Part shown: piece after piece, positions 1 to 57,999 of the stretch | Position numbering within the stretch: the stretch's first letter is position 1 | Layout of the letters: every line of letters starts with the position of its first letter | From: a virus | Reading direction: 5' to 3' (one strand) | Length of the DNA: 57,999 nucleotides | IMG/VR virus record: IMGVR_UViG_3300031962_000004 | Location: 1-57,999 of that record | Notes under the pieces: model-generated | What the model was told of the DNA's origin: nothing | Databases searched by the model: none | Seen by the model: only the letters and a program-made list of their open reading frames with translations | Program-made: the position numbers and the translations under genes

Positions 1-127
1 GGTGAAGCTCGGTCTGACCGCGGGGGCGCTGTGGCCGAAGCCCAAGACCGATTTGGACCACGTTCAAGCGAGCGCGTTCGGCAGTCCCCTGGATGAGCCG
101 GGCGCTAGCTGGGCCACTATCGAGGCG
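1..127. repeat. Terminal duplication, copy 1 (identical to 57873-57999); circular-contig overlap
   Basis: Base-by-base identity of 1-127 with 57873-57999. Confidence 0.97.
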
Positions 128-157
128 CGGCTAGCGACGATGTACTCGCTGGCGTAG
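1..157 (+). CDS. Peptidase M15 (LAS metallopeptidase) endolysin, C-terminal part; continues the ORF from 57478-57999 across the circular junction
   Basis: Reading frame from base 2 continues the 57478 ORF; contains the ..TDLDHVQ.. segment; TAG at 155-157. Confidence 0.8.
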   Translation, partial: VKLGLTAGALWPKPKTDLDHVQASAFGSPLDEPGASWATIEARLATMYSLA

Positions 158-158
158 C

Positions 159-254
159 TTAGGCGCGGATGCGAGCTTCTTCCTCCGAGAACAGCACGAC
201 GTTTGCTGATTCCATCCCATCCGCATACGCCCGCAAGGCGCCAGCTCCGGTCAC
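159..254 (-). CDS. Micro-ORF, 31 aa, last gene of the leftward early operon
   Basis: GTG at 254 overlaps the upstream stop (GTGA); TAA at 159-161; below the ORF-track size cutoff. Confidence 0.2.
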   Translation of the reverse strand: MTGAGALRAYADGMESANVVLFSEEEARIRA

Positions 255-481
255 GGCTTCCTGATCTCCGCCAGGATGGCGTTTCCGACGTGTTTATCCC
301 TGCCACTGCGTAAAATGTCTGCATTTCTGGACGCAACTCCGTCTGCTTCTCGTGCTGCGCGCCCCAGGGCTTCGGCGGAGGGGAGCAGGTATGCAGTAGC
401 TTTGAAAAGTGAGCCATCAGAGCGAATGGATTCTACATTCGACGGACAAGTATCTGGAACTTCCACCATCAGCAGTTTCAC
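251..481 (-). CDS. Hypothetical protein, about 76 aa
   Basis: GTG at 481 overlaps the upstream TGA in the junction GTGAAGAAGCCGAAGTGA; alternative ATG at 469; same frame as track ORF 251..655. Confidence 0.5.
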   Translation of the reverse strand: MKLLMVEVPDTCPSNVESIRSDGSLFKATAYLLPSAEALGRAAREADGVASRNADILRSGRDKHVGNAILAEIRKP

Positions 482-636
482 TTCGGCTTCTTCACTTCTA
501 CCCATTGCTTGACGATGAGCGCCACACCAATAGTGATTAACGCCATGTGGACGACGATAAAGAAACCCGTAGGACGAGAGTTGAGGGCAAACAGCGCAAT
601 GCCAGCAACTACGTATAACCAACCACGATATTTCAT
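478..636 (-). CDS. Small membrane protein, 52 aa, two hydrophobic helices
   Basis: ATG at 636 in an ATGA overlap preceded by AAGGAG; MKYRGWLYVVAGIALFAL...MALITIGVALIV. Confidence 0.6.
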   Translation of the reverse strand: MKYRGWLYVVAGIALFALNSRPTGFFIVVHMALITIGVALIVKQWVEVKKPK

Positions 637-1055
637 TTCGGCTCCTTCTCGCCATTCAGCCGCCGCTCCCACTCCGCAAGCAGGGCGGGACGATTGCAGT
701 AGCATTTGGATTTAATCGTTCTCACTGGCTCTAGTGGAGCATCGAGCACTTCGACCTCTCCCCTATCTCCGCAGTTGGGGCACTTCCGGCGCACATTGTC
801 GATAGCCATGTCGATCACCGGACTATTAAGCAACGCTTCCAGGAAGGCGCCCGTATTTAACTTCTGTCGTTGTGCTTCCGCCTCGCCTTCGATATGAACA
901 TGCCCGGTCCAGTTACGTGGCTGGCAGTCTTGCTGAAGCGCGCGCAACTCCCCCAGCCTCGTGATCAGGCGCTCGTGAATGCCCATCAGAGCATTACAGA
1001 TGTGGCAACTGACTAGATTGAGTCCGTGAATGCAACCGCCCACGACTTCGCTCAC
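633..1055 (-). CDS. Cys-rich hypothetical protein, 140 aa
   Basis: Track ORF; GTG start in a GTGA overlap; CxxC pairs (SCHIC, CPNCGDRG). Confidence 0.65.
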   Translation of the reverse strand: MSEVVGGCIHGLNLVSCHICNALMGIHERLITRLGELRALQQDCQPRNWTGHVHIEGEAEAQRQKLNTGAFLEALLNSPVIDMAIDNVRRKCPNCGDRGEVEVLDAPLEPVRTIKSKCYCNRPALLAEWERRLNGEKEPK

Positions 1056-1198
1056 TTCGGCTCCTTATCGTTTGCTACCTTGCGCAGCAACGTCAGACAC
1101 GTCCCGCAGCGGTGACACGCGATGATTCCAGTCGTTCCGCAATGCGGACAGGGACCGTTGGGGCGCGGTACTGCTGTCTTGGTTTGAGGGTCAGGCAC
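1052..1198 (-). CDS. Zinc-ribbon micro-protein, 48 aa
   Basis: GTG at 1198 follows AAGGAGCCAC; CPHCGTTG...CHRCGTC (DnaJ-type CxxCGxxG-like). Confidence 0.5.
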   Translation of the reverse strand: MPDPQTKTAVPRPNGPCPHCGTTGIIACHRCGTCLTLLRKVANDKEPK

Positions 1199-1529
1199 GT
1201 GGCTCCTTCTCGCGGACCGCGTCGGCCTTGGCGCGCACCCGCCTGTTGCGAACATAGTTCGTGTTGTAGGCGCGCCGCCTTTCCCGCTGCTCGGCAGTAT
1301 ATTTTCGCGCACGTGTACCTCTCTCGCCTCTCTCGCCAGTCAAGGCAAATAGAAGCCGTGCCGCACCCTTCGCTTTGACGCTGTCATCCTCAGCGTCCTT
1401 GGCAATGGCGACCTGTAATTGCATGGCGCGAGCTACAAGATCCATGCACTCGCCGCATAGTACTAATGCGGGCCGCACTCCAGTCTTGGGATGTAAGTCA
1501 AAGGCCCCTAGGTGTTCACACTCTTTCAT
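1191..1529 (-). CDS. Hypothetical protein, 112 aa, basic C-terminus
   Basis: Track ORF; MKECEH...CGEC; Arg-rich tail. Confidence 0.6.
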   Translation of the reverse strand: MKECEHLGAFDLHPKTGVRPALVLCGECMDLVARAMQLQVAIAKDAEDDSVKAKGAARLLFALTGERGERGTRARKYTAEQRERRRAYNTNYVRNRRVRAKADAVREKEPRA

Positions 1530-1567
1530 GTAATCCCATCAATTGGCGGTGTCGATTGTCTTAATTT

Positions 1568-1897
1568 TCATTTCGGCTCCTTCTCGCGAGCGGCGTTCAC
1601 GCGGCGCTGGAGTTCGTCGCGCTCCGCTCGTAGTCCTATCACTTGCTTTGCCTGAGCGTCGGCGCGATGTCCGGTGCCATCACCATTCTTAATCCATTGA
1701 CGCTTCCGGCATTTCTCTAGCTTTGGCAGTTTCATTGAGCAGACTGAAACCATTGACCGCCGCCCAGCGCATAAGGCATATGACAATATCTGCATATTGG
1801 GAGACTTCTCGACCACAATCAGCGTGATCCAATCACCGTCCTCGCTGATCTTTAGCCGCCGCGTGTGTCCCGCGTTGTTCTGGTAGGAGACGTTCAT
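1568..1897 (-). CDS. Hypothetical protein, 109 aa
   Basis: ATG at 1897 in an ATGA overlap with the stop of 1894..2292; internal start of track ORF 1568..2008. Confidence 0.6.
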   Translation of the reverse strand: MNVSYQNNAGHTRRLKISEDGDWITLIVVEKSPNMQILSYALCAGRRSMVSVCSMKLPKLEKCRKRQWIKNGDGTGHRADAQAKQVIGLRAERDELQRRVNAAREKEPK

Positions 1898-2292
1898 GCT
1901 GCCCCCGCGATCTGCTTCGGCGCTTTCCCGCCCGGCAGCCGGAACTCGGGATGCTCCGTGATCATGTGCTGCGTCATATCCCCGAACGTTTTGTTGCAGC
2001 AGGGGCATACTCCATGCGCGATGCGGCGCTCCACCTTGCGCTTCTCCCTGACGGCCTTGTCGCGTTCACGCTGGGCGACCAGTCGCGCGTGCGCGGCCTC
2101 ATTGAGTTTAGCCTGAAGCGCACTGATCTCCGCGTCCTTCTGTTCGCGCAGCACTTCAACCGAACTCTTTACGAAGGTCTGAACATGCCCATTAGGACAA
2201 TAAAAGTTCCTCTGATCGCTGCGGCGTTCACTGCACCAGTGTTCGGGCACGCCAAACGCACTCCCGCAGCTACAACAGGTAAGCGTCGTCAC
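1894..2292 (-). CDS. Zinc-finger / coiled-coil protein, 132 aa
   Basis: N-terminal CCSCG...C; central coiled coil; C-terminal C2H2-like CPCCNKTFGDMTQHMITEH. Confidence 0.65.
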   Translation of the reverse strand: MTTLTCCSCGSAFGVPEHWCSERRSDQRNFYCPNGHVQTFVKSSVEVLREQKDAEISALQAKLNEAAHARLVAQRERDKAVREKRKVERRIAHGVCPCCNKTFGDMTQHMITEHPEFRLPGGKAPKQIAGAA

Positions 2293-2483
2293 ACAGCCCC
2301 CTTTTGTTTCCGGCGCAACTTTGGCGGCAGTTCCTGCGGCATCTCCGTGAACGGCATGGCTTGGGAGAGCAGCCGTTCTACAAGCACGTACAGTTTGTCG
2401 TTGTGTTTGGCGGCCAGCGCCTTGATCTGCTTGTACAGAGCCGGAGAGATAGGTACGTTAAGATGGGGGGTTTTGGATGCCAT
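2289..2483 (-). CDS. Ribbon-helix-helix (Arc/CopG-like) DNA-binding protein; first gene of the leftward operon
   Basis: HLNVPISPALYKQIKALAAKHNDKLYVLVERLLSQAM fits a strand-helix-helix pattern; sits next to palindromic sites. Confidence 0.6.
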   Translation of the reverse strand: MASKTPHLNVPISPALYKQIKALAAKHNDKLYVLVERLLSQAMPFTEMPQELPPKLRRKQKGAV

Positions 2484-2657
2484 GCGCTTCTGATCTTAAG
2501 GTACCTTTAAGAAAAATACAAGCCCACAGTTGAAATAGGGGCTTGACAGCCTTAAAGAAAGGTTTAAGCTAGTAATCAAGGCCGGGGCGCGCAACCTAAG
2601 CCGCTCCCTCCGAGGCGGCGGCGGATGCAGTCAGCGCCCCGGCCCGGAAGGATCATC
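2484..2657. promoter_or_regulatory. Divergent early control region with two TTAAG-type dyads and a TTGACA -35 box
   Basis: CTTAAGGTACCTTTAAG at 2495-2511; CTTAAAGAAAGGTTTAAG at 2551-2568; TTGACA at 2543-2548; AT-rich relative to flanks. Confidence 0.5.
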
Positions 2658-2900
2658 ATGAGACTGTACCTAGAATCTGCGGGCGATTTCAGCATCAAGA
2701 TGCACAAAGGGACGACCACAAAATGCTCAACGATTAGCGTTGCTGATGCGCGTAACCTGTGGCAGTCTGGACAGGTTACAGACACCAACATCGCGTTTCA
2801 ACGGCTAGTTGAGCATAATTTCGACCTAGGGGCAGTCAGGCGTTATTACGCCGATCAGCATGATAGGTGGGTTAAGCGCAACGCGGAGGCCGCCCAATGA
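2658..2900 (+). CDS. Hypothetical protein, 80 aa; first gene of the rightward early operon
   Basis: ATG at 2658, with GGAAGGA ending 5 nt upstream; same frame as track ORF 2625..2900. Confidence 0.6.
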   Translation: MRLYLESAGDFSIKMHKGTTTKCSTISVADARNLWQSGQVTDTNIAFQRLVEHNFDLGAVRRYYADQHDRWVKRNAEAAQ

Positions 2901-3067
2901 AGTTTCGGTGCAGGAAAAACAACTCTCACGTGACTGAGTCAATCGACTGGTCTAAGGGTACAGACGGGGGACCTGTGCCTTACGTAGACCTCACTGGTCA
3001 CGCTTGCCCGATTTGCGGACATGAACTTGAGCCCGAAGTTACAGCAATGGAGGAAGCCGCCAAATGA
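2897..3067 (+). CDS. Zinc-ribbon micro-protein, 56 aa
   Basis: ATGA overlaps at both ends; MKFRCRKN...HACPICGHE; below the ORF-track cutoff. Confidence 0.5.
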   Translation: MKFRCRKNNSHVTESIDWSKGTDGGPVPYVDLTGHACPICGHELEPEVTAMEEAAK

Positions 3068-3315
3068 CCTTCGACAATATGGATGATTACGCCAGCGATT
3101 TTTCCTCGGGGACCTGCCCTTCCTGTGGCCGCTCCATCTACATCGAGTCCGGCTGCGTGGCTTCCTGTCACCACTGCGGCTGGAGCGCGGAGCCGAGCCA
3201 GGATGAGCGGGAGGTTGAGCGCGAAGCCGAACTGGACGACCTGGGCGACGAGCCGATCATGCTGCGCGCGCTCGATGGCAGTGTGAAGGCGTGGCCGAAG
3301 GGAGAGGTGAGATGA
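3064..3315 (+). CDS. Zinc-ribbon protein, 83 aa, acidic tail
   Basis: Track ORF; CPSCG...CHHCG. Confidence 0.65.
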   Translation: MTFDNMDDYASDFSSGTCPSCGRSIYIESGCVASCHHCGWSAEPSQDEREVEREAELDDLGDEPIMLRALDGSVKAWPKGEVR

Positions 3316-3512
3316 GCATAGAGACCGAAGGACTAGGGCTGGCCGCGACTTCGCTTGAGCTGGCACGGGCTACGCTCGAACTAAAGGACCAGCGCGACCA
3401 ACTACTGGCATGGCTGAAATGGAGCGTAAGCCACGCCGATGAGTGCCTAGGCGACCATCCATTACAGATTGACGCAGCTAGGCGCCTTATCGCCGCTGCG
3501 GAGTCCCAATGA
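3312..3512 (+). CDS. Hypothetical protein, 66 aa
   Basis: ATG at 3312 in an ATGA overlap; internal start of track ORF 3291..3512. Confidence 0.55.
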   Translation: MSIETEGLGLAATSLELARATLELKDQRDQLLAWLKWSVSHADECLGDHPLQIDAARRLIAAAESQ

Positions 3513-4249
3513 CGCCCGCCAAGCAGGACGCCGGGGCGCTGGCACCGATCGAGCGCATCGACGTGGCCGCGCAACTCATGCAGGTGATCGCCGCGAACCC
3601 GACCGCTGGTGCCGAGAACCTGAAGGCGCTGCTCGACGGGATGGAGCGCATCACTAAGTGGCAGGCGGAGCAGGAGTTCACGGCTGCGTTCGCGCGGCTG
3701 AAGTTCCCGCCGTTCCGCAAGACCGCCAAGGGGCACAACGCTAAGTACGCGCCCATGGAAGACATCCAGGAGGTCATCGACCCGATCCTGGCCGCGGAGG
3801 GCTTCACGCTCACCTACTCATCCGGCGAGGCCAACGCCAAAGGCGAGATCCCCACCTTCGGGCTGCTCTCTCACGTCGCCGGCCACTCGCGGACTGGGGT
3901 GATCTACCTGCCGGCCGATGTGACTAAAACGCACAGCGGGTTCACCACCATGAACGCCTTGCAGTCGGTCGGATCGAGCACTTCCTACGGGATGCGGTAT
4001 GTCGCGAAGCTGATGCTGAATCTCCGGTTTGTTTCCGATGATGATGATGGCGCGGCCATCGGCTACATAAACCAGACGCGGATAGACAACATTGAAGACC
4101 TGATCCACGAGTGCGGCGAGCAGGTGCGCGCGCCGTTCCTGAACTTCGTTGGCGCCAAGGCGGTAAGCGAGATCCAGAACGGCGGGTACACAGCGGCAAT
4201 TAACTATCTGGTTGCTAAAAGGCGGCAGATTGCGGAGAAGGCAAAGTGA
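3509..4249 (+). CDS. erf: ERF-family single-strand annealing protein
   Basis: QSVGSSTSYGMRYVAKLMLNLRFVSDDDDG is the ERF signature region; lies next to an exonuclease gene. Confidence 0.8.
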   Translation: MTPAKQDAGALAPIERIDVAAQLMQVIAANPTAGAENLKALLDGMERITKWQAEQEFTAAFARLKFPPFRKTAKGHNAKYAPMEDIQEVIDPILAAEGFTLTYSSGEANAKGEIPTFGLLSHVAGHSRTGVIYLPADVTKTHSGFTTMNALQSVGSSTSYGMRYVAKLMLNLRFVSDDDDGAAIGYINQTRIDNIEDLIHECGEQVRAPFLNFVGAKAVSEIQNGGYTAAINYLVAKRRQIAEKAK

Positions 4250-4746
4250 AAGCGCTAGACCTTACCGGCCATCGCTACGGAAGATTAACTGTACTACGCC
4301 TGTTCGGACAGAAGGTGATTAACGGTGACACTAGGCGACTCTGGCTCTGTCGATGTGAATGTGGAAAGGAACTGAAAATTACCACTTCCCGTCTGCGCGC
4401 TGAGACGCGAGCATGTGTGAACTGTTCTCATCGCAAGCATGGCCATAGCGCGGGAGGAAAGGTATCGCCCGAATACAAGGTTTGGCAGGGTATGTGGCAG
4501 CGCTGCACAAATCCTCACTCGACCCGGTGGCGTCTCTATGGCTGGCGCGGGATTCGCGTCTGTAACCGCTGGCGCTCATTTGAGAACTTCTTTACAGACA
4601 TGGGGCCTAGGCCATCGGCGCGGCACTCAATCGACCGGATAAACCCGTGGAAAGGATACAGACCATCGAATTGCAAGTGGTCTGACCCGATTCAGCAACG
4701 GCATAGCAGAAGAGACTATGTTGCAGCGCATGGGAGGGTGGCGTGA
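4246..4746 (+). CDS. Conserved phage Zn-ribbon protein with a C-terminal DRIxxxxGYxPxNCxW motif (often annotated HNH/AP2-like); function unknown
   Basis: GHRYGRLTV...WLCRCECG...CVNC; SIDRINPWKGYRPSNCKWS. Confidence 0.45.
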   Translation: MKALDLTGHRYGRLTVLRLFGQKVINGDTRRLWLCRCECGKELKITTSRLRAETRACVNCSHRKHGHSAGGKVSPEYKVWQGMWQRCTNPHSTRWRLYGWRGIRVCNRWRSFENFFTDMGPRPSARHSIDRINPWKGYRPSNCKWSDPIQQRHSRRDYVAAHGRVA

Positions 4747-5477
4747 AGTTCTACGATGTGGACCCGCGCTCCGATGAGTGGCGACATTTGCGCCTGGGAA
4801 TACCGACCGCCTCACAATTCCACCGCATCCTAACACCGAAGACTCGCAAGCTATCCAGCCAGTCCGAAAAGTATATGTGTGAACTTTTGAGCGAATGGAT
4901 TACGGGCGAAGAGATCCATGTCACCGAGGGAGAGTCAGAATACAGGTCGATGTATATGCAGCGCGGCCAGGACATCGAGGACAAAATCTGGAAAGCCTAT
5001 GAGGCGTTCGCAGAAGTTGAGACCTCGCGCGGCGGCTTCTTTACTACTGACGACGGCATGATCGGGTGTTCACCGGACAGACTCATTGGAACGAACGGAG
5101 ACTTGGAAGCAAAAGCGCCTAAAATCAACACACAGGTGCGCTATGCTCTTTCGGGTCCAGATGAAGATTATATCTGCCAGCTTCAAGGGCGGCTCTACAT
5201 CCACGAGCGGGAGTTCGTAGAGATTTTTCCCTGGCACGAGCGGCTGTTCATCCCGCCTGTTCGCGTTTATCGCGATGAGAAGTTCATCGCGGACCTCAAG
5301 AGCACGCTGGCGGCGTTCGTGGACACGATGCTCAACTGCCGGGTGAAGCTGGAGCAGCGCTACGGCCCGTTCACGCGGCCGACGGCAGAGGAGCCGTACA
5401 GCGGCGGAGATTTCATTACACAGGAGGACGAGGACATGATTCTGAAAGACGTAAGGGAGAGACGGAATGCCCGTTAA
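4743..5477 (+). CDS. YqaJ/lambda-Exo-like recombination exonuclease (PD-(D/E)XK)
   Basis: SDEWRHLRLGIPTASQFHRIL; GCSPDRL; LEAKAPK; YICQLQGRLYI. Confidence 0.8.
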   Translation: MKFYDVDPRSDEWRHLRLGIPTASQFHRILTPKTRKLSSQSEKYMCELLSEWITGEEIHVTEGESEYRSMYMQRGQDIEDKIWKAYEAFAEVETSRGGFFTTDDGMIGCSPDRLIGTNGDLEAKAPKINTQVRYALSGPDEDYICQLQGRLYIHEREFVEIFPWHERLFIPPVRVYRDEKFIADLKSTLAAFVDTMLNCRVKLEQRYGPFTRPTAEEPYSGGDFITQEDEDMILKDVRERRNAR

Positions 5478-5751
5478 AAAAGAACGTGCAGTACTCGTGA
5501 CGACCGCTCACAGAGGAGTTTTCTTCGGCTATGCCGCCGAGACGGGAGGGGCGACAATTAAGTTGCGGAACGCGCGACTGTGTGTCTATTGGTCAGCAGA
5601 CCTGCGGGGCTTTATGGGGCTCGCATCGCATGGACCTAGTTCCAGTTGCAAAATCGGACCTGCTGCCGACATTGAACTGCGCGACATAACTTCGGTTTCG
5701 GAAGTGACTCCGGAAGCCGCTGATCGATGGGAGAAAGCCAAGTGGGCCTGA
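5467..5751 (+). CDS. Hypothetical protein, 94 aa
   Basis: Track ORF; 11-nt overlap with the upstream gene. Confidence 0.6.
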   Translation: MPVKKERAVLVTTAHRGVFFGYAAETGGATIKLRNARLCVYWSADLRGFMGLASHGPSSSCKIGPAADIELRDITSVSEVTPEAADRWEKAKWA

Positions 5752-6440
5752 TTCGCGGCGTGCTGCCCAATTGGGCTGAGGCATTCTCCGGCTACGGCGA
5801 CGGCGACGGCGACGGCGACGGCTCCGGCTCCGGCGACGGCTACGGCGACGGCTCCGGCTCCGGCTACGGCTACGGCTACGGCGACGGCTACGGCGACGGC
5901 TCCGGCTCCGGCTACGGCTACGGCTACGGCGACGGCTCCGGCTCCGGCGACGGCGACGGCTCCGGCTCCGGCTCCGGCGACGGCTACGGCTCCGGCTACG
6001 GCGACGGCTACGGCGACGGCTCCGGCTACGGCTACGGCTACGGCGACGGCGACGGCGACGGCGACGGCTCCGGCTCCGGCTACGGCGACGGCTCCGGCTC
6101 CGGCTCCGGCGACGGCTATTGGCGGCTTATCGCTGCGCGATTCGCCGCCGAATGGGAACACGTAAAGGGCTTCATCGCATTTTGGAAATCTGATAAGGAC
6201 GGCCTGCCATCAAATGGAGGCCATGAAACCGACAACGCCCGGCCTGGACTGGTGCGGACCATTAGTGGCCCGCTCGAAATATGCACGCGCCGCGCTTTGC
6301 ATGGAACTCTAAGTCCGGATAAGTGGAAAGGTGAGCGTCTGTGGATTGTGGCTTTGCGCGGAGAGATCCAGGGTCAAGATGACAAAGTTGGAGCGCTTGA
6401 GCGCGAGATTATTTGCGAGGTGACAAGTGCCACGAGCTAA
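5727..6440 (+). CDS. Protein with a 110-aa (Gly-Asp/Ser/Tyr)55 tract plus a globular C-terminal domain of about 105 aa
   Basis: Track ORF; alternative GTG at 5742 after GGGAGAA; C-terminal domain WRLIAARF...ICTRRALHGT...EREIICEV. Confidence 0.7.
   Translation: MGESQVGLIRGVLPNWAEAFSGYGDGDGDGDGSGSGDGYGDGSGSGYGYGYGDGYGDGSGSGYGYGYGDGSGSGDGDGSGSGSGDGYGSGYGDGYGDGSGYGYGYGDGDGDGDGSGSGYGDGSGSGSGDGYWRLIAARFAAEWEHVKGFIAFWKSDKDGLPSNGGHETDNARPGLVRTISGPLEICTRRALHGTLSPDKWKGERLWIVALRGEIQGQDDKVGALEREIICEVTSATS
5790..6119 (+). repeat. 55 in-frame hexanucleotide units GGC-(GAC|TCC|TAC)
   Basis: Every Gly is GGC; Asp GAC, Ser TCC, Tyr TAC, with only the final Tyr TAT. Confidence 0.95.
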
Positions 6441-6636
6441 AACCGCAGAGGAAGTAATCGACACGTACCTGAGCACAGCCACGCAGGCCAAGCTGGAGCG
6501 GCTGCAAAGCGACCTGCGGGCCGTACTGCGCTGGAAGTTCAATGTGGGTGCGGAGTCTGCGCCGACCAAGCGCGCCCGCAAGCCTAAGGACTCCGCGAAG
6601 CTCCCGCTGGCCGCGATAGGAGAGGGCAATGGCTAA
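6427..6636 (+). CDS. Hypothetical protein, 69 aa
   Basis: Track ORF; GTG start after GAGGTGA. Confidence 0.55.
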   Translation: MPRAKTAEEVIDTYLSTATQAKLERLQSDLRAVLRWKFNVGAESAPTKRARKPKDSAKLPLAAIGEGNG

Positions 6637-6847
6637 AGGTTATGACGTGAAGTGCGGAGAACTTGCCACGCTGTTCCTGGAAGATAAATATGGCGTGCCG
6701 CCTGTGGGCTCCGTGGACGGACTGGCGCAAGCTATCCAGGACGCGATAGAGGATTGGATGAGATTCGATGACGAGTTGGCCGGGCCGAAGGTGGCCGACA
6801 GCACGCCAGCAATTCAAACAGAGCGCGAGTCGCGGAGGAAGCCATGA
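6629..6847 (+). CDS. Hypothetical acidic protein, 72 aa
   Basis: Track ORF. Confidence 0.6.
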   Translation: MAKGYDVKCGELATLFLEDKYGVPPVGSVDGLAQAIQDAIEDWMRFDDELAGPKVADSTPAIQTERESRRKP

Positions 6848-6996
6848 TCGCCCTCGCTGCCGTATCCGCGCTTGCGCTCACCGCCTGGCTGCTCAACCGC
6901 TTCTGGCGCGCGCCGTGTATCCTCTGTGGCCGCAGCGACCGGGCCTGCCTTACATGTGCCAGGGAAGCGGACAAGCGAATGCGAGGCGCGCAATGA
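6844..6996 (+). CDS. Membrane-anchored CxxC...CxxC micro-protein, 50 aa
   Basis: ATGA overlaps at both ends; MIALAAVSALALTAWLL...CILCG...CLTC. Confidence 0.45.
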   Translation: MIALAAVSALALTAWLLNRFWRAPCILCGRSDRACLTCAREADKRMRGAQ

Positions 6997-7214
6997 GCAA
7001 CGTCCACATCTACACCGCTCCTTTGCAGTCCGCCACTCAGTTCGTGGACCGCAATATCAAGCCACCTATCTGGCATCGGAACAAGCCGCGTACGCCGATT
7101 CATTGCTGGGCCTGTTGGCGGCGCAGGTGGGCAAAGTACCTACGTGTCCAGGTGTACTATGACAGCATCCGCTTTTGGTGCGCTCCGGGACGCGGATGCA
7201 AAAAGGAACGATGA
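6993..7214 (+). CDS. Hypothetical Trp/Cys-rich protein, 73 aa
   Basis: ATG at 6993 in an ATGA overlap; same frame as track ORF 6768..7214. Confidence 0.5.
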   Translation: MSNVHIYTAPLQSATQFVDRNIKPPIWHRNKPRTPIHCWACWRRRWAKYLRVQVYYDSIRFWCAPGRGCKKER

Positions 7215-7504
7215 GACGGCGCCCCCGCACTGACGCGAACTCCATGGAGATCGTCAAGGCGCTCCGGCAGCTCGGCTGCTCAGTTCGCATCACCTCCGCG
7301 TTGGGCCACGGATTCCCTGACCTGGCTGTCGGCCGCGCTGGGGTTAATCTGTTCCTCGAGGTGAAGGATGGCACGCGCATCCCGAGCCAGCGCAAGCTCA
7401 AGCTGGATGAGCAGCGTTTCAAGGACACCTGGGCGGGCCAGTACTACGTGGTCGAGAGCGTTGAAGAGGCTGTGGATTACGTGTTGGCGGAGTGCGGACA
7501 ATGA
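7211..7504 (+). CDS. VRR-NUC / Holliday-junction-resolvase-like PD-(D/E)XK nuclease
   Basis: GFPDLAV...NLFLEVK (D...ExK); ATGA start at 7211. Confidence 0.65.
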   Translation: MRRRPRTDANSMEIVKALRQLGCSVRITSALGHGFPDLAVGRAGVNLFLEVKDGTRIPSQRKLKLDEQRFKDTWAGQYYVVESVEEAVDYVLAECGQ

Positions 7505-7797
7505 CCGCGAACGATAGTAAGTGGAAGCCGGGGGATACATTCAAGCTGGCGCTGCTATCCGGCGTTAAGGGTGACGCAGAGATTCACCGCGTAATTGAGC
7601 TCGAAGGAATCCGGGAGTTCGCAGTGCATCGTTCCGGCGAGGGGTTCTCTGTGTCTCATATTCCAACAGGTACGGCGGTCGGCAGGTCATGGTCCCGCAC
7701 TCAACGCGGAGCCGTGTATCGTGCGCTGCGGCGTGCTCGACAAGTCGGCGCTGCCGCGATCCGGGCGGCGCTGGAGCGGGACAAGGAGGGAATATGA
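7501..7797 (+). CDS. Hypothetical protein, 98 aa
   Basis: ATGA start at 7501; same frame as track ORF 7492..7797. Confidence 0.6.
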   Translation: MTANDSKWKPGDTFKLALLSGVKGDAEIHRVIELEGIREFAVHRSGEGFSVSHIPTGTAVGRSWSRTQRGAVYRALRRARQVGAAAIRAALERDKEGI

Positions 7798-8081
7798 GCG
7801 GCGGTCACTTCGAGGATAAGAAAATATGCGGGCGGTGCCATCGCAAGGTGCCTGCTGGGTTGCTCGCTTGCCCGAACTGCGCGTTGATGGCGACCGGCAT
7901 TCCCAACGATATTCGCATGATCGTAGTCGCCAATATCGAGAATGATGTCCATGTGTCGAAGACGGCCAAGATCGTCAATGAGAAGCTGGCTCCGCACTTT
8001 CCACGCAAGCGCGTTGATCCTAAGCGCCCCGACACTGGCGACAACTTCGAGTTTCCCGATGAACCGCTGCGCATCCGGTAA
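7794..8081 (+). CDS. Zinc-ribbon protein, 95 aa
   Basis: ATGA start at 7794; CGRC...CPNC. Confidence 0.6.
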   Translation: MSGGHFEDKKICGRCHRKVPAGLLACPNCALMATGIPNDIRMIVVANIENDVHVSKTAKIVNEKLAPHFPRKRVDPKRPDTGDNFEFPDEPLRIR

Positions 8082-8163
8082 TGGACCCCGGCCCCGCATG
8101 ACGCCCAAACCGCCTAAGGGAAATCCTAATTGAACCGCGCAGAACCGTATGGCACGATGAACC

Positions 8164-8367
8164 ATGAAGAAAACGATGCTGGTACCGAACAGCGAAATGC
8201 TGAGAGCGAATCCACACCTTCAGGCCGACTTGGGGCGCGATTACACCGCAAGCGTGGCAAGCGCACAGGAGGCCATCGCGTTGGCCGATAAGCTGGGGAT
8301 CAGCTATTTCGACCTCGACGGCGTGTTCTACGGGCGCACCGCAAAGCGCTGGAACGCCGTCAGATGA
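8164..8367 (+). CDS. Hypothetical protein, 67 aa
   Basis: Track ORF. Confidence 0.55.
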   Translation: MKKTMLVPNSEMLRANPHLQADLGRDYTASVASAQEAIALADKLGISYFDLDGVFYGRTAKRWNAVR

Positions 8368-8616
8368 GTTCCGTGGGCCTGATGCGTGAAAACCTCCGGG
8401 CCGCTGGCTCAGGAAGCGTTGACGGCCCACGAAAGCCCCGCGCGCTCGATTTATTCTGTGGTGCCGGTGGAGCAACTAAGGGGTTGCAAGGCGCGAAGTG
8501 ATGCAGATTGATTGGATGAATCGAGACGAGATGTCGGAGTCAATTCCGCCGGCGTAATTCCGCCGGCGTACTCTGAGTGGATCGGACGACGAATAATGGA
8601 GCGCCTGAACCCATGA
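8364..8616 (+). pseudogene. Remnant of a DNA (cytosine-5) methyltransferase: motif I plus C-terminal tail, catalytic core missing, frame broken twice
   Basis: 8364-8501 encodes ..RALDLFCGAGGATKGLQGAK*; 8501-8557 encodes MQIDWMNRDEMSESIPPA*; 8557-8616 encodes IPPAYSEWIGRRIMERLNP*. Confidence 0.7.
8543..8570 (+). repeat. Perfect 14-bp tandem duplication ATTCCGCCGGCGTA x2
   Basis: 8543-8556 is identical to 8557-8570; the insertion is not a multiple of 3 and creates a TAA. Confidence 0.95.
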
Positions 8617-8663
8617 CGCCCTCGCCGTCCGCGAAAGGCAGGCTGGCGCCTAACGCGGCGCTG

Positions 8664-8672
8664 TGGTAGAAT
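8664..8672 (+). promoter_or_regulatory. Extended -10 element TGgTAGAAT upstream of the HNH gene
   Basis: TG at 8664-8665 and TAGAAT at 8667-8672; no clear -35. Confidence 0.3.
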
Positions 8673-8749
8673 AGAACTGCCCAATCGAGCACGTTAACGA
8701 CTTGTGGGGGGTGCCTTCAACACCCTCCACGCCTCTTGAAGGGAGGCTG

Positions 8750-9205
8750 ATGGCCAGGAAGACTAAGCGTAAAGGTATTTCACTCGCGCTCCGATTCTCG
8801 GTGATGCGTCGCGATTTCTTCCAGTGTGTGTACTGTGGTCGCAAGCCACCCGCTGTAGAGGTGCATCTTGACCACATCGTGCCTGTGGCCAACGGCGGAG
8901 AGACTATCTCTCAAAATCTAAGAACCTCATGTCACGATTGCAACGCCGGCAAAGGTACCGCCCAAGCCGAGTCGATCCTCCAGCAGCAGCCAGTTGAGGT
9001 ATTTGTTACTGACGATTGGCCGCGCGGTGTAGTTGTCGCCGAAAACTCTAGACCTTTCCCTGTTCGCGGAAAGTACCACCTTGAGCGAGTTTTAGACTCA
9101 GTGGACCGCGCTTGGTGGTCGGCTTGGCGCAGACAATCGAGAGAGTTTGATATTGAGGGTCTATGCGATCCCGAATATCCGGAGGTTCTGGAGAGTGCCA
9201 AATGA
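8750..9205 (+). CDS. HNH endonuclease
   Basis: ATG at 8750 after GGGAGG; CVYCG...HLDHIVPVANGG...NLRTSCHDCNAGK. Confidence 0.8.
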   Translation: MARKTKRKGISLALRFSVMRRDFFQCVYCGRKPPAVEVHLDHIVPVANGGETISQNLRTSCHDCNAGKGTAQAESILQQQPVEVFVTDDWPRGVVVAENSRPFPVRGKYHLERVLDSVDRAWWSAWRRQSREFDIEGLCDPEYPEVLESAK

Positions 9206-10047
9206 AGCGGGGCACGCCGCGCCATCCCAAAACCTACGCACTCGCTGAAGCGCTGCACGTTCCACTGCCGCACGCCGTGGGCATCCTGGAGATGCTATGG
9301 CACCACGCCGCCGAGCACACACCTACGGGTCACCTAGGGTCCCTCCCTGACTCCGCCATAGCCGCGGCGGTAGGGTGGCTGCCTGTAAACGGAACCAGGA
9401 CAGCCAGGGTGCTTATAGATGCGCTGGTGTCCTGCGGATGGATACACCGTCACGACCTATATCGCCTCTATATACATGATTGGCCTGAACATTGCGAGCA
9501 ATCTGTAATTAAAAGACTGGAGTACAGCTCGAAGGATTTTCTACCGATATACAGCTATTCTCTAGATAATCGCAAGAGATTCCCTAGAGAATCTCTTCCC
9601 TCGCGCGAGGCAGAGGTAAAGGCGAAGGCAGAGGTAAAGGCAATCAAACCTTTTCGCGACGAAAAACAAAAATTGGCCTTCGAGGAATTTTGGAAACTCT
9701 ACTGGCGCAAAGTAGCACGGTCGACAGCTGCCAAAGTGTATGCAATTAAAGCATTAACTGAGGAATTGCAAATCCAGATCGTCCAAGCTGTTCGCTTGCA
9801 AACTGCTGAAATGATGGGAAGAGAGCCTTCGAAGCGTCCGCACGCGTCGACCTGGCTCAATGCTTCCCGGTGGGAAGACGAAGTTCCGTATCTCGCTTCG
9901 AACGGGCAAGCTTCGCAGAGCGCAGGCACAGCGGAGGAGCTACGGGCGCTCAAGGCCGAGGCCGCTCCATGGCTCGCAGACCATCCAGGAGCCACGCTGA
10001 ACGATTTTGTGGACTGGCAGGTATCTCAGAACGGAGAACACTCATGA
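9202..10047 (+). CDS. Putative replication initiator / replisome-organiser-like protein
   Basis: ATGA start at 9202; the N-terminal region looks winged-helix-like; C-terminal FEEFWKLYWRKVARSTAAKVY...WLNASRWED; internal repeat-rich linker. Confidence 0.4.
   Translation: MKRGTPRHPKTYALAEALHVPLPHAVGILEMLWHHAAEHTPTGHLGSLPDSAIAAAVGWLPVNGTRTARVLIDALVSCGWIHRHDLYRLYIHDWPEHCEQSVIKRLEYSSKDFLPIYSYSLDNRKRFPRESLPSREAEVKAKAEVKAIKPFRDEKQKLAFEEFWKLYWRKVARSTAAKVYAIKALTEELQIQIVQAVRLQTAEMMGREPSKRPHASTWLNASRWEDEVPYLASNGQASQSAGTAEELRALKAEAAPWLADHPGATLNDFVDWQVSQNGEHS
9557..9641. other. Candidate replication origin inside the initiator gene
   Basis: Inverted repeats ATTCTCTAG 9557-9565 / CTAGAGAAT 9584-9592 and AGAGATTC 9575-9582 / GAATCTCT 9589-9596; direct repeats GGCAGAGGTAAAGGC at 9609-9623 and 9627-9641. 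Confidence 0.3.
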
Positions 10048-10124
10048 TCCTGGGCGCGCTGCGGTCGCAGTTGAACACCAACGCGGGCGAGAACGGGCAC
10101 GGGATGAGAAAGGCAGCGGAATGA
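10044..10124 (+). CDS. Micro-ORF, 26 aa
   Basis: ATGA overlaps at both ends. Confidence 0.3.
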   Translation: MILGALRSQLNTNAGENGHGMRKAAE

Positions 10125-10276
10125 AAACCTTGGACAGCGGTGATAAATGCCCGGTGTGTGGAGAGAATCAAATGCCCGCTTGGAATCCGCTAGGCAAGGA
10201 AACGGCGCGCGCCTGCCAAATGTGCGGCCACATTGAAGAGCGGAGCACCGACGGCTTGAGAAAGGCTAGAGTATGA
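10121..10276 (+). CDS. Zinc-ribbon micro-protein, 51 aa
   Basis: ATGA start; CPVCG...CQMCG. Confidence 0.5.
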   Translation: MKTLDSGDKCPVCGENQMPAWNPLGKETARACQMCGHIEERSTDGLRKARV

Positions 10277-10342
10277 GCGGGCGGCGTGGCCTTTGTGTGT
10301 CAGTCTCGGGGGAGGTGGCCGCTTAGGTCGCGCCGTCCGCTG

Positions 10343-10654
10343 ATGGCCAAAGGACCAGTTCACCGCCCGATGACCAAGCGCATGGCGCTCGCGCTGCGCA
10401 GGGCCGCGAAGCTCGCCACCGAGCGCCGTATGGAGGCCCACCACGCCCGCAATCGCGGATGGTGGGATGGCCTCACCGATGAAGGCCGCGCGGACTGGAT
10501 GCTTGAACGAGCGCGCCGGATCGCACCCGAGTTTCAGGAACTGGCCCGCGAGGCTTCAGCGCGCAAGGCGTCAGCCGCCAGATGGGCGATTCCCGGCGTT
10601 TCCGCGAGCCAGGATCAATCGGCGCCCAGTATCCGGCCGACGACGCGCCGATGA
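10343..10654 (+). CDS. Hypothetical basic protein; start uncertain (10286 GTG or 10343 ATG)
   Basis: Track ORF 10286..10654; no strong SD at either start. Confidence 0.45.
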   Translation: MAKGPVHRPMTKRMALALRRAAKLATERRMEAHHARNRGWWDGLTDEGRADWMLERARRIAPEFQELAREASARKASAARWAIPGVSASQDQSAPSIRPTTRR

Positions 10655-10749
10655 TGCTCGCGCCGCCGCCTTCCGCGCTCCTCGAGCCAGGCGAGACAGC
10701 CGATAAAGCCGAAGGCGAGGCCGGCGAGGAGCAGGGTGTCGGGGGTCAT
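10615..10749 (-). CDS. Small membrane protein, 44 aa
   Basis: ATGA overlap with the upstream stop; MTPDTLLLAGLAFGFIGCLAWL followed by an Arg-rich tail. Confidence 0.45.
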   Translation of the reverse strand: MTPDTLLLAGLAFGFIGCLAWLEERGRRRREHHRRVVGRILGAD

Positions 10750-10949
10750 TGGGCGGCCTCCGCCGCCCGTTGCGCAGCTTTCAGCGTCTTGAACTTGCCG
10801 ATGGTCTCGAAGTTCCGGATCAGCGCGTAATGGCTATCCGGATACGTCGTAACGTGTTTCCCATCCCGGATCGCTACCACCGTGCTGATCGTGAATCCAG
10901 CGGCGCTCCAGTGACAACCAACACTTGCAGGTTTCCATTGTAACTTCAT
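10746..10949 (-). CDS. Hypothetical protein, 67 aa
   Basis: ATG at 10949, 9 nt after GGGAGG; internal start of track ORF 10746..11075. Confidence 0.6.
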   Translation of the reverse strand: MKLQWKPASVGCHWSAAGFTISTVVAIRDGKHVTTYPDSHYALIRNFETIGKFKTLKAAQRAAEAAQ

Positions 10950-11022
10950 GACAAGGGGGCCTCCCAGCCTCCGCACCCGGCCCGCTTGTGGCAGACCGGA
11001 CGCGCAGGGCGCTCGATGAGCG

Positions 11023-11253
11023 CTAAACGCCGCCCATGGGAGCAGCGCCTTGCAAACCCTTTGCTTCACGTTCAATCAGCGAGTCCGGCAGTTCTCGCCA
11101 TCCGTTCCAATGCAGGAACTCGAACTTAACCGGCGACTGATCGAAGTTCGCGCAATCCTGGCAGTATTTCTTCCATGCTGCAAGAACCTCGCGCACCGTC
11201 AGTTTGTTAACAATCGCCACTTCCGCAAGCCACGTTGCAAATTCAATCGTCAT
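11023..11253 (-). CDS. Hypothetical protein, 76 aa
   Basis: ATG at 11253 after GGGAGG; internal start of track ORF 11023..11361. Confidence 0.6.
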   Translation of the reverse strand: MTIEFATWLAEVAIVNKLTVREVLAAWKKYCQDCANFDQSPVKFEFLHWNGWRELPDSLIEREAKGLQGAAPMGGV

Positions 11254-11321
11254 AGATTTGCGCCTCCCAGCGCATCGGTCTAGCGACCGCCGAAACGTAC
11301 CCGAAGCACGTTTCGACCGCG

Positions 11322-11495
11322 CTAGTGCCTGCGTGCCTCTTCGTCGGTCCACTGATCCCATTCAGCATCTTGCGCCTGCGCACACGAAAAGCAACGCGCG
11401 AAAGACGATGGACACGGCTTACCGCATTCCTCGCAGTTTGAGTCCAGCGCATCGGCTTCTGCTGCGATGCGATCGAACAATTCATCGGCGTTCAT
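11322..11495 (-). CDS. Zinc-ribbon micro-protein, 57 aa
   Basis: AAAGGAGG 5 nt upstream of ATG 11495 (ATGA overlap); CEECG...CFSC; TAG at 11322-11324. Confidence 0.6.
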   Translation of the reverse strand: MNADELFDRIAAEADALDSNCEECGKPCPSSFARCFSCAQAQDAEWDQWTDEEARRH

Positions 11496-11827
11496 GCGGC
11501 CTCCTTTTGGAAATCGCCGATCCAGGGTAGCTCGCTGTGAATTGCTTCACGCTGCGTCCTGCCGCTAAATCGTATCGACCATGGATTAGCAGCCGGCCCG
11601 ATATGGGCGCCCAACTTCGCCGGCTTCAGGAACACAAGCAAATGGGCATCCTCGATGCCCATGAAGTCGATTAGCTTCTGCCCGTGCTTCTGGCACATAG
11701 TCAGTATCGCGTGGCGACCCTGGCGCATCGAATAGCCAATCAAGACGCGCGTTTCGCCCCGTTCGGCGATCAGTTCGTAGCGCGTCGGTCCAAGGTGCAG
11801 CCGTTCCATTTTCTCTTGAATCGTCAT
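11492..11827 (-). CDS. Hypothetical protein, 111 aa
   Basis: ATGA start at 11827 after GGGGAG. Confidence 0.6.
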   Translation of the reverse strand: MTIQEKMERLHLGPTRYELIAERGETRVLIGYSMRQGRHAILTMCQKHGQKLIDFMGIEDAHLLVFLKPAKLGAHIGPAANPWSIRFSGRTQREAIHSELPWIGDFQKEAA

Positions 11828-12099
11828 ACTCGCGCGCTCCCCATCCAAACAAACTCGCACTCATCGAAGCGAACGTAACCCGCAAACGGCCTCGTGTGAA
11901 CCGCAAACGCGTTGCCTCCGTATGTGTAACTGGAAGCCATACCCACCACGTTTCCGTCGATATCCACCACGTCGCCACTCGGATAGCGCTCCTGCAAGCC
12001 ATTGCCAGTCAAGCGCACGCGCACCTTGCCATCAGCCGTCAAATGACGCGTGTCGCGTCCGATCTCGCTCACCATTTCAACCAGGCTCAAGTCTTTCAT
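11824..12099 (-). CDS. Hypothetical protein, 91 aa
   Basis: ATG at 12099, 10 nt after GGGAGG; internal start of track ORF 11824..12156. Confidence 0.55.
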   Translation of the reverse strand: MKDLSLVEMVSEIGRDTRHLTADGKVRVRLTGNGLQERYPSGDVVDIDGNVVGMASSYTYGGNAFAVHTRPFAGYVRFDECEFVWMGSARV

Positions 12100-12231
12100 C
12101 TTCCAGCGGCCTCCCAGCCGCATCCCAACTATGCCATCCGCTTTTGCGCGTTTCAATACGGATTAATCCTAGAACGGGCCCGATTCGTTCCTAGTACAAT
12201 CAGTAAGGCGCGCTCCGGGAAAACCTGGGAA

Positions 12232-12513
12232 TCAACCGATTCTGTCCAGACGTGGCGCGCTTGCCATTCCAGCGAATGCATCCTGCGGGCGCCATACCCT
12301 CGCGCGGGCTGTCCGCTTACGCTTGGCCTGCAGGAAAGCTGCCAGCGTTCCACGCGAAACCCCTAGTGCCGATATATCGGCAGCGTAACCCAGCGTCCAC
12401 GCAAAGAGAACAAGCTAGGGTGAGGCCAAACGCGAGCGTCCGCTCTCACGCGAGACAAGCGAGCGAGATCGCCCACGATTCGATACAACCGACAAACTCA
12501 CGCCAGACGGCAC
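12232..12513 (-). pseudogene. HTH-like ORF interrupted by an in-frame TAG (12415-12417); possibly a decayed repressor, or non-coding
   Basis: GTG at 12513 ... TAG ... GYAADISALGVSRGTLAAFLQAKRKR ... TGA at 12232; no start codon between the TAG and the HTH-like segment. Confidence 0.2.
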
Positions 12514-12611
12514 CGTAGAATCAACAGCATACTTAATTCTGGAAAATAGCGTACGATTGTCGCCGAATGTCGCACGCGAGTGATACTCTCAATCCGTTGT
12601 TATCGCGTGAG

Positions 12612-12794
12612 TTAACGTGTGCTCCTAAGCGCTGCTTTAACTGGGATTCCAACCGCGTACCGCAGCTCAAGCGCGCGCTCCAAGCTGGTGATATCCAGGC
12701 CGAACGCCGGCGTCGTAGGCTTGTCGCTAGGCCGGCGGAATAGTCCAGGGGGTGGGCGGGGGAGTGCCACCCCTACTTGATGAAGAGAATACAT
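12612..12794 (-). CDS. Possible small protein, 60 aa
   Basis: ATG at 12794 next to an AT-rich tract; no SD; C-terminal half looks protein-like (TPAFGLDITSLERALELRYAVGIPVKAAL). Confidence 0.3.
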   Translation of the reverse strand: MYSLHQVGVALPRPPPGLFRRPSDKPTTPAFGLDITSLERALELRYAVGIPVKAALRSTR

Positions 12795-12839
12795 ATTTTT
12801 TTGCGCGGGAATTTTTTGGTCAGGGTTTACGCTTCGGGT

Positions 12840-12989
12840 ATGCGGCTGGGCGAGTTGCTGGTAGAGTTGCGGGACGAGGCTCGGAGGCTGGCGGAGGCGG
12901 TACGGGTTCTCGAGGAGAGGATTGCGGAGATGGAGAAGGTTCTGCGGGAGCAGGAGCGCGTGAGGAAAGCGGCGGGGGGGTGGGACTGA
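12840..12989 (+). CDS. Possible coiled-coil micro-protein, 49 aa
   Basis: MRLGELLVELRDEARRLAEAVRVLEERIAEMEKVLREQ; no SD; mutually exclusive with the overlapping antisense track ORF 12612..13031 but not with the shorter 12612..12794 call. Confidence 0.3.
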   Translation: MRLGELLVELRDEARRLAEAVRVLEERIAEMEKVLREQERVRKAAGGWD

Positions 12990-13122
12990 GTGCCGGTGGG
13001 CTAGGTTTGTGGTTTTTTCGCGCTTCCTCACCCCCCTACCCCCCTAGGTTTCAGGCGCACGCTGCGCTACGGAACTGCATGACCATCCGGGGCAGAAGGC
13101 CCCACGGCGCTGATTCGCGCCG

Positions 13123-13662
13123 TCACCTTTCGAGCGGGCTACCTGCTTGCGCTACAGTACTGGCTTGTCCAACTCGTGTATCGTTCGGCGGATCTTCCTC
13201 TGGTAAGCCTGAATCCTTGCGGCGCGGGGCTTGTTGGGTTGGGACCGCCAGATACTCCGAAGATGGGGCGCTGGGTGGTGCTATCGGGATGCCTCCCGAG
13301 CCTTCGCGCTCATCCGCCGTCACGTGTGACTCAGCGGAGAACGAAGGTCTTAATTTCCATTCGGCTATGACCGCTCCGTTTTGAATAATGCGGGCACAGT
13401 GCGGAATCGGAGGCGCTGGGTAGCCTTTAGGTTGATAGCCAGCGCGCACCATTTCAAGATAATCATTCATCCACTCGGCTAGAGCGTCGGATGTTGCGGC
13501 CTTGCGCCACACAAGAATCCGGTGGTGGATAACGCCCTCGGGATCGCGATAGAGCACATCTACTGCGCCATTTGGTTGCGAACGGTCGCGCTGCTTTGCT
13601 TGGGATAGGTAGTCCTGAAGTTGGCGCTGGTGGATGATATCGCGAGAGGCTGGTCGTCTCAC
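13123..13662 (-). CDS. Hypothetical protein, 179 aa
   Basis: Track ORF; GTG start in a GTGA overlap after AAGGGG. Confidence 0.65.
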   Translation of the reverse strand: MRRPASRDIIHQRQLQDYLSQAKQRDRSQPNGAVDVLYRDPEGVIHHRILVWRKAATSDALAEWMNDYLEMVRAGYQPKGYPAPPIPHCARIIQNGAVIAEWKLRPSFSAESHVTADEREGSGGIPIAPPSAPSSEYLAVPTQQAPRRKDSGLPEEDPPNDTRVGQASTVAQAGSPLER

Positions 13663-13829
13663 GCGTTGCCCCTTAGTGATTCCAGGATCGCGTCACACTC
13701 AGCGCACATCGGAAGGCTAATTCCGCGGTCTTCAGATTCCCACAGGGCCGCAATCGGCCGTAGTGATCCGCAGCGCCGGCAGAGCACGTCATTTTCATGG
13801 ATGGGCGGTAATGATTCCGTGATTGGCAT
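13659..13829 (-). CDS. Zinc-ribbon micro-protein, 56 aa; first gene of a leftward unit
   Basis: ATG at 13829; CRRCG...CAEC; below the ORF-track cutoff. Confidence 0.45.
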   Translation of the reverse strand: MPITESLPPIHENDVLCRRCGSLRPIAALWESEDRGISLPMCAECDAILESLRGNA

Positions 13830-13861
13830 ATTGAGTCGGTGGGGCCGGGTTAGGACTCAAT
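13830..13861. promoter_or_regulatory. Perfect 8-bp inverted repeat ATTGAGTC-N16-GACTCAAT abutting the 13829 start codon
   Basis: Arms at 13830-13837 and 13854-13861. Confidence 0.4.
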
Positions 13862-14029
13862 TACTAATCCCAGCCCGCCATGCCGATGAAAGCCAGGGGA
13901 GCTACCCCTGCTGGTTTAGATAGTAAGCCTATACAAAAAGTTTGTCAATACAACATCGACTAGTCAGTATTGCGCTCGGGTGTACACTGGTTCCGGCAAC
14001 ATGCTGTGGCATGAATCCTCCAAGTGAAC

Positions 14030-14100
14030 GCGGCGCGGAGAGCGGAAAGGCGTCTCTTCCTCCGAAGGTACCTAACGCGATGACCCGCGCCGCCTTTTTG
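14030..14100 (+). terminator. GC-rich 9-bp stem enclosing a 46-nt structured loop, followed by CTTTTTG; possible 3' end of a small RNA
   Basis: GCGGCGCGG at 14030-14038 pairs with CCGCGCCGC at 14085-14093; T-run at 14094-14100. Confidence 0.3.
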
Positions 14101-14192
14101 CGTTAAATTATGCGGTACCAGACTTACCACTTCCTGCTGTTCGCCGTGATCGGTGCCGCGCTGGGGATGCTCCTGAGCAAATAAGCCTTGAT

Positions 14193-14220
14193 TTAAGTAC
14201 AGACGTGAGTTCATACTTAA
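14193..14220. promoter_or_regulatory. 28-bp imperfect dyad TTAAGTA-N14-TACTTAA directly upstream of the recombinase gene; candidate recombinase binding/crossover site
   Basis: Arms at 14193-14199 and 14214-14220; overlaps a putative TTGATT(14188)-N18-CATACT(14212) promoter. Confidence 0.35.
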
Positions 14221-14223
14221 TTC

Positions 14224-14871
14224 ATGACTAAGGCATTTGCATACTGCCGCTGCTCGACCCTCACCAACTCCGAGGGCGACACCTTCGTGCGCCAGATGAA
14301 GGCCATCAAGAGCTATGCGGGGGCGAATGGTATCGAGATCGAGCGCGGGTTCGAGGAAGTGATTACGGGTTCGACGGAATGGGGCCAGCGCCCAGCGTGG
14401 GTTGAGATGATCCGCGCCATGAACGGAGTTCGCACCATCGTGATAGAGCGTCTAGACCGGCTGGCCCGCGATCTGATGGTGCAGGAGCGCATAATCACGG
14501 ATCTTAAGGAGCGCGGAATTACCCTCGTGTCGGCCGCCGAGCCGGATCTGTGCTCGAACGACCCCACGCGGAAACTCATGCGGCACATCATGGGGGCAAT
14601 TTCCGAGTACGACAAGAGCATGATTGTGGCGAAACTCAAGGACGCCCGGAACCGATCGCGGGCGGACAAGGGGAAGTGCGAGGGCCGTAAGCCCTTCGGA
14701 TACCGCGACGGTGAGCAGGACATCATCGAGGAGATGCAGAAGCTTCGTGCGCTGGGGCACTCTTATTCCTCGATCGCCGACCAGCTGAACGTGAAGAAAA
14801 TGCCGTCCCGCACGGGAGCCGAGTGGCACGCCCCGGTGGTGCGCACGGTGATGCTGAGGAACCGCATTTGA
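14224..14871 (+). CDS. Serine recombinase, short form (215 aa): resolvase-type catalytic domain plus only the start of a large-serine-recombinase 'recombinase' domain
   Basis: AFAYCRCSTLTNSEGD (catalytic Ser region); IVIERLDRLARD; GRKPFGYRDGE...SIADQLN...WHAPVVRTVMLRN. Confidence 0.85.
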   Translation: MTKAFAYCRCSTLTNSEGDTFVRQMKAIKSYAGANGIEIERGFEEVITGSTEWGQRPAWVEMIRAMNGVRTIVIERLDRLARDLMVQERIITDLKERGITLVSAAEPDLCSNDPTRKLMRHIMGAISEYDKSMIVAKLKDARNRSRADKGKCEGRKPFGYRDGEQDIIEEMQKLRALGHSYSSIADQLNVKKMPSRTGAEWHAPVVRTVMLRNRI

Positions 14872-14881
14872 CGTTTGCGTG

Positions 14882-14887
14882 TATAAT
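14882..14887 (+). promoter_or_regulatory. TATAAT hexamer 8 nt upstream of the 14896 ATG (leaderless-type geometry)
   Basis: TATAAT at 14882-14887; no SD between it and the ATG. Confidence 0.3.
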
Positions 14888-14895
14888 TCACGCAG

Positions 14896-15504
14896 ATGGC
14901 AAAGAAGAAAAGCCGGGACAACCGGCTTGAGTTCATCGAACGCCAGCTTACCGCCTATGAGTTCGACGGAACCCTCGACGGAATCGCGAGCGTCATCAAG
15001 GCCCCGGAGGAAACCGAGCCGGGAGTCCGACGACGGCTAGTGGACCTGCTTCGCTCCGATGAGTCGATGGTGAAGTTCATCGAGTGTGCCGAGGCCCTCT
15101 TGCGGCGCCGCGGAGCGTCCTACCCCTCCCTCGACCTGCTCGCCGCTAAAGCGGGTCTCTCGACCGGGGAAGTGGTGGGCGCGATCGCGAAGGCGCTCCA
15201 CCGCTACAGTTTCGATTTCTCCCGGATCATCATGGCGTCCAACATGAGCCGCGTAGCCGCCACGCTCTCAAACGAAGCCGCGCGCCCCGAATCTTTCAGC
15301 GACCGTGCGTTATTCATGCGCGCCAACGGACACTTGCCGTCCGGCGGAGGTACGCATGTGAACGTGCTGGCTAGCGCGAATGCTAGGTCAGAGGCGAAGG
15401 TAGAGGCAGTTGTTACTCCTACCGGGCTGCCGTCTTTCGAGTCCCGTATGAAGTCCAATATCGCCGCCATCAGGACCATCAATGTACTCCCAGAAAACCG
15501 TTGA
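14896..15504 (+). CDS. Putative small terminase subunit (assigned by position only)
   Basis: 202-aa ORF immediately upstream of, and overlapping, terL; no motif recognised. Confidence 0.4.
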   Translation: MAKKKSRDNRLEFIERQLTAYEFDGTLDGIASVIKAPEETEPGVRRRLVDLLRSDESMVKFIECAEALLRRRGASYPSLDLLAAKAGLSTGEVVGAIAKALHRYSFDFSRIIMASNMSRVAATLSNEAARPESFSDRALFMRANGHLPSGGGTHVNVLASANARSEAKVEAVVTPTGLPSFESRMKSNIAAIRTINVLPENR

Positions 15505-17629
15505 GGAAAGCCTCAAACTTCTGGAACAAGCGTTGGGATGGGAACCTCAGTTTCATTCGGTGTCGCAGTGCGATCAGGCGGCGGAACACTTCAATGTGAA
15601 ACTTCAGCGCAACATCGAGGAATACGGGGAAGGTCACGAGAATGAGATTCGTTTCAACGAAGAAGAGAGGCGTTGGATTGAAAACGAGTCCTCGATTTGC
15701 CAGATCGACTACCTGTACTACGCCACCCGCTACGCGTTCCTGAATGTCAATAACGAAATCATCCACTATGTACCGAGATTAAGTCAGCAGATCGCCAACG
15801 ACGTGCGCGCCCAGATCGAGGATCTCGAGTGGGCGATCATCATGATGATCTTGAAGGCCCGCCAGGTAGGCATCACCACCGACAGCCAGGTGGTCATTTC
15901 TCATAGGACGATGTTTTTCCCGAACGTGGTAGCCTTGACGGGCTCGGCCGACAAAGACAAGTCCGACATCATGCTCGAAAAGTACCGGCTGCTCTATGAG
16001 AACCTGCCGTACTGGATGCGCCCGGCCATCACGCGCGACCGCAGCGGGTCCTTCATGAAGTTCGGCGCCCTGAATTCCCAACTGATCGTCCAGCACGGGC
16101 GCCAGATGACCGGAATCGGACGCGGCAACACCCCTACCGCCGTTCACTTGAGCGAGCTTGCGGAGTTCGAGAATCCCGAGACCCTGATTGACGCGGGACT
16201 CCTCCCTGGCATCCACGAATCGCCCGAGATTCTTTTCATTTTGGAATCGACCGCCAACGGCCCGCATAACTGGTGGTACCGAAAGTGGCAGTTCTCCAAA
16301 GGCAATTACTGGGACGGGCGCGCGAAGTTCTGCCCCATGTTTCTCCCCTGGTTCACGGCGCCCGATATCTACCCGACCGCCGGCTGGCTACGGCAGCACG
16401 CGATACCGCTAGACTGGTCGCCGCTCTCGGTGACGCAAGCCCACGCGGAACGGGCTTATAAGAGCGTGCGCGCCAACGACGTTCTGCGCAAGTATTTCCC
16501 GGAGAACTGGAGGATGCCCCGGGAGCAGATGTGGTTCTGGGAGGTGACCAGGGAGGAGCACCGGGCCTCGAACGAACTGGATGTTTTTCAGCGCGAATAC
16601 TGCGCCGACGATCTGGAGGCCTTCACCGCTTCGGGGATGAGCGTGTTCGATGTCGATACCATCAGCGAGTACAACAACGCCTGCGTCGAGCCGAAAGCCA
16701 TGTTTGCCTTCCGGGCGAACGAGAGTGTGATTCCCTCGCGCTTCCATCCGCAGTTGAACGAAGTCGATGCTTCGCGTAAACCCATCGACATGGGCCGATA
16801 CCAGCTGGTCCCCTGCAAGTGGCAAGGCTGGGAGCAGACCAATATCGACGGCCGGATGCTAGTGTTTCAGTGGCCCGAGGAGTTCGAGGAGTACGTGCTA
16901 GGCGTTGATACCTCGGACGGAATCGGCAAGGACCGGAGCGTGGTCGAGATCATCCGCAAAGGAACCGCGACCCGCAACGACGAGCAGGTGTGCGAACTCG
17001 CGTCTCCCTACATCAACGCTGAGGACCTGGCCCCGATGGTGCACGCCATGGCGCTGCTTTATCAGAACGGCCAGCAGCGCCAGCCTAAGATCGTGATCGA
17101 GACCGGACGGAACGGTGAGCTTACGCAGCTTGTGCTCAAGATGCTGGGCTGGGGCAACTTCCACTCCTGGGTGCGCTACGACCGCAAGAAAATCGAGCCT
17201 GGAAAGGCCGTGCGGCTCGGGTGGGTGACTAATTCCTGGTCTCGCCCCATGATGATGGACAAGATCGTGAAAGGCTTGCGCGACGGAACTATCGACATCA
17301 ACAGCCGCGAGTTCGTGCGCGAGATGCAGTCGCTCCACCGCGACTGGGACGCGCAGGACGCACGGGCAGAATTCGGAGCCTTCGACGACCGCATCATGGC
17401 TCTGGGGATCGCCTACTTCTGCGCCCATATCCTCGAATTCTCGGGCGCGGCCAAGGACGTGACGTACTTGCGTGAGCAGCGCCAGGATCAGTATGCGTGG
17501 CGGTACCGGGCAAAGATGTATGATGACCATGAGATGAGGCCCACGAAAGAAAAGAGCGGCGACACGGTGCTGGTTCCGCTCCACCCCGGCTCGTATTCGG
17601 GCGGGGACAGTTGGGAGGACAGCGAATAA
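15482..17629 (+). CDS. terL: Terminase large subunit
   Basis: ILKARQVGITT (Walker A-like); TAVHLSELAEF; LESTANGPHNWWY; nuclease-region VLGVDTSDGIGKDRSV. Confidence 0.85.
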   Translation: MYSQKTVEESLKLLEQALGWEPQFHSVSQCDQAAEHFNVKLQRNIEEYGEGHENEIRFNEEERRWIENESSICQIDYLYYATRYAFLNVNNEIIHYVPRLSQQIANDVRAQIEDLEWAIIMMILKARQVGITTDSQVVISHRTMFFPNVVALTGSADKDKSDIMLEKYRLLYENLPYWMRPAITRDRSGSFMKFGALNSQLIVQHGRQMTGIGRGNTPTAVHLSELAEFENPETLIDAGLLPGIHESPEILFILESTANGPHNWWYRKWQFSKGNYWDGRAKFCPMFLPWFTAPDIYPTAGWLRQHAIPLDWSPLSVTQAHAERAYKSVRANDVLRKYFPENWRMPREQMWFWEVTREEHRASNELDVFQREYCADDLEAFTASGMSVFDVDTISEYNNACVEPKAMFAFRANESVIPSRFHPQLNEVDASRKPIDMGRYQLVPCKWQGWEQTNIDGRMLVFQWPEEFEEYVLGVDTSDGIGKDRSVVEIIRKGTATRNDEQVCELASPYINAEDLAPMVHAMALLYQNGQQRQPKIVIETGRNGELTQLVLKMLGWGNFHSWVRYDRKKIEPGKAVRLGWVTNSWSRPMMMDKIVKGLRDGTIDINSREFVREMQSLHRDWDAQDARAEFGAFDDRIMALGIAYFCAHILEFSGAAKDVTYLREQRQDQYAWRYRAKMYDDHEMRPTKEKSGDTVLVPLHPGSYSGGDSWEDSE

Positions 17630-18192
17630 TGCCGATGCACGACTACCACTGCCCCGCCTGCTCACACGAGTTCGAGCGCTTCCTACACGTCTCGGAGTGC
17701 GATTCGGCAGTGTTCTGCGAGCAGTGCGGAGCCTCGGCCGATCGCGCTTACGTGTACCAGCGCCCGCATTCCTATGGAGGCTTAACCGATCCCGTGGTGG
17801 TGTACAAGAACCCGGACGGTACGTACGGAATTCCCGGCACGCGCGATGCCCGTATCCCCGAAGGAAGCGAGCGCATAGAACTGCGTAGCGCGGCGGACGT
17901 GCGGCGCGTAGAGCGCGAGATGACGCAGCACGAATACTCCAAGTTCGTCTCAAAGCAGGAGCGCGAGGAGCAGACCTTCGGGGCCGCGCACGCCGAGAAA
18001 CGCGCGGAGTTGCGCGAGAAGATGCGGAACTTTAGCGAGCGGGGCAAGGCATTTGCGCGTGTGGCCATGCAGCAGAATGACAACGCGCATCGCAAACGTT
18101 TCCAGACCAATACGTTTTTTGACGCCTTCTCGAACGACGCCTCGAATCGCGACGGATACCGGGGAGAGGATCACCGGCTGGGCCGAAAATAA
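17629..18192 (+). CDS. FmdB-type zinc-ribbon protein with a charged C-terminal extension
   Basis: MPMHDYHCPACSHEFE...CEQCGA; TAATG overlap with the terL stop. Confidence 0.6.
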   Translation: MPMHDYHCPACSHEFERFLHVSECDSAVFCEQCGASADRAYVYQRPHSYGGLTDPVVVYKNPDGTYGIPGTRDARIPEGSERIELRSAADVRRVEREMTQHEYSKFVSKQEREEQTFGAAHAEKRAELREKMRNFSERGKAFARVAMQQNDNAHRKRFQTNTFFDAFSNDASNRDGYRGEDHRLGRK

Positions 18193-20226
18193 ATGGCTGA
18201 CTACGTTAACGACTACGCCTTTCCTGATTTCCTGAAGCGTCAGGACGCCCGCAATGAACGTCAGTTCGACGACAGAGTGCTACGCCACTCGATGCTCATG
18301 CGCGACTGGGGCAAGAGCTTCATCGAAGCGCAGCCCCCCTACCGCGAGATCGACCGTTCGCTAGACATCCTGCGCCGCGACATGGAGCCGAACTTGGCGG
18401 CGGGACTGTCGCGTATCTCGGTCAACCGGATCAAGCGCGAGTCGCGCGACATCGTGGCCTCGATCGCGAATCTCCGTCCCATGGAGAACGCGCGGTCTCA
18501 CAACCCCGACATGGCGGATGGGATTTACCAGTTGAACAAGCTCTGCAAATACTGGTGGGTGAATACCTTTGCCGACCGCAAATACCGCGAGTGCTGCCAA
18601 TACGCCTCGGGGCTCGGAACCGGATACGCGCTACCCTGGTGGGACGACAACTACTACGGGCATGGGCGCGGCGACATCGCGATCAAGACGGCGGGTCCGT
18701 TATCGGTGTACCCGGTGATGATTACCAAGGATTTCGACCTCCAGAAAGCCTATACCGTCACCTACGTAGAGGAAACCCCGCTCCATATCGTGATCGCTAG
18801 TTTCCCGCATAAGGCGCACCTAATCCAGCCCACCCGTAACATGCCGGGTTGGATGGACAAGGCAGTAGAGAAGGCCAAGACCGCGGTGAACGGAGTCATG
18901 GGAATTTTACAGACTCCCATGAACGCGAATCTGGGACAGATGCCCACGACCGACGTGTACTACAGCTACACGCTTGACCCGAGTGTGAACAACACCGGGC
19001 GGCGCCTCTCGATGGGGAAGCCTGGAACAAGCTGGCACTACGAGGTTCCCTACATCGGGGAAGAGATCCCAGCCGGCGTGAACGACATTCGCGGAAATCC
19101 ACTAAGCCGAAAAGCCACCGCGGAGGACTGCCGGATCTTCCCGCTCCGCCGCTTGACGATCTGGACCGAGACGTGTCTGTTGCAGGACGACACCAGCCCT
19201 TTCCTGCACGGGCGTTTCCCCGGAGTGCAGTTGCGCTTCGACGATTACCCGTGGGATTTTCTGGGCTACTCGATCACGCACGACACCTGGAAGATCCAGC
19301 GCGCACGCAATCGAATGCTGCGCGCGATGTGCGACTCCTTCGATGTTCGCTTGCAGCCTCCGCTTGCCTACGACGAGAATGTTTTCTCGGATGCTTTCAT
19401 GGCCAAGCTCAACACCCGCAAGCCGGGGCAGTCAGTCAAGATGAATATGAGCATGGGAGAGGCTCTCAAGCCCGTGCTTCCGGTCCAGCACTGGGATGTC
19501 CCAGCGTGGTGCATCCAGCTCTACACGCAACTCGGCGAGGAGCAGGACAACCTCGCGATCGTTAAGGACCTGACCGCGCTCGCCAAGGCCAAGCAGGTGC
19601 CATCGTCAGATTCCATAGAGAAGATTCTTGAAATGGCGGGCCCGGTCGTGCAGGATATCGCGAGGGGAGGCGAGAAGTTCATTTCGGAATTCGCGATGCT
19701 GTGGTATCCGCTGGCGTTGCAGTTCTACCCCACCGTCAAAAAGATCAAGGTGCTGGGCGAGGGATCGTTCAGCGAAGAGGACGGGGACTTCACGCCCGGT
19801 TCGCTCGTGGCCAGTCATCTTCCGGGAGAAGACAAGGCGCGGCCCTCGATCTTCCAGTTGTGGCAGCGGGTGCGGTGGACCATCGAGCAGATGTCTTACG
19901 AGATCGAGCCCTATTCGCAGGCCCAGGTATCGCGCATCGGTCGGGTCCTAATCCTGCTTCAGATGGCTAAGGCCGGGATGCCGATTGACCCGTGGACCAT
20001 CACCAAAGCCGCCAACATCGATATCGGAGAAGAGCCCGAAGGCACGACCAACGCGATGATGCGCTGGGTGGCGTTCAACAAGATGAAGGCCGAAGCAGCG
20101 GCAGAGGCCCAGCAGATGTTGCAGCAGGGCCAGCAGGGACCGGGCCGGCCGAATAGCAACAAAGCTGCCCCGCAAATTCGCCAAAAAGATGGCGGCACAC
20201 GCTCTACGGTATCCACCAGCCGATGA
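18193..20226 (+). CDS. Portal protein (assigned by position and size)
   Basis: 677 aa, directly after the terminase genes and before scaffold and coat. Confidence 0.65.
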   Translation: MADYVNDYAFPDFLKRQDARNERQFDDRVLRHSMLMRDWGKSFIEAQPPYREIDRSLDILRRDMEPNLAAGLSRISVNRIKRESRDIVASIANLRPMENARSHNPDMADGIYQLNKLCKYWWVNTFADRKYRECCQYASGLGTGYALPWWDDNYYGHGRGDIAIKTAGPLSVYPVMITKDFDLQKAYTVTYVEETPLHIVIASFPHKAHLIQPTRNMPGWMDKAVEKAKTAVNGVMGILQTPMNANLGQMPTTDVYYSYTLDPSVNNTGRRLSMGKPGTSWHYEVPYIGEEIPAGVNDIRGNPLSRKATAEDCRIFPLRRLTIWTETCLLQDDTSPFLHGRFPGVQLRFDDYPWDFLGYSITHDTWKIQRARNRMLRAMCDSFDVRLQPPLAYDENVFSDAFMAKLNTRKPGQSVKMNMSMGEALKPVLPVQHWDVPAWCIQLYTQLGEEQDNLAIVKDLTALAKAKQVPSSDSIEKILEMAGPVVQDIARGGEKFISEFAMLWYPLALQFYPTVKKIKVLGEGSFSEEDGDFTPGSLVASHLPGEDKARPSIFQLWQRVRWTIEQMSYEIEPYSQAQVSRIGRVLILLQMAKAGMPIDPWTITKAANIDIGEEPEGTTNAMMRWVAFNKMKAEAAAEAQQMLQQGQQGPGRPNSNKAAPQIRQKDGGTRSTVSTSR

Positions 20227-20426
20227 AACACTATCCCGTGAGCGCTCTTCGCGGCGTCTGGGACATGATCTCCGAGGGTCAGAAAACCGGAAGTCTGACC
20301 CTCAATTTCAGCCAGGGAAGCCTATCGGGCACGGTAAACTGGCGGGAGCGCGAAGATACTAACTTGACAAAGGACTCCCAAAGGGGTCAGACTGTACCTG
20401 ACGTTAACTCGGCGAACTGTCGCTAG
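20223..20426 (+). CDS. Hypothetical protein, 67 aa
   Basis: Track ORF; ATGA overlap with the portal stop. Confidence 0.5.
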   Translation: MKHYPVSALRGVWDMISEGQKTGSLTLNFSQGSLSGTVNWREREDTNLTKDSQRGQTVPDVNSANCR

Positions 20427-20442
20427 GAATTGAATTACGACA

Positions 20443-20484
20443 AGCGCTGGAGGCCCCAAGGGTTTCCAGCGCTTTTTGTTTTTT
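20443..20484 (+). terminator. Rho-independent terminator
   Basis: AGCGCTGGA...TCCAGCGCT 9-bp stem followed by TTTTTGTTTTTT. Confidence 0.75.
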
Positions 20485-20500
20485 AGAAAGGAGAAATACC

Positions 20501-20557
20501 ATGGTTGATTTTGGTCGCGTTGCCGGAAAGCGGCGCGGAAAGCGTCACAAGAAGTAG
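20501..20557 (+). CDS. Ultra-basic micro-ORF, 18 aa (MVDFGRVAGKRRGKRHKK)
   Basis: AAAGGAG upstream (7-nt gap to the ATG); TAG at 20555-20557. Confidence 0.35.
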   Translation: MVDFGRVAGKRRGKRHKK

Positions 20558-20679
20558 TTCCATCTTCCGCGTGAACGAGCGGCGGCAACGCCGGTCCCCT
20601 TTTCGCGGAGGGTTTGGATAACGCGGAGGAAGAGGGCTTGCGACCGAATCCTCCACACAATCACAAAGGAGCCTACCCC

Positions 20680-20772
20680 ATGAAGAAAATGAAGCGCGGC
20701 GGAAAGAAAATGCGGAAAGGCGCCAAGCTCACCACGCCGATGCGCGGAGTGAAGGGCGGAAGCAAGTACTAG
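20680..20772 (+). CDS. Ultra-basic micro-ORF, 30 aa (MKKMKRGGKKMRKGAKLTTPMRGVKGGSKY)
   Basis: AAAGGAG 8 nt upstream; TAG at 20770-20772. Confidence 0.4.
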   Translation: MKKMKRGGKKMRKGAKLTTPMRGVKGGSKY

Positions 20773-20782
20773 TCTTTTAACC

Positions 20783-21091
20783 ATGGCCGCACTCGCCACA
20801 CCATCCCCCGAGCAACAATCCCCCATGTCCTCGCTCGCGCCTTACCAGGCGGCCGCGTCCGACACTCCGAGCCTCGGCTCGGGTCAGGATCTTGCTCGGA
20901 AGCAAGTGGAGAGCGCCATGGAACAGATCCGTTCGGCCAACACGCTACTTGACGGGCTGGCCTCTCAATTTCCCGCAGCAGCGCAGGAAGTCGATGCCGC
21001 TAAAAAGATGCTCGTCAAGGTGACGGTGAAGATCGTCGGATCGCAGTCGCAATCGGAAGCGCCTCAAACGCCCACCGGGGTGATGGGATGA
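20783..21091 (+). CDS. Hypothetical head-module protein, 102 aa
   Basis: Track ORF. Confidence 0.55.
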   Translation: MAALATPSPEQQSPMSSLAPYQAAASDTPSLGSGQDLARKQVESAMEQIRSANTLLDGLASQFPAAAQEVDAAKKMLVKVTVKIVGSQSQSEAPQTPTGVMG

Positions 21092-21189
21092 AGAGCCACG
21101 ATTTAACTCCGCAGCCCGAACCAGGGAAGGACCGCAGCCGGTTAACTCCGGAAGGACCGCAGCCCAGCGGAAGGGAAGGACGTGAGTGA
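21088..21189 (+). CDS. Possible 33-aa coupled ORF with an internal peptide repeat; alternatively a repeat-rich leader of the scaffold gene
   Basis: ATGA overlap at the start and TGATG overlap at the end; MKSHDLTPQPEPGKDRSRLTPEGPQPSGREGRE. Confidence 0.3.
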   Translation: MKSHDLTPQPEPGKDRSRLTPEGPQPSGREGRE

Positions 21190-22085
21190 TGGACGTAGCG
21201 AAATTGTTGGACGAACTTGGTGCCACTGGCGAGGACCGCACCGCCGTGGAGACTTTTTTCTCGAAGAACACGAAAGCCGCCGAAACCGTTTCGGGATGGC
21301 GGGAAAACGGTCTTCGCCAGTCCGATTACGACCGGAAGATGAATATGCTCAAGGCCGAGGTGGAGTCCGAAAAGACCCGCATCGCCGAAAGCGAGAGAAC
21401 CTTGGTCACCACGCGGGACACCATGAATTCTCAATACACCAAGGCGCTCGCCGACCGGGAAGCCGCCGAAACACGGCTCGCCGCGGTACAGGCGCGCATC
21501 AACCGGGTCGCCACCGAGTACAGTGTACCCGTGACGGAGTTCGGCATCGACGCTCCGGCGAACGATACGAATAACCCTCCCCGGAGGGAACCCGCCAACA
21601 ATCCTCAGAACGATCCCCAGTACGTGAGCAGGCAGGATTTTGATACCCTGACCGATCTGACCAAGCGGTTGCCGATGCTGCCGGTGACCCTGATGAAGCT
21701 GCAACGCGAGTACCACGACCTATTCGGGACGTATTTCGACGAGCAGACCGTGATCGACAAGGCGCTAGAACTCAAGAAGCCCATCGAGCAGGTGGCGGAC
21801 CTGATGTTCGGGATGACGACCAAGCGTGCGGAAAAGCACGACGCGGAGATCCGTCAGGCCGCAGTGACCGAGACCGAGAATCGCTTGAAGGCCGAGTACA
21901 GCAAGCGCGAAGTGAACCCCATGCGCCCGGATCTGGCCGCCAAGCCAGGCCCGGTGTTCGAGCTGAAGACGCCGGCTCCCAATGGAGTTGCTGGCCCCAG
22001 GCCGGATCGCTTACAGAGTGGGGTGGAAGCCGCCGTGCAGGCTTTCAGGGAGCATAAGTACGCACCGAAGGAACAAGTTCAGTAA
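21189..22085 (+). CDS. Scaffolding protein (assigned by position and composition)
   Basis: 298 aa, coiled-coil-rich and charged, directly upstream of the coat gene; GGAAGGA 8 nt upstream. Confidence 0.6.
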   Translation: MDVAKLLDELGATGEDRTAVETFFSKNTKAAETVSGWRENGLRQSDYDRKMNMLKAEVESEKTRIAESERTLVTTRDTMNSQYTKALADREAAETRLAAVQARINRVATEYSVPVTEFGIDAPANDTNNPPRREPANNPQNDPQYVSRQDFDTLTDLTKRLPMLPVTLMKLQREYHDLFGTYFDEQTVIDKALELKKPIEQVADLMFGMTTKRAEKHDAEIRQAAVTETENRLKAEYSKREVNPMRPDLAAKPGPVFELKTPAPNGVAGPRPDRLQSGVEAAVQAFREHKYAPKEQVQ

Positions 22086-22104
22086 GTAAAAGGGAGACTC
22101 TTTC

Positions 22105-23316
22105 ATGAGAGTTCAGTATAGACCGACACACGAGGAACTGAGGCAATGGCTTCGGGCTCACACCATCAAGGGAGGAGCGGACCCATTCATCCCGGAGATC
22201 GAATCCACAACCCTCTTCGAAATTTTTCCAAAAGTGGTTCAAGACAACTATTTCCTCGACACTCCCTTTATGGCGCACCTGCGCGACCACTGCCTGGCGA
22301 TGTTCGGCGGCGGTTCGGCCATGCAGCAGACCTTCGTGTACGCACCGATGGTGACCGGCTCCTACGGCCCCGGCCAGACGTTCAACACGGCCAAGCGCCA
22401 GACCATCGCGGGAACCCGGTTCGATCCCAAGTACTACGCTTCGATCATTCCCGAGTACCTTGAAGACCTGGATGTGATCAACCGCGGCGATCTCGCGGTG
22501 TTTTCGCTCCTGAACCTGGATCTCGCGACCGGCATGAATTCGATCTGCGCCAACGTCGCCGTGGCGCTCGCCCTGCACGGGCAGCCGACCACTGCCGGAA
22601 TCGTGGGTAACCGGCCATTTGACATCAACGGATGGATCGAGGCCATAAACGACGGGATCACGCCCGGATGGGACGGGTCGGTGTTTACCACCTACGGAGG
22701 CCAGGCCCGCAACGGCGCGATTGTGTCGGCGTTGAACTCCATCCCCAAGTTCGTAGGGGACGCGACCAGCGGCGCGACCGGCGCACTGACGTACTCGATT
22801 CTCGAAGAAGCCTACTGGGATGCGACCATCGGGCGCGAGCGTCCTAACCTGGGGTCGACCTCGAAGCGCGGCATGGCGATCATCAAGGAGCGGATCCAGC
22901 CCGCCCAGCGGGTCAATATGGAGAACGCCGTGGACGCCTACTTCGGCGTAACGGGTGTCAAGATGAACGACGCCATCATTCTGCCGGACGACTACTGGCC
23001 GTCCGCCGCCTACGGAGTCAACGACCCCAACCTTGGCAATTATCTCACCAGCACTTTCGCGGTGCCGGCGGGAGTGAGTTCCCAGTCCGGACTTCCGGCG
23101 CAGGGCGTTACCGTCACTGTCGGAGAGGTATTCGTGTGGCTCAACACCTTCAAGTGGCTTTTCCGCATGAGTGCATCCCCGCGCTACCAGTTCGGCTTGC
23201 AGGGGTTCTTTCCGGCGGCGGACACAACCAAGGTTGTGGCCCGCATTCATGCGATGTGTAACCTGATCTGCACAGCGCCGCGCCAGCAAAAACAGATTTA
23301 CGGCTTCGCCGCGTAA
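22105..23316 (+). CDS. Major capsid protein (assigned by position)
   Basis: 403 aa after the scaffold gene; AAGGGAG SD. Confidence 0.65.
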   Translation: MRVQYRPTHEELRQWLRAHTIKGGADPFIPEIESTTLFEIFPKVVQDNYFLDTPFMAHLRDHCLAMFGGGSAMQQTFVYAPMVTGSYGPGQTFNTAKRQTIAGTRFDPKYYASIIPEYLEDLDVINRGDLAVFSLLNLDLATGMNSICANVAVALALHGQPTTAGIVGNRPFDINGWIEAINDGITPGWDGSVFTTYGGQARNGAIVSALNSIPKFVGDATSGATGALTYSILEEAYWDATIGRERPNLGSTSKRGMAIIKERIQPAQRVNMENAVDAYFGVTGVKMNDAIILPDDYWPSAAYGVNDPNLGNYLTSTFAVPAGVSSQSGLPAQGVTVTVGEVFVWLNTFKWLFRMSASPRYQFGLQGFFPAADTTKVVARIHAMCNLICTAPRQQKQIYGFAA

Positions 23317-23325
23317 GGAGACACC

Positions 23326-23940
23326 ATGCCGAATCATGTTGAGCAGCAAATCGACCGCACTAATGGAGTTTACGGCGAACTGAACACTGTCAACGATGCG
23401 CTCGCTGGCGGCCAGGGCTCCAGCCTCACCTCACTCGCTCGTTACGCCGCGCAGGCCGGATCGCGCCTGATCCTGGACGCCGTTGGCGTCATGAATGCAG
23501 CGACGGGACTCTTCGGAGGGTGGTACCAGTACGTCAAGATCCTCTCCACGGCAACTCTCGCACCCGCGCTCGGCAAGGCCGTGTTCTGGAACGATCTGGA
23601 GAACTACATCGTCACCACCGACTATTCGGCTACGCAGGTCGGCAAGGTCGCGGGCATCATTATCAACACCGCGGCCCAGCCCGTATCTAAGGGGAACTGG
23701 TGCTGGGTCCAGACTAAAGGCAAGGCCAAAGTCCTGTTCGGGACGGTCGCGGCCGCAACGCCCGCAGACGGAGATCTGGTGATTATCAACACCGGGGCGG
23801 TGGGCGACGTTCCAGCCAATCAGGACACCACCACCATTACCGGCCTGATCCTTAAGCAGGCTATCGGCGTGGCTTTGGGAGCCCCGGCGTCCGCCGTGGC
23901 TTCGACTGTGCTCCTGCGCTGGATGCCGGACGTGATCTAA
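23326..23940 (+). CDS. Putative head decoration / accessory protein
   Basis: 204 aa after the coat gene; AAGGAG SD; Gly/Ala/Val-rich beta-type sequence. Confidence 0.4.
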   Translation: MPNHVEQQIDRTNGVYGELNTVNDALAGGQGSSLTSLARYAAQAGSRLILDAVGVMNAATGLFGGWYQYVKILSTATLAPALGKAVFWNDLENYIVTTDYSATQVGKVAGIIINTAAQPVSKGNWCWVQTKGKAKVLFGTVAAATPADGDLVIINTGAVGDVPANQDTTTITGLILKQAIGVALGAPASAVASTVLLRWMPDVI

Positions 23941-23950
23941 GGGAGGGCCA

Positions 23951-24307
23951 ATGGCCAACGGAAGCGTTGCAAGCGTCGTCAAGGCACTTTTCAATATCGG
24001 ACTGGCGCCTCAGGTCAAGCTATCGGCCATCAACTGGCTCGGTCCCTCCACCTATGCTCCCATAGTGGTCGGAGTCGCCCCCGCTCTAGCGACGGGTGGC
24101 GATGTCATCACCGCGGCAGCCTTCGGTCTCAAAACCATTGAAACCCTACAGGGCGGAGTGACCTGGGACGGTAACTACCTGGTGGTTCCCCTTCGCCGCA
24201 ACGCCACCACCTGGGTGCTCACCTGGATCGTGATCGCCACTGGATTACAGGCCGGGGCCATCACCCTTAACGCTTCCACGGTAAGACTGAGCGCCATCGG
24301 ACTGTAG
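23951..24307 (+). CDS. Hypothetical virion-module protein, 118 aa
   Basis: Track ORF; GGGAGG SD. Confidence 0.6.
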   Translation: MANGSVASVVKALFNIGLAPQVKLSAINWLGPSTYAPIVVGVAPALATGGDVITAAAFGLKTIETLQGGVTWDGNYLVVPLRRNATTWVLTWIVIATGLQAGAITLNASTVRLSAIGL

Positions 24308-24311
24308 CCGT

Positions 24312-25289
24312 GTGTCCACGCTACAGAGTCTCGCGGCTGAACTGAAAAGCTGGTTCCCCGGGATAGAGCCGCTCTCCCTCCCGCCCTTCGCTCGCCGAGC
24401 CTATCGGGATGTCCGAGACTCCCGCAAGTGGAGCTTCCTGATGCGGAACGGATCGGTGTTCGTGCCGTCACAGATCACGGGCGGGACCGTCACGGTCACG
24501 CAGTTCAGCGCCTCGGTGGTAGGGGATGCGACCGCCGCTCCGTTCTGGGTAGCCGTCGCGCTGCCAGCCGCTCCGCAACCCGCGCTTACTCAGCGCCAGT
24601 TCCGAGTGGGCGGGGGACCGATCTACAATATCATCGCGTTCGACGGCGTAAACACCATTACGCTCGACCGTCCCTACGCGGAGGGTAGCATGGCGGGCCA
24701 GAGCTATATGATCTACCTGCCCTACGTTCCGTGCCCCGCCCCGGATTTCGTGAAGTGGCTCGGAATAGCGGACCCTATCAACGATTACCGCATCCGGCGC
24801 CGGAATCTCTTTAAGACCAGAGCGGAGGTGGACCGGCGCGACCCCAACCGCTCGGCCTTCTCGATCCCCATCTGGATTGCGTCCTACGACTACACGACCC
24901 TCCCTAACGGACAGGTGGTGCCGCGCAATGAGTGGTGGCCGCACCCGGTCCAGGAGATCGCCTACAATGTGGGGTATCAGGTGCGCGGGGATCTGGCCGA
25001 CTCCGATCCTATCCCGGCGCAGATTTCCGATGCGACCATCATCGCGCGGGCCAGGTTCTACTGCTATAGCTTCCAGATCACCCAGGCCAACGTCCCCAAG
25101 GATCAGATTAGCGGGATCGTGCAGGCCCAGCGAATGGTGACGGCGGAGTACGCGGACTTGCTTCAGAAAGACAAGCGCAATGATGACGACATCTTTGAAC
25201 AGTTAATTTTTGAGAATGAAGACGAACCAACCTTGAGTGGGCCGATCGACAGCGATTTCGCGCAGTCTCACGACTACTTCTGGGTGTAA
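24312..25289 (+). CDS. Virion-module protein, 325 aa (possible head-tail adaptor)
   Basis: Track ORF; GTG start; called from position only. Confidence 0.5.
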   Translation: MSTLQSLAAELKSWFPGIEPLSLPPFARRAYRDVRDSRKWSFLMRNGSVFVPSQITGGTVTVTQFSASVVGDATAAPFWVAVALPAAPQPALTQRQFRVGGGPIYNIIAFDGVNTITLDRPYAEGSMAGQSYMIYLPYVPCPAPDFVKWLGIADPINDYRIRRRNLFKTRAEVDRRDPNRSAFSIPIWIASYDYTTLPNGQVVPRNEWWPHPVQEIAYNVGYQVRGDLADSDPIPAQISDATIIARARFYCYSFQITQANVPKDQISGIVQAQRMVTAEYADLLQKDKRNDDDIFEQLIFENEDEPTLSGPIDSDFAQSHDYFWV

Positions 25290-25309
25290 GGTAGAGAGAA
25301 GGAGATTTT

Positions 25310-25537
25310 ATGGCAGAAAAAGGCGGAATGACCACTCCAATGAACCACAGTTTCCCCCAGCCTCCTAAGGGCACCAATGCGGGCGGGGGGGATGTGGAGG
25401 GCTGGAGCGTTATGAACGAACTGGGAGCACCGAAGGCCGCGGCGGACGAACCATTGCTCCAGATCACGCAGGATATCGGCGCGCCTCTCAATGGACGCAC
25501 CATGCCGATGCCCAAGGGGACCGAGTATAAACCGTAA
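25310..25537 (+). CDS. Hypothetical protein, 75 aa
   Basis: Track ORF; GAAGGAG SD. Confidence 0.6.
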   Translation: MAEKGGMTTPMNHSFPQPPKGTNAGGGDVEGWSVMNELGAPKAAADEPLLQITQDIGAPLNGRTMPMPKGTEYKP

Positions 25538-25545
25538 GGAGAGAC

Positions 25546-25740
25546 GTGCCCGCCTCGCAGGTGCTCAAGAAATTCCGCAAGGGCAAGCTACATTCTGGTT
25601 CCAAGACCGGGCCAGTGGTGACCAATAAGAAGCAGGCCACTGCGATTCAGTTGAGCGAAGCACGTTCCGAGGGCTACGACATCCCGAGGTCCCCGAAGCG
25701 CCACGCCAAGGCCCGGCGCAAGCGAACTCAAAAGCGATGA
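25546..25740 (+). CDS. Small basic protein, 64 aa, with a KFRKGKLHSGS...KQATAIQLSEAR motif
   Basis: Track ORF; GTG after AAGGAGAG; Lys/Arg-rich tail. Confidence 0.55.
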   Translation: MPASQVLKKFRKGKLHSGSKTGPVVTNKKQATAIQLSEARSEGYDIPRSPKRHAKARRKRTQKR

Positions 25741-25958
25741 ATATGGACACCGTTGAGAGAACCGAACAGCCATGGCGCACCGCGAATGAGACGGTCATCA
25801 GCGCCATGGAGGAGTTCTCGGTAGCAGAACCTAAAGCGGTGGTGATCATCTTCACTGACGAGAATGGGGATGTCATTATCAAGGGGAATACTGGGAAGTG
25901 TCTCGCTCTCGGGTTAATCGAAAACGCCAAACACATGATCCTTTCCGGCCAAGCCTGA
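25737..25958 (+). CDS. Hypothetical protein, 73 aa
   Basis: Track ORF; ATGA overlap. Confidence 0.55.
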   Translation: MNMDTVERTEQPWRTANETVISAMEEFSVAEPKAVVIIFTDENGDVIIKGNTGKCLALGLIENAKHMILSGQA

Positions 25959-25964
25959 TGAGCA

Positions 25965-27281
25965 ATGCCCACGCCCCCTACCCTCGCCATCACAATCAAC
26001 TCTCTGGTCGCCCTACTGCAGCAACGTCTGGGCGAGACTACGGGTATATACTGGACGCCAACGGAGCTAACCCTTTACATCAGGCAAGCGATCCGGGAGT
26101 TCCAGGTGCTCACGGGTTTCTGGCGGTCCCGGATTCAGATAACGACCTCGGCGAACACACCGTTCTACGATCTCTCGTCCTCCGATCCGCAACTGGCCTA
26201 CACCGTCACCGACTTCGATATTCTCTCCCAGATCGGCTTTCACCTGCTAGAGTCCGGAGCCTCGCCATTCGTGATCACGTCCCAGTTCACCCAGGGGACG
26301 CTCACGGCGGCTTTCGACCAACGGCGGGAGGAAATCTTCGGAGACACCCGGATGGTCGTGAGCGAGTTCACGGACCCAGTGGGTTCCCCGGTAGCCGGCC
26401 GGGTGGTTCTCCCCAGCGGAGTCTTACAGGTGCACCGCGCCGACTGGCAGGACTCAATCAGCGGATTGTGGTCGCGCCTGGAGCGCAGCGATGAGATCGG
26501 GGGGTACGGATGGCAGTTCGGATGGCCCGCGTCGCCAGCACTACCATTGGCGTTTTCCGTGGGAGTCACGCCTCCATTCACCCTGCAATTGATACCGCCT
26601 AATGCGAATACTGGTAATCTGGACCTTATTTTGACCCAGTGCGCGCCCTATGCTTTTATAGGTTCACCCCAAACTCTAGGTGTTCCCGATGACGCTACCT
26701 TTGCGCTTTCGTGGGGAATTCTGGCGTCAATTCTAGGGCAGGATTCACAGAGTCGAGACTACGCGCGGGCGGATTATGCACTTGCCCGGTGGAACATGGC
26801 GCTCGAAATCCTCAAGACGTATCCCCTGGTGATGCAGGTGGGGCTAGGGCAGTCTCAGATCCAGCCCGCCACGATGCAGGGCCTCGATGCTTGGCGACCC
26901 AGCTGGAGGAACGAGGCGCCCGCCCAGCCCGATACCTTCGCGGTGGTGGGCCGCAACATGATCGCGCTGGCTACTACTCCGAACGCGGCCTACAACGCTG
27001 AAGCGGACTGCATCGTCAATTCTCCAGCCAGCGGATCGGGTTCCGCCACGATCTCGATACCGGGCGACATCGTGACGGCGCTGCTCGATAACGGAACGCA
27101 TCTGGCGTGCTTTAAGATGGGTGGCGACGAGTTCCAGGCAACGCTCGGAATGTATCGTAATTTCACGATGGTAGCCCAGGAGTACGCTTCTCGTGAGAGG
27201 GCGGAGGCTATAAATTTCGAGGCCCTGCGGGATGTGACTAAATACGAGAACGCGCAGATGCCTTTCGAGGTGACGGCATGA
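25965..27281 (+). CDS. Virion-module protein, 438 aa
   Basis: Track ORF; called from position only. Confidence 0.55.
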   Translation: MPTPPTLAITINSLVALLQQRLGETTGIYWTPTELTLYIRQAIREFQVLTGFWRSRIQITTSANTPFYDLSSSDPQLAYTVTDFDILSQIGFHLLESGASPFVITSQFTQGTLTAAFDQRREEIFGDTRMVVSEFTDPVGSPVAGRVVLPSGVLQVHRADWQDSISGLWSRLERSDEIGGYGWQFGWPASPALPLAFSVGVTPPFTLQLIPPNANTGNLDLILTQCAPYAFIGSPQTLGVPDDATFALSWGILASILGQDSQSRDYARADYALARWNMALEILKTYPLVMQVGLGQSQIQPATMQGLDAWRPSWRNEAPAQPDTFAVVGRNMIALATTPNAAYNAEADCIVNSPASGSGSATISIPGDIVTALLDNGTHLACFKMGGDEFQATLGMYRNFTMVAQEYASRERAEAINFEALRDVTKYENAQMPFEVTA

Positions 27282-27412
27282 AATGTTCTTGGTGTCACCG
27301 CGTGGGAAGATTCTCTAAGGTGCTGGCCGGAGATCGCGGCGGAGGATGGTTTCCCGCTCCGGCGTGTCCCAAATGCCGCAAGAAATACAAACTCGAAAGG
27401 GTGGACCAATGA
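27278..27412 (+). CDS. Zinc-ribbon micro-protein, 44 aa
   Basis: ATGA overlaps at both ends; CSWCH...CPKC. Confidence 0.45.
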   Translation: MKCSWCHRVGRFSKVLAGDRGGGWFPAPACPKCRKKYKLERVDQ

Positions 27413-28854
27413 AACGCACCCTGTTGCTGTTACTGTTGGCGAACCCAATGTTTGCTCGGGCCATTTACTCCAATTGGTGCCAGGACGGGAACCAGCAGAT
27501 CACCACAGCCGGTATCTCGTCATCGTCTTCTACTCCAGTGCAGCGCTCCTATCCGGCGTGCACCGTAACGGTGTTCCAGTCCGATGGATCGACTCTAGCG
27601 TCTATTTTTTCCGATAACATCGGTACACCAAAGTCGAATCCGTTCACTCTTAGCGGATCGAACGGGCGCTACTCGTTTTACGCCGATCAGGGACTCTACG
27701 TGATCCGTCATTCAGGAACGGGCATCATGACCCCGTTCACATTCGGAATCTTCATGCCGTTCGACGGTTCTGGCGGGGGATTCATCAGCGCGTTGAATGG
27801 TCTCACCGCCTCGTCCCAGACCTTTGCGACCGGGACTGCTGGCACCAATTTCGGTATTGTGTCGAGTGGGAGCACTCATACGTTCAATCTCCCTTCGGCT
27901 TCATCCTCGAGTCGTGGACTGCTGACGAGCGCAGACTGGACGACGTTCAACGCCAAGCAAGGGCCGCTGATTTTCACCTCGCCGCTCGTTAACACCGCGA
28001 ATACCGTGGCCCTGACGCTTCCGATCACGATCTCACAGGGCGGGTGCGGGCAGATCACGCAACTGCTGTGCTTCAATGCCCTCTCGCCGCTCACCACCAA
28101 GGGAGACGATCTGGCGTTCGACGGGACCAATAATATCCGCCTAGGAATCGGTGCTAATAACACGATCCTGGTGGCCGACACCGCCCAGGCGAGCGGGAAG
28201 AAGTGGGCCAGCGTGCTAACGGCCTGCCCGACCTGCAACTTCTCGGCGGCTCCTCTCGCGACCAACGGCGTCGTGATCGGTTCGGCAGGAACGCAGGCGG
28301 AGCAGACCATCACGGTTGATACCACCACGACGCACGTCCTGCACGGGGGCACTCCTCCTTCTTTCGGACCAGTCGGGCCCACGACCGATATCCCCAACAC
28401 TCCGACCTGGCAGACTTTCACAGTGACCGCCATCGCCAACGGCATAAACGGATGTGCCAATGCAAACGGCTGCTGGCAGGTCAACGGCGTTCTAGGTGCG
28501 AACAAGGCCGCAGCTCTCACCCAGAGCGTAGTACTATTTCAGCTTCCGGCGAACGGCTACGCGCAGGCGTTTCGCTATAAGACAGCGCTCGCCTGTACCG
28601 GTACGGCCACTCTCAAGGCTGGATTGGGAACCGCCTCATCGAGTGACTTCTACCTGGTGAGCTCCACCGGCTACGACCTCAAGGCCGCCGTGAGCGCAAC
28701 GAACATCAGCACCGCCCTGCCGCTGGCGTTCGGATCCGACACCTCCGCGGCGGTCAACGTCGTGTCAAGCCTGACGGCCACGACCAATAATATCGATCAG
28801 ATCACCGCCGGGTGTAGTTACTCGATTAGCGTGGAGTGGAGTGTTCTCCCGTAA
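27409..28854 (+). CDS. Tail-fibre-like protein with an N-terminal signal-peptide-like segment
   Basis: ATGA start at 27409; MKRTLLLLLLANPMFA; Ser/Thr/Gly-rich beta-type sequence; SRGLLTSADWTTFNAK. Confidence 0.55.
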   Translation: MKRTLLLLLLANPMFARAIYSNWCQDGNQQITTAGISSSSSTPVQRSYPACTVTVFQSDGSTLASIFSDNIGTPKSNPFTLSGSNGRYSFYADQGLYVIRHSGTGIMTPFTFGIFMPFDGSGGGFISALNGLTASSQTFATGTAGTNFGIVSSGSTHTFNLPSASSSSRGLLTSADWTTFNAKQGPLIFTSPLVNTANTVALTLPITISQGGCGQITQLLCFNALSPLTTKGDDLAFDGTNNIRLGIGANNTILVADTAQASGKKWASVLTACPTCNFSAAPLATNGVVIGSAGTQAEQTITVDTTTTHVLHGGTPPSFGPVGPTTDIPNTPTWQTFTVTAIANGINGCANANGCWQVNGVLGANKAAALTQSVVLFQLPANGYAQAFRYKTALACTGTATLKAGLGTASSSDFYLVSSTGYDLKAAVSATNISTALPLAFGSDTSAAVNVVSSLTATTNNIDQITAGCSYSISVEWSVLP

Positions 28855-31802
28855 TGCCCACCAGCCCCACCAACACCAACCCCGATCATCAGCGGCAGCC
28901 GATACTGCCGTTCGACAATCTCGGGATGAACCTCTCTCTCCCGGTAGATAGGATTCCACCCGGCAAGCACCGGATTCTGGAGAATGTACGCCCCTACGGA
29001 CGCGGAAAGACCCAAGGGCGCCAAGGGCAGGCGGATCTGAGCCAGCAACTAGCCGGAGGAGTTTGTCATTCGCTCTATTCCTGGAACGACCCAGTGCCGT
29101 CCCCGACGGAGTTCCCGACCGCCTACAGCACTCACGCAAGGTTCGCCGGAGTCGGTGCGAATCTTTACGGAGCCGAGCAGAAAAATGGCATTAACAATTT
29201 CGCCTGGCTGGTGGATACCGGATTTAGCGGTAACCCGCTCTCCTTTGTCACGGTACCGAGCGACTTCACACCGCGCCCGTGGGTCCTGATCGGAGACTCA
29301 GCGAAGATGCGCAAGGATTCGTCGGAAACGACGCAGGGAATTTCTCAGATCGGGATCGCTCCTCCGAATGTTGTGCCCCAGATTTTTATCAATGCGGCTA
29401 ATCCTGACGGGCCGGACATAGGCGCGACCGGCATCCCATACACGTATGCGTTCCGGGCTCGTGACGATTCTAAGATTTTTACAGGCGCGATCTCAGACCT
29501 GGGGCCGGCCGTTCGGGACATCAATGGGCTATCGCCTTCGAGCGCCGCGGGATCACCTACGCCGCCGTCCAACATCGAGGTCCTGCTGCCCTCTGCGCAT
29601 CCAGACCCGCAAGTGTTATGGATCGACGTGTTCCGCTTCGGGGGATCAATCGCTGCTTGGACCTATATCGGAACCATGCCCAATATCGCGGGCGCTACCA
29701 TGATCGACACCTTCGATGATCTAAGTTTGGCGTCGGGCGACACGGTCCAATACGGAGACAATCCCCAGCCATTCGTCACCGTGGATAACTCGAAGAACGG
29801 AACCTGCACGCTGACTGCACTGGGAGCGGGCCTGGGAGCGACACTCACGGTGACAGCAGGCGACCAGCTTCGCCCGTATGCGCCCACCGTGGATGCTCCA
29901 TATTATCCGCTGGGCACGCAGGTGAGCGTGGCGGGGACGTTATTTACTTTTGCCCGCTCCCCGGATTCCGCTACTAGCGTGGAACTACTTGAAGATCCAC
30001 CGGCTGGTATGACGGGGGGGGACTTTCAGATCAACTCACCCGAGATGTGGAAGCAGCCCCTTCCGTGCCTCTGGGGTCCCTACGGAGGAGGAGAGACCGG
30101 GATCTTCGTATTCGCTTGCGCGGACGCTCTAAATTCCGGAAACCTGTATTGGACCAAGGGCAACCATCCCGAGAACCATCCCGCCGGCAACGTACTGACG
30201 ATCGCCTCCGGCTCGGAAACTATGATGAACGGGTGCATCTACGGCGGTGAGCCGTATGTATTCTCAACCAATCGTCTGTTCCGAATCTATCCCACGCTTG
30301 GTCAGGTGACCGACTTCATTGCTATTGAAGTCCCCAACTCCAAGGGACTATTCGCGCGGTGGGGTCTCGCTGTGACCCCGCAGGGAATTGCGTTCATCGC
30401 CAAGGACGGGATCTACCTCAGCGCCGGAGGGTCGCCTACCTCGCTCACGGACGCGGATCTTTATCCGATCTTCCCGCACGAGGGAACCGGCGCGAACTTA
30501 TCCGCATTCCCAACAATCGACGGCCTGACCGGAACCAGTTTCTCGCCTCCCGACTTCAGTAAGCCGGACAACATGCGCCTGGCCTACGGAGATGGATTCC
30601 TTCAATTCACCTATATCGATCAGACCGCGACGTACCGTACGTTGGTATATGATTTCTTCTCTCAGGGGTGGATCTCACGCGATACCTTCGTCCAACATCC
30701 GGTGGCCTGCTATTTCTTCGAGGTATCGCAGGACTCGGCGGTTCCAGCCCGAACCTTTAGCCAGTTCTTGATGGGCACTGCGGACGGGCTCGTGACCAAT
30801 TTCTCGGGCGGGACCGACTTCGGATTCGCTATCAGCGGGCACATCCGAACCGGATCGTTTGACAAAGGCGATCCGCGCCCGCGCGACCTATGGAGCGACA
30901 TCGAGATGGACCTCGATACCGAGTGTGATTCCATCGTGGTCGAAGTCGGGATGGATAATTTCTCTTACTTCACAAATTTCACCTCGACCGGACTAAACCT
31001 GACCGGACGGCGCCGGGTTCTCCTCGATCTCAATTCGGGTCAGGGACAGTACGGATATAACCTCGGTCTCGATATTCAGTGGAGCACGACCGGAGGCGCG
31101 ATCCCGCTATTCTATTTCTGGGCTCCCTCCTGGCTCCCTAAGCCGGAGTTATCCGCCCTACGGTTCACGGGATTCGATGACCTGGGATATCCTGGCGCCA
31201 AGTTCATCCAGGGATTTAAGCTACGCGCCGACACCCTCAACATAGCCCGCGTGGTACAGGTTCTCGATGATTTCAATGCCCCGCATCCCTTCACGCCGGC
31301 TACGATTCAGCATCCCCGCGAGCAGACCATCGCGTACTCGTTCGACACGCCCTTCATTTCGCATCTGGTGCGGTTCGCGCCCCAGGACGCCGCTTTCTGG
31401 AGAATCGAAGGCGTGGAGTGGATCTGGGAGCCCGCCCCCGAGCTAGTGACCACCTGGCAGACGCAGGAAACCACACTCGACTTCCCCCTCTGGTTTCACC
31501 ATCGCGACATTTATCTGCCAATCATTAGCACCGACTTAGTAACTCTGGCCGTAAACACCATCGAGAACCCTACCGGGCCGTTCACCTACTCGCGTCCATC
31601 GACAGGCGGATTGTATGATCGGGGATACTTCCCGGTTCAGCCCATGAAGGCGCTGGCCGTGTCCTACCGTGCGACGTCCCCGGCTGGTTTCCGCGTATTC
31701 CAGAAAGATATGGTGGTGAACGCCAAAGCGTGGGGTAGCGGGGCTTTTATTCCCAAGCAGCCCTTTGGGGACCTATCAAGAATGAATGGAGCAAGGATTT
31801 AA
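28854..31802 (+). CDS. Large virion structural protein, 982 aa (tail hub/nozzle-type candidate)
   Basis: TAATG overlap start; called from size and position among the fibre genes. Confidence 0.5.
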   Translation: MPTSPTNTNPDHQRQPILPFDNLGMNLSLPVDRIPPGKHRILENVRPYGRGKTQGRQGQADLSQQLAGGVCHSLYSWNDPVPSPTEFPTAYSTHARFAGVGANLYGAEQKNGINNFAWLVDTGFSGNPLSFVTVPSDFTPRPWVLIGDSAKMRKDSSETTQGISQIGIAPPNVVPQIFINAANPDGPDIGATGIPYTYAFRARDDSKIFTGAISDLGPAVRDINGLSPSSAAGSPTPPSNIEVLLPSAHPDPQVLWIDVFRFGGSIAAWTYIGTMPNIAGATMIDTFDDLSLASGDTVQYGDNPQPFVTVDNSKNGTCTLTALGAGLGATLTVTAGDQLRPYAPTVDAPYYPLGTQVSVAGTLFTFARSPDSATSVELLEDPPAGMTGGDFQINSPEMWKQPLPCLWGPYGGGETGIFVFACADALNSGNLYWTKGNHPENHPAGNVLTIASGSETMMNGCIYGGEPYVFSTNRLFRIYPTLGQVTDFIAIEVPNSKGLFARWGLAVTPQGIAFIAKDGIYLSAGGSPTSLTDADLYPIFPHEGTGANLSAFPTIDGLTGTSFSPPDFSKPDNMRLAYGDGFLQFTYIDQTATYRTLVYDFFSQGWISRDTFVQHPVACYFFEVSQDSAVPARTFSQFLMGTADGLVTNFSGGTDFGFAISGHIRTGSFDKGDPRPRDLWSDIEMDLDTECDSIVVEVGMDNFSYFTNFTSTGLNLTGRRRVLLDLNSGQGQYGYNLGLDIQWSTTGGAIPLFYFWAPSWLPKPELSALRFTGFDDLGYPGAKFIQGFKLRADTLNIARVVQVLDDFNAPHPFTPATIQHPREQTIAYSFDTPFISHLVRFAPQDAAFWRIEGVEWIWEPAPELVTTWQTQETTLDFPLWFHHRDIYLPIISTDLVTLAVNTIENPTGPFTYSRPSTGGLYDRGYFPVQPMKALAVSYRATSPAGFRVFQKDMVVNAKAWGSGAFIPKQPFGDLSRMNGARI

Positions 31803-31857
31803 TGCGCCGAATATCGTGGCGTACAAACGAATCGCTTGAAAGGACTGGATTCTAAAC

Positions 31858-32520
31858 GTGGCTGAACAGCTTGCCAATTTCGCCTATACCACCGTGACCG
31901 GAGGCTATACCGCCGGATCAGGCGTGCTCAATGTTGCGTCCACTTCCACGGGGTCAGGCATCCAGCCATTTCCGTTGAGCGGCACTTTTGACGTGTCTAT
32001 CTCGGATCACACCACTACCCCTCCGACTCCAAAAGCTCTGCTCGAAGTCACGGCCATCAACTCCGGTACGCAGTTCGCCGTGACCAACTCGGGCGGGGTC
32101 GATGTGAACATGAACGCCGGAGATATTGTTCAGATCGTCATGACGGTGCGATCGCTCACCGCGTATCTTCAAGGAACTTGGACTCCGCTCGTAGGGCTTT
32201 ACGCCAACGGTTGGACGGATTTTGGAAGCGGTTACCAAGTCGGTCAATACAGCAAGGACGGAACCGGACGGGTTTGGATTCGCGGCGTGTTAGCGGCCGG
32301 AACTCTCACGGCCGGTACTACGATTCTGACCTTGCCGTCTGGCTTTCGGCCCGCGACCCTCATTGCGGTCTCGGTGGTCGGAGCACCTGCCTCTGGTACG
32401 GCCTACAATGTTGCGCAAGTTGACATCCAACCGGGAGGAGCGGTGGTCCAACAAACCAATGCCGCGAACTTTGCTGCCGCTGGTGCATGGCTTTTTAATT
32501 TCTCCTTTTCCGTAAACTAA
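31858..32520 (+). CDS. Tail-fibre-like protein, 220 aa
   Basis: Track ORF; GTG start; TLPSGFRP-type C-terminal region. Confidence 0.5.
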   Translation: MAEQLANFAYTTVTGGYTAGSGVLNVASTSTGSGIQPFPLSGTFDVSISDHTTTPPTPKALLEVTAINSGTQFAVTNSGGVDVNMNAGDIVQIVMTVRSLTAYLQGTWTPLVGLYANGWTDFGSGYQVGQYSKDGTGRVWIRGVLAAGTLTAGTTILTLPSGFRPATLIAVSVVGAPASGTAYNVAQVDIQPGGAVVQQTNAANFAAAGAWLFNFSFSVN

Positions 32521-32521
32521 C

Positions 32522-34660
32522 GTGCCGATTTCAGGCCAGCTCGGTTCCGGTTCGCTGGGGCAATTCGTCCTGGGTCAACCCGGACCGCTGACTTCGCAGC
32601 AAGCCTGGATTCAGTCTTTCACGGCCAGTAACTACGGCCCCGTCCTGCCCGGAACGGCGATCACTCTGACGTGGGTGAGCAAATTCGCCACTACCGCGAG
32701 CATTGCGCCAGCCGTGGGATCGGTCGCGACCAGCGGCTCAACCGTTGTCAGTCCCACGGTCACGACCACCTATACCCTGACGGTCTCTGACGGAGTGAAT
32801 CCTGCGCAGACGCGCTCTCTGACGATTCAGGTCACGGCTCCCGCCGTTTTCGTGCGTTCCGCCAAGAGCGGCCCAATAGTCGGAACCGATGTCAGTTGTT
32901 CGATGCAGTTGGATTTGGGTGATCTTGTTATCGTGGTCGCCTTCTCTAACACGCCTAGCAATTCCAATGACCTGAACGTAACAGACAGCCTGGGGAATAT
33001 TTATCACCCTGATGTCCAGGGCGGACTCTTCACGTTCGACACCTCCCCAGGTGCCTCGGCCCATGCCGGGAGCATGGCTATTTTTTCGACAATCGTGATG
33101 ATCGCGGGAAACGCAACCATCACTAATACTTCGTCCGCGCTTCACATACTGGCGATTGCGGCACTGGAATACGTCCCAGCTCCCGGAATGGCTTTCGCGC
33201 AAGGCGCTAAAATGATCGGCGATTCGGCGCCGGATTCAGGCGGTCCCCCCGAGTCCTTCGGGTCCGGCCCTTACAACTACGCCAATTCTATTATCATTAC
33301 GGCCATCAAAGACGGCTTTGGAAATCTCTGGAGTTCCGTCGATGGCGATACCAGCCGCGTGCAGATTCCGGGCGCAGCGTTCACAGGACAGGGCGCCTTG
33401 GGTTGCGCTGTATTCGATGCCATTCTCGCCGGGCCTGGAAGCAGAAATTCCAATCTGCAAGGCACGCCCATTGGCGGGGCAGGCACATTTGATTTTGAAA
33501 GCCCGAACATCCTAGTAGCTGTTTATTCCGCCCCGCTCGTGCGCCCCGTAGCCCTTGATTCGCAGGCTTCCGTTCGCGGCTCACTGGGTAGCACCATCGC
33601 CGGCTACGCTGGCCAGCCATCGGTTGATGTTTCGTTGGGTTATCTGCCGGAAATCGGTAGCGTCGTGTTTATCGCTGCGGAGGGTTCCTGGGACCTAACG
33701 GCACCTAACTTGCCGGCCTTTCAGCCGTCCGATACCTACGGCAATATCTACGCCCGGATCGTCCACTGGGAAGGTGTCGTAATCAACGGCGTGGCCCAGC
33801 AGCAGGCCGCAGCGATCTACTACACCATAGTTAAGCACCTTCCGGTCTCAGGTGTATTCACCGCCACCGTCCAGATGGCTCCCGTGAATGCCGGAGGGCC
33901 GGGCTGCGCGGCGATTGCAGAGTATGCCCTGGGCAATCTCAACCCGGCGAATATCCAAGCGGCGATTCTAGTCAACAAGACTACGGAAGGATCACTGAGC
34001 CGGTTTATTTCCGGCAACATCACAGTGTCGGGCCGGAGTCTCTACGCCGGGTTTGCGCAGGCCATTGCTAACGCCGGAAACAATGTGGCTACTCCGTTTC
34101 TACCTGCGGCTGGATACACAATTGATGCCCAGTGGAATCTCGCACAGGTCTACGTCACGCCGCTCAATAGCTGGCCGCGAGTCGGAACCGGAGCGTGGAT
34201 TCATAAGTACGTTCCGAGTGGGACTTACGATGGGGAAGGGCTGACGACTGGAACGCAACTAGGGGGCATCACGATTCTGGCTGTACCTGCGGGTGCTACC
34301 TTAACGATTGCGTGCCCCGTGGGAGCGGGAACCGCGCAAGTAGGAGTTCCTTACAGCGCACAAGTCATCGTATCTGGCGGCACTCCTCCCTACACTTTCG
34401 CAATTGTTTCGGGCCGATTACCTCCGGGCCTGACGCTGAATCCAATGAGTGGAATCATCAGCGGTATACCGACATTGCCTGATACGTTCCTCTATACCGT
34501 GCAAGTAACGGACGCTAACGGCCTCATGTCGGCGGTCACAGCGCCTTGTCAGATTATCGTGACTCAGAACGCGCCGCCGTTCTGTATCATTGTTCCAGTG
34601 CCCACCGTTCTTCCTACGCTCGTGGCGTTTAATGAACCGCTAGAAAATAAGGGCTCCTGA
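32522..34660 (+). CDS. Tail fibre / receptor-binding protein with a putative Ig-like domain
   Basis: GGTPPYTFAIVSGRLPPGLTLNPMSGIISGIPT near the C-terminus. Confidence 0.55.
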   Translation: MPISGQLGSGSLGQFVLGQPGPLTSQQAWIQSFTASNYGPVLPGTAITLTWVSKFATTASIAPAVGSVATSGSTVVSPTVTTTYTLTVSDGVNPAQTRSLTIQVTAPAVFVRSAKSGPIVGTDVSCSMQLDLGDLVIVVAFSNTPSNSNDLNVTDSLGNIYHPDVQGGLFTFDTSPGASAHAGSMAIFSTIVMIAGNATITNTSSALHILAIAALEYVPAPGMAFAQGAKMIGDSAPDSGGPPESFGSGPYNYANSIIITAIKDGFGNLWSSVDGDTSRVQIPGAAFTGQGALGCAVFDAILAGPGSRNSNLQGTPIGGAGTFDFESPNILVAVYSAPLVRPVALDSQASVRGSLGSTIAGYAGQPSVDVSLGYLPEIGSVVFIAAEGSWDLTAPNLPAFQPSDTYGNIYARIVHWEGVVINGVAQQQAAAIYYTIVKHLPVSGVFTATVQMAPVNAGGPGCAAIAEYALGNLNPANIQAAILVNKTTEGSLSRFISGNITVSGRSLYAGFAQAIANAGNNVATPFLPAAGYTIDAQWNLAQVYVTPLNSWPRVGTGAWIHKYVPSGTYDGEGLTTGTQLGGITILAVPAGATLTIACPVGAGTAQVGVPYSAQVIVSGGTPPYTFAIVSGRLPPGLTLNPMSGIISGIPTLPDTFLYTVQVTDANGLMSAVTAPCQIIVTQNAPPFCIIVPVPTVLPTLVAFNEPLENKGS

Positions 34661-35169
34661 TGGCCATCGACCGGAACTACCGCCCACCGCCCACTGGAAA
34701 CCCAATCACGGACGTGGCCTTGCGCCAGATCCTCGACCACGTGTACGACCTGCGCAATAGCTACGGCCCCACTAGCGTATTCGGCCAGAGCGCTCCGACC
34801 GCCGCTCTTGTCACCGTTCCGAGTAAGGCAGCAGGTAAACCGGCCAGCGGCATCGGAGTGAGCGTGACACTTGACCGTCCTGGTAACTGGCTCCTGACCG
34901 CAGCGGTTGCCCTCCACATCCTGGGCGATAACGGGCAGGTGTTCACCCTCTCGCTATCGACCGGCAGCGTCCTGCCTCAGCCCCAGACCGCGCAATGGAA
35001 GCAGGGCGCGGACGGCCAGGTGATCCTGCACCAGACCTGGCAGATTCCAACGGTCAAGGGTTCACTTGTATGCCGCCTGCTCATCATCAAGGACGGCGGC
35101 GCAGGCACGTCCAGTGTAGACCCGCGCAATTCCACACTTTCAGCGCTGTGGCAGGGTCCGCTCGGATGA
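34660..35169 (+). CDS. Hypothetical virion-module protein, 169 aa
   Basis: Track ORF; TGATG overlap. Confidence 0.55.
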   Translation: MAIDRNYRPPPTGNPITDVALRQILDHVYDLRNSYGPTSVFGQSAPTAALVTVPSKAAGKPASGIGVSVTLDRPGNWLLTAAVALHILGDNGQVFTLSLSTGSVLPQPQTAQWKQGADGQVILHQTWQIPTVKGSLVCRLLIIKDGGAGTSSVDPRNSTLSALWQGPLG

Positions 35170-35189
35170 TAAAGGAGTAGAATCTAACC

Positions 35190-35708
35190 ATGGCATCCTC
35201 ACTTTCTCCCCAGCCGGTTGCCGGGGGAGATAACGATCTTACGCGGTACCAGAGGTCTTTAACCGATCTCATGGGGACTTCGGGCGAGGCCACGCAAGCG
35301 GCCGGTGCCGCCGCCCTCAAGGCCCCCATCGACTACTGGACTAAGATCCTGTCGGGCAACAAAGCTGAAATCTCCGCCGCGCTCGAGCCCGAACTGGCCG
35401 CCTCTAACGCGGGATTCGAGCAGCAAAGGCGCACGCTCGATCAATACACACCCATGGGCGGCGGGAGATCCTCGGCGGTGATGAACCTCGGGTCGAAGAA
35501 AGCCCAGACTAACGCGGGTATTATTTCGAGTGCGCGTGCCGGAGCGGCTCCCCAACTCGCACAGGCCGGGCTCCAGGAACAGAGTTTGGGTATCGAGCAA
35601 CTGGGGCAAGCCATTCAGGCGATCCTATCCAAGATGGGCATCAATATCCAGGGCGGGACTTCCGCGACGTTCTCGTCGATCTTGCAGGGAATCGGCGCAA
35701 TCGTATAA
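35190..35708 (+). CDS. Ala/Gln/Gly-rich protein, 172 aa (internal virion protein candidate)
   Basis: Track ORF; AAGGAG SD. Confidence 0.5.
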   Translation: MASSLSPQPVAGGDNDLTRYQRSLTDLMGTSGEATQAAGAAALKAPIDYWTKILSGNKAEISAALEPELAASNAGFEQQRRTLDQYTPMGGGRSSAVMNLGSKKAQTNAGIISSARAGAAPQLAQAGLQEQSLGIEQLGQAIQAILSKMGINIQGGTSATFSSILQGIGAIV

Positions 35709-35717
35709 GGAGCAATC

Positions 35718-35906
35718 ATGGGAGCACTCATCGGCGCTCTTGCGAAGAGGGCCGCGAAGCAGCTGGGGAGAAAAGTAGAGGCACGGGTGAAGAATCCGGG
35801 CAGCAAGGGCGGAGGGGGATCTACGCCCATGGACTCCGCCGTCGAGGCGGCCACCAAGGACTACGTCAAGAAGCGCTCCTCGAAGAATAACGGCAGCAAA
35901 TATTAA
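35718..35906 (+). CDS. Small basic protein, 62 aa
   Basis: Track ORF; AAGGAG SD. Confidence 0.55.
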   Translation: MGALIGALAKRAAKQLGRKVEARVKNPGSKGGGGSTPMDSAVEAATKDYVKKRSSKNNGSKY

Positions 35907-35909
35907 ACA

Positions 35910-37556
35910 ATGGGCATCATCACCAAGCTCATCGAGTTGAACCATCAGAAAAAGATGGATGATACCCGTGAGGAACTGGACCGCTACACCAAGATCCTGA
36001 CGCTCGCCACCGCGCAGCCTGACCTATTCAAACCGGAGACCGTTGACTGGGCGATCGACAATATCGCCAATCTAGCGGAGGGGCGTAAATCGGGAAGCAA
36101 GGGAGGTGGCGGAAAAGACAACCCGTTTAAGGTACTGCTGAAGGGAACGATCACCGGCCTGAAGCAGTTGAATCCCTCCCCCGACGCTCCTAAATCGGTT
36201 GGTGCGCCGCCTTCTCCCATGACGCGCAGTCCCGAAGAGCGCTCGCAATTCCGTGCGCAGCGCGAAACGGAATACGCCAAGGGTATCGGTGAGGAAGAGG
36301 GCGCCCGCGAGACCGCCAAGGGGGAGGCCGATGTAAAAACGGATCAGGCGCTCTTTGAGCAACAGGCCAGGCAGCGTAAGGAGACGCTCGACCAGAAGTT
36401 GAAGGCTATCGACACCGCCCCGTTCTCATCGGAACAAAAGCAGCAACTCGTCCAGCAGGCGTGGAGCGAGTTTGTGACGCTCGGGAAGGCTCCTATGAAG
36501 CCCAGCAGCGCAGTAGAAAAGCGCGCGCAGCTGGTCAAGGACTTCCAGGAACTAGGTCATAGCCCAGAGGAAGCGGAGCGCTTGGTAGCGCAGTCCGAGA
36601 CCGCTCCGAAACCCAAGCCTGAAGCCAAGCCTCCGGGTGAGTTGGGTGTGCGGGAAGCGGCCAGGAACATCATAGATAATCCCGATAAGTACACGCCTGG
36701 ACAGGTCGATGAAGCAAAAAAGACGCTCGCGCACCTCGATACCACTGCGGCTACATCGGTGGCGCGTCTCGGGAAGTCCCGTACCGATGCCGCGACGGCC
36801 AACGCCCCGACAATGGGTAACCCCGCCTCAGTCCGTTCGGCGGCGCTCTTCGAGTTGATCTCGGGCGATAAGCCATCCTTCGGACTTGGACGCAGCGCGG
36901 ATCGTGACGCCTACAATAAGCAGCGCAACGCGCTCCTGGCGGAACTCGGACCAGAGAAGGTAGCGCAGATGCGTGCGTCCTACAAAGCAGGGTCCGCCGA
37001 ACTATCGCAGTTAATGAAAGCAACCGGCCTGCTCGATTCCGTAGAGTCCGCATTCCAATTGGACATCAAGAACGCGCTTGACGCATCGCGCGACGTAGGC
37101 CGTACGGCTTCCCGGAGATTCAATAGCTGGACGCAGTTCGCCAAAGCGGACCTGACCGACTCACCGGAACTTGCGAAGTTCCGCGTGGCCACGCAGACCG
37201 CCACCAATCAGTACTCCCGTATCATGGTGAGCGCCGGCCGTGGCAGCGTCACCACCGACAGTGCTCGCACACACGCCGAAGAACTGCTCAACACCGCCAT
37301 GGCGACTGGAGCGTTTGAGGCCGCGCTCCACCAGATGGACATCGAGGCCCAGAACATGACCAAGGGCTTAAATGCGGCCACGGGACGGGCCGAGCAGCGG
37401 ATGACGGGCGCGCCTGCTCCACAGACCGCACTTCCTAAGCCTGATAAGCTCGGACAGAAGCTCAATAAGATGCAAGGCCAGCAGTACCTCGACGCGGCAG
37501 GTGGTGATAAGGAAAAGGCTCGCGCGGCGGCCAAGAAAGACGGCTGGGGGCTCTAG
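35910..37556 (+). CDS. Large charged coiled-coil protein, 548 aa (internal/ejection protein candidate)
   Basis: Track ORF; called from composition and position. Confidence 0.5.
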   Translation: MGIITKLIELNHQKKMDDTREELDRYTKILTLATAQPDLFKPETVDWAIDNIANLAEGRKSGSKGGGGKDNPFKVLLKGTITGLKQLNPSPDAPKSVGAPPSPMTRSPEERSQFRAQRETEYAKGIGEEEGARETAKGEADVKTDQALFEQQARQRKETLDQKLKAIDTAPFSSEQKQQLVQQAWSEFVTLGKAPMKPSSAVEKRAQLVKDFQELGHSPEEAERLVAQSETAPKPKPEAKPPGELGVREAARNIIDNPDKYTPGQVDEAKKTLAHLDTTAATSVARLGKSRTDAATANAPTMGNPASVRSAALFELISGDKPSFGLGRSADRDAYNKQRNALLAELGPEKVAQMRASYKAGSAELSQLMKATGLLDSVESAFQLDIKNALDASRDVGRTASRRFNSWTQFAKADLTDSPELAKFRVATQTATNQYSRIMVSAGRGSVTTDSARTHAEELLNTAMATGAFEAALHQMDIEAQNMTKGLNAATGRAEQRMTGAPAPQTALPKPDKLGQKLNKMQGQQYLDAAGGDKEKARAAAKKDGWGL

Positions 37557-39436
37557 TGCCGGATGTTTTCGATGAAATCGCTCCGTCCCCCTCGTCGTCC
37601 AAGGGCGACGTATTTGATGAGATCGCTCCCGACAAGGAAAAGAAAAAAGGAAAGAGCCAAGTCGGAGAATTCTTCTCTACCCTCGGAAGCGACATCTTAG
37701 ACATCCCTGGAGCCGTATACGGAGCGGCAAAGGATCTGCCGGGGACGCTGAAGGGTATGGAGTCCGCTCGCGAGGGGGAAGTAGAGGCCGGTGCGCAGGC
37801 GTTCAAGAAAGGCCAGTACGGAGAGGCTATCCGGCGCGGAGTGTTCGGCCAGATCCCCGTCATTGGTCCCGCGCTCTCGCAGGCTGGCACGGAAGCGGGG
37901 CGCGGGGAGTACGGCAAGGCGGCCGCCCACGCTCTGGAACTTACTCCCGTACCGGAATTAGCGGCCCGTGGTGCTTTGCGGCTCGGAAAGACAGCGGCGG
38001 TTGCCGCTAAAGGCAAACTCACTCCTAGGACCGTTCTCAACCCCAAGGAAGCACAGGCGATAGAGTTTGCCGAGAAACAGGGAGTACCTACTACTGTTGG
38101 TCAGAGAACCGGACAACTTGGGTTACAGAAGATGGAGCGTGGCCTTGAAAACTTCCCTGGTTCCGCATCGAAAACAGAGGATTTCTTCAAGGGTCAGCAG
38201 GCCAAACTAGCGGAGACAGGCGAGAAGTTGACACAGCGGGCATCGCCAGTCAAGACTAATGCCTACGGCGCCGGTAAACAGGTACAGGATGCGCTTTCGT
38301 ATCGCGTCACGCGGCTGAAGACCCAAGCCGATCGACTATACGATCAAGTACGCTCAGAAGCTGCCGCGAACACCAAGACTGTCCAAACAGGGCTCCAGAC
38401 CTCTCCGGTGGTTGGTCCATCCGGTCAGCCGATAACCACACCCGTCTTCAAAACGCTCGAAACCCCGGTGGAGTTAGCGCCCATACGTGATGCACTCAAG
38501 CCAGTCTTTGACGACCTAGAAAGGTCCCTGCCGGAAGCCCGTCGCGCGAACTCCCCTGCGTTCCGTGCACTGAGCGATGTTATGAAGTCCACCGAAACGC
38601 ACATGAACGCGATGGACTTCGACCGCTTCTTGAGCGCGGTCAAATCGATGTCGCGCGATGGAAAAAGCGAACTACTAACATCTAAGTCTCAGGGAATCGC
38701 CCGTAAGATCATCCAGGAAGGGGAAAGTCAGTTCCAGGCCGCGATGCAGACGGCAGGACCAGACACGATGGACAAACTTACCAAGGCTCGCGGAATGGTC
38801 AAGGCGTACTACGGGACAGACGAACTACTCAACTCACTGAGAGACGAACCAGCCGCTCTCTATAAGAATCTGGTGTCCGGTGGCGACGTGACCTTCAACA
38901 CCCTCCAGGAGCTTCGCAAGGTGGCGCCTCGCTCAGTGAATGTCGTCGGCAGGACTTTCCTGGAAGGGCTATTGAGCAAGGCTACTGCTGAGGGTGGATT
39001 CGGGAGGAGCGCCGGGGTACTTGCCGACTGGCAGCGCATGGGCCCGGAAACCAAGCAATTGCTATTTGGACCACAACTCACTGCCGACATGGACAAGTAC
39101 CTGCTTGCCGCTAAGCGCCTTACTCCGGTTGAGGGTTCTGCAACGGCTGGACGCATCTCGACACTGCTTCCATTTGGGATCGGAGCGGAGGTGGTTCGTC
39201 AGATTCTCACCGGGAATATAGCGGGCGCTGGCTTGACGGTAGCCGGTGGAGCGGCGATGGAATACGCCATACCGAATATCGCAGCACGAGTCCTATTCTC
39301 ACAGGACGGGGCGAGGTTGGCAGCGAGGGCTTTAACGCTTCCGCCTGGGTCTTCGGCATGGAATAGCGTGACTCGCAGGCTATTCACGGCGGCGCGCGGA
39401 GCCCAGATCGCCACCGAGAACCGCGACGAACAGTGA
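37556..39436 (+). CDS. Large Ala/Gly/Lys-rich protein, 626 aa (internal/ejection or tape-measure-like candidate)
   Basis: Track ORF; GTG start; N-terminal duplicated DVFDEIAP. Confidence 0.5.
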   Translation: MPDVFDEIAPSPSSSKGDVFDEIAPDKEKKKGKSQVGEFFSTLGSDILDIPGAVYGAAKDLPGTLKGMESAREGEVEAGAQAFKKGQYGEAIRRGVFGQIPVIGPALSQAGTEAGRGEYGKAAAHALELTPVPELAARGALRLGKTAAVAAKGKLTPRTVLNPKEAQAIEFAEKQGVPTTVGQRTGQLGLQKMERGLENFPGSASKTEDFFKGQQAKLAETGEKLTQRASPVKTNAYGAGKQVQDALSYRVTRLKTQADRLYDQVRSEAAANTKTVQTGLQTSPVVGPSGQPITTPVFKTLETPVELAPIRDALKPVFDDLERSLPEARRANSPAFRALSDVMKSTETHMNAMDFDRFLSAVKSMSRDGKSELLTSKSQGIARKIIQEGESQFQAAMQTAGPDTMDKLTKARGMVKAYYGTDELLNSLRDEPAALYKNLVSGGDVTFNTLQELRKVAPRSVNVVGRTFLEGLLSKATAEGGFGRSAGVLADWQRMGPETKQLLFGPQLTADMDKYLLAAKRLTPVEGSATAGRISTLLPFGIGAEVVRQILTGNIAGAGLTVAGGAAMEYAIPNIAARVLFSQDGARLAARALTLPPGSSAWNSVTRRLFTAARGAQIATENRDEQ

Positions 39437-40200
39437 GGTTCTCTACAACATCTCTAGCGGAATTAAGTACGTGCGGAGAGCGTTACCGCCAGCGCTACGT
39501 CCAGCAGATCCGCACGGCCCCAAACTTCAACCGCATCCTGGGGCGCGCGGTGGACGCGACCGTAACCCAGGACCTGCAATCCAAGATCGAGACGGGAGAG
39601 TTGCTTAAGCCTAATAATGTAACGGAGATCGCGAGACTGCAAGTTGAAACCATAATAAGACTCGACGGGATCTCGCTCACGGAAGCCGAAGCCGCCAAGG
39701 GGATGAACCGCGTGCGGACGGAACTTACGCAACTGGCGGTCCAGATGAGCCAGCTTCATCATTGCTATATCGCTCCGCGCCTGGTTCCCACGCAGGTGCA
39801 GCGTGATTTCGAGATCCAGATCGCGGGCCACACGATCACCGGCAGGATTGACATACAGGAAGGGAGCCGCGCGATTCGCGACACCAAGGTCAGCGGGCGC
39901 TCCCCCTCCTCCGATGAGGCGGATCGCAGTTTGCAGTTGACGATCTACGCGATGGCGTGCGCGCAACTCGATGGAAGAATCCCGGATCGCTTGTATCTGG
40001 ACTACCTCATCCACACGACCGATCCGCGCGTAGTAAAGCTGGAGACGACTCGGGCGCGTCACCATTTCCATGCGGTCGAGGAGAGGGTGCTCGCGGCGGT
40101 TAAGGCCGTAGAGAGCGGAGTGTTCCTGCCGGCTAATCCTGATGCTTGGTTCTGCTCTGAACGATACTGCGCCTACTTCGCGGGATGCAGGTACGTTTAG
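39433..40200 (+). CDS. Cas4/RecB-family PD-(D/E)XK exonuclease with a 4-Cys cluster
   Basis: N-terminal Cys (LSTCGERY); GRIDIQEG..IRDTKV; QLTIY; C-terminal CSERYCAYFAGC. Confidence 0.7.
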   Translation: MRFSTTSLAELSTCGERYRQRYVQQIRTAPNFNRILGRAVDATVTQDLQSKIETGELLKPNNVTEIARLQVETIIRLDGISLTEAEAAKGMNRVRTELTQLAVQMSQLHHCYIAPRLVPTQVQRDFEIQIAGHTITGRIDIQEGSRAIRDTKVSGRSPSSDEADRSLQLTIYAMACAQLDGRIPDRLYLDYLIHTTDPRVVKLETTRARHHFHAVEERVLAAVKAVESGVFLPANPDAWFCSERYCAYFAGCRYV

Positions 40201-40496
40201 TCCTGATCTGAACCGAACATCGCCTTCACCAACTCTTCTTCGATCTGCCGGTCGCTGAACCCCTGCTCCTTCAACTTCGCCCGCATGTCGTCCAGATCGT
40301 CTTCGCTAGGCTCCTGTCCATACTCCCCGATAGCTTCGGGGCCGAGCGGTTTCTCGGGCATGGGAACGGCTTCAGGGATACGTAGCACCGCCTCCACACA
40401 CGCCGCGATGCGCTCGAACGCGGTCGCCATGCGGCGGACCTCGGACACTAGTTCGTCGCCTTGCTGAGCGGTCAGGAGTTTATCAAGGAGACTCAT
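40197..40496 (-). CDS. Hypothetical acidic protein, 99 aa
   Basis: Track ORF; ATGA overlap upstream. Confidence 0.6.
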   Translation of the reverse strand: MSLLDKLLTAQQGDELVSEVRRMATAFERIAACVEAVLRIPEAVPMPEKPLGPEAIGEYGQEPSEDDLDDMRAKLKEQGFSDRQIEEELVKAMFGSDQD

Positions 40497-41173
40497 TTCT
40501 TTAGAACGGTGACGCGACCAGGTAGTTCTTTCTCACTCGCAATGGCATCGTGAATCTCAGGGTCCATCGCGGGTGTCGCCCAGTCTTCCGCTTCCTGCCG
40601 GGCGATGCGCTGCGCTTGCTCTGGCGGGATGTTCAAGTCGTTCGATGCCGCATAGGAGATGGCGGGTCCTTTCTTAAGCCCCGCCGCTACGTCCACGGGC
40701 TTGTGGTCTTCCGCGAGTGCGGGTGTACGCGGAACGCGCCCACCCACGGGCGGAAGTTCCGGGTCCTTCACACTGATCTTCGACTTCACCCGCGTATCGA
40801 CGTACTGGCCCTCTACCCGATGGGTTTCCATCCGGCCGAGTCCGGTTTCTTCCCGCTCTACCTGTGGATCTTTCTCCCACCCGATGATGGGCGAGTCGTG
40901 CTCGAGTTCCACCGCCTCCTCGCGGACCTCCACGAACTCGCGGCCCTCGACCACGCAGCGTTCCAGGAACTTGTCGTTACGCACGGGGTCTCCAGGACCT
41001 TGGGACTCGTAGGGGATGACCTGAATGGTGACGGAGTAGCGAACCAATGGGTAGGCATACATTGCGCGCAGGTTCATGGCCTGCAAGATTCCCTGGTGCA
41101 CACGGTCCTCGATGATGGTGCGCAGTTCGTCGCCGTTTAGGCTGTGGTGTGCTTCCTGTCGTCGGTCTGGCAT
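40493..41173 (-). CDS. Hypothetical protein, 226 aa
   Basis: Track ORF. Confidence 0.6.
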   Translation of the reverse strand: MPDRRQEAHHSLNGDELRTIIEDRVHQGILQAMNLRAMYAYPLVRYSVTIQVIPYESQGPGDPVRNDKFLERCVVEGREFVEVREEAVELEHDSPIIGWEKDPQVEREETGLGRMETHRVEGQYVDTRVKSKISVKDPELPPVGGRVPRTPALAEDHKPVDVAAGLKKGPAISYAASNDLNIPPEQAQRIARQEAEDWATPAMDPEIHDAIASEKELPGRVTVLKK

Positions 41174-41174
41174 G

Positions 41175-41252
41175 TTACCTCTTTCTCTGATTCAACAGTA
41201 ACGCGATCAATGCGGCGAAGGCGCACAGCGCCTCCCAGTGGTCTACGGTCAT
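41175..41252 (-). CDS. Micro membrane peptide, 25 aa
   Basis: ATGA overlap with the upstream stop; MTVDHWEALCAFAALIALLLNQRKR. Confidence 0.3.
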   Translation of the reverse strand: MTVDHWEALCAFAALIALLLNQRKR

Positions 41253-41758
41253 ATTTTCTTGGCGATGAACACGATTCCGTAGTCGGTCGGATCAGGGCAG
41301 GTATCTAAGATGATCTCATAATCCATAAGATTGAGGACTTCACGAGATATTTCTCCCACCTCCGGCTCGTGCTTATGAGCCAAGTTGGGAGGCTGTCCTC
41401 CAGTAATGGCTTTGGCCCATCTGTGTTTTTCGGGAGCCAGGATAATCAGGTGTCCTCCGAACTGCAGAACGCTATCCCATTCCTTCAGAAGCTCCGGCCA
41501 CTCCCCGATATCGAAATCTTCAATCAGGTGGCTAGAGTAGACGAAAGTCAAACAGTTCCTTCTAAACCACCATAGCTTTCGTCCATCTCCTCTAAGGTGG
41601 ATCGGTCCAGGACCGATCAGTGGGCAGTACGGTTTCTGCAGGTCGATCTGGATAGCGTGTGGAACCACGGGATCGCCAGCGCTCCCGATGTCTACACCAG
41701 CCCCGGTACAGTAAGGCGCGGTCAGGTGGCGATACTTTGATGTCTCGCTAGTCGCCAT
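41249..41758 (-). CDS. Class I SAM-dependent methyltransferase
   Basis: GAGVDIGSAGDP (motif I-like); FVYSSHLIEDF; LQFGGHLIILAP. Confidence 0.7.
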   Translation of the reverse strand: MATSETSKYRHLTAPYCTGAGVDIGSAGDPVVPHAIQIDLQKPYCPLIGPGPIHLRGDGRKLWWFRRNCLTFVYSSHLIEDFDIGEWPELLKEWDSVLQFGGHLIILAPEKHRWAKAITGGQPPNLAHKHEPEVGEISREVLNLMDYEIILDTCPDPTDYGIVFIAKKI

Positions 41759-42503
41759 ACGTTTCCTTCAGCTCCCGCTGAATCCAGTCAGGTGTCGATT
41801 CGCTACCCATCCGGTAGGTGATCGCGAACTCTTCCGTGTGGCGTCCGTCCGAGTACACCGCTCCCGCGATCTCCCGGTCGAAGAATTCCTCGTGCGAATG
41901 CACCCCCACGCGTCCGATGTTACGTGCCCTCGACACCAACGGGTAGAGCGACTTCCATCCGTACTCGTGCATCGCCATTGCGAGCGACCAGTCCCAGCCC
42001 AACTGAGTCTTGAGCTGGCGGTTCCACTCTGGGCGCATCCGTTCCCACTGTGCGCGGCTAAAGCACCACGCCGATGTGTAGATGGACCGGCACTCGTGGA
42101 TCTCTCGGTAGTTCTCGTCGCGGGGGACCACCTTACGGTAGTGCGGGTCACCGAGAGAGCAGAAGGCGTAGTCCTCGGCGTCCCACATCCCATAAAACCA
42201 GTCGGCTAGTTCCAGTGCGTCTGGAGAAAGGATTACGTCGTCTTCAAGCGCGACGTTGAAATCTACATCGTTGGAGCGGTCAAACACCGCGTTGTAGCAC
42301 TTCGCGTTGTGGTGGTCGATCCCGTAGTGGTTTTGTAGGTACACTATCTCCCATGAGGGAGGCACCTTGATCTTGAGTGGACTCCCGCCGTCAACAGATA
42401 CCAGCACTGCATAGTTGTCGACACCACGGCAGTCGATCAAAGCATGGATGCACTGCTCTAGATACTCCGGTCGATTGTACGACAGTATAGTCACTGTGCG
42501 CAT
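41748..42503 (-). CDS. GT-A fold glycosyltransferase (GT2/GnT-I-like)
   Basis: ATG at 42503 after GAGAGG; VTILSYNRPEYLEQCIHAL; LEDDVILSPDA (DxD). Confidence 0.7.
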   Translation of the reverse strand: MRTVTILSYNRPEYLEQCIHALIDCRGVDNYAVLVSVDGGSPLKIKVPPSWEIVYLQNHYGIDHHNAKCYNAVFDRSNDVDFNVALEDDVILSPDALELADWFYGMWDAEDYAFCSLGDPHYRKVVPRDENYREIHECRSIYTSAWCFSRAQWERMRPEWNRQLKTQLGWDWSLAMAMHEYGWKSLYPLVSRARNIGRVGVHSHEEFFDREIAGAVYSDGRHTEEFAITYRMGSESTPDWIQRELKETYGD

Positions 42504-42561
42504 TGATCCATTGCCTCTCGCTTCCGCGCATACATCCGTCTCCAAATGCGGTTATGGCATT

Positions 42562-43260
42562 TCATGTCCAGCCCTTGGCTTCCTTTACTTTCTGCCAATG
42601 AGTTATATAACGCCTGTCTTCCGGGTTGCGCCAGATACCGCCGTTGTAGTGGACTACGGGAGCCTCGATGGGACCGTCCGCATCCTCGTATCCCCACATG
42701 GTCTGAAAGATCCGGCGCTCGGAGTCGATCACGGCGCCGGGCAACTGGCCTGTTAGAAAAGAGTTGATCCAGATGGGCTGATCGTTGATCTCCTGGATGA
42801 TCTCGCTCGCCTCGATCATTCTCTCGATCACGTCAATCAGATAGCCGACTTGGCCGAACCATGTTCCCGCGTTGATAAAGCGGTACGGTCCCTTCACCTT
42901 TGGGTATAGCATCTCGTACTCTGGATGCGGCCAGCAGTTCTTTTCCGCACTCAACACGAGGGAAGGGCACCCGAGCAACTCCCATCCTCCAACGATCTCG
43001 CCCTCTCCGCCCTGGAGAAAGGTATCGAATCCGTCCGACCATAGCGCGTGGGTGTAGGCTTGGGTTTCCTGGATGAGTTTCAGGTGCTCCAGGGCCGCGA
43101 CCATCTTACCCACTCGCATGTCGCCCGACGCTGGCCACACGCCGTTCAGTTCGGCGGCTTGGCAGAATCCCAGATCGACATTATTGAGACGGCAAGACTC
43201 GGTGAGGATCGCGGCAAACTCCGGCTTTTCGTAACATGCGGATAGAACGCAGATGTTCAT
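42562..43260 (-). CDS. Putative glycosyltransferase (nucleotide-diphospho-sugar transferase-like)
   Basis: ATG at 43260 after GGGGA; WSDGFDTFL; SAEKNCWP; RFINAGTWFG. Confidence 0.5.
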   Translation of the reverse strand: MNICVLSACYEKPEFAAILTESCRLNNVDLGFCQAAELNGVWPASGDMRVGKMVAALEHLKLIQETQAYTHALWSDGFDTFLQGGEGEIVGGWELLGCPSLVLSAEKNCWPHPEYEMLYPKVKGPYRFINAGTWFGQVGYLIDVIERMIEASEIIQEINDQPIWINSFLTGQLPGAVIDSERRIFQTMWGYEDADGPIEAPVVHYNGGIWRNPEDRRYITHWQKVKEAKGWT

Positions 43261-43385
43261 TGCGTCATCCCCACGCAAACTGCACCTTGGTGAGTTTGTC
43301 CAGATCAAAAATTCGGAGATCGTCATGGTAGCGTGGGTTGTACGCCGCTAACATGAGTGGCGTGAACCCGATTATCTTGAGGCGC

Positions 43386-44174
43386 TTAGACATCCTTCAC
43401 TGGCCTCCACTTTCTTGCGCGAGCCCCCTTGGCGGCGTGCTTCGCCCGCTCCTCTACGATCTTGGGGATAGTATCGGTCGCATACGCCTGCCAGAAATCC
43501 TCTTCCTGCTGCCGCCATAGCAGCGCCCTGTACGCTTTGGACACCCTTCGCATGGCTTCCGTCATGGCTCGCACGGTCTCGACCAAGCCCGCGAAGGAAC
43601 TGATCCGCAGGCGTGGCAAGAATGCAGGTGGGATCTCCACTCGGTTGATGACGCCCTTTCCCCACCGGACCTGAATGTGGACCGTGATCTCAGGCAGACC
43701 GCGGGACGGATCGCGGTTCGACCACCAGGAACGGAATAGCAACAGGCGCCGTCGCATCTCGGAACGCCGAGGTAGGATGTCGGACGCCATTTCCTTCCCC
43801 TCGCGGATATCGGATTCGAGCATCTCCATCCGCCGACACATCGTCGGCGAGGGAGTATAGTGGCCCGAAATCAGAAACCGGAGCGTGCGCCGAGTGATCC
43901 CCAAGAGTCCAGATAGGCGGTGAAGCGAGAGCCCCTGCATTTCCGAAAGGGCCTTAATCCTACCCGGTTGCCAGTCCTTAACGGCCTCGTGGTAGGCTTT
44001 AGAGCGCTGCTGACGCCATTCGTTCGGGTTCATGAGGACCTCAACGACGCGGTTTCTCTGCATCTGGCGCCACTGAAAACGGTAAGTTGAGGGTACATTC
44101 TTCCGTTTCCGGCGCTCTCCACCATCGTAGTATAACGGTCCCTTATTTCGATGTTGGTGCTTTGAAAGAGTCAT
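43386..44174 (-). CDS. Arg-rich protein with a helix-turn-helix segment
   Basis: LSLHRLSGLLGITRRTLRFLISG. Confidence 0.55.
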   Translation of the reverse strand: MTLSKHQHRNKGPLYYDGGERRKRKNVPSTYRFQWRQMQRNRVVEVLMNPNEWRQQRSKAYHEAVKDWQPGRIKALSEMQGLSLHRLSGLLGITRRTLRFLISGHYTPSPTMCRRMEMLESDIREGKEMASDILPRRSEMRRRLLLFRSWWSNRDPSRGLPEITVHIQVRWGKGVINRVEIPPAFLPRLRISSFAGLVETVRAMTEAMRRVSKAYRALLWRQQEEDFWQAYATDTIPKIVEERAKHAAKGARARKWRPVKDV

Positions 44175-45529
44175 TTATTTGCAACAACCTGCACGTTGGG
44201 AGCGGGTTTTGAGTAGTCAATTATCATGGCTGCGGCAATCGCGTCAATAATTGCACTGGCGGTCCACCCTTCCGTCTTTGTCTCCCGGTAGTAGGTTACA
44301 TGGGGTCCGTACCAGCGATCACGGTCGCGGGGGGTCCCCAAAATTTGCGTCTGTGGCATGAACTGGGATTTTACGTCCGGACCAAAGTCTCTGACCGAGT
44401 ACTTCCAATCAGAACGGCACGGCAGCAGTAGAAGGGTCGGAACCCCGAGAAGTGCGGCCAAGTGGAAGCCAGCCGTATCTACCGCCACCACCAGATCCAT
44501 GGATAAGATGTAGCTGGCCGTCTCGTGCCAAGTGGCTAGTTTTTCTTCTTCCTGGATCACTCGCTGCGGCACGCGGAATTTGTCGAACTTATGAAGTCCC
44601 TTATTCTGTGGGCACAGCCCGTAGACGGGTCCGTACTTCGCCAGTTCCTTGGCGACGACTCCCGCCGTGTGATCATCTAGCGATCGGATCTTGCGGACGC
44701 TACCGTTCTCCTCGGCTCGCCAGCAATAGCCGATCCGCGGCGGGTCATGATGAATTCTAGGGACTCGCTCGTGGCTCGGAAGAGTCTCAATGAAGGCGTC
44801 CCGCATCCCGTCAGGCGGAATGTCCGTCCACGACTTCATCTTAAATATGCCCGGGAGGCTCATGATCGAGATGCTATAGTCCCAGTCGGATGCCCGCACG
44901 GACTTCTTGAGTGGGATGATCTCGTTGACACCGAATCTCTTCCAGTCGCAGAAGTCGAGCAACTTATCCCACATCAGAATTCCGACGCGATCGGACATCT
45001 CGCGCACCTTGGGTATCCAACGGCTGAACAGGAAGGCGTCTCCGAACCCACCTTCGGGCACGATCAGTACGCGGGAATTCGGCTCTCCTCGCCACAGCTT
45101 CGTCATGGGCAAGGTTCCCCATGAAGCTGCGAAGCGGCCGGCCTCGAACGCTTCCCAGGAGTACTCGAACTGGCCGAGACGCATCAGTGAGTATGCGAAT
45201 CCAAGAAGAATCTGCTGCATCGAACCATGGGTTGTAGGGGTGGATTCCGCCACCCTGAGTGCCCGCTGAAAGATCGCAGGGACTTCTTGAAACTTTCCCT
45301 GATCGCTATATACCTGGGCGATGTTGTTCCAGACCTCCGCGCTTTTACCCTGCGTCAGCACCAAGCATTCGTGAAGCGTGTCCATCGCTCGTTCAAACTG
45401 ACAGCAACCGCGTTGCGCGGCGGATAGCACCAGAAGATTATCGATGGTGGGTTCCTTCTTAGCCTTCTTAGCTAGAAGCGGAAGTGCGCGGTGCGGGGCG
45501 CCGGCTTGCAGCATTTCAACGGCTGTCAT
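44171..45529 (-). CDS. TPR-repeat + GT9 (heptosyltransferase-like, GT-B) glycosyltransferase fusion
   Basis: N-terminal TPR-like helices (about 130 aa); RVLIVPEGGFGDAFLFSRWIP; DLVVAVDTAGFHLAALLGVPTLLLLP. Confidence 0.7.
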   Translation of the reverse strand: MTAVEMLQAGAPHRALPLLAKKAKKEPTIDNLLVLSAAQRGCCQFERAMDTLHECLVLTQGKSAEVWNNIAQVYSDQGKFQEVPAIFQRALRVAESTPTTHGSMQQILLGFAYSLMRLGQFEYSWEAFEAGRFAASWGTLPMTKLWRGEPNSRVLIVPEGGFGDAFLFSRWIPKVREMSDRVGILMWDKLLDFCDWKRFGVNEIIPLKKSVRASDWDYSISIMSLPGIFKMKSWTDIPPDGMRDAFIETLPSHERVPRIHHDPPRIGYCWRAEENGSVRKIRSLDDHTAGVVAKELAKYGPVYGLCPQNKGLHKFDKFRVPQRVIQEEEKLATWHETASYILSMDLVVAVDTAGFHLAALLGVPTLLLLPCRSDWKYSVRDFGPDVKSQFMPQTQILGTPRDRDRWYGPHVTYYRETKTEGWTASAIIDAIAAAMIIDYSKPAPNVQVVANK

Positions 45530-45678
45530 TTAAGTTTCTCCGCTTTGATCCCCGATTCAATCAGACGCTCGATGAGACGCGACAATACGAAACCGTCCCG
45601 ATCCGCAATCCGGCGCAACATTTTTAGGAGATTCTTTGAAACTTTTACGGATTCGCGTTCCACGGTTCTAGGATACAC
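45526..45678 (-). CDS. Ribbon-helix-helix (CopG/Arc-like) regulator heading the glycosyltransferase operon
   Basis: ESVKVSKNLLKMLRRIADRDGFVLSRLIERLIESGI; GTG at 45678 or leaderless GTG at 45663; ATGA overlap with the GT9 gene. Confidence 0.55.
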   Translation of the reverse strand: MYPRTVERESVKVSKNLLKMLRRIADRDGFVLSRLIERLIESGIKAEKLK

Positions 45679-45715
45679 GTCTCCACCACGGTAGTCAATA
45701 TTATTACTGGTGGAG
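45670..45715 (-). promoter_or_regulatory. Promoter TTGACT-N17-TATCCT bracketed by the 8-bp inverted repeat CTCCACCA/TGGTGGAG
   Basis: -35 at 45698-45693 and -10 at 45675-45670 on the minus strand; IR arms at 45681-45688 and 45708-45715. Confidence 0.4.
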
Positions 45716-45732
45716 TGAGGTGGCGAAACGGT

Positions 45733-46098
45733 TCATTCCTCTAGCAATTGGTAATTGATGATGGGAGATCCGCTGACCGCCTGCATGTTCATCATGAGGG
45801 CGTAAATGGCGTTCGCTCCAGATCCACGGTACGTATCCGCGGCGGAGGCGCCTACGAGCGTGGCACCCTTCTGCACAATGCCGCCCACCGTGGTCCCGGT
45901 GCTTCCATCTCCGATTCTGACGCTCAGGCCAGCAGAGGTCTCCGGGTCCACCTGGAACTGAACCTCGCGCCACGAACCGGATAGGCTAAGATCTATGCCG
46001 AGCTGCGTCTTTACGAGGTCGATAAAGCGGGCCAAGGTCGTCGAGATTGTGATCGAACCGGACATGTACCCCTTGCGGTTAGCGGTGTTCTGCGGCAT
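45733..46098 (-). CDS. Hypothetical protein, 121 aa
   Basis: Track ORF; GAAGGGA 6 nt upstream. Confidence 0.6.
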   Translation of the reverse strand: MPQNTANRKGYMSGSITISTTLARFIDLVKTQLGIDLSLSGSWREVQFQVDPETSAGLSVRIGDGSTGTTVGGIVQKGATLVGASAADTYRGSGANAIYALMMNMQAVSGSPIINYQLLEE

Positions 46099-46128
46099 CG
46101 GATATCCCTTCGGGTGTATTATATACCC
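46099..46128. promoter_or_regulatory. Compact bidirectional AT-rich promoter with overlapping -10 boxes on both strands
   Basis: TATTAT at 46117-46122 (plus) and TATAAT at 46123-46118 (minus) inside a 30-bp divergent gap. Confidence 0.35.
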
Positions 46129-48015
46129 ATGCTAGAACTAAGGGCCTACGGATGGTTGATACTGTTGTCTTTTTTTTGTGCTAGCGCGTGTGCGCAGCCT
46201 ACTCCGGGGGCCTTGACCGTCAACCAGACCACCGTGAATGGCGGGATCACGGGGGACTGCCTCAAGGTCAAGGCGGGCCAGATTTTGGATCAGGGAGCAT
46301 GCGGCGGTGGCGGGGCCGTCTCCCTCACAGGCGGCACGGGTATCAGCGTAAGCCCGAACCCGATCACCGGCACGGGTGTCATCACCAACACCGCCCCAGG
46401 CGCTTCCCCGGCTGGCTCGGCTGTCACGGATGCACAGTGTTGGGCGAGCGCTTCGACGTTCGGGGTGTGCGTAAATCCGATTATTGGTGGTTTGAATATC
46501 ACGGGCCTGCCCATCAGCACCGGCGTCTCTGGCTTGGGAACTGGCATCGCTACCGCTCTCGGTATCAACGTCGGCAGCGCGGGAGCGCCGGTGCTTTTCA
46601 ATGGCGCCGGCGGTACGCCGTCATCGCTGACGCTCACCAATGCTCTTGGTCTGCTGGCGGCGGGTTTGCCAAATGCGGGGGTTTTCACCGGGGATGCCAC
46701 AACCACCTTCCCAGCTCTTACCATCGGTAACAACGCGATCACGGCGATCAAGATGGTGAATGCCGGTGTTTTCACGGGCGACGCGACCAGTACCTTTCCC
46801 GCGATCACGATTGGAGCCGGAGCCATCACCGCCGCCAAGATGGTCAACAGTGGCGTCTTTACGGGAGATGTCACGACTACTTTTCCAGCTATCACCGTGG
46901 CGCGAGTTAATGGCATCACGTACTCTGCCACGGCGGCGGCGCACTCGGTCGAAGTCATCACCACGGCTAATACCACAGCCACGGCTAAAGTGATTCCGGA
47001 CTGCACCGACTCGGCCGGAAATCACATCAACTATACGCAGTCAACCGATGCGTTTTCCTGCGGCACGTCATCGAGCGGCAGTGGAACGGTCACCTCTGTC
47101 GGCTTCACGGGTGGTTTGATTTCGGTGGGGACTCCGACGACGACTCCTGCCTTCACCGTTGCGGGAACTTCCGGCGGAATTCCTTACTTCTCCGGCGCGG
47201 CAACCTGGGCATCTTCTGGAGCCGGAGTTCAGAACGCCATGATGGCCTGGGGCGGGGCGGGGAACGCGCCGACTTCCCCGTTGGCCCTTCTCGTTACTAA
47301 CCAGAATAGCGCCACGGAATTATGGACCCTTTACAATTCGACCCCGACGACTGGTGTGACGGAATTTAAAATCCGTGTTGGGGCAGCCACGACTAACCCG
47401 CCTTTCCACCTGTATGCGAACAATGGAACTACTGAAATTGCCCGCGTTCAGACCAATGGGGTGCTTCGAGGCTCGAATCAGATCATTTCTCATAACTCCG
47501 ACTTGAGCGGTACCGAGAATATAGCTATGAACTCCGTCTCTGGCTCCGGCGGTGAAGGCTTCAGGGCTTCTAGCGTAGGCGGCGTTCGATTCAGCTCCGA
47601 TACTACCTGGTTCGGCAGTGCGGACGGGATGGTTGATCGGGATGCCGCTGGAATTGTCGGCGTCACCAACGGTACACAGGGCACCACCGCCGCGAATTAT
47701 CGCGCGATCGCGGCAAGTGCCCATTACGTAAAAGGGACAACCTTCACAGCTTCCGGCTGCTCGAACGGCACGCTGGTTGGCGGGGCCACGGCGGGTAAGT
47801 TCACGGTGGGCGCTAACTCCTGCACGGTTGTCGTCACCATGGGCAATAGCGCCACAGCGCCGAATGGGTGGTTTTGCAGCCCGCAGGATCAGACCACCGC
47901 AGAACTCACAGCGGGAGTTTATCAATCTGCATCAACCACAACCACGGCGACTTTCACGGTTCCAGTGACGGCGGGAGCTACCGACGTGATCGGCTTTGCC
48001 TGTATTGGGTATTAA
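46114..48015 (+). CDS. Fibre-like repeat protein with an N-terminal signal peptide
   Basis: Track ORF; alternative ATG at 46129; WLILLSFFCASACA/QP; Gly/Thr/Ser-rich; three 29-aa repeats. Confidence 0.6.
   Translation: MYYIPMLELRAYGWLILLSFFCASACAQPTPGALTVNQTTVNGGITGDCLKVKAGQILDQGACGGGGAVSLTGGTGISVSPNPITGTGVITNTAPGASPAGSAVTDAQCWASASTFGVCVNPIIGGLNITGLPISTGVSGLGTGIATALGINVGSAGAPVLFNGAGGTPSSLTLTNALGLLAAGLPNAGVFTGDATTTFPALTIGNNAITAIKMVNAGVFTGDATSTFPAITIGAGAITAAKMVNSGVFTGDVTTTFPAITVARVNGITYSATAAAHSVEVITTANTTATAKVIPDCTDSAGNHINYTQSTDAFSCGTSSSGSGTVTSVGFTGGLISVGTPTTTPAFTVAGTSGGIPYFSGAATWASSGAGVQNAMMAWGGAGNAPTSPLALLVTNQNSATELWTLYNSTPTTGVTEFKIRVGAATTNPPFHLYANNGTTEIARVQTNGVLRGSNQIISHNSDLSGTENIAMNSVSGSGGEGFRASSVGGVRFSSDTTWFGSADGMVDRDAAGIVGVTNGTQGTTAANYRAIAASAHYVKGTTFTASGCSNGTLVGGATAGKFTVGANSCTVVVTMGNSATAPNGWFCSPQDQTTAELTAGVYQSASTTTTATFTVPVTAGATDVIGFACIGY
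46678..46920 (+). repeat. Tandem 87-bp (29-aa) coding repeats, GVFTGD(A/V)T(T/S)TFPA(L/I)T(I/V), 2.8 copies, diverged at synonymous sites
   Basis: Repeat units start at 46678, 46765 and 46852. Confidence 0.8.
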
Positions 48016-48027
48016 GAAACGATTTCC

Positions 48028-49677
48028 ATGAAAACTTTTCTCTCTTTTTTCTTGTTAGCCTTCCCGATCTTCTCGCAAACCCTTGGCGGTTATATCGTCG
48101 TCAACACCGCCTGCGGCGTCGTGGGCGACAAAATCACTGATGACACTGCTGCGCTACAAGCCTGTATCAACGCCGCACCGGATTACGCGGAACTCGTTTT
48201 CCCTGCTGGTCTTCAAATGAAGATCACCGCCGCACTGAACCTTCACGGACGTTATGGCATCCGCTTCCTGGGAGAAACTAGCATCTTTGCGGGTCCGAGC
48301 GCTAATACAGCCGCACCGACCTTTTATTGGTATGGACCAGACGGTGGAACGATGCTCGACATCAACCGCAGCCAGAACTTCCTCATCGAAGGACTGACTT
48401 TCATGAGTTCTGACAACTTCAAGACCGGCACGGGCGGTGCATCCATCGGAATTTATATAACCCAGACGCTCAGTACGGGACCGATTACGACGGATGGGAT
48501 TCTGGAGCGCGTTTCAATATATGGCACAGAGCAGAATCCTGGCTTCCGGGCTATTGTCTTCTCGGAAGGCAGCAATCAGAATGTCGAGAATATGACCGTT
48601 AGAAACTCAGTCGTCTCCTGCTCCTACGGAACTGGTTTTCAGACAGCGTTAGGGCAGGGCATCGTTCTCGCAGGCACGCAAAACGCGCAAGGACATACGT
48701 ACGAGAGGAATACGATCACCAACTGTGCCACCGGCATCTACATCGCAGGCCCAGGCGGAAGCCCATTGAGTATCCTGCGCAACAACTTCAACAGCAACGG
48801 CACGCACATCTATTCCGCGACGACGTATGCGCCTGTCGTGATCGAAGGGTCCGATTCCGAAAACTGCTCTTATTTCTTTCAGGGAACTGGACAGTTGCAA
48901 TTTTCCAATAACCGCGTGGCGGCCTGTTCGCCGCCCTCGGGGAAAGGAGTGTTCGCCTTCGGAGCGACAGGGCAGGTGGTGTTCACGAACAACAAAATCG
49001 AAGGCAATGTCATGCCATTCTCCGCGGATTCCTATGTGTTCATCGTGGACTTCGCCAACAGCTACGGTGCAAATCCTGCGACCATGGCGGCGTCCCGAGT
49101 TGCCATCAAAAGCGGTTCGATCAATACGCTCTCTGCGATGGGATTTCTGTCCACGGGTGGCTCGCAATTAGGGCGATTCGGCTCTGGCAGCGGCCAGGGT
49201 CCAGTCGCCGGTCTTGGACTTTTGGATTATTCAAAGGAATTGAACCGCTGGGCCTCAAGCCAGAACGGATCGAATTGGGTTCCGTTAGCAACTGACCCCT
49301 CACCCGGAATTACTTTGACCGCACAGGGGGCGATGCCCTCCTGCGGAGCCTGGCTAGATCTCCAAAGCAATGGACATCAGGAAGTGTCGTCAGCCTCTAG
49401 GCCCTTCACCCCTGCGGATGTCGGAGGGGTATTGCATCTCAGTTCTGGCGTCAACTTTGTTCCAGCGGATTACATAGTTACGCGGTATTTCAACAGCGGG
49501 ACCGTCTCTCTGATCCAGGACCCAAGTACCAACTTTCAAGCTAACGGCTTCAGCGGATCGTTCACGCTAAATCGAGGCAGGATCATTCGCGTGGAAGGAA
49601 CTTCAGGGGTTGCCGATACGCTGATGATCTGCCAGAAAACCATGGCGGACGTTTATGCTTGGGTGGCGCTGCAATGA
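48028..49677 (+). CDS. Right-handed beta-helix (pectate-lyase-fold) protein with a signal peptide; depolymerase/tailspike-like
   Basis: MKTFLSFFLLAFPIFS/QT; GDKITDDTAALQACINAA...LVFPAG. Confidence 0.65.
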   Translation: MKTFLSFFLLAFPIFSQTLGGYIVVNTACGVVGDKITDDTAALQACINAAPDYAELVFPAGLQMKITAALNLHGRYGIRFLGETSIFAGPSANTAAPTFYWYGPDGGTMLDINRSQNFLIEGLTFMSSDNFKTGTGGASIGIYITQTLSTGPITTDGILERVSIYGTEQNPGFRAIVFSEGSNQNVENMTVRNSVVSCSYGTGFQTALGQGIVLAGTQNAQGHTYERNTITNCATGIYIAGPGGSPLSILRNNFNSNGTHIYSATTYAPVVIEGSDSENCSYFFQGTGQLQFSNNRVAACSPPSGKGVFAFGATGQVVFTNNKIEGNVMPFSADSYVFIVDFANSYGANPATMAASRVAIKSGSINTLSAMGFLSTGGSQLGRFGSGSGQGPVAGLGLLDYSKELNRWASSQNGSNWVPLATDPSPGITLTAQGAMPSCGAWLDLQSNGHQEVSSASRPFTPADVGGVLHLSSGVNFVPADYIVTRYFNSGTVSLIQDPSTNFQANGFSGSFTLNRGRIIRVEGTSGVADTLMICQKTMADVYAWVALQ

Positions 49678-49982
49678 GATTCACCATATTCTTTCTCGCC
49701 CTCGCGCTCCAGGCGCAGGGCCTACCTTTTTGCGCGGGCGGTTCACATCCGTCAAATGAGCCCTGCCGTCCAGTATCAGAAGTTCTTAACCCGGAGGCAA
49801 GATGCGAAGCCACCGACTGGAAAGTCCGCGCGGAATGGCTGGAAGCAAAAGCTGCGCAACTTGAGAGTAAGCTAAACGCTGTGGTGCAAATGTACAACGC
49901 GGATATGGCGTTGACCGGACTCGCGGCCAAGGAGCCGCCTAAGCCTGCGCCCGCCAAATCGCCCGTGCAAGGAGAGAAGTGA
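49674..49982 (+). CDS. Small exported protein, 102 aa, 4 Cys plus a coiled coil
   Basis: ATGA start at 49674; MRFTIFFLALALQA/QG. Confidence 0.55.
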   Translation: MRFTIFFLALALQAQGLPFCAGGSHPSNEPCRPVSEVLNPEARCEATDWKVRAEWLEAKAAQLESKLNAVVQMYNADMALTGLAAKEPPKPAPAKSPVQGEK

Positions 49983-49983
49983 T

Positions 49984-50232
49984 GTGAAACTCTACTGTCC
50001 CAAGTGCGGCACGGTACTCGAACGGGACATGGTGATCACAGAGAAGGAGATGAACGTGTGGCGTCTGTGGGCGAAAGGAATGAGCGTGAAGCAGATCGGC
50101 GATGAACTGGGAATCCCGGATAAAACGGTGGGCTCGCGCAAGTATTCCCTGAGCCAAAAGCTCGGCATTATCGGCCAAGCTACCCCGGCCTCACGAATCA
50201 CGCGCATCTGGATCGAGCGGGGCATGCAATGA
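49984..50232 (+). CDS. LuxR/GerE-type HTH regulator with an N-terminal zinc ribbon, 82 aa
   Basis: CPKCG; EKEMNVWRLWAKGMSVKQIGDELGIPDKTVGSRKYSLSQKLG. Confidence 0.7.
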   Translation: MKLYCPKCGTVLERDMVITEKEMNVWRLWAKGMSVKQIGDELGIPDKTVGSRKYSLSQKLGIIGQATPASRITRIWIERGMQ

Positions 50233-50531
50233 CTGCGCTCGCGCATCTGTGCCTGTGGTGCTCGCCCGTGAGCGTTCACGCGCATCCCCTCGGGCAGCAG
50301 GAACTAATCGTCGTACACCAGCGCGACAAGGCGGCGCATGTGCTCAAGGCCCCCACGTGCCTCGGGAATCCGATCTCGTTCAGCGGCGGCGGCGAGTGGA
50401 GCTTCACTTGCCAGACTTTCATTCCGCCCAAGCAGCAGGCGAGACCCGGAATACAGGCGCTAGCCGCTCCGGCAATCAAGCGGCTTCAGTCTGTTGAGGT
50501 CGACGGCAAGATAAGAAAGGTGAAGCGATGA
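50229..50531 (+). CDS. Small protein, 100 aa, with a signal-peptide-like N-terminus
   Basis: ATGA start; MTALAHLCLWCSPVSVHA/HP. Confidence 0.5.
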   Translation: MTALAHLCLWCSPVSVHAHPLGQQELIVVHQRDKAAHVLKAPTCLGNPISFSGGGEWSFTCQTFIPPKQQARPGIQALAAPAIKRLQSVEVDGKIRKVKR

Positions 50532-51529
50532 GCACTTTCTACGTTTCCCCGTCCGGCTCCGATACCGCTAACGGCAGTGCTGCAACGCCATGGCAAACCG
50601 TCTCCCACGCCTTGGACACAGTTGCCCCTAGCGGCGATACGATCATGGTGAACGATGGGTTGTACACCCCATGGTTCAACGATCAGACGCGCTTGTGGCT
50701 CAATATAACGAAGTCTGTTACCTTGCGCAGCGTGAACCCGAAGGGCGCGGTACTCGACGGCGCGCTCCAATGCCACTCCCCGATAAATCTCAACACGGGA
50801 TCGGCCAACGTCCTGATTCAGGACTTCCTCATCAAGCGAGGCGCTCATGGTGGAATCTGGGCGAACAGTCTAGCCGCGAAAGGCGTAACTGTGCGCGGCT
50901 GTGAGATCGCCTATATCAGCAACATCCCGGACGGAACCCAAATCGGTAACTGTGGAATCTATATGGATGGCGCGGCAGTCATCAACGTGGACGCCTCCTA
51001 TCTGCACGATATCGGGCGCTCGACCGCAATCGATCCCGGTAACGCCTTCGACCACGCAATCTACTCCCACGGCGCGGCGCTCATTACGAACTGCACGTTC
51101 GCCGCGCTGCTGCAGGGGTGGGCAATCCAGACCTCGCAAGGCTTCTCGGGGCGCATCCTGAACAATGCTTTCAACGGACCCGTGGAGTACGCGGGCTCGG
51201 GCGGGCTCAAGAATGGGCAGATCATGTTCTGGCAAGCGGCTAGCGGTGGGATCGAAGTCAGTTCTAATCTCTTCAATAATCCGCGCGGCTATGCGCTCGA
51301 AACTTTCGCCTTTAGCTTTCCGGTCGGCACTTTCAAGAGCGGCAACAATCAGGTAAGCGGCGGCTTGCCGCTCGGTGGGCCTGCTGGTCAAGTTTCAAGC
51401 GGAGCGACCGGGCCGGTGGGGCCGCAAACAACCCCAACGCCTACGCCACCTGCGCCATCTGGCGTGACGGTCACAGTGAACGGGCAGGCAGTCAAGACAG
51501 CACTTCCAGTGACGATTACGATTCAATGA
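50528..51529 (+). CDS. Right-handed parallel beta-helix repeat protein (polysaccharide lyase/hydrolase-like) with a Pro/Thr linker and a small C-terminal domain
   Basis: FYVSPSGSDTANGSAATPWQTVSHALDTVAPSGDTIMVNDGLY; TTPTPTPPAPS. Confidence 0.65.
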   Translation: MSTFYVSPSGSDTANGSAATPWQTVSHALDTVAPSGDTIMVNDGLYTPWFNDQTRLWLNITKSVTLRSVNPKGAVLDGALQCHSPINLNTGSANVLIQDFLIKRGAHGGIWANSLAAKGVTVRGCEIAYISNIPDGTQIGNCGIYMDGAAVINVDASYLHDIGRSTAIDPGNAFDHAIYSHGAALITNCTFAALLQGWAIQTSQGFSGRILNNAFNGPVEYAGSGGLKNGQIMFWQAASGGIEVSSNLFNNPRGYALETFAFSFPVGTFKSGNNQVSGGLPLGGPAGQVSSGATGPVGPQTTPTPTPPAPSGVTVTVNGQAVKTALPVTITIQ

Positions 51530-51557
51530 GAGTCAGGGTGGCTATGAGCGTGATGGG

Positions 51558-51776
51558 ATGTTGCACGACGATGTGGCCAAGATGATGCGGCGCGTGAGCC
51601 CTGCGGAGGTCCAAGCCTACCTGAACCTGATCGGAGCGCATCAGTCGGTGATCATCGAGAACGCCGCCAAAATGTGCCGCTGGCGGAAGTCCTTCGCTCA
51701 CCACGGGCTCAAGACCTTGTACCTGGGGACTGAGCGGGGCTTCAAGCGCTGGCTTCGGGAGCACGCGCTACAATAA
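51558..51776 (+). CDS. Hypothetical protein, 72 aa
   Basis: Track ORF. Confidence 0.5.
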   Translation: MLHDDVAKMMRRVSPAEVQAYLNLIGAHQSVIIENAAKMCRWRKSFAHHGLKTLYLGTERGFKRWLREHALQ

Positions 51777-51781
51777 CGCCA

Positions 51782-52105
51782 ATGAGTGACGCGTACATTC
51801 CGGCGCCGGCCCCTGTTGCCACGCCGCTGCCACCGACCACGACGCATCAAGAGGATCTGGTTACCGCTGGACAGCGGAAAGTCAACCTGATATGGGAGTA
51901 TACGCAGGCATTTATCGCCGTCTCTGTAGTCCTGGCCAACCTCTCAGTGGGCGTGCATAACGGGTTAGTGAGTCCGCCGCGCGAGGTCCCGCCAATGCTC
52001 ACCAACAGCCTCTTTCTCGTAATCGGTTTTTACTTTTCCAGGACTAATCATTCAGCGATCGGTGGCGTGGGACGCAAACCCAACCCGCCTTATGAGGGGA
52101 GATGA
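51782..52105 (+). CDS. Membrane protein, 2 TM (holin candidate)
   Basis: AFIAVSVVLANLSVGV and LTNSLFLVIGFYF hydrophobic segments. Confidence 0.5.
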   Translation: MSDAYIPAPAPVATPLPPTTTHQEDLVTAGQRKVNLIWEYTQAFIAVSVVLANLSVGVHNGLVSPPREVPPMLTNSLFLVIGFYFSRTNHSAIGGVGRKPNPPYEGR

Positions 52106-52106
52106 C

Positions 52107-52310
52107 ATGCCTTACGCGCTAATTGACATCGTGGTGGTGCTTGCGATTGCCGGCCTGATCTTGTGGGCCATTAGCCAGATTCCGATGGATGCGACGATCG
52201 CCAGAATCATTCGCGTCATCATTATTGTCGTCGTGTGCATCTGGCTGCTGTATTTCCTAGTGGCGCTCATTCCAGGTGGTGGCTTCTTGCCAGCTCCGGT
52301 GCGGCGATGA
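52107..52310 (+). CDS. Membrane protein, 67 aa, 2 TM (holin/antiholin candidate)
   Basis: ATG at 52107 after GAGGGGAGA; IDIVVVLAIAGLILWAI and IIIVVVCIWLLYFLVALI. Confidence 0.5.
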   Translation: MPYALIDIVVVLAIAGLILWAISQIPMDATIARIIRVIIIVVVCIWLLYFLVALIPGGGFLPAPVRR

Positions 52311-52660
52311 ACCTGCCTCTTGGCTTCGGCGACGTTGAATGGGACGATTGGATACGCGGCATCGTCGCGGCCTTCATCGGGGGCGGAGCGAGCGCATTCT
52401 CGGCTGGTGTGGCAGATCTGCTAAACCATCCCGGCGTGTCGATCTGGAACCGCGAGTTCTGGTCGGTGGTCTCGACCACGTTCGTGATCGCGGGCCTTAT
52501 CGCGCTGTTTGCGTTCCTCAGAACCAAGCCGATCCCCGATAAGAAGGTGGTGACCACGACCGTGCAGAAGACGCAGGTGGATGCGCCCAATGTGCCGGAC
52601 AAGGTTGTGACCACGGTTCAAGAGACGCACACCGAGCCGATAGCGAAAGAGGAGAAGTGA
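52307..52660 (+). CDS. Membrane protein, 117 aa
   Basis: ATGA start at 52307; IVAAFIGGGASAFSAGVA and VVSTTFVIAGLIALFAFL. Confidence 0.5.
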   Translation: MNLPLGFGDVEWDDWIRGIVAAFIGGGASAFSAGVADLLNHPGVSIWNREFWSVVSTTFVIAGLIALFAFLRTKPIPDKKVVTTTVQKTQVDAPNVPDKVVTTVQETHTEPIAKEEK

Positions 52661-52818
52661 TGGCGCTGATCGATTTGAAAGAGGCTGTGGATGAGGCAGC
52701 CGCGAAGCTCCCGCCCGTCCTGCAACCACTCCTGACTTCCTTCGCGGATGAACTCGTGGCGAAGCTAAAGGATGCGCTGATCGGGCGCGAGATCACGTTC
52801 ACGATCACGATCAAATGA
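52660..52818 (+). CDS. Micro-protein, 52 aa
   Basis: TGATG and ATGA overlaps; below the track cutoff. Confidence 0.4.
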   Translation: MALIDLKEAVDEAAAKLPPVLQPLLTSFADELVAKLKDALIGREITFTITIK

Positions 52819-53270
52819 CTCCTGTACCACAAACAAATTACGGCAGACATCAGGGCAATTGCTTGACCGCTTGCATCGCTTCGGTACTAGACGTTCCAAT
52901 TTCTTCCGTGCCAGAGTTTTGTGTCGATGGAGAGTGGTTCGCGCGCTTGGATGCGTTCTGCCGCGAGAACGGATTCTTCCTACTGTACTGGCGGCACTCG
53001 GAGAATATTCCGCTGATCTGCCTCAACGCCTACGTGATCCTCTTACTCGCGCTGGAAGGAGAGAGTGATCTTCATGCGGTCGTCGCGCGTACCACGATAG
53101 AGTCCAAGGAGCCGATCACGGATGCCGAGATTGAGCGCGGAGCGGCCCTCGCTGAGGACGCAGGCGGAATCCGATGGGGTTGGAAGTCGGAGTTGGTTCA
53201 CGACCCTAATGAACGCGGCTATCCTCCGGTCGAGGGAGTGCGCGGCTATATCATGATTGGCAAGCAATGA
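52815..53270 (+). CDS. Papain-like (C39-like) cysteine peptidase candidate
   Basis: QGNCLTACIASVL (Cys nucleophile context) and downstream LHAVV. Confidence 0.45.
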   Translation: MTPVPQTNYGRHQGNCLTACIASVLDVPISSVPEFCVDGEWFARLDAFCRENGFFLLYWRHSENIPLICLNAYVILLLALEGESDLHAVVARTTIESKEPITDAEIERGAALAEDAGGIRWGWKSELVHDPNERGYPPVEGVRGYIMIGKQ

Positions 53271-53413
53271 CCACCGACGAACTCACCCCCGCCGAGATCG
53301 CCTGGCTCCAGGAGTGGCGCAGGCAGCGCGCGCTGTGGGACAAGATCGACCTGGACAATCCGCGCACCGACCCGCCGCCGTGCCCCGCTGCGCTGGTGCT
53401 GCCGCCGAAATAG
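53267..53413 (+). CDS. Micro-protein, 48 aa
   Basis: ATGA start; TAG at 53411-53413. Confidence 0.35.
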   Translation: MTTDELTPAEIAWLQEWRRQRALWDKIDLDNPRTDPPPCPAALVLPPK

Positions 53414-53498
53414 TGTACACTCTTCCTAACGGCGTGGCTCTAACGAGCCGCAATTCAAGCCAGAAATTGATGCAACCAAGAATGGCAAAGGGAGATCA

Positions 53499-54011
53499 AT
53501 GAAAGGTGGGCGGCTGGCGACGGCCGCTTTCCTTTTGTGCGTGCCGTTGCTCGGCCAGGGGACTTACCGCGAGCCCGCCCCGCGCTCCACCGCGCGCCTC
53601 GCCACGCCCGCGCCAGAGCCCTCGTATTTCGTGACGGCAGGGGGCGGAGACCAAGCTCCCGGACGCGGAGCGGCATTCACTTATTGGTCCGTTTCCCGTT
53701 ATTTGGGCCAGCAGAACTGGGCGACGATCATCACCGAGTATTCGATCAGCGGCAATCAGGTGGTGACCTGCCCGCTGGCCGGCATCAGCCACGTGGCGTT
53801 AAGCGCGGGGTCATTGAGCGCGGGCCTGGTGGGTGCCGGCGGCGCGTGCTCTGGTAGCGTGAGTGGTTCTTCCGGCGCGGCGAGTGCGCAGGGCTTCGCG
53901 GTGGTGCACCTCGGCGGAGCATGGTCGCTGATCGCTACGGCGCGAAAAACCTTCACAAACGAAGGCACCAATGCAGTGAGGGTGACCCTCGGCGTGGGGT
54001 ACGCCAAATAA
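53499..54011 (+). CDS. Exported Gly/Ala/Ser-rich protein, 170 aa (moron-like)
   Basis: AAGGGAG SD; MKGGRLATAAFLLCVPLLGQG signal-like N-terminus; flanked by non-coding DNA. Confidence 0.6.
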   Translation: MKGGRLATAAFLLCVPLLGQGTYREPAPRSTARLATPAPEPSYFVTAGGGDQAPGRGAAFTYWSVSRYLGQQNWATIITEYSISGNQVVTCPLAGISHVALSAGSLSAGLVGAGGACSGSVSGSSGAASAQGFAVVHLGGAWSLIATARKTFTNEGTNAVRVTLGVGYAK

Positions 54012-54096
54012 TTGTCAAGCAATTTATTTTCACGTTGCAGCCAAAAGCGATAGATGCGCGGAAGCGCTTGTTTTCATGGGGTCTGCGAAGTGCCCG

Positions 54097-54105
54097 TGTT
54101 ATAAT
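54097..54105 (+). promoter_or_regulatory. Perfect extended -10 promoter element TGtTATAAT
   Basis: TG at 54097-54098 and TATAAT at 54100-54105, 36 nt upstream of the 54142 start. Confidence 0.5.
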
Positions 54106-54141
54106 GGTGTCAGATCGTAACCAACGATCAGGAGAAAACAA

Positions 54142-54528
54142 GTGAGTTACAACAATGACCGGGAAGATATTCCATCGGGCAATTTGCCGGATGCTTACGA
54201 CAGACTTCTGGGTTCGCTCCACGGCCTGCCGGATGTCACCTCCACTAAACCCTCGACCATGCGAACGGTCACGCCCATACTGGGAACCTCGCAGCTATTC
54301 ACTGTCCAGACCTATCGGCAGCGAGAGCGTGGCGACACGGTATTCCTTGAGTGCGTGAGCAAAGATGGATTCGTGAGGCTCGCGCTTCCACCAACGGTCT
54401 CGGATGCCATTGCAAGGCAGCGTGACGCGCTAACAGGAAAAGTGCGCAGTAAGGTCGGCAAAGCCACTGCGCAAGCCCGGAAGGATCGCGGTGAGCTTCC
54501 GGGCTTCATGAAAAAGAAGAAGGCTTGA
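54142..54528 (+). CDS. Hypothetical protein, 128 aa, with its own promoter (moron-like)
   Basis: Track ORF; GTG after AGGAGAA. Confidence 0.55.
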   Translation: MSYNNDREDIPSGNLPDAYDRLLGSLHGLPDVTSTKPSTMRTVTPILGTSQLFTVQTYRQRERGDTVFLECVSKDGFVRLALPPTVSDAIARQRDALTGKVRSKVGKATAQARKDRGELPGFMKKKKA

Positions 54529-54646
54529 TCCCCGACGTGCGCATCTCCGCGTAAGCGGGGCGTCTGCCGTGGTAGGCGGGGCCGGTACGTAACCCGGCGC
54601 ACAAAGTCATACGCCCGCAACGGAAGGGTGGTATGCTTGATGCACC

Positions 54647-55147
54647 GTGAAAGAGATCCCGCTCACCCAAGGGTACGTCGCGCTGGTCTCGGATGAAGAC
54701 TTCGAGCGGGTGAACGCCTTCAAATGGAATGCTGCCGTATCGCGCCGCAACGGTCTGCTCAGGGTCTACGCTAAAAGGAAAATCAGAATCGACCGAAAAT
54801 GGACTACGCTCCGAATGCACCGTTTTATTCTCGGTTGCGCGGAAGATATTGACCACGCTGACCACAACGGGCTAAACAACCAGCGGGACAACTTGAGACC
54901 AGCTACCAACTCTCAAAATGGGGCGAACAGAGCCAAGAGTACCAACCCCGCTTCTTCTAAATGGAAAGGTGTTTGCTGGCGTAAAGATCTCCAGAGGTGG
55001 AACGCCTACATATACGTCGATCAGGCAAGGCGTCATTTAGGACATTTCAAGGAGGAATGCGATGCCGCCCTTGCGTACAACCTTGCGGCATCAATGTTTT
55101 TTGGAGAGTTCGCGCAATATAATGTCCCGATCGAGGCCACGGCATGA
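54647..55147 (+). CDS. HNH endonuclease fused to an AP2-type DNA-binding domain (homing-endonuclease-like)
   Basis: MHRFILG..IDHADHNGLNNQRDNLRPATNSQN; KWKGVCWRKDLQRWNAYIYV...LGHFKEECDAALAYN. Confidence 0.8.
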   Translation: MKEIPLTQGYVALVSDEDFERVNAFKWNAAVSRRNGLLRVYAKRKIRIDRKWTTLRMHRFILGCAEDIDHADHNGLNNQRDNLRPATNSQNGANRAKSTNPASSKWKGVCWRKDLQRWNAYIYVDQARRHLGHFKEECDAALAYNLAASMFFGEFAQYNVPIEATA

Positions 55148-55911
55148 TCAACGTGTCGGTTGTAAACAAGAGCACGGTTTTCTCCGATACAGCGCTGATC
55201 TCACTTGCTTCCGCGCTTCAGATCCAAGTGACACGTGATCTCTTCTTGTCTTACGGTGTCTCCGCCAAGATGTGGTATACCCCGACCGGGATGAATCCAC
55301 ATCCCGATCATTGGGCGTTGTTCATCATGGACGATGCGACACAAGCGGGCGAGCTAGGTGTCCACGATGTCACGCCTCAGGGCCTGCCACTTGCGCAAGC
55401 ATTCGCCAAAACGTCAGCCGCCGATGGTTCCCCAGTGGAGCGCACAGCAAGTCACGAGAACTGCGAGATGCTGATAGACAGCATGGCATCCCTGTGCGCG
55501 CAGATCGGTTCCATCCTATACGCATACGAGGTGTGTGATCCTCCGGAAGCGGACGCAGCGGGCTACACGATCACGATTCCCGCTGGCTGGACCGGCGCAG
55601 GGACGATCGTCCCAGTAAGCAATTTTGTCACACCCAACTGGTTCCAGCCAGGATCTGCTGGCCCGTTCGACCATCTCGGCCTGATAAAGAACCCGCTCGA
55701 ACTTCTGCCGGGCGGTTACATCAGCTTCCTCGATCTCAACAATCTCCGGCTAGGTTGGCAGCAGAAGACTGCGCGTATGGATGACGCAGCAAGATTCAGA
55801 GCGCGTCCTCATACTGGATCGCGGCGTAAGTTGCGGACCATCGACATCGCAGATCGCATCCGATCAACCTACTCACCCGGAACAGAAGCAATCGCAGCGG
55901 AGGCCGCATAA
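55144..55911 (+). CDS. Hypothetical protein, 255 aa
   Basis: Track ORF; ATGA overlap. Confidence 0.6.
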   Translation: MINVSVVNKSTVFSDTALISLASALQIQVTRDLFLSYGVSAKMWYTPTGMNPHPDHWALFIMDDATQAGELGVHDVTPQGLPLAQAFAKTSAADGSPVERTASHENCEMLIDSMASLCAQIGSILYAYEVCDPPEADAAGYTITIPAGWTGAGTIVPVSNFVTPNWFQPGSAGPFDHLGLIKNPLELLPGGYISFLDLNNLRLGWQQKTARMDDAARFRARPHTGSRRKLRTIDIADRIRSTYSPGTEAIAAEAA

Positions 55912-56102
55912 TGGCAAACCTACACGCAAACCACAAGACACCTGCTCCAGGGAAGGGTCCGATCAAGATCCGGACACGCGACGGCATCTATTCGACCACG
56001 ACTTGGCCATGGCAGCGCAAGGACGCAAACGGTGTCCAGAAGCCCGTTCCGGGAATCCTCGTGAATGGCAAACAAGTGGGAGCGTCTAATGCCCAACCTT
56101 AA
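55911..56102 (+). CDS. Hypothetical protein, 63 aa
   Basis: Track ORF; TAATG overlap. Confidence 0.5.
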   Translation: MANLHANHKTPAPGKGPIKIRTRDGIYSTTTWPWQRKDANGVQKPVPGILVNGKQVGASNAQP

Positions 56103-56415
56103 CGATTCGCTCGAAGCCGTGGCCGCGCGGCACGACCCGGACGGGAAGCTCCAGAAGATCCTGGACGCGGTGACCGGGATGCAAACCTCGTTCGGGGCGC
56201 TCGGACTCGTGGTCGATGGCTTCGGCAAGGACATCGCCGCGCTCAAGCTCGCCGTGCAGTCCATCCAGCAGTTCCTGGGAGCGCCCGACTCAACCATCAG
56301 TCCCGAGGACCAGGCCGCGCTCGACGCGGTGCTCAAGACCGAAGACGATCTCGCAAAGCAAACTGCCGACTTGGCGACCCAGGCCGGGAGTATATCTACC
56401 GAACCGCCTCATTAA
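56089..56415 (+). CDS. Ala/Gln/Asp-rich helical protein, 108 aa (paralog of 56434..56814)
   Basis: ATG at 56089 after GGGAG; ISPEDQAALDAV...LAKQTADLATQAG. Confidence 0.55.
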   Translation: MPNLNDSLEAVAARHDPDGKLQKILDAVTGMQTSFGALGLVVDGFGKDIAALKLAVQSIQQFLGAPDSTISPEDQAALDAVLKTEDDLAKQTADLATQAGSISTEPPH

Positions 56416-56433
56416 GGCAGAAAGAACCATTCC

Positions 56434-56814
56434 ATGTACCAGACACAAGAACAACTGCAACAGATGAAACGCCAGAAACAGATGAGTACGACTCCCGACG
56501 CGATCCAGGTCTGGGCAGCCAAGCAGCAGGCGGATCAAGCCGCCATCGCTACCGCGCTGAACTCAATCGCAACCGCCGTCGGCACCATCGCTACCGGCGT
56601 GGCCGCGCTCCAAGCGCTGATCACCACTCTTCAGAACTCGCCGGGCGCGATCACTCCCGCAGATCAAGCAACCTTGGATTCAATTGAGTCCGCCGCCTCC
56701 CAACTGGCGACTCAGGCTGGCGCTGCTGTTACCGCTCTGGCAGCCATCAACACCGCCGCGCCGGGCACCGTGCCCACGCCTCCCGTTCCGCCCGCTGGCC
56801 CGCGCAAGGGCTAA
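56434..56814 (+). CDS. Ala/Gln-rich helical protein, 126 aa (paralog of 56089..56415)
   Basis: ITPADQATLDSIESAASQLATQAG. Confidence 0.6.
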   Translation: MYQTQEQLQQMKRQKQMSTTPDAIQVWAAKQQADQAAIATALNSIATAVGTIATGVAALQALITTLQNSPGAITPADQATLDSIESAASQLATQAGAAVTALAAINTAAPGTVPTPPVPPAGPRKG

Positions 56815-56818
56815 CGTC

Positions 56819-57010
56819 GTGCTGGGCGCCGCGCTTCTCAGCGTGCTGACGCTTGGAGTAGTGTGCGCCCAGACGCCCTCCATCCAGGACTTCCACACCG
56901 TCCCGGACATACATTCTGAGCAAGAAAGCAGCAAGGAGATCCCGTGGCAACTGACGAACTACAGAGATGGAAAGATGTGGTGGCTGAGCGGATCGCCAGC
57001 GGAGCGCTGA
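56819..57010 (+). CDS. Possible small exported peptide, 63 aa
   Basis: GTG at 56819 after AAGGG; VLGAALLSVLTLGVVCA/QT; overlaps the next gene by 67 nt. Confidence 0.3.
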   Translation: MLGAALLSVLTLGVVCAQTPSIQDFHTVPDIHSEQESSKEIPWQLTNYRDGKMWWLSGSPAER

Positions 57011-57327
57011 AGCCAGGCGAGATCCCCGGATACTTGGCGCCCGAGCCATTGGGGATCGTATTCGTCCCCAACATCCGCATCGGGGCCGGTCCTGGCACGT
57101 CGCCCTACTGGAGTTTCCAGGCGTTCCTGCAACTCCGCGTGCAGGCCCTGGCCGGATCAAGCGCGTTCCGGGGGGCGGCCGGGCCGGATCTGGTAGCTGA
57201 ACTCCTGGGGCAGACAGCTGATGACGCCGTGGCGTACCTGGGCGATGCGGACCCAGATTGCGCCCAGCGCGACGCGCTGCTCGCGAGCTACATCCGCCTG
57301 TACTGGTTCGCGGTGACGCCGGTCTGA
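56944..57327 (+). CDS. Hypothetical protein, 127 aa
   Basis: Track ORF; GTG 5 nt after AAGGAG. Confidence 0.6.
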   Translation: MATDELQRWKDVVAERIASGALKPGEIPGYLAPEPLGIVFVPNIRIGAGPGTSPYWSFQAFLQLRVQALAGSSAFRGAAGPDLVAELLGQTADDAVAYLGDADPDCAQRDALLASYIRLYWFAVTPV

Positions 57328-57485
57328 TGACCCGCGCGCATGTGATCATCAACGGCCACACGATCCTCGAGCGCGAATCCTCTTGGCTCACGCCGCGCGA
57401 GCTGGGAGAGCGGCTGGTGCGGGAGTATGAGCGCAGCGGGCGCATGGCTGTGGTAGAGGCGCGGGAAGTGCCGGACGATGCTTGA
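57327..57485 (+). CDS. Micro-protein, 52 aa
   Basis: TGATG overlap; internal start of track ORF 57258..57485. Confidence 0.45.
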   Translation: MTRAHVIINGHTILERESSWLTPRELGERLVREYERSGRMAVVEAREVPDDA

Positions 57486-57999
57486 CCCTAGCATTGATTC
57501 CCGCGACCCGGCGCTACTCGACCCGGACTTCCGCGCGAAACTCGACCAACTGCTGGCAGCGTGCGAGGTCGGCGGAGCGAAGTTCGTGGTCGACGCCACA
57601 GTGCGGGGTCCTGCGGTCCAAGCGCGGATATGGTGTCAGTCACGAACACTTTCAGAGATCACGGAGGCACGCGGCAGGCTGACACGCGAAGGTGCCCCAA
57701 GGCTCGCTGCGCTTCTACTTGCCAGTTACGCCCTCACCGGACCCTGTGTCACCCACGCACTGCCCGGTGAGTCCTGGCACGAATTTGGCACGGCCGCAGA
57801 CTGCTTCCTCGAAGTGAATGGGAGCGCGGTGTGGAGTTCTCCCCTGTATCTGAGCGTCTATGCGGAGGAGGCGGTGAAGCTCGGTCTGACCGCGGGGGCG
57901 CTGTGGCCGAAGCCCAAGACCGATTTGGACCACGTTCAAGCGAGCGCGTTCGGCAGTCCCCTGGATGAGCCGGGCGCTAGCTGGGCCACTATCGAGGCG
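57478..57999 (+). CDS. Peptidase M15 (LAS metallopeptidase) endolysin, N-terminal 174 codons; open at the window end and continues at base 128 via the circular junction
   Basis: ATG at 57478; RGPAVQARIW; ESWHEFGTAADC (SxHxxGxAxD); no stop before 57999; absent from the ORF track because it is open-ended. Confidence 0.85.
   Translation, partial: MLDPSIDSRDPALLDPDFRAKLDQLLAACEVGGAKFVVDATVRGPAVQARIWCQSRTLSEITEARGRLTREGAPRLAALLLASYALTGPCVTHALPGESWHEFGTAADCFLEVNGSAVWSSPLYLSVYAEEAVKLGLTAGALWPKPKTDLDHVQASAFGSPLDEPGASWATIEA
57873..57999. repeat. Terminal duplication, copy 2 (identical to 1-127)
   Basis: Base-by-base identity with 1-127. Confidence 0.97.

What the first reader, a model, noticed from the sequence alone, without database searches (positions are those of the whole stretch)
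5790..6119. Codon-invariant (Gly-Asp/Ser/Tyr)55 tract: 330 bp of GGC-(GAC|TCC|TAC) with no synonymous variation
Seen: 55 consecutive hexamers. Every Gly is GGC, every Asp GAC, every Ser TCC and every Tyr TAC, with only the last Tyr TAT. The second codon is K-M-C with GCC (Ala) never used. The order of D, S and Y is irregular, so this is not a simple higher-order repeat. The tract sits between a short N-terminus and a globular C-terminal domain of about 105 aa (WRLIAARF...ICTRRALHGT...). The gene lies in the recombination/early operon. Inference: all variation is non-synonymous and none is synonymous. That argues for very recent slippage or gene-conversion dynamics (a contingency-type length- and sequence-variable locus), or for a constraint at the DNA/RNA level. 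The peptide itself would be a disordered, acidic, Tyr-rich linker. It could be a substrate for modification by the phage glycosyltransferases, or a scaffold for condensates. The antisense (Ala-Val/Gly)n ORF (5586-6161) is a mirror artefact.
Basis: partly seen in the sequence, partly recalled or inferred. Interest (0 to 1): 0.65.

Follow-up and report, generated by a model that had tools for sequence, protein, structure and literature searches.

The report
Self-homogenising Gly-X repeat in phage gene
A phage early gene contains 55 back-to-back six-base units encoding Gly-Asp/Ser/Tyr with one codon per amino acid; the same holds in over a hundred related phages, as expected if repeat slippage or recombination keeps rewriting the array, and what the protein does with its conserved Sm-like partner gene is unknown.

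Summary
Window 5790-6119 is 55 hexamers, GGC followed by GAC, TCC or TAC. The only exception is the last codon, TAT. Given the window's own codon usage, the probability of this is about 1e-44.

It is a property of the whole gene family:
- In 134 non-identical homologous tracts (4363 interior units), fewer than 1% of units depart from their tract's majority synonymous base.
- Different tracts use different codons (GGC, GGG or GGT; NNC or NNT), with at least 15 and at least 6 whole-array switches on the family tree.
- The non-repeat part of the same genes uses mixed codons.
- Relatives with identical flanking DNA carry tracts of 21 vs 51 or 73/40/33 units that differ by block insertions and deletions.

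This is intragenic concerted evolution of a coding hexanucleotide minisatellite. Selection appears to hold Gly at odd positions and a Tyr/Ser/Asp mix at even ones. It is not codon selection, a DNA motif or targeted hypermutation.

The gene always follows a DUF6948 gene, which has a predicted Sm-like fold. Its C-terminal domain has a DUF7666-like fold. About a quarter of relatives lack that domain, so the tract is more than a linker. Function is unknown. The mechanism is known; the phage cassette is undescribed.

The parts
5467..5751 (+). DUF6948 gene, the conserved upstream partner, with a predicted Sm/LSm-like fold. Its stop overlaps the start of the tract gene.
   Evidence: Pfam PF22253, 83.4 bits against a cut-off of 27. 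AF2 pLDDT 84. All top 50 Foldseek PDB hits are Sm/LSm proteins, TM 0.42-0.69. It lies directly upstream in 82 of 86 homologous loci. More than 3552 homologues were found; the 51 aligned in A2 are 70-91% identical to it.
5727..6440 (+). ORF of the Gly-X tract protein (237 aa from ATG 5727; an alternative GTG start at 5742 follows a GGGAGA Shine-Dalgarno-like sequence).
   Evidence: The architecture of N-motif, tract and C-domain is conserved in homologues.
5748..5774 (+). Conserved N-terminal short motif LIRGVLPNW (family consensus: two hydrophobic residues, R-G-x, a hydrophobic residue, P-x-W).
   Evidence: Position counts over 59 of 93 complete N-termini: R 40/59, G and P 59/59 (both fixed by the G-x-x-P anchor used to align them), W 21/53. 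The motif is also present in tract-only relatives.
5790..6113 (+). Homogenised array of 54 hexamers, GGC-(GAC|TCC|TAC), encoding (Gly-[Asp/Ser/Tyr])54.
   Evidence: P about 1e-44 against window codon usage.
5831..5937 (+). Tandem 48-bp (8-unit) duplication inside the array, seen as a 59-nt exact repeat starting at 5831 and at 5879.
6114..6119 (+). Junction unit GGC-TAT. This is the conserved Gly-Tyr that precedes Trp of the C-terminal domain, and it lies outside the homogenised array.
   Evidence: Across the family, 66 of 98 minor third-base variants of the X codon lie in the last unit. GGCTAT is also the last unit in L011, L134, L040, L027 and L032.
6117..6440 (+). C-terminal globular domain (one helix plus a beta-sheet) with a DUF7666-like fold.
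   Evidence: AF2 pLDDT 92.1, pTM 0.84. Foldseek against BFVD finds DUF7666 proteins, TM about 0.6, E 5e-4. 9 of 73 relatives weakly hit PF24703. No PDB match. 274 clusters in 1.84 billion representative proteins.
5586..6161 (-). Antisense (Ala-Val/Gly)n ORF. It is a by-product of the repeat, not a gene.
   Evidence: The antisense of GGC-KMC reads GKM-GCC. In GGG-type arrays Ala would become Pro, while the sense peptide is conserved.

Best explanation
The tract is a coding hexanucleotide minisatellite inside a conserved phage early gene.

Shown: replication slippage and/or unequal recombination between units keeps duplicating, deleting and overwriting units. Each of the six positions therefore drifts to one base across the whole array (intragenic concerted evolution). 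Synonymous third bases are uniform within an array yet differ between arrays.

Inferred: two positions stay polymorphic, the first two bases of the X codon (G/T and A/C). I attribute this to selection on the peptide for Gly at every odd residue and a mix of Tyr, Ser and Asp at even residues. Order and length appear largely free.

The single TAT is the first codon of the unique flank, so it escapes homogenisation.

Function (inferred, low confidence): the product is a short docking-type motif, then a flexible Gly/Tyr/Ser/Asp low-complexity tract, and in this phage a DUF7666-like C-terminal domain. It is translated from a start that overlaps the stop of a DUF6948 gene with a predicted Sm-like fold. 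I propose the tract protein works with that partner as a multivalent or tethering element early in infection.
For: 1. Within-tract homogeneity is family-wide. In 134 unique tracts (4363 interior units) the minor third base is 0.96% for Gly and 0.64% for X.
2. Between tracts the codons differ: majority codon pair GGC+NNC in 110 tracts, GGG+NNC in 13, GGT+NNC in 5 and GGC+NNT in 6. Parsimony on the C-domain tree needs at least 15 and at least 6 whole-array switches. L033 (GGG+NNT) and L050 (GGG+NNC) have flanks 92% identical.
3. Within-gene control: the C-terminal domains of the same genes use mixed codons. Gly uses the tract's codon only 43% of the time, and Ser 18%.
4. Turnover signatures: block duplications are significant in 18 of 59 tracts. 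New unit types are amplified within single arrays: GGCTTA x5 in L166, GGTTCC x8 in L008, GGCACC x10 in L040, GGCGCC x10 in L054. Edge units are degenerate.
5. Relatives with identical C-domain DNA have tracts of 21 vs 51 units (L044/L045) and 73/40/33 units (L134/L135/L136). These share end blocks and differ by internal indels.
6. Composition is stable while order is not: X is Tyr 41±10%, Ser 32±13%, Asp 24±9%, other 2.6%.
7. The tract is coding, not a DNA element. It is in frame with a conserved N-motif and C-domain across the family.
8. It is not an assembly artefact. A hybrid-assembled Bradyrhizobium prophage shows the same pattern.
9. The cassette is conserved. DUF6948 lies upstream in 82 of 86 loci. 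All 55 DUF6948 loci with enough downstream DNA carry a tract ORF.
10. The same reasoning has been published for spidroin repeats (PMC3933166).
Against: - No reads were available, so slippage within a population is not observed directly.
- Tract order and length in short-read assemblies are unreliable. 43 of 142 loci have a contig end inside the tract. Part of the between-sample difference could therefore be assembly noise.
- Two pairs 99.6-99.8% identical, and a third with identical gene DNA, have identical tracts, so turnover is not extremely fast.
- Selection for a Tyr/Ser/Asp mix is inferred from constancy of composition, not measured.
- The rarity of Ala (GCC, 0.8% of units) could reflect selection against Ala or the lack of recombination between adjacent bases.
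- The functional part has no experimental or co-folding support. DUF6948 is Sm-like only at the fold level (TM 0.42-0.69) and shows no sequence similarity to Hfq.
Confidence: 0.75

Rival explanations
1. Translational selection: the tract needs so much Gly, Asp, Ser and Tyr decoding that only the optimal codon for each is tolerated.
For: GGC, GAC and TAC are the commonest codons for their amino acids in the window. GGC+NNC is the majority state, in 110 of 134 tracts.
Against: TCC is not the preferred Ser codon (24.5%, behind TCG). Related phages of similar GC content use GGG or GGT, or NNT, uniformly. L033 and L050 are 92% identical in their flanks but use NNT and NNC respectively. The non-repeat part of the same genes uses mixed codons.
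Confidence: 0.05
2. Targeted hypermutation (DGR-like or another mutator) diversifies only the first two bases of each X codon, and the rest of the unit is copied from a template.
For: Variation is confined to two of the six positions. NNC-type codons recall the AAC-to-NNC pattern of diversity-generating retroelements (own knowledge).
Against: There is no second GGCNNC array in the window that could act as a template. No reverse transcriptase was seen among the ORFs scanned, though not every ORF was scanned. The variable bases are essentially G/T and A/C rather than any base. Tract length varies as well, and rare unit types spread as blocks, which points to duplication rather than per-site mutagenesis.
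Confidence: 0.05
3. The array is a DNA- or RNA-level element (iterons, protein-binding sites, or a structure-avoiding spacer) and the peptide is incidental.
For: It sits in the early region about 3 kb upstream of a replication initiator gene. The RNA folds much less stably than dinucleotide shuffles, -134 vs -168 kcal/mol, z = +6.
Against: The nucleotide sequence differs between lineages while the Gly-X peptide is kept. The array is always a multiple of 6 nt and in frame with a conserved N-motif, and usually with a conserved C-domain. Low RNA structure follows automatically from a unit set that lacks GCC.
Confidence: 0.04
4. Assembly artefact: the tract's length, order or uniformity was produced by the assembler.
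For: The tract breaks assemblies. 43 of 142 loci have a contig end inside it, and so do 18 of 80 DUF6948-anchored loci. Several contigs have DUF6948 at one end and the C-domain at the other.
Against: Codon uniformity is seen in more than 130 independent assemblies, including a hybrid one. The window's longest exact repeat is 59 nt, so it is resolvable at k of 77 or more. This rival could affect only the exact unit count and order, not the phenomenon.
Confidence: 0.05
5. The tract is only a passive flexible linker between the N-terminal motif and the C-terminal domain.
For: It is 50% Gly, with variable length and order and stable composition. It lies between two conserved elements.
Against: About 16 of 58 relatives encode the N-motif and tract with 0-34 further residues and no C-terminal domain in any frame. 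Three others carry a different C-terminal domain. Tyr is always 18-65% of X, which a pure spacer would not need.
Confidence: 0.15

Closest known systems
Intragenic concerted evolution of silk (spidroin/fibroin) repeat arrays
   Same: Repeats are homogenised at the nucleotide level, including codon choice. They are more alike within a gene than between relatives. This is attributed to unequal crossing-over or gene conversion rather than codon bias (PMC3933166). Bombyx fibroin is also a Gly-X dipeptide polymer with X = Ala/Ser/Tyr (own knowledge).
   Different: There is no homology. The unit here is 6 nt rather than hundreds. The host is a phage. X is Tyr/Ser/Asp, with Ala nearly excluded. The array keeps two polymorphic positions while the other four are fixed.
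Bacterial contingency loci / coding VNTRs (simple-sequence repeats that change by slippage)
   Same: A tandem short-unit array inside a gene whose length differs among close relatives.
   Different: The unit is a multiple of 3, so there is no on/off frameshift switching. Clonal high-frequency variation is not shown, and three pairs 99.6-99.8% identical (or with identical gene DNA) have identical tracts.
DUF7666 (PF24703) viral proteins with repeat arrays
   Same: The C-terminal domain has the same predicted fold (TM about 0.6). As in those proteins, it is joined to a repeat array: ankyrin, pentapeptide or DUF4116 in BFVD hits, and pentapeptide repeats in sister proteins of this family.
   Different: The window protein does not reach any Pfam score for DUF7666. 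The array here is a low-complexity dipeptide repeat, not a folded repeat. DUF7666 itself has no known function.
Sm/LSm/Hfq proteins and their low-complexity partners or tails; FUS-type [G/S]Y[G/S] domains
   Same: The partner gene has a predicted Sm-like fold. The tract is rich in Gly, Tyr and Ser. In eukaryotic proteins that composition drives multivalent assembly, and LSm proteins bind short motifs of partners or carry low-complexity tails (own knowledge).
   Different: The resemblance is fold-level only, with no sequence similarity to Hfq. Ring formation, RNA binding and phase separation are all untested. The tract contains Asp and has no Gln, Asn or Arg.
Diversity-generating retroelements
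   Same: Variation is restricted to the first two positions of NNC codons.
   Different: There is no template repeat and no reverse transcriptase among the ORFs scanned. The base spectrum is not adenine-specific. Length varies.
Synthetic 'four-amino-acid code' binding libraries (KMT codon = Tyr/Ala/Asp/Ser; Fellouse et al. 2004, own knowledge; the title phrase is cited in 73 held papers)
   Same: The X codon is K-M-C, the natural equivalent of the KMT codon. Gly, Tyr, Ser and Asp are also the residues typical of antibody CDR-H3 loops (own knowledge).
   Different: This is a resemblance only, and nothing shows the tract is a binding surface. Ala, the fourth K-M-C product, is nearly absent (0.8% of units).

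Membership tests
Coding minisatellite under intragenic concerted evolution | Units more alike within an array than between homologous arrays, including synonymous sites | tested here: met
   Less than 1% minor third bases within 134 tracts. At least 15 and at least 6 whole-array codon switches between tracts. L033 and L050 differ in codon state.
Coding minisatellite under intragenic concerted evolution | Homogeneity not explained by the gene's or genome's codon bias | tested here: met
   P about 1e-44 against window usage. Same-gene C-domains use mixed codons.
Coding minisatellite under intragenic concerted evolution | Signs of unit turnover: block duplications, amplified variant units, degenerate edge units, length differences among close relatives | tested here: met
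Contingency (phase-variable) locus | Repeat length changes switch expression on and off (unit not a multiple of 3, or located in a promoter) | tested here: not met
   The unit is 6 nt and the array is in frame across the family.
Contingency (phase-variable) locus | High-frequency variation within a clonal population | not testable with these tools
   No reads. No informative same-sample pairs were found. Three pairs 99.6-99.8% identical (or with identical gene DNA) have identical tracts.
DUF7666 (PF24703) | Pfam HMM match at or above the gathering score | tested here: not met
   The window domain has no hit at E up to 1. 9 of 73 relatives have weak hits, best E 5e-4.
DUF7666 (PF24703) | Same fold | tested here: met
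   Foldseek against BFVD: DUF7666 proteins at the top, TM 0.58-0.63, probability 1.00. The query is a predicted model and so are the targets.
DUF6948 (PF22253), upstream gene | Pfam HMM match at or above the gathering score | tested here: met
   83.4 bits against a cut-off of 27, profile positions 2-85 of 85.
Sm/LSm/Hfq superfamily (for DUF6948) | Sm fold (N-terminal helix plus a bent five-stranded sheet) | tested here: inconclusive
   All top 50 Foldseek PDB hits are Sm/LSm, but E is only 2e-3 to 4e-2 and TM 0.42-0.69. The model has strands first and a helix at 48-55. hhalign against E. coli Hfq finds nothing.
Sm/LSm/Hfq superfamily (for DUF6948) | Ring oligomer that binds RNA | not testable with these tools
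   No multimer prediction or experiment was available.
Diversity-generating retroelement target | Reverse transcriptase plus a template repeat near the variable repeat; adenine-specific changes | tested here: not met
   The array is the only one in the window. No RT in the ORFs scanned. Variable bases are G/T and A/C.
Collagen-like (Gly-X-Y), RTX (GGXGXDXUX) or pentapeptide repeats | Period of 3, 9 or 5 residues | tested here: not met
   The period is strictly 2 residues, or 6 nt. Pentapeptide repeats occur only in sister proteins.
FUS-like low-complexity / phase-separating domain | Aromatic 'stickers' in a Gly/Ser-rich disordered sequence | tested here: met
   Tyr is 41±10% of X, so about 20% of residues. 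Gly is 50%. This is composition only.
FUS-like low-complexity / phase-separating domain | Forms condensates | not testable with these tools
   Needs experiment.

The most novel reading that the evidence does not exclude
The DUF6948 protein forms an Sm-like ring. The conserved N-terminal motif of the tract protein docks on it, giving a particle with several Gly/Tyr/Ser/Asp tails. This particle nucleates a phage-made condensate or RNA/ssDNA-protein hub in the early replication/recombination phase. Fast slippage-driven change of tail length and Tyr/Asp content tunes its material or binding properties, or evades a host factor. On this reading it would be a natural, self-diversifying minimal-alphabet interaction module in thousands of uncultured environmental phages.
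Probability: 0.12. Interest if true: 0.85.

Novelty: new variant of a known kind. Interest (0 to 1): 0.55.

Why it matters
This is an unusually clean natural case of concerted evolution in a virus. The unit is only six bases. Four positions are frozen by homogenisation and two appear to be held polymorphic by selection. More than a hundred independent arrays show the process repeating.

It also exposes an undescribed two-gene cassette: a DUF6948 gene with a predicted Sm-like fold, followed by a Gly-[Tyr/Ser/Asp]n protein. The cassette is found in many uncultured phages and in prophages of Bradyrhizobium and Rhodopseudomonas, and in no cultured phage in the INPHARED collection. DUF6948 alone has more than 3500 homologues. 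The closest ones (the 51 aligned) are 70-91% identical, which points to a conserved target.

In practice, the tract is a recurrent breakpoint of phage metagenome assemblies. About 20-30% of contigs end inside it, and some circular genomes are 'opened' there.

Tried and rejected
- PDB sequence search with the family profile hit only artificial Gly-Ser linkers and other low-complexity segments.
- Foldseek against PDB gave no match for the C-domain.
- PHROGs, PADLOC and NCBIfam gave nothing for the tract protein, its C-domain or DUF6948.
- The INPHARED phage collection has no match to the C-domain, to DUF6948 or to the 2.8-kb DNA.
- hhalign of DUF6948 against E. coli Hfq found no similarity.
- Literature searches for DUF7666, DUF6948 and six heptapeptides of the tract found nothing relevant.
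- Rfam and tRNA scans of the window were empty.
- The closest relative (L001/L081, 91% aa identity in the C-domain) could not be used to compare tracts, because its contig starts inside the tract.
- A search for same-sample contigs with identical flanks and different tracts (heteroplasmy) found no informative pair.
- My first regular expression for the C-domain motif was too strict. My first frame choice also misread GGG-type arrays, whose +1 frame also reads Gly-X. Both errors inflated the 'no C-domain' class and were corrected.
- RiPP precursor, RTX, collagen-like and DNA-mimic readings were considered. They were dropped because there is no modification enzyme in the cassette, the period is wrong, or Asp is absent from some tracts (L054).
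Full report
**1. The observation**

Window 5790-6119 is 55 consecutive hexamers: GGCGAC x20, GGCTCC x18, GGCTAC x16 and one final GGCTAT. Tandem Repeats Finder reports period 6, 55.0 copies and no indels. The array lies in ORF 5727-6440 (+), 237 aa. A GTG at 5742, preceded by GGGAGA, is an equally plausible start.

In 39 other long ORFs of the window, GGC is 34% of Gly codons, GAC 57% of Asp, TCC 24.5% of Ser and TAC 68% of Tyr. Given the peptide, the observed codon choice has probability about 1e-44. The non-repeat C-terminal part of the same gene uses GGC x4, GGA x5 and GGT x2 for Gly, and no TCC among its 6 Ser codons.

The unit order is YDDDDSSDYDSSYYYDYDSSYYYDSSDDSSSDYSYDYDSYYYDDDDSSYDSSSDY. 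It is close to random except for one tandem duplication of eight units, seen as a 59-nt exact repeat at 5831 and 5879. No other GGCNNC array exists in the window.

**2. The gene and its surroundings**

Upstream on the same strand lie four genes:
- an Erf-type annealing protein (3509-4249)
- an HNH endonuclease (4246-4746)
- a YqaJ-type exonuclease (4743-5477)
- a DUF6948 gene (5467-5751), whose stop overlaps the start of the tract gene

Downstream lie a replication initiator, the large terminase subunit, the portal protein and the major head protein. The window is therefore a phage, and the gene sits in its early region.

The C-terminal 107 residues have no Pfam, PHROG, PADLOC or NCBIfam family and no PDB relative by sequence or fold. 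They nevertheless fold confidently, with AF2 pLDDT 92 and pTM 0.84. The model matches predicted structures of viral DUF7666 proteins, with TM about 0.6 and E 5e-4. Nine of 73 relatives hit PF24703 weakly. I therefore describe the domain as having a DUF7666-like fold, not as a scored member of that family.

**3. The family**

The C-domain has many relatives:
- 78 homologues in the protein database
- 153 loci in IMG/VR
- 79 in JGI metagenomes
- 9 in GTDB genomes, including Rhodopseudomonas infernalis, Bradyrhizobium, Sphingomonas, Pseudolabrys, Opitutaceae, Planctomycetaceae and Myxococcales
- 274 clusters at 50% identity among 1.84 billion representative proteins

Nearly all have the same layout. 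A short N-terminal motif comes first (two hydrophobic residues, R-G-x, a hydrophobic residue, P-x-W). A (Gly-X)n tract follows, with median about 33-35 units and a maximum of 80. Then comes the domain. The window's 55 units are in the upper range.

**4. The codon pattern is a property of the family**

In 134 non-identical tracts (4363 interior units), only 0.96% of units depart from their tract's majority Gly third base. Only 0.64% depart from the majority third base of X (earlier counts).

The majority state differs between tracts: GGC+NNC in 110, GGG+NNC in 13, GGT+NNC in 5 and GGC+NNT in 6. On a tree of the C-domains, parsimony needs at least 15 changes of the Gly codon and at least 6 of the X third base. 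L033 (GGG with GAT/TCT/TAT) and L050 (GGG with GAC/TCC/TAC) have flanks 92% identical.

In the same genes the C-domains use mixed codons. Gly uses the tract's codon 43% of the time, Ser 18%, Tyr 48% and Asp 57%.

Of 98 minor X third-base variants, 66 lie in the last unit. In the window and several relatives that unit is GGC-TAT before TGG, the conserved Gly-Tyr-Trp junction.

A hybrid-assembled Bradyrhizobium prophage (L163) shows the same pattern, so it is not a short-read artefact.

**5. Signs of turnover**

- Long internal repeats of unit strings are significant in 18 of 59 tracts (about 3 expected at p ≤ 0.05). The window gives p = 0.07.
- Rare unit types are amplified inside single arrays, often as part of 12-18-nt or longer blocks. 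Examples are GGCTTA x5 in L166, GGTTCC x8 (plus GGTTTC x2) in L008, GGCACC x10 in L040, GGCTGC x8 in L024, GGCGCC x10 in L054, and a block of about 20 units carrying a GACGAC variant duplicated in L011.
- Contigs with identical or 99.7% identical C-domain DNA carry tracts of 21 vs 51 units (L044/L045), 73/40/33 units (L134/L135/L136), 42 vs 40 (L094/L096) and 32 vs 30 (L099/L105). The related tracts share end blocks and differ by internal block indels.
- By contrast, L063/L065 (99.8% identical) and L074/L077 (99.6%) have identical tracts, as do L106/L107, whose tract and C-domain DNA are identical. L058/L060 (99.4% over 4.1 kb) differ by one unit and one TCC/TAC change.

The tract therefore evolves much faster than its flanks. 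It is not shown to vary within a clone.

**6. Mechanism of the codon invariance**

The data fit intragenic concerted evolution. Slippage or unequal exchange can occur anywhere in the array, because every unit shares GGC and a third-position C. Each of the six positions is therefore homogenised on its own and drifts to fixation.

Persistent polymorphism at the first two bases of X in every array implies that selection maintains a mix of residues. X is Tyr 41±10%, Ser 32±13%, Asp 24±9% and other 2.6%, and Tyr is never below 18%. Order and length are largely free.

The same argument has been made for spidroin repeats, where homogeneous codons that codon bias cannot explain are attributed to concerted evolution (PMC3933166).

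Rivals:
- Translational selection is contradicted by the between-lineage codon states and by the within-gene control.
- A fixed DNA or RNA motif is contradicted by the same between-lineage differences.
- A DGR-type process lacks a template, an RT among the ORFs scanned, and the expected base spectrum.

The tract RNA folds less stably than dinucleotide shuffles, -134 vs -168 kcal/mol, z = +6. This follows from a unit set that contains GGC but almost never its complement GCC. It may contribute to the rarity of Ala. I could not separate that from selection on the peptide.

**7. A conserved two-gene cassette**

DUF6948 lies directly upstream in 82 of 86 loci that have enough upstream DNA. Erf, YqaJ and HNH accompany it in only 6-11 loci. 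Elsewhere the neighbours are RecT, DnaB and DNA methylases, with the same overlap of 10-28 nt between the two genes.

Starting from DUF6948 instead, all 55 loci with at least 1 kb of downstream DNA carry a Gly-X tract ORF. Of 58 loci that could be classified:
- 39 have the DUF7666-like domain
- 3 have a different C-terminal domain (L194, L205, L206)
- about 16 encode only the N-motif, the tract and 0-34 further residues, with the same codon uniformity

The constant core is therefore DUF6948 plus N-motif plus tract. The tract cannot be a mere linker.

DUF6948 has more than 3552 homologues. The 51 close ones aligned in A2 are 70-91% identical to the window's, whereas the C-domain's relatives are 38-68% identical. 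Its AF2 model (pLDDT 84) matches only Sm/LSm proteins among the top 50 PDB hits, with TM 0.42-0.69 and E 2e-3 to 4e-2. There is no sequence similarity to Hfq.

Sister proteins place the DUF7666-like domain at the N-terminus, followed by pentapeptide repeats. BFVD relatives carry ankyrin, pentapeptide or DUF4116 arrays. This domain is thus habitually joined to repeat arrays.

**8. Function (inference)**

The product is a short conserved motif followed by a flexible Gly/Tyr/Ser/Asp polymer, and it is always co-encoded with a small protein of predicted Sm-like fold. I propose that the motif docks on the partner and that the tract acts as a multivalent 'sticker-spacer' or tethering element early in infection. 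The optional C-domain would add a further activity.

Nothing here tests this proposal. I give it about 0.3 as a general statement and 0.12 for the specific condensate or hub version.

The K-M-C codon set equals the KMT 'four-amino-acid code' of synthetic antibody libraries, and Gly/Tyr/Ser/Asp are typical of CDR-H3 loops. Both points come from my own knowledge and are leads, not tests.

**9. Caveats**

The tract breaks assemblies. Forty-three of 142 loci have a contig end inside it, and so do 18 of 80 DUF6948-anchored loci. Several contigs have DUF6948 at one end and the C-domain at the other. Unit counts and orders from short-read assemblies, including the window's 55, should therefore be confirmed with long reads. 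The window's longest exact repeat is only 59 nt.

IMG/VR and the JGI metagenomes overlap, so duplicates were removed before counting.

**10. Verdict**

The alternative of a DNA/RNA constraint is not supported. 'Contingency locus' and 'linker' overstate and understate the case respectively.

The evolutionary mechanism is a known kind. The gene cassette is undescribed in the literature searched and absent from cultured phages in INPHARED.

Noticed in passing
L001, L003, L007, L010, L049, L161 and others; contig pairs L003+L173, L010+L175, L007+L183, L049+L200: The tract is a recurrent assembly breakpoint. 43 of 142 loci, and 18 of 80 DUF6948-anchored loci, have a contig end inside it. Several long viral contigs carry DUF6948 at one end and the C-domain at the other, which suggests circular or terminally redundant genomes 'opened' at the tract. 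An isolate genome (Rhodopseudomonas infernalis HC1, L161) is also broken there.
   Followed up: partly
L196, L201, L204, L214, L223, L228, L239, L240 (tract ORFs downstream of DUF6948): Tract-only relatives: the N-terminal motif plus (Gly-X)n, ending 0-34 residues after the tract, with no DUF7666-like domain in any frame nearby. They show the same one-codon-per-residue pattern.
   Followed up: partly
L194, L205, L206: After the tract comes a different conserved C-terminal domain (…QLKLFIKTFPDG..WP.D.Q.A..AGLDV.W…) in place of the DUF7666-like one. It was not identified.
   Followed up: no
P0208, P0253, P0260, P0275, P0283, P0323, P0334: Sister architecture: the same domain at the N-terminus, followed by long pentapeptide repeats (GANLxGANL…). 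In P0218 the repeats decay into SERSE repeats. P0250 and P0255 carry an unrelated N-terminal domain of about 200 aa instead.
   Followed up: no
P0078 (89 aa, reported on 6 contigs): The first ~33 residues of DUF6948 are fused directly to the last ~45 residues of the C-domain, with no tract. This is either a real deletion spanning the gene boundary and tract or a chimeric assembly.
   Followed up: no
window 5467-5751 and homologues P0079-P0198: The 51 close DUF6948 homologues aligned are 70-91% identical at the protein level, whereas relatives of the adjacent C-domain are only 38-68% identical. This suggests a strongly constrained interaction.
   Followed up: partly
window 41748-45529 (-): A minus-strand block with two glycosyltransferase-like genes (GNT-I/MGAT2-like at 41748-42545; PLOD GT domain at 42562-43326), an HTH protein (43386-44174) and a TPR-like protein (44171-45529). 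The PLOD-type GT is the collagen-glycosylating type. Nothing links it to the tract.
   Followed up: no
window 4246-4746, 8702-9202, 14224-14868, 39433-40200, 48028-49677: Two HNH endonuclease genes in the early region. A serine recombinase lies about 600 bp upstream of the terminase gene. A PD-(D/E)XK nuclease sits among the late genes. There is also a pectate-lyase-like (probable tailspike/depolymerase) protein.
   Followed up: no
window 5790-6119 (+), as RNA: The tract RNA is predicted to fold much less stably than dinucleotide-preserving shuffles (-134 vs -168 kcal/mol, z = +6), because GGC is abundant and its complement GCC is absent.
   Followed up: partly
window 1-57999: No tRNA genes and no Rfam family at gathering score in the whole window. 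No similarity between window 4743-7500 and any cultured phage in INPHARED.
   Followed up: yes

Follow-up and report, generated by a model that had tools for sequence, protein, structure and literature searches.

GT9 enzymes are classically heptosyltransferases of the LPS core, and to our knowledge LPS heptosyltransferases carry no TPR domain; nor do we know of a DNA role for a TPR domain, which counts against DNA modification at the locus described here. Prophage-encoded TarP acts on wall teichoic acid. In FlmG, the acceptor is bound by the TPR domain and the donor is set by the GT-B domain (PMC7591256; bioRxiv 10.1101/2022.03.25.485807). Every solved relative of either GT-A enzyme considered here acts on protein-linked glycans (PMC9546862), and transfer of hexose, HexNAc, heptose or Kdo onto 5hmC has been documented for phage enzymes of both GT-A and GT-B type (bioRxiv 10.1101/2023.12.21.572611).

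The window (the whole stretch of 57,999 nucleotides analyzed here) is the complete circular genome, ~58 kb, of an uncultured soil phage (127-bp terminal overlap) whose host is probably a member of the Acidobacteriota; an ENA contig is 100% identical to it but rotated. The initial annotation had described a leftward operon with three glycosyltransferases (GTs), and all of its ORFs were found on the minus strand where it had placed them, with the 25-aa ORF and the upstream inverted repeat also present in the sequence. From right to left, the features are:

46114..48015, plus strand: 633-aa Ser/Thr-rich (24%) repeat protein, divergent from the operon, with a signal-peptide-like N-terminus
45733..46098, minus strand: 121-aa ORF upstream on the same strand, a gene call on the identical ENA contig
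45681..45715, unstranded: candidate operator/promoter with a perfect inverted repeat of 8 nt, CTCCACCA/TGGTGGAG, and a 19-nt spacer
45526..45678, minus strand: probable RHH (Arc/CopG-like) DNA-binding protein, 50 aa, pI 10.35
44171..45529, minus strand: TPR-GT9 fusion, 452 aa
43386..44174, minus strand: XRE-type HTH protein, 262 aa
43265..43393, minus strand: uncertain 42-aa ORF between the HTH and PLOD-like GT genes, a gene call on the identical ENA contig
42562..43326, minus strand: PLOD/LH3-type GT-A, variable cargo, longest ORF 254 aa
41748..42545, minus strand: GT13/GT16-like GT-A (β1,2-GlcNAc-transferase family), variable cargo, longest ORF 265 aa
41249..41758, minus strand: probable class I SAM-dependent methyltransferase (MTase), 169 aa, variable cargo
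41175..41252, minus strand: putative hydrophobic ORF, 25 aa, occupying exactly the space left between the MTase and 226-aa genes
40493..41173, minus strand: 226-aa acidic protein, conserved backbone
40197..40496, minus strand: 99-aa acidic protein, last gene of the unit

The island ORFs form one tightly packed unit, with 4-bp ATGA overlaps joining RHH to TPR-GT9 (the RHH stop over the TPR-GT9 start), TPR-GT9 to HTH, MTase to the 25-aa ORF and the 226-aa to the 99-aa gene, and remaining intergenic gaps of ≤59 nt. GC3 of the operon ORFs is 0.58 to 0.73, they have orthologues in related contigs, and GC dips slightly over 41 to 43 kb (0.55 versus about 0.59). Going by the genes called on that identical ENA contig, the PLOD-like GT likely starts at 43260 (232 aa) and the GT13-like GT at 42503 (251 aa). 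Membership of the 121-aa ORF in the operon is uncertain: it had no family match, and its homologue in the related locus L003 sits elsewhere within that locus. The RHH ORF matched RHH_5 at E 7.3e-4 (19.7 bits, under the cut-off of 26) and the Arc-like repressor phrog_3180 at 7.8e-4. The inverted repeat brackets the -35 element of a sigma-70-like site, TTGACT-17-TATCCT (45698-45670), whose -10 hexamer shares bases with the GTG codon annotated as the start of the RHH ORF; promoter-like sites showed no enrichment over shuffles (3 found versus 3.0 expected), and the 8-nt repeat would arise at about chance level. The annotated control of the operon by this probable RHH protein rests on sub-threshold matches and a chance-level repeat; we infer that the RHH and HTH proteins are regulators.

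The operon had been placed between two virion-type modules, which is borne out on the left, where the flank is the end of a structural operon; on the right only signal-peptide-like N-termini were seen, in the 633-aa protein, which had no family match, and in the 549-aa pectate-lyase-like protein that comes next. At its left end the 99-aa gene converges on a Cas4-like PD-(D/E)XK gene (39433-40200, plus strand). The 633-aa protein is, by inference, a candidate acceptor. The (GX)55 protein, earlier proposed as a target, is not collagen-like: it is without G-X-Y repeats and so offers no particular reason for a PLOD-like GT.

The folds of all three GTs were upheld by Pfam, PDB and family-profile matches, and for TPR-GT9 by AF2 and Foldseek. 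TPR-GT9 combines an N-terminal TPR superhelix (about residues 1-120; TPR_12, 3.5e-6, Pfam) with a GT9-like GT-B domain; the protein itself scored 13 bits against GT9, under the Pfam threshold of 22, and 12 of 15 family members matched PF01075 (best 6.6e-5). That score and the classical LPS-core membership of GT9 weigh against the reading preferred below. With the AF2 model (pLDDT 88.8), SPY and OGT were the top full-length Foldseek matches, and WaaF, WaaC and TibC were matched too; T4 β-GT, JGT and TarP were absent among the matches listed. Residues E159-G160-G161-x-G163-D164 and D351 are invariant and T352 nearly so, and the TPR domain is invariant across the phage family. The enzyme is predicted to be cytoplasmic, and no signal peptide or membrane segment was found in any operon enzyme. 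Translationally coupled to it is the HTH protein, Arg-rich as annotated (14.9% R, pI 11.2; HTH_3 2.3e-5, 24.8 bits versus a cut-off of 23), which had only 12 homologues among 5.8 billion proteins, all metagenomic, and whose AF2 model is poor outside the HTH (pLDDT 53). The 226-aa protein matched nothing in Pfam, PHROG, NCBIfam, PADLOC or PDB.

Among the cargo enzymes, the PLOD-like GT matched Pfam GT_PLOD at 56.2 bits (cut-off 27; E 3.8e-15) and, in the PDB, Mimivirus R699 (7e-6, the best solved relative) and the human LH3 GT domain (5e-5), with DGFD/DSYD (DxxD), CWP and RF(I/L)N(A/S)G (NxG) as aligned motifs; its solved relatives transfer glucose onto galactosyl-hydroxylysine. The GT13-like GT matched MGAT2 (29.2 bits, cut-off 27) and POMGNT1 (4.8e-9) as a single sequence, and POMGNT1 (9.8e-17), MGAT2 (6e-12) and GnT-I (8e-11) as a family profile; EDD (101-103) and D185 are invariant in 17 homologues. 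This family is homologous to eukaryotic β1,2-GlcNAc transferases, and its solved GT13/GT16-like relatives all put β1,2-GlcNAc on a mannose-configured sugar of a glycoprotein. Assignment of the MTase is more qualified: its own match to Methyltransf_11 is weak (E 0.006) and a PDB sequence search gave none, but it shares 68% identity with the N-terminus of an L003 protein of 486 aa for which a Methyltransf_11 match is on record. Its motifs VDIGSAGD and FVYSSHLIEDF were read from the sequence.

TPR-GT9 is the gene conserved throughout a clade of ~57-64 kb uncultured phages, with about 55 phage-type homologues at 33-67% identity, found on many contigs of that size; an exhaustive search returned 224 cluster representatives at E<1e-30. 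The close clade has a fixed order of TPR-GT9, HTH, cargo slot, 226-aa gene (orthologues in L002, L003, L011, L012 and L024), 99-aa gene and convergent nuclease, and its cargo differs. The operon is thus not one co-inherited unit, as first supposed, but a backbone (TPR-GT9, HTH, 226-aa and 99-aa genes) with the two GT-A genes and the MTase as variable cargo; backbone and cargo may not act together. Co-occurrence was counted over 37 phage loci with TPR-GT9 homologues: the HTH gene, specific to the close clade, was present in 8 and the PLOD-like GT gene in only 2, and GT13-like genes, the commonest partner, accompanied TPR-GT9 in 12, often directly after it. Pfam matches among 107 ORFs downstream of TPR-GT9 homologues included Methyltransf_24 (six), GT2 (four), Glyco_tranf_2_3, GDP-mannose dehydratase (7e-118) and Epimerase/RmlD (three each), and the rhamnosyl O-MTase family and GT11 (two each). 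Glycan genes recur beside TPR-GT9 in lineages down to 21-33% identity, in differing gene orders. In L004/7/8/17 the TPR-GT9 homologue immediately precedes TerL, in L033-L037 it is flanked by tail-fibre genes, and podovirus MW202512 has the order MCP, two hypothetical genes, TPR-GT, endonuclease, FkbM MTase, GalT-like GT, one hypothetical gene and tail accessory protein. In the closest relatives, L002 and L005, the operon is divergent from ERF/RecT-YqaJ recombination genes; this looks like an early operon and would also fit host takeover or DNA modification, against the preferred reading. Some cellular homologues adjoin flagellin, FliD or FliS genes, in favor of a protein acceptor, although flagellin adjacency is modest, at 4 of 77 loci.

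The operon very probably encodes a glycan-building enzyme set, and a protein is somewhat favored as its acceptor. The whole reading is of a cytoplasmic glycosylation system that the phage encodes and that most likely acts on a protein; our confidence in it is evenly balanced. The TPR superhelix would hold the acceptor protein, and the GT9-like domain, with the Asp of the invariant GGxGD motif as putative general base, would begin the glycan with a sugar taken from a nucleotide sugar of host origin, possibly ADP-heptose; GT-A enzymes of the variable cargo would then lengthen the glycan and the MTase cap a sugar, the protein acceptor, step order and donor sugars all being our suggestion. The likeliest acceptors would be Ser/Thr-rich structural or exported phage proteins (fibres, spikes, head-associated proteins), an identification that we make tentatively and for which placement within structural modules in other lineages speaks. 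If so, the swappable cargo would put different glycans on related phages. The annotated glycan pathway is supported by the recurrence of glycan genes after TPR-GT9 homologues, but it is not self-contained, as a family search of the genome found no sugar-nucleotide synthesis genes. About half of the ORFs had no family match, so absent functions may have been overlooked.

Remodelling of the host envelope, in which the enzymes would modify lipid-linked precursors of LPS core, O-antigen or EPS on the cytoplasmic side, much as TarP modifies wall teichoic acid, and the altered surface would give superinfection exclusion or easier release, is unlikely. The LPS heptosyltransferases WaaF and WaaC are among the best structural matches of the GT9-like enzyme, the GT2, GT11, GDP-mannose dehydratase and rhamnosyl O-MTase genes of relatives are typical O-antigen/EPS cluster families, IS1595 insertions in the cargo region of relatives suggest long residence in cells, and the pectate-lyase-like proteins encoded in the genome make surface polysaccharide relevant to the phage. 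However, the acceptor-type TPR domain, lacking in LPS heptosyltransferases, is invariant in the phages and their TPR-GT9 lies within structural modules in other lineages; the enzymes are without membrane segments, the genome yielded no flippase, polymerase or Gtr proteins (no gtrABC by family search, as annotated), and no conventional integrase turned up, just a serine recombinase of 215 aa. Ranking below this, and also unlikely, is regulatory protein modification, in which an early or middle TPR-GT9 would glycosylate the co-translated HTH protein or a target in the host (flagellin, pilin, or a factor of defence or translation) and so redirect the cell, with GT-A and MTase cargo extending the glycan. 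The divergent recombination genes, the coupling to an HTH protein that is very basic and confined to the close clade, the flagellar neighbours of some cellular homologues and the precedent of FlmG (PMC7591256) agree with it; yet few TPR-GT9 loci have the HTH partner, the gene adjoins TerL, fibre or capsid genes elsewhere, and a variable multi-sugar cargo would be easier to account for with an exposed surface structure than with an intracellular switch.

It is improbable that there is no single pathway, TPR-GT9 having its own, possibly non-catalytic or scaffolding, backbone role and the GT-As and MTase being unrelated morons at a permissive site: close relatives carry different cargo and L003 none, and the IS1595 copies and lower GC fit, but the catalytic motifs of TPR-GT9 are invariant and an insertion hotspot alone would not predict glycan genes beside such distant homologues. 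Sugar hypermodification of phage DNA bases to evade restriction, modelled on T-even phages or MT/5mYOX-dependent GT clusters, is very improbable, for although phage enzymes acting on 5hmC exist (bioRxiv 10.1101/2023.12.21.572611), the early-operon-like position fits, L003 has a C5 DNA methylase and MTase-like genes adjoin TPR-GT9 in L004, Pfam searches of the complete genome turned up no C5-MTase, TET/JBP-type dioxygenase, thymidylate-synthase-like hydroxymethylase or DNA polymerase (as the initial annotation had noted of precursor genes), the structural neighbours listed are SPY/OGT and GT9 enzymes, and MTases near homologues are mostly Methyltransf_24/CmcI/FkbM and not of the DNA C5 family.

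A conserved anchor with varying sugar genes suggests a glycosylation system that the phage encodes, probably directed at protein and so far unstudied by experiment. Among known systems, as had been proposed, the modelled TPR plus GT-B architecture of its anchor resembles that of the protein glycosyltransferases OGT and SPY (by Foldseek), FlmG has the same architecture (PMC7591256), and TibC, also among the structural matches, is a GT9-related protein heptosyltransferase.

The open reading frames (ORFs) of the initial annotation were all present exactly as it gave them, in a compact series on the minus strand at 40197-46098. They are real genes: their GC3 bias is coding-like, gene calls on a 100% identical public contig include them, and orthologues of most occur in related contigs. 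Four of the junctions are 4-bp ATGA-type overlaps and the largest gap is 59 nt. A promoter scan returned three promoter-like sites (3.0 expected) and a terminator scan returned none, both results being uninformative. PADLOC had no match for any operon protein, and a defence or anti-defence reading was rejected. Exact-protein look-ups of two other ORFs in the window also found no match, probably as a result of start-codon differences. The operon, in transcription order, and the gene that converges on it are as follows.

First in transcription order, minus strand: 121-aa ORF, without a match in Pfam, PHROGs, NCBIfam or PADLOC
45526-45678, minus strand: 50-aa ORF, RHH candidate
44171-45529, minus strand: 452-aa ORF, TPR-GT9 (TPR repeats plus a GT9-like domain)
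43386-44174, minus strand: 262-aa ORF, HTH protein
42562-43326, minus strand: 254-aa ORF, PLOD-like glycosyltransferase (GT)
41748-42545, minus strand: 265-aa ORF, GT13-like GT
41249-41758, minus strand: 169-aa ORF, putative methyltransferase (MTase)
41175-41252, minus strand: 25-aa ORF
End of operon, minus strand: 226-aa ORF, then 99-aa ORF, neither matched in Pfam, PHROGs, NCBIfam or PADLOC (nor, for the 226-aa protein, by PDB sequence)
39433-40200, plus strand: Cas4-like PD-(D/E)XK nuclease (Pfam 2.4e-19; PADLOC Cas4 2e-6), convergent with the operon

The Cas4-like nuclease has a C-terminal Cys cluster, and its position convergent to the operon is kept in close relatives.

The window is a complete, circularly assembled phage genome of about 57.9 kb, because an exact 127-bp direct repeat is common to both of its ends (1-127 and 57873-57999) and ENA metagenome contig ERZ27256973 (58,013 bp) is 100% identical to it over 21,359 bases with coordinates rotated by ~24 kb. 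It is a tailed phage, with the following landmarks.

14224-14871, plus strand: 215-aa serine recombinase/invertase (Resolvase 1.3e-27; phrog DNA invertase 1.4e-33), just upstream of the packaging genes
15482-17629: terminase large subunit
18193-20226: portal
22105-23316: major head protein

Other genes encode ERF and YqaJ recombination proteins, HNH nucleases and pectate-lyase-like proteins; the genome showed neither a tyrosine integrase nor a large serine integrase. About half of the genome's ORFs match no family, and this bounds every gene-absence result reported here. The operon had no DNA-level match by blastn among 50,697 GenBank phages. The four best genome-collection matches of TPR-GT9 lie on phage-sized contigs (57-63 kb) that were binned with Bryobacterales, “Ca. 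Sulfotelmatobacter”, Acidobacteriaceae and Verrucomicrobiia MAGs; this binning tentatively points to a host that is probably an acidobacterium, i.e., Gram-negative.

TPR profiles cover residues ~7-98 of TPR-GT9 (TPR_12, E = 3.5e-6), and in an AF2 model from a 31-sequence alignment (pLDDT 88.8, pTM 0.88) seven helices at residues 3-117 are followed by alternating β-strands and helices of GT-B-like appearance, placing a TPR superhelix N-terminal to a GT-B domain in one soluble polypeptide. The best 50 of 96 PDB matches found by Foldseek (E ≤ 0.001) were SPY/OGT and GT9 enzymes. For the whole architecture the top matches were SPINDLY and O-GlcNAc transferases (E = 4e-8 to 1e-5), and for the catalytic part (E = 1e-6 to 1e-5) they were WaaF (1psw, 1.1e-6), 3tov (2.7e-6), WaaC (2h1h, 6.5e-6) and TibC (4rap, 9.8e-6), a set that includes a Veillonella GT9. 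As modelled, the catalytic part adopts a GT-B fold with two Rossmann-like lobes resembling WaaC/WaaF. No GT41-type catalytic domain was recognized: beyond the TPRs sequence matches were to GT9 only, PDB sequence matches to OGT/SPY were confined to query residues 25-108 (the TPR region), and the global TM-score was ~0.3. At the level of sequence the link to GT9 appears distant but consistent. TPR-GT9 scored 13.0-13.6 bits on PF01075 (cut-off 22), 12 of the 15 family members matched this profile at E ≤ 0.1, the best at 6.6e-5, and bacterial homologues carry GT9 names from NCBI. The full-length family profile was dominated by TPR matches in the PDB, and when trimmed to the catalytic domain its sole non-TPR match was WaaF, which was marginal (E = 0.094); the GT9 assignment therefore rests on the family-level Pfam matches and on structure.

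Across 31 TPR-GT9 sequences E159, G160, G161, G163, D164 and D351 are invariant and T352 is nearly so. The D351-T352 motif in the C-lobe, VDT(A/G)xxHLA, aligns with TNDSGLMH of WaaF, so that both the N-lobe G-D and the C-lobe D-T/S-G acidic motifs of GT9 enzymes are present; we take D164 to be the equivalent of HepI Asp13. Because these catalytic motifs are invariant or nearly so, TPR-GT9 is expected to be an active enzyme. A hydrophobic N-terminus is absent from all operon enzymes, and they should therefore all be cytoplasmic.

The 254-aa protein belongs to the PLOD/LH3 family both by score (Pfam GT_PLOD, 56.2 bits, cut-off 27; E = 3.8e-15) and by its DxxD, CWP and NxG motifs, which align with those of its best solved relatives, Mimivirus R699 and the human LH3 GT domain (DGFD/DSYD, NCWP/FCWP and RFINAG/RFLNSG). 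R699 is a collagen galactosylhydroxylysyl glucosyltransferase (PMC9546862, PMC12279948). Genome-wide Pfam scans of the window found no lysyl hydroxylase/2OG-Fe oxygenase family, and no window ORF contains a (G-X-Y)≥6 repeat, the only repeat protein being of (G-X)n type (5727-6440); a galactosyl-hydroxylysine acceptor therefore cannot be assumed, and a collagen-type target was rejected. The (G-X)n protein, on the plus strand, carries its GYGDGDGSGS... repeat over ~110 residues, and its sub-threshold Pfam TrAA12 match is a spurious effect of low complexity.

The 265-aa protein matched Pfam MGAT2 above threshold (29.2 bits, cut-off 27) and GNT-I just below it (25.0, cut-off 25.4), and as a single sequence it matched POMGNT1 at E = 4.8e-9. 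A profile of 17 phage homologues matched POMGNT1 (9.8e-17), MGAT2 (6.1e-12) and GnT-I (8.2e-11). E101-D102-D103 and D185 are invariant across the 17 and align to vEDDLe and WDDW of GnT-I, whose catalytic base is, as we take it, Asp291; the protein thus combines above-threshold GT13/GT16 homology with the EDD motif and the catalytic acidic residue. GT13/GT16 enzymes use UDP-GlcNAc as donor for a mannose on a glycoprotein and have type II membrane topology; the topology of the 265-aa protein clearly differs, as it has no anchor. The GT folds and motifs that had been proposed for the operon were borne out for all three enzymes, by Foldseek for TPR-GT9 and by Pfam/PDB profiles for the PLOD-like and GT13-like proteins.

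Assignments for the remaining operon proteins are fainter. The MTase scored 17.5 bits on Methyltransf_11 (cut-off 21.2; E = 0.006) and had no PDB sequence match; a 68%-identical homologue has a Methyltransf_11 match on record, and a GxGxG-like motif I and an acidic post-I residue are visible by eye. The RHH candidate drew two independent sub-threshold matches (Pfam RHH_5, 19.7 bits, cut-off 26; phrog_3180, 7.8e-4). The HTH call on the 262-aa protein was above threshold, and its AF2 model (pLDDT 53) was too poor for a fold search. The idea that it is a terminase small subunit was rejected, the gene between TPR-GT9 and the large terminase in related locus L004 being MTase-like and not an HTH homologue; a supposed HTH partner in locus L006 proved to be a GT13-like GT.

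To place the operon in a wider context, loci carrying TPR-GT9 homologues were compared. An exhaustive search gave 224 cluster representatives at E < 1e-30, and close homologues number ~55 (identity 33-67%), many on contigs of 57-64 kb. Single-protein IMG/VR scans with TPR-GT9 and the PLOD-like GT found nothing; loci in IMG/VR were recovered by an alignment-based scan, which supplied 31 of the 37 phage loci. The nearest relatives keep the order TPR-GT9, HTH protein, 226-aa protein, 99-aa protein and convergent Cas4-like nuclease, and the segment between the HTH and 226-aa genes varies in its cargo.

Window: PLOD-like GT, GT13-like GT and MTase
L005: DUF1828 and IS1595 transposase, then GT13-like GT and MTase
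L002: one Methyltransf_9/23-type MTase
L003: none, with an MTase-fusion protein and IS1595 copies close by

GT13-like genes accompany TPR-GT9 in 12 of the 37 phage loci and are the very next gene in L006, L013 and L020. Among 107 ORFs downstream of TPR-GT9, Pfam cargo comprised Methyltransf_24 (6), GT2 (4), Glyco_tranf_2_3 (3), GDP-mannose 4,6-dehydratase (3; 7e-118), Epimerase/RmlD (3), the rhamnosyl O-methyltransferase family (2), GT11 (2) and MGAT2 (2). TPR-GT9 lies directly upstream of the large terminase in L004, L007, L008 and L017, and a distant GT9-like subfamily (L033-L037) lies between tail-fibre genes (tail fiber phrog 5.6e-20; tail protein 9.5e-40). Podovirus MW202512, alone among GenBank records in showing a relative, has the order major capsid protein, two hypotheticals, TPR protein, endonuclease, FkbM methyltransferase, GalT-like GT, hypothetical and tail accessory protein. 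In BFVD, uncultured phages and Synechococcus phage S-SRM01 have TPR-GT proteins of similar structure that are uncharacterised. A variable island of glycan genes is anchored by the conserved TPR-GT9, and the combination of TPR-GT, GT-A and methyltransferase recurs in unrelated phage backbones, often within structural modules. That backbone and cargo are functionally unrelated is unlikely, because glycan genes recur in lineages that share only 21-33% identity.

Genes for IS1595-family transposases (Zn_ribbon_IS1595 plus DDE_Tnp_IS1595) lie near TPR-GT9 in three related contigs, twice in one of them (L002:4657-5583; L003:9022-9945 and 19770-20696; L005:15021-15956). Such copies in phage genomes suggest long residence in cells, and they may drive cargo turnover. 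Larger islands follow TPR-GT9 in more distant relatives (L006:12338-13912 and neighbours, L013, L019, L020), with a 521-aa epimerase/GDP-mannose-dehydratase-like protein, two GT2 enzymes and further ~480-aa proteins; glycan complexity seems to differ greatly from one member of the clade to another. In P0050 a He_PIG (Ig-like) segment is inserted between the TPR and GT domains, a domain also found in the window's 712-aa structural protein (32522-34660), and the exhaustive search found many giant proteins of 1,000-3,140 aa (P0131, P0133, P0134, P0139, P0152 and others) in which the complete TPR plus GT9-like module is repeated 3-10 times in tandem, at ~25-29% identity.

The most economical reading of the operon would be a cytoplasmic glycosylation pathway, in which the TPR domain of TPR-GT9 would pick a protein acceptor, the GT9-like domain would attach the first sugar, the GT-A enzymes would lengthen the glycan and the MTase would cap it. 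A protein acceptor is favoured by indirect arguments only. TPR plus GT-B is also the layout of OGT, SPY and FlmG, the GT9-related TibC/Aah attach heptose to proteins, and TPR-GT9 relatives occur in structural-module contexts. Genes for flagellin, FliD or FliS adjoin cellular TPR-GT9 homologues in 2 of 16 loci by Pfam, and a flagellin motif lies nearby in 4 of 77 (~1 expected by chance, a rough estimate). Every solved relative of the PLOD-like and GT13-like GTs acts on a protein-linked glycan. A GT9 enzyme adding a manno-configured heptose, followed by a GT13/GT16 enzyme adding β1,2-GlcNAc to a manno-configured acceptor, would make a conceivable chemical fit. Four Ser/Thr-rich proteins of the window are candidate acceptors.

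27346-28854: 502 aa
31858-32520: 220 aa
32522-34660: 712 aa
46114-48015: 633 aa

The pathway had initially been described as self-contained, a description that does not hold: the window genome encodes no sugar-nucleotide enzymes (nor, in Pfam scans, heptose-synthesis genes for the GT9 donor ADP-L-glycero-D-manno-heptose), and nucleotide-sugar donors must therefore be host-supplied. Genes for GDP-mannose dehydratase or for epimerases are, by contrast, present in some relatives.

Fibre/spike-like and β-helix proteins of the window phage and its relatives begin in signal-peptide-like fashion, for example with MLELRAYGWLILLSFFCASACA followed by QPTPG, and with MKTFLSFFLLAFPIFSQ. Such N-termini occur in the window at 46114-48015, 48028-49677, 49659-49982, 53499-54011 and 27346-28854, and in relatives at L003:2174-3841, L026:12687-14213, L026:17637-18734 and L030:16177-18468. 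Tail proteins assemble in the cytoplasm, and signal-peptide-like starts on them are odd. The proteins with such starts may be exported rather than be parts of the virion, and by analogy with TibC/Aah and autotransporters they could be acceptors of cytoplasmic glycosylation before export. We tentatively propose as one possibility that, in soil phages of an uncultured clade (genomes of ~58-60 kb, hosts probably Acidobacteriota), the near-core TPR-GT9 primes phage surface proteins in a TibC/Aah-like manner, possibly including the unusual fibre/spike-like proteins with signal-like N-termini, and that exchangeable cargo, some of it homologous to GT13 and PLOD enzymes of eukaryotes, then builds each phage's own methylated oligosaccharide on this primer.

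Remodelling of the host envelope (LPS/EPS) is a rather unlikely alternative. The GT9 ancestry of the anchor and the O-antigen-like cargo families would suit it; against this, the TPR domain is invariant, the operon is without any membrane component, and TPR-GT9 occurs in structural-module contexts. Seroconversion of the gtrABC/O-acetylase type finds no counterpart here, as no GtrA, GtrB, GtrC or acyltransferase_3 was found and the operon has no membrane proteins. It is likewise unlikely that the target is a host or regulatory protein, a reading to which the early-operon-like layout of L002 and L005, where the operon diverges from recombination genes, nonetheless lends something. Modification of phage DNA by the operon GTs is highly improbable: phage DNA glycosylation is documented where clusters hold a C5-methyltransferase and a TET-like dioxygenase (bioRxiv 10.1101/2023.12.21.572611), whereas in the window genome C5-MTase, TET/JBP, hydroxymethylase and DNA polymerase all went undetected (Pfam E ≤ 0.001-0.01; ~half of ORFs without a family), and T4 β-GT/α-GT, JGT and TarP were not among the best 50 of 96 Foldseek matches.

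Each enzyme of the operon lies in or near a known fold family, and virus-encoded glycosylation is itself a known phenomenon. What is new is the TPR-GT9 fusion as a conserved gene of an uncultured phage clade, its place as anchor of a variable glycan island, and the soluble phage homologues of GT13/GT16 and PLOD GTs, whose solved members come from eukaryotes and giant viruses. The three GTs are almost without relatives in 50,697 deposited phage genomes: TPR-GT9 had one weak match only, as did the GT13-like GT (Microbacterium phage Magritte), and the PLOD-like GT matched Synechococcus phages only, two of these matches being annotated as 2OG-Fe(II) oxygenase proteins. A literature search found no description of such a TPR-GT9/glycan-island system. 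We infer its acceptor, sugars and biological role alike. To our knowledge, actinobacteriophages are the only phages for which experiments have demonstrated that phage-encoded enzymes glycosylate the virion, which alters antibody recognition; giant viruses have glycans of their own, made by unusual enzymes. If glycosylation of phage surface proteins is the true function, this would be the first protein-glycosylation system known from phages that infect Gram-negative bacteria, a widening of the range of virus-encoded protein glycosylation. It would add a hypervariable “glyco-island” comparable to O-antigen loci, a modular enzyme for glyco-engineering in which TPR would govern acceptor choice and GT-B donor choice, and a testable context for the relatives that the GT13/GT16 and PLOD families of eukaryotes have in prokaryotic viruses. 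The comparative pattern, which comes down to a single conserved gene and a few candidate acceptors, can be addressed without culturing the host.

Among known systems, mycobacteriophage-encoded GTs reportedly glycosylate virion proteins, as Freeman et al. are said to have found in 2023. Virus GTs, some with methyltransferases, decorate capsid and tail proteins independently of host protein-glycosylation systems (see PMC11256854), and giant-virus glycan machineries have been reviewed (PMC9614988). The putative window system differs from both in its enzyme families and its probable Gram-negative host; a TPR-GT9 anchor has been described for neither. The MT/5mYOX-dependent DNA-hypermodification clusters resemble it in combining GT-A with GT-B enzymes, whose products are glycans of one to three sugars, heptose among them (bioRxiv 10.1101/2023.12.21.572611), but they are defined by an adjacent C5-MTase and TET-like dioxygenase, and their GTs are T4 β-GT-, JGT- or TarP-like. 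Of the GT-A enzymes, the PLOD-like GT shares its GT_PLOD match (3.8e-15) and aligned DxxD/CWP/NxG motifs with LH3/PLOD3 and the likewise viral R699, in a genome without a lysyl hydroxylase, 2OG-oxygenase domain or G-X-Y collagen-like protein. The GT13-like family shares the EDD metal motif and an aligned WD(W) acidic residue with POMGNT1, GnT-I (GT13) and MGAT2 (GT16), but its phage members are soluble cores of ~250 aa without membrane anchor, stem or lectin domain.

For the anchor, sequence profiles and structure alike place WaaC/WaaF (GT9) nearest to its catalytic domain, although they are without TPR and act on lipid A-Kdo. Over the full length, the top structural matches are OGT/SPINDLY (GT41), in which GT-B likewise comes after a TPR superhelix; TPR-GT9 differs in a catalytic domain nearer GT9 by sequence, in having ~3 TPR pairs rather than 11-13, and in a TM-score of ~0.3. 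The bacterial autotransporter heptosyltransferases (BAHTs) TibC/Aah share a GT9-related GT-B fold with it (TibC in the Foldseek matches at ~1e-5). Acting in the cytoplasm, ahead of Sec export, they add O-linked heptose to β-helical passenger domains rich in Ser/Thr, and their genes adjoin those of their substrates. In the window, too, a Ser/Thr-rich protein with a signal-like N-terminus adjoins the operon, but the adjacency of this 633-aa gene is not kept in relatives; BAHTs are TPR-less, iron-binding dodecamers, and no autotransporter β-barrel was detected in the window. FlmG, the flagellin O-glycosyltransferase of Caulobacter/Brevundimonas, is likened to TPR-GT9 by its architecture of TPR plus GT-B, in which TPR has been shown to bind the flagellin acceptor and GT-B to set the donor (PMC7591256; bioRxiv 10.1101/2022.03.25.485807), and by the flagellin, FliD or FliS genes that adjoin some cellular TPR-GT9 homologues. 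Whereas FlmG is a cellular protein of 596 aa that transfers pseudaminic or legionaminic acid, the TPR-GT9 family is viral and is paired with GT-A extenders and methyltransferases.

Follow-up and report, generated by a model that had tools for sequence, protein, structure and literature searches.

An uncultured soil phage (58 kb, 58.6% G+C, possibly with an acidobacterial host) encodes, at what its sequence indicates is most likely the far end of its block of late genes (tail, fibre and lysis), a fibre-like protein, a 549-residue pectate-lyase-fold β-helix protein and a 102-residue partner that probably fold outside the cytoplasm, as their N-termini and cysteines suggest. We tentatively read these products, at somewhat short of even probability, as proteins that are made late, exported and directed at host exopolysaccharide, without dependence on the virion chassis. 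To our knowledge, extracytoplasmic folding has never been shown for fibre- or depolymerase-type proteins of a tailed phage. The features of the window (the whole stretch of DNA analysed, 57 999 nucleotides) that are discussed below are as follows, with predicted signal-peptidase cleavage sites marked here and throughout by a slash.

46114..48015, + strand: fibre-like protein, predicted to be exported; 633 aa from GTG 46114 or 628 aa from ATG 46129
48028..49677, + strand: 549-aa right-handed β-helix protein, predicted to be exported; PF12708
49674..49982, + strand: small partner protein, predicted to be exported; 102 aa (107 aa if the start is 49659)
49984..50232, + strand: stand-alone GerE/LuxR-type HTH protein; 82 aa, PF00196
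50229..50531, + strand: 100-aa ORF with an ambiguous N-terminus and four Cys residues
50528..51529, + strand: second β-helix protein; 333 aa, no signal peptide
27409..28854, + strand: signal-bearing, Cys-paired, fibre-like protein in the main virion operon; MKRTLLLLLLANPMFARA/IY from an internal ATG
34660..46098, no strand assigned: ~11.4-kb stretch between the He_PIG tail protein and the fibre (tblastn synteny map, gene tables, Pfam)
51558..54011, + strand: continuation of the rightward unit, with small membrane proteins, a 151-aa Cys-rich protein and a 170-aa signal-bearing protein; same order in L009/L010

The six ORFs of the cassette that the first-pass annotation had placed at 46114–51529 were all recovered in a gene-call check with the lengths and motifs given there; ATG 46129 is the start used in the database copy of the fibre (P0007). 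At the junctions between the genes of 49674–51529 there is either an ATGA overlap or a gap of 1 nt, the partner gene being ATGA-coupled to the β-helix gene, and no terminator-like site was found after 49649 in the scanned stretch (to 52300). The six ORFs do stop at 51529, but the rightward unit runs on into membrane-protein and lysis-like genes, so that the proposed end of the cassette is not the end of the unit. The genes of 51558–54011 have homologues in the same order in L009 and L010 and include, at 53499–54011, that of the conserved 170-aa protein with the signal MKGGRLATAAFLLCVPLLG/QG; the membrane proteins of this region are holin-like by topology alone. A glycosyltransferase operon on the opposite strand indeed lies between the cassette and the virion operon. 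The cassette's own promoter, reported as seen, was not recovered: a consensus scan gave no + strand promoter-like site upstream. The divergent 121-aa gene is separated from the cassette by 15–30 bp, and a promoter is postulated because the arrangement is divergent.

The view of an independent second cassette did not survive comparison with related phages. The same fibre and β-helix genes directly follow the He_PIG tail protein in L009 and L010, and in the nearest relative they lie 12 nt after the last tail gene. Segment 34660–46098, which comprises five + strand genes, a PD-(D/E)XK nuclease gene, the leftward glycosyltransferase operon and the 121-aa gene, has no counterpart at that place in the nearest relative, and the distance between cassette and tail genes in the window is thus accounted for by ~11.4 kb absent there from the relative; this extra DNA would have displaced the distal end of the late block from the tail genes. 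The fibre, β-helix and partner are also the only proteins that the window has in common with the unrelated phages L022, L048 and L049 (stretches of 8–22 kb compared), where the copies are located between the portal and the scaffold/coat genes. The fibre-like protein at 27409–28854 has no homologue in L009/L010.

Signal peptides were called with our own hydropathy/AXA heuristic, which looks for a basic n-region, an uncharged h-region of 7–15 residues and small residues at −3/−1. This tripartite form is present in the fibre (MLELRAYGWLILLSFFCASACA/QP, site ACA/QP), the 549-aa β-helix protein (MKTFLSFFLLAFPIFS/QT) and the 102-aa protein (MRFTIFFLALALQA/QG), with the n-region of the fibre (MLELRAYG; one Arg and one Glu) only weakly basic. 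The N-terminus of the 100-aa protein (MTALAHLCLWCSPVSVHA/HP) lacks a basic n-region, and its h-region is weak; inspection of the N-termini of the GerE/HTH and 333-aa proteins revealed no signal peptide, nor does the latter have an in-frame extension upstream. The statement that most proteins of the cassette carry export-type N-termini is therefore correct for three of the six, with one ambiguous and two lacking a signal. No cassette N-terminus contains the RR of the Tat motif (S/T-R-R-x-F-L-K). Signals of the same tripartite form also occur outside the cassette, in the proteins encoded at 27409–28854 (main virion operon) and 53499–54011.

Among the 1955 homologues of the fibre, about half of the best 120 have signal peptides, and in a set of 126 proteins consisting of fibre matches and a few β-helix matches, 70 are signal-like, 46 of them with a small residue followed by Gln at the site. 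Most of the top β-helix relatives are likewise signal-bearing, and the signal-less fibre homologues have classical tail-fibre N-termini where the signal would be. In homologues from other phages the form of the signals is kept, mostly with Gln at +1, while their sequences differ even at 62% overall identity; because the signals recur across homologues and are conserved in form only, we regard them as beyond chance. The unusual N-terminal anchors that had been offered as an alternative are unlikely as worded, since these N-termini vary in sequence and look cleavable. The mature fibre contains ten Cys residues in five near-neighbour pairs (49–63, 109–119, 297–316, 549–570 and 588–630) and the mature 549-aa protein contains eight in four pairs (29–46, 198–233, 280–300 and 439–535), of which Cys29, Cys46, Cys198, Cys233 and Cys439 are invariant among the aligned relatives. 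Signal-bearing fibre homologues have a mean Cys content of 1.57% versus 0.29% in signal-less ones (about five-fold), and the Cys count is even in 28 of 35 signal-bearing homologues (p = 2.5e-4). Recurrence of the signals in form, together with the enrichment and pairing of cysteines, argues for the real export that the first-pass annotation had proposed.

The 549-aa protein matches PF12708 (Pectate_lyase_3/RHGA-epimerase-like) at 36.4 bits (cut-off 27). An AF2 monomer model displays a β-helix core at residues 20–345 (pLDDT 70–93), which among PDB folds resembles RbmB most (9ozl; E 3.5e-6, TMt 0.57), then AlgE4 and tailspikes. The β-helix motif CGVVGDKITDDT starts at residue 29, ~12 residues past the predicted cut, and neither the alignment nor the AF2 model contains an N-terminal particle-binding or adaptor domain ahead of the β-helix. 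A C-terminal extension of ~110 aa is found, among the relatives aligned, in phage copies only (L009 and L049) and is missing from the cellular copy; it could be a docking domain. A homologue with 45% identity (P0002), also signal-bearing, is encoded by the last gene of a GT4/GT2/carbamoyltransferase/epimerase EPS operon. The polysaccharide-degrading role suggested earlier is thus favoured by the PF12708 match, the EPS-operon relative and RbmB as the best fold match.

Behind its signal peptide, the fibre has an N-terminal part that varies, then three repeats of 29 aa (residues 186–272) and a conserved C-terminal β-sandwich that ends in ...FACIGY. It matched no Pfam or PHROG family, and the Pfam search located no S74 domain in the fibre itself; some of its relatives have Peptidase_S74, collagen or Mtd_N domains. 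The AF2 model is confident for the N-terminal helix (residues 3–21) and residues ~530–628 only, and the best fold match of the C-terminal domain, a weak one, is the C-terminus of a cyanophage tailspike (E 0.12). The repeats are 70–90% identical to those of classical tail fibres. Alignment with L009 begins at residue 99, the conserved part is the C-terminal 130 aa, and one phage has this domain in several of its proteins. The protein does not follow the classical tail-fibre pattern of a conserved N-terminal attachment domain and a variable distal part, as it is the mature N-terminus that varies. In the 102-aa partner, the motif C.GG..PS.EPC is accompanied by a coiled-coil-like segment and a tail rich in Pro and Lys; family searches gave no match. 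Its homologues are encoded directly downstream of the fibre or β-helix gene in L022 (41% identity), L009 and L048, an order thus found in four phages, and lie among head genes in L048 and L022. Assignment of this protein as a spanin was rejected, as no lipobox partner was seen and the L048 and L022 copies are among head, not lysis, genes.

In the reading that we tentatively favour, the fibre-like protein, the pectate-lyase-fold enzyme and the small coiled-coil partner would form a conserved triad of Sec/signal-peptidase-I substrates. Synthesized late in infection, they would be passed into the periplasm of the diderm host cell and acquire disulfide bonds as they fold there. The β-helix protein would be an exopolysaccharide depolymerase from the same lineage as the enzymes that close cellular EPS operons, acting like WceF or RbmB. 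As periplasmic, envelope-bound or lysis-released proteins, the triad would cut or bind the host exopolysaccharide, thereby releasing progeny from the matrix and stripping or masking receptor on both the dying cell and adjacent ones. Export with cleavage, the substrate and the free state of the proteins are inferred from sequence. Several observations count against free action: the tailspike-like position in the nearest relative would fit virion parts equally well, the C-terminal extension of the phage β-helix copies could serve for docking, and the C-terminal fibre domain recurs as a common docking domain would.

The main rival, which we consider somewhat unlikely, is that the fibre and β-helix proteins are exported and then join the virion as true receptor-binding proteins. 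Folding and oxidation would take place in the periplasm, and the proteins would attach to particles already filled with DNA but lacking fibres, either once the holin opens the inner membrane or after lysis; the small partner would be a periplasmic assembly chaperone that replaces the tail-fibre assembly protein. The tailspike position right after the tail genes in L009/L010, the 70–90% identity of the repeats to those of classical tail fibres and the tailspike-like fold match of the fibre C-terminus all speak for it, as does the small gene directly 3′ of the fibre gene in the usual place of a fibre chaperone; the phage-specific β-helix extension and the conserved fibre C-terminal domain could be the docking modules. 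Tailspikes of P22 are added last, and their addition is possible in vitro. Set against this, the modules move between phages with no other detectable common proteins in the compared stretches and sit among head genes there, the β-helix protein has no N-terminal particle-binding domain and the tail operon already encodes signal-less fibre candidates (a 220-aa protein with minor-tail matches and the 712-aa He_PIG protein). We also know of no tailed phage that assembles by export followed by docking. It is unlikely, though conceivable, that host-recognition proteins travel via Sec, are oxidized in the periplasm with the help of the partner and meet the cytoplasm-built particle at lysis; if so, they would take a route from Sec to particle without known precedent among tailed phages.

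It is quite improbable that the proteins are conventional tail fibres and tailspikes that stay in the cytoplasm for assembly, with the N-terminal helix serving as an oligomerization or attachment element or being removed by a phage protease. In all studied tailed phages known to us, tails are assembled in the cytoplasm. The signal calls are heuristic, the n-region of the fibre is weakly basic and signal-like capsid N-termini have been read as prohead-protease substrates (Matrishin et al., 2023; PMC10367356). However, N-termini that keep their physico-chemical character while their sequence changes are the signature of signals and not of a docking helix, Gln at +1 and small residues at −3/−1 recur, Cys content and parity split the signal-bearing from the signal-less homologues and the cellular EPS-operon homologue has the same N-terminal form. 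A lysogenic-conversion (moron) cassette, expressed in lysogens from its own promoter under the GerE regulator and remodelling the host surface or matrix, appears very improbable. The divergent arrangement that needs a separate promoter, the HTH gene within the operon and a serine recombinase gene at 14224–14871 would suit it, and tail-fibre regions are where exported moron products, for example Lom and Bor of lambda, are encoded. Nevertheless, the consensus scan found no promoter-like site, the cassette runs on without a break into late and lysis-like genes and is co-linear with tail genes in the relative, and the regulator is absent from the compared stretches of that relative. Searches for prophage relatives in Terriglobia genomes gave none for a conserved virion protein (401 genomes) or the C-terminal half of the fibre (301 genomes), and the former result leaves the lysogeny that the first-pass annotation had entertained unsupported.

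The closest parallels to an exported enzyme acting on matrix are WceF (Pantoea stewartii, stewartan EPS cluster) and RbmB (Vibrio cholerae, VPS matrix lyase), exported right-handed parallel β-helices with the export signal directly ahead of the catalytic fold; wceF closes its EPS gene cluster (PMC7949094), as the P0002 gene does. Both are cellular, whereas the phage enzyme is phage-borne with ~110 additional C-terminal residues; WceF has a Tat signal and a tailspike-typical N-terminal domain, in contrast to the Sec-type signal without twin arginine found here, and RbmB is only 12–14% identical in sequence. Tailspike depolymerases (P22, Sf6, HK620, Dettilon and CBA120) share the fold/PF12708 type and the post-tail position seen in the nearest relative, but the phage enzyme has no particle-binding domain and has a cleavable-looking signal and conserved paired cysteines. 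The MAT (mosaic adhesive trimer) fibres of Bdellovibrio bacteriovorus also combine a signal peptide with a long mosaic fibre of phage-tail-fibre-like modules, and after export they are presented outside the cytoplasm (Caulton et al., 2024; PMC10769870); they are cellular, with a conserved 130-aa N-terminal domain and variable C-terminal tips, the reverse of the variable N-terminal and conserved C-terminal parts of the phage fibre. The 'Q-rule' genes of Porphyromonas gingivalis phages encode signal peptides that expose Gln at +1 and were read as host Sec use to modify the envelope (Matrishin et al., 2023; PMC10367356). Those five genes are unassigned in function, with no tail fibre or depolymerase named among them, and the host belongs to Bacteroidota. 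T5 Llp and lambda Lom and Bor are exported proteins encoded in or beside the fibre module that act on the envelope of the infected cell, for example by receptor masking that protects progeny. They are small lipoproteins or outer-membrane barrels, whereas the exported products here would be a fibre and a β-helix enzyme. More speculatively, because the divergent TPR–GT9 glycosyltransferase island adjoins the cassette, it may glycosylate the Ser/Thr-rich proteins before export, as the Aah/TibC heptosyltransferases do with autotransporter adhesins.

Three further genes of the same operon, encoding the GerE regulator, the 100-aa protein and the 333-aa β-helix protein that has no signal, would be variable accessories. 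The 82-aa protein matches GerE (PF00196) at 41.2 bits (cut-off 23.5) over residues 17–62, has one N-terminal CPKC and lacks a signal peptide as well as any receiver or ligand domain. Its similarity to NarL/FixJ-type regulators is confined to their DNA-binding ends, and its NCBIfam matches, far under the cut-offs, are to the last 50–60 residues of response regulators only. A full LuxR-type quorum or two-component regulator was rejected, as the protein has 82 aa in all and neither an autoinducer-binding nor a receiver domain. It has no homologue in the L009/L010 stretches compared and is considered accessory, outside the conserved unit, because it lies in a variable sub-block missing from the relative; the 100-aa ORF has no family match and no homologue in L009/L010. 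In the 333-aa protein the helix leads into a Pro/Thr linker and then a small C-terminal domain. Its own DUF1565 and Pel9A scores are below the cut-offs (17.0 versus 20.3 and 14.1 versus 25.2 bits), and PF22842 is listed for it in the precomputed Pfam annotation. It matches the N-terminus of PelN (1.8e-7) and the GH120 xylosidase 3vst (9e-5). Its sole close homologue, P0128 (63% identity), passes PF22842 at 27.9 bits (cut-off 25.2) and is encoded among small accessory genes.

The window (57,999 bp) spans its entire record. Its first 127 bases (1–127) are repeated exactly at 57873–57999, and from this terminal repeat we take the window to be a closed, complete phage genome of ~57.9 kb (about 57,872 bp). 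An endolysin-like ORF that leaves the 3' end resumes at position 2, and the G+C content lies between 54 and 61% along the length. All of the ORFs and motifs quoted in the first-pass annotation were found. The gene layout is as follows.

Encoded in the window: large terminase, P22-type portal and major head protein
Reaching to 39436: tail and virion proteins
Encoded in the window: PD-(D/E)XK nuclease
Leftward operon: glycosyltransferases, a methyltransferase-like gene, an HTH protein and a TPR protein
From 46114, + strand: long rightward unit

The cassette (46114–51529) opens this rightward unit with genes for a fibre-like protein, a 549-aa β-helix protein and a 102-aa partner (together the triad), followed by an 82-aa regulator, a 100-aa protein and a 333-aa β-helix protein. 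The pectate-lyase-type β-helix of the 549-aa protein and the LuxR-type nature of the regulator were both confirmed, by PF12708 (36.4 bits against a cut-off of 27) and GerE (41.2 bits against 23.5), respectively. The 333-aa protein, a putative β-helix, itself scores below threshold, but a homologue at 63% identity passes a Pel9A-like β-helix family. Profile searches gave no family assignment for the fibre-like protein. Between 49674 and 51529 each gene is coupled to the next, either through an ATGA overlap or with a single nucleotide in between, and the operon does not end at 51529 but runs on into membrane-protein and lysis-like genes. The cassette had also been credited with its own promoter; nothing promoter-like was detected upstream, a sequence scan giving no sigma-70-like site on the + strand, and a promoter is only implied, by a divergent layout in which 15–30 bp separate the cassette from the divergent gene. 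DNA-level tandem repeats are absent from the cassette, and the three 29-aa repeats of the fibre are seen solely at the protein level.

The nearest related phage (L009/L010; 59 kb) has head and tail proteins that are 27–58% identical to those of the window. Its genes run from a homologue of the 438-aa protein through a 1151-aa protein and an 841-aa He_PIG protein to the fibre homologue, which starts 12 nt past the He_PIG gene and carries the signal MRRLILLLLLCGVGTARLAA/QV (the slash marks the predicted end of the signal). Next come a β-helix homologue (signal ...LLAFLLAAVALHA/QV), a small protein with a signal and a coiled coil, two further signal-bearing proteins and then homologues of window genes 51782, 52235, 52657, 53499, 55144 and 56065 with their order kept. 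This co-linearity argues that the cassette is the normal distal end of the late region. Window segment 34660–46098 has no counterpart at the corresponding place in L009/L010, and the cassette is thus set apart from the tail genes by DNA that is missing from the relative at this place, the glycosylation island included. The remoteness from the tail genes that the first-pass annotation stressed is true of the window, but in the relative the fibre gene directly follows the tail genes, so that the cassette is no separate set. The GerE, 100-aa, 333-aa and 72-aa genes have no counterpart in the L009/L010 stretches compared, and more distant relatives (L043–L047), found via a conserved 255-aa gene, show no other similarity to the cassette.

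Export-type N-termini had been attributed to most of the cassette proteins. With signal peptides called by our own heuristic, these N-termini are canonical in three of the six, whereas the 100-aa protein is ambiguous and the regulator and the 333-aa β-helix have no signal; nor are signal-bearing genes confined to the cassette, as two more lie outside it, at 27409–28854 (in the virion operon) and 53499–54011. The homologues that were inspected carry an n/h/c signal in every case except P0009 (an N-terminally short fibre fragment) and P0004; in P0022 the signal sits behind a long 5' extension. The signals are conserved in their form but not in their sequence: P0008 and the fibre share 62% overall identity, yet the former begins MKKLILLLLLFAACSFA/QTS and the latter MLELRAYGWLILLSFFCASACA/QPT. 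By the same heuristic 70 of 126 proteins examined (fibre matches and a few β-helix matches) are signal-like, and 46 of those 70 have a site with a small residue followed by Gln. Signals are also present in a majority of the top representatives of the β-helix family, the helix beginning directly behind them. Fibre homologues without a signal start with classical tail-fibre N-termini (e.g. MAQSGYTPILIY... or MTVNYTTNLALGQP...), so that in this family the signal takes the place of the tail-attachment domain.

The mature fibre contains ten cysteines (49–63, 109–119, 297–316, 549–570 and 588–630) and the 549-aa β-helix eight (29–46, 198–233, 280–300 and 439–535), five of which are invariant across seven homologues. 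Signal-bearing fibre homologues (n = 36) average 1.57% Cys, with an even count in 28 of the 35 that have any Cys (binomial p = 2.5e-4), whereas signal-less homologues (n = 36) average 0.29% with unbiased parity. Cysteine content, pairing and parity of this kind are expected of proteins that fold oxidatively outside the cytoplasm. Three independent lines argue that the cassette N-termini are real signals, and from them we infer export itself. The nearest published statement that we found concerns Porphyromonas phages, described as encoding proteins of unknown function with Q-rule signal peptides (PMC10367356).

The 549-aa protein is modelled by AF2 as a confident right-handed β-helix over residues 20–345, with the last 200 residues modelled poorly. 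Its best match among solved structures is RbmB (E = 3.5e-6; TM 0.57 on target), the matrix-polysaccharide lyase of Vibrio cholerae, followed by the adhesin PfbA, the tailspike of Dettilon, the alginate epimerase AlgE4 and the tailspike of Sf6. Equally good matches come from predicted viral structures with a pectate-lyase or tail-fibre annotation. The top-scoring homologue by sequence (P0002; 45% identity, with its own signal peptide) is the last gene in an operon that also encodes glycosyltransferases of families GT4 and GT2 as well as a carbamoyltransferase and an epimerase, on a contig of 60% G+C whose carbamoyltransferase is 68% identical to one from a Terriglobia genome. P0002 thereby resembles WceF, a β-helix gene that closes the EPS operon with the same arrangement in the stewartan cluster (PMC7949094). 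Further close homologues belong to phages. One, P0005, has a 712-aa signal-bearing protein on one side and the scaffold/coat genes on the other; another, P0003 (encoded by L049), adjoins a P22-type stabilisation protein. Among the copies compared, a 110-aa C-terminal extension occurs only in three phage ones (the window, L009 and L049). A docking domain shared by this extension and the fibre C-terminus was considered and rejected, BLASTP giving no similarity between them. The AF2 model of the fibre (24 sequences) has a mean pLDDT of 50.8 and no PDB match at E <= 0.001, and a tblastn search for cultured relatives found neither fibre nor β-helix among 50,697 phage records. The GerE protein, a bare DNA-binding domain in a variable sub-block, gave only generic response-regulator matches among the phage records.

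Homologues of the 102-aa protein lie directly downstream of a fibre or β-helix gene in L022, L009 and L048, that of L022 being 41% identical and having the motif C.GG..PS.EPC in common. A spanin role for this protein was rejected, as its gene position argues against it. In L022, L048 and L049, otherwise unrelated phages compared as partial contigs, the fibre, β-helix and partner are, within those stretches, the sole proteins detectably similar to those of the window. L048 (stretches 1546–8641 and 11120–12373), of P22-coat type, has five consecutive signal-bearing ORFs upstream of its scaffold/coat genes, preceded by an ORF with a membrane-anchor-like N-terminus; the run includes a fibre C-terminal domain, a β-helix and the small partner, and a further signal-bearing ORF immediately follows the coat gene. 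In L022 a run of signal-bearing ORFs stands behind the portal gene. Such sharing between dissimilar phages indicates that the triad travels as a whole between virion chassis, signal included. Classical tail fibres follow the opposite pattern: their N-terminal anchor stays with the chassis while the distal part is exchanged.

We commit to a triad that is truly exported and folded in the periplasm, as its signals and cysteines lead us to expect, and to the β-helix as an EPS depolymerase. That none of the triad proteins leaves the cytoplasm seems improbable to us, given the same features. Where the exported proteins would act is a matter on which the evidence is divided. Our tentative preference, held at somewhat short of an even chance, is that they would act free or at the host envelope, independently of the virion. 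Four features favour this: the modules do not depend on the chassis, the β-helix has no N-terminal anchor, the unit sits among head genes in other phages, and the tail operon of this phage includes fibre candidates that lack a signal. The main competitor, export followed by joining to the virion, is rather unlikely but draws on the tailspike position in L009/L010, on repeats heavily exchanged with true tail fibres and on the phage-specific C-terminal regions. A lysogenic-conversion cassette, for which nothing speaks beyond the need for a promoter, is very improbable.

The usual view is that the depolymerases and tail fibres of phages are made in the cytoplasm and carried on the virion. A widespread phage-borne set with host-style export signals and disulfides could instead represent secreted phage enzymes as a class, which would remodel the matrix of the host from within the periplasm or once lysis has occurred; or it could reflect an assembly route in which receptor-binding proteins pass through two compartments. 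Either would alter the annotation of such genes, which are now labelled 'tail fibre' and used for host-range prediction, and would bear on how soil-phage infection in EPS-rich hosts is understood. The kinship of the β-helix to an enzyme closing a cellular EPS operon offers a concrete lead to its substrate and exemplifies exchange between phage genomes and the polysaccharide clusters of hosts. Four points are new here: the explanation of the cassette position by insertion, the link of the β-helix with RbmB as well as with an EPS operon, a small conserved partner that accompanies the fibre and β-helix, and the finding that homologues of one fibre differ in Cys content and parity according to whether they bear a signal.

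An acidobacterial host is a weak lead, suggested by the one genome-collection match of the β-helix (an Acidobacteriaceae MAG, 30% identity). Against 401 genomes of the class of that MAG (Terriglobia), the β-helix gave only five weak matches and the conserved virion protein none; the fibre C-terminal half had no match in 301 Terriglobia genomes. In 400 kb of one Terriglobia genome (G266; L023–L042), a crude signal-peptide prediction gives Gln as the commonest +1 residue (23 of 136); judged by eye, about 25 of the signals are credible, and at least 15 of these end in ...A/Q. The Q-rule has been reported as Bacteroidetes-specific, and a text search of that paper turned up no reference to Acidobacteria (PMC5837995); on the strength of this single genome, the rule may perhaps hold in Acidobacteriota too.

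Several neighbouring genes also deserve record. The operon of the TPR-GT9 glycosyltransferase (44171–46098) diverges from the fibre gene (46114) across the same 15–30 bp spacer, and the putatively exported fibre, which is Ser/Thr/Gly-rich (15% Thr, 14.5% Gly), may be a substrate of this enzyme. A TibC/Aah-like nature of TPR-GT9 was considered and dropped, a PDB sequence search giving TPR matches alone. Within the main virion operon, 27346–28854 encodes a 481-aa fibre-like protein (from an internal ATG at 27409) with a signal peptide, ten paired cysteines and the motif SADWTTFNAK, and with no homologue in the L009/L010 stretches compared. A conserved 170-aa signal-bearing protein (53499–54011), downstream of membrane-protein genes, has no family match and shows an alternating hydrophobic pattern reminiscent of small outer-membrane β-barrels such as Lom and OmpX. 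The 151-aa protein at 52815–53270 contains five cysteines and the motif GNCLTACIAS; its match to phrog_5845, a family of unknown function, is at 1.2e-12, and it could be an enzyme of lysis or processing that resembles cysteine peptidases. In L050 (site 2711–3103), the one close homologue found for the 333-aa β-helix lies among small accessory genes, two genes from one with a Tlde1 (L,D-transpeptidase-like effector) domain.
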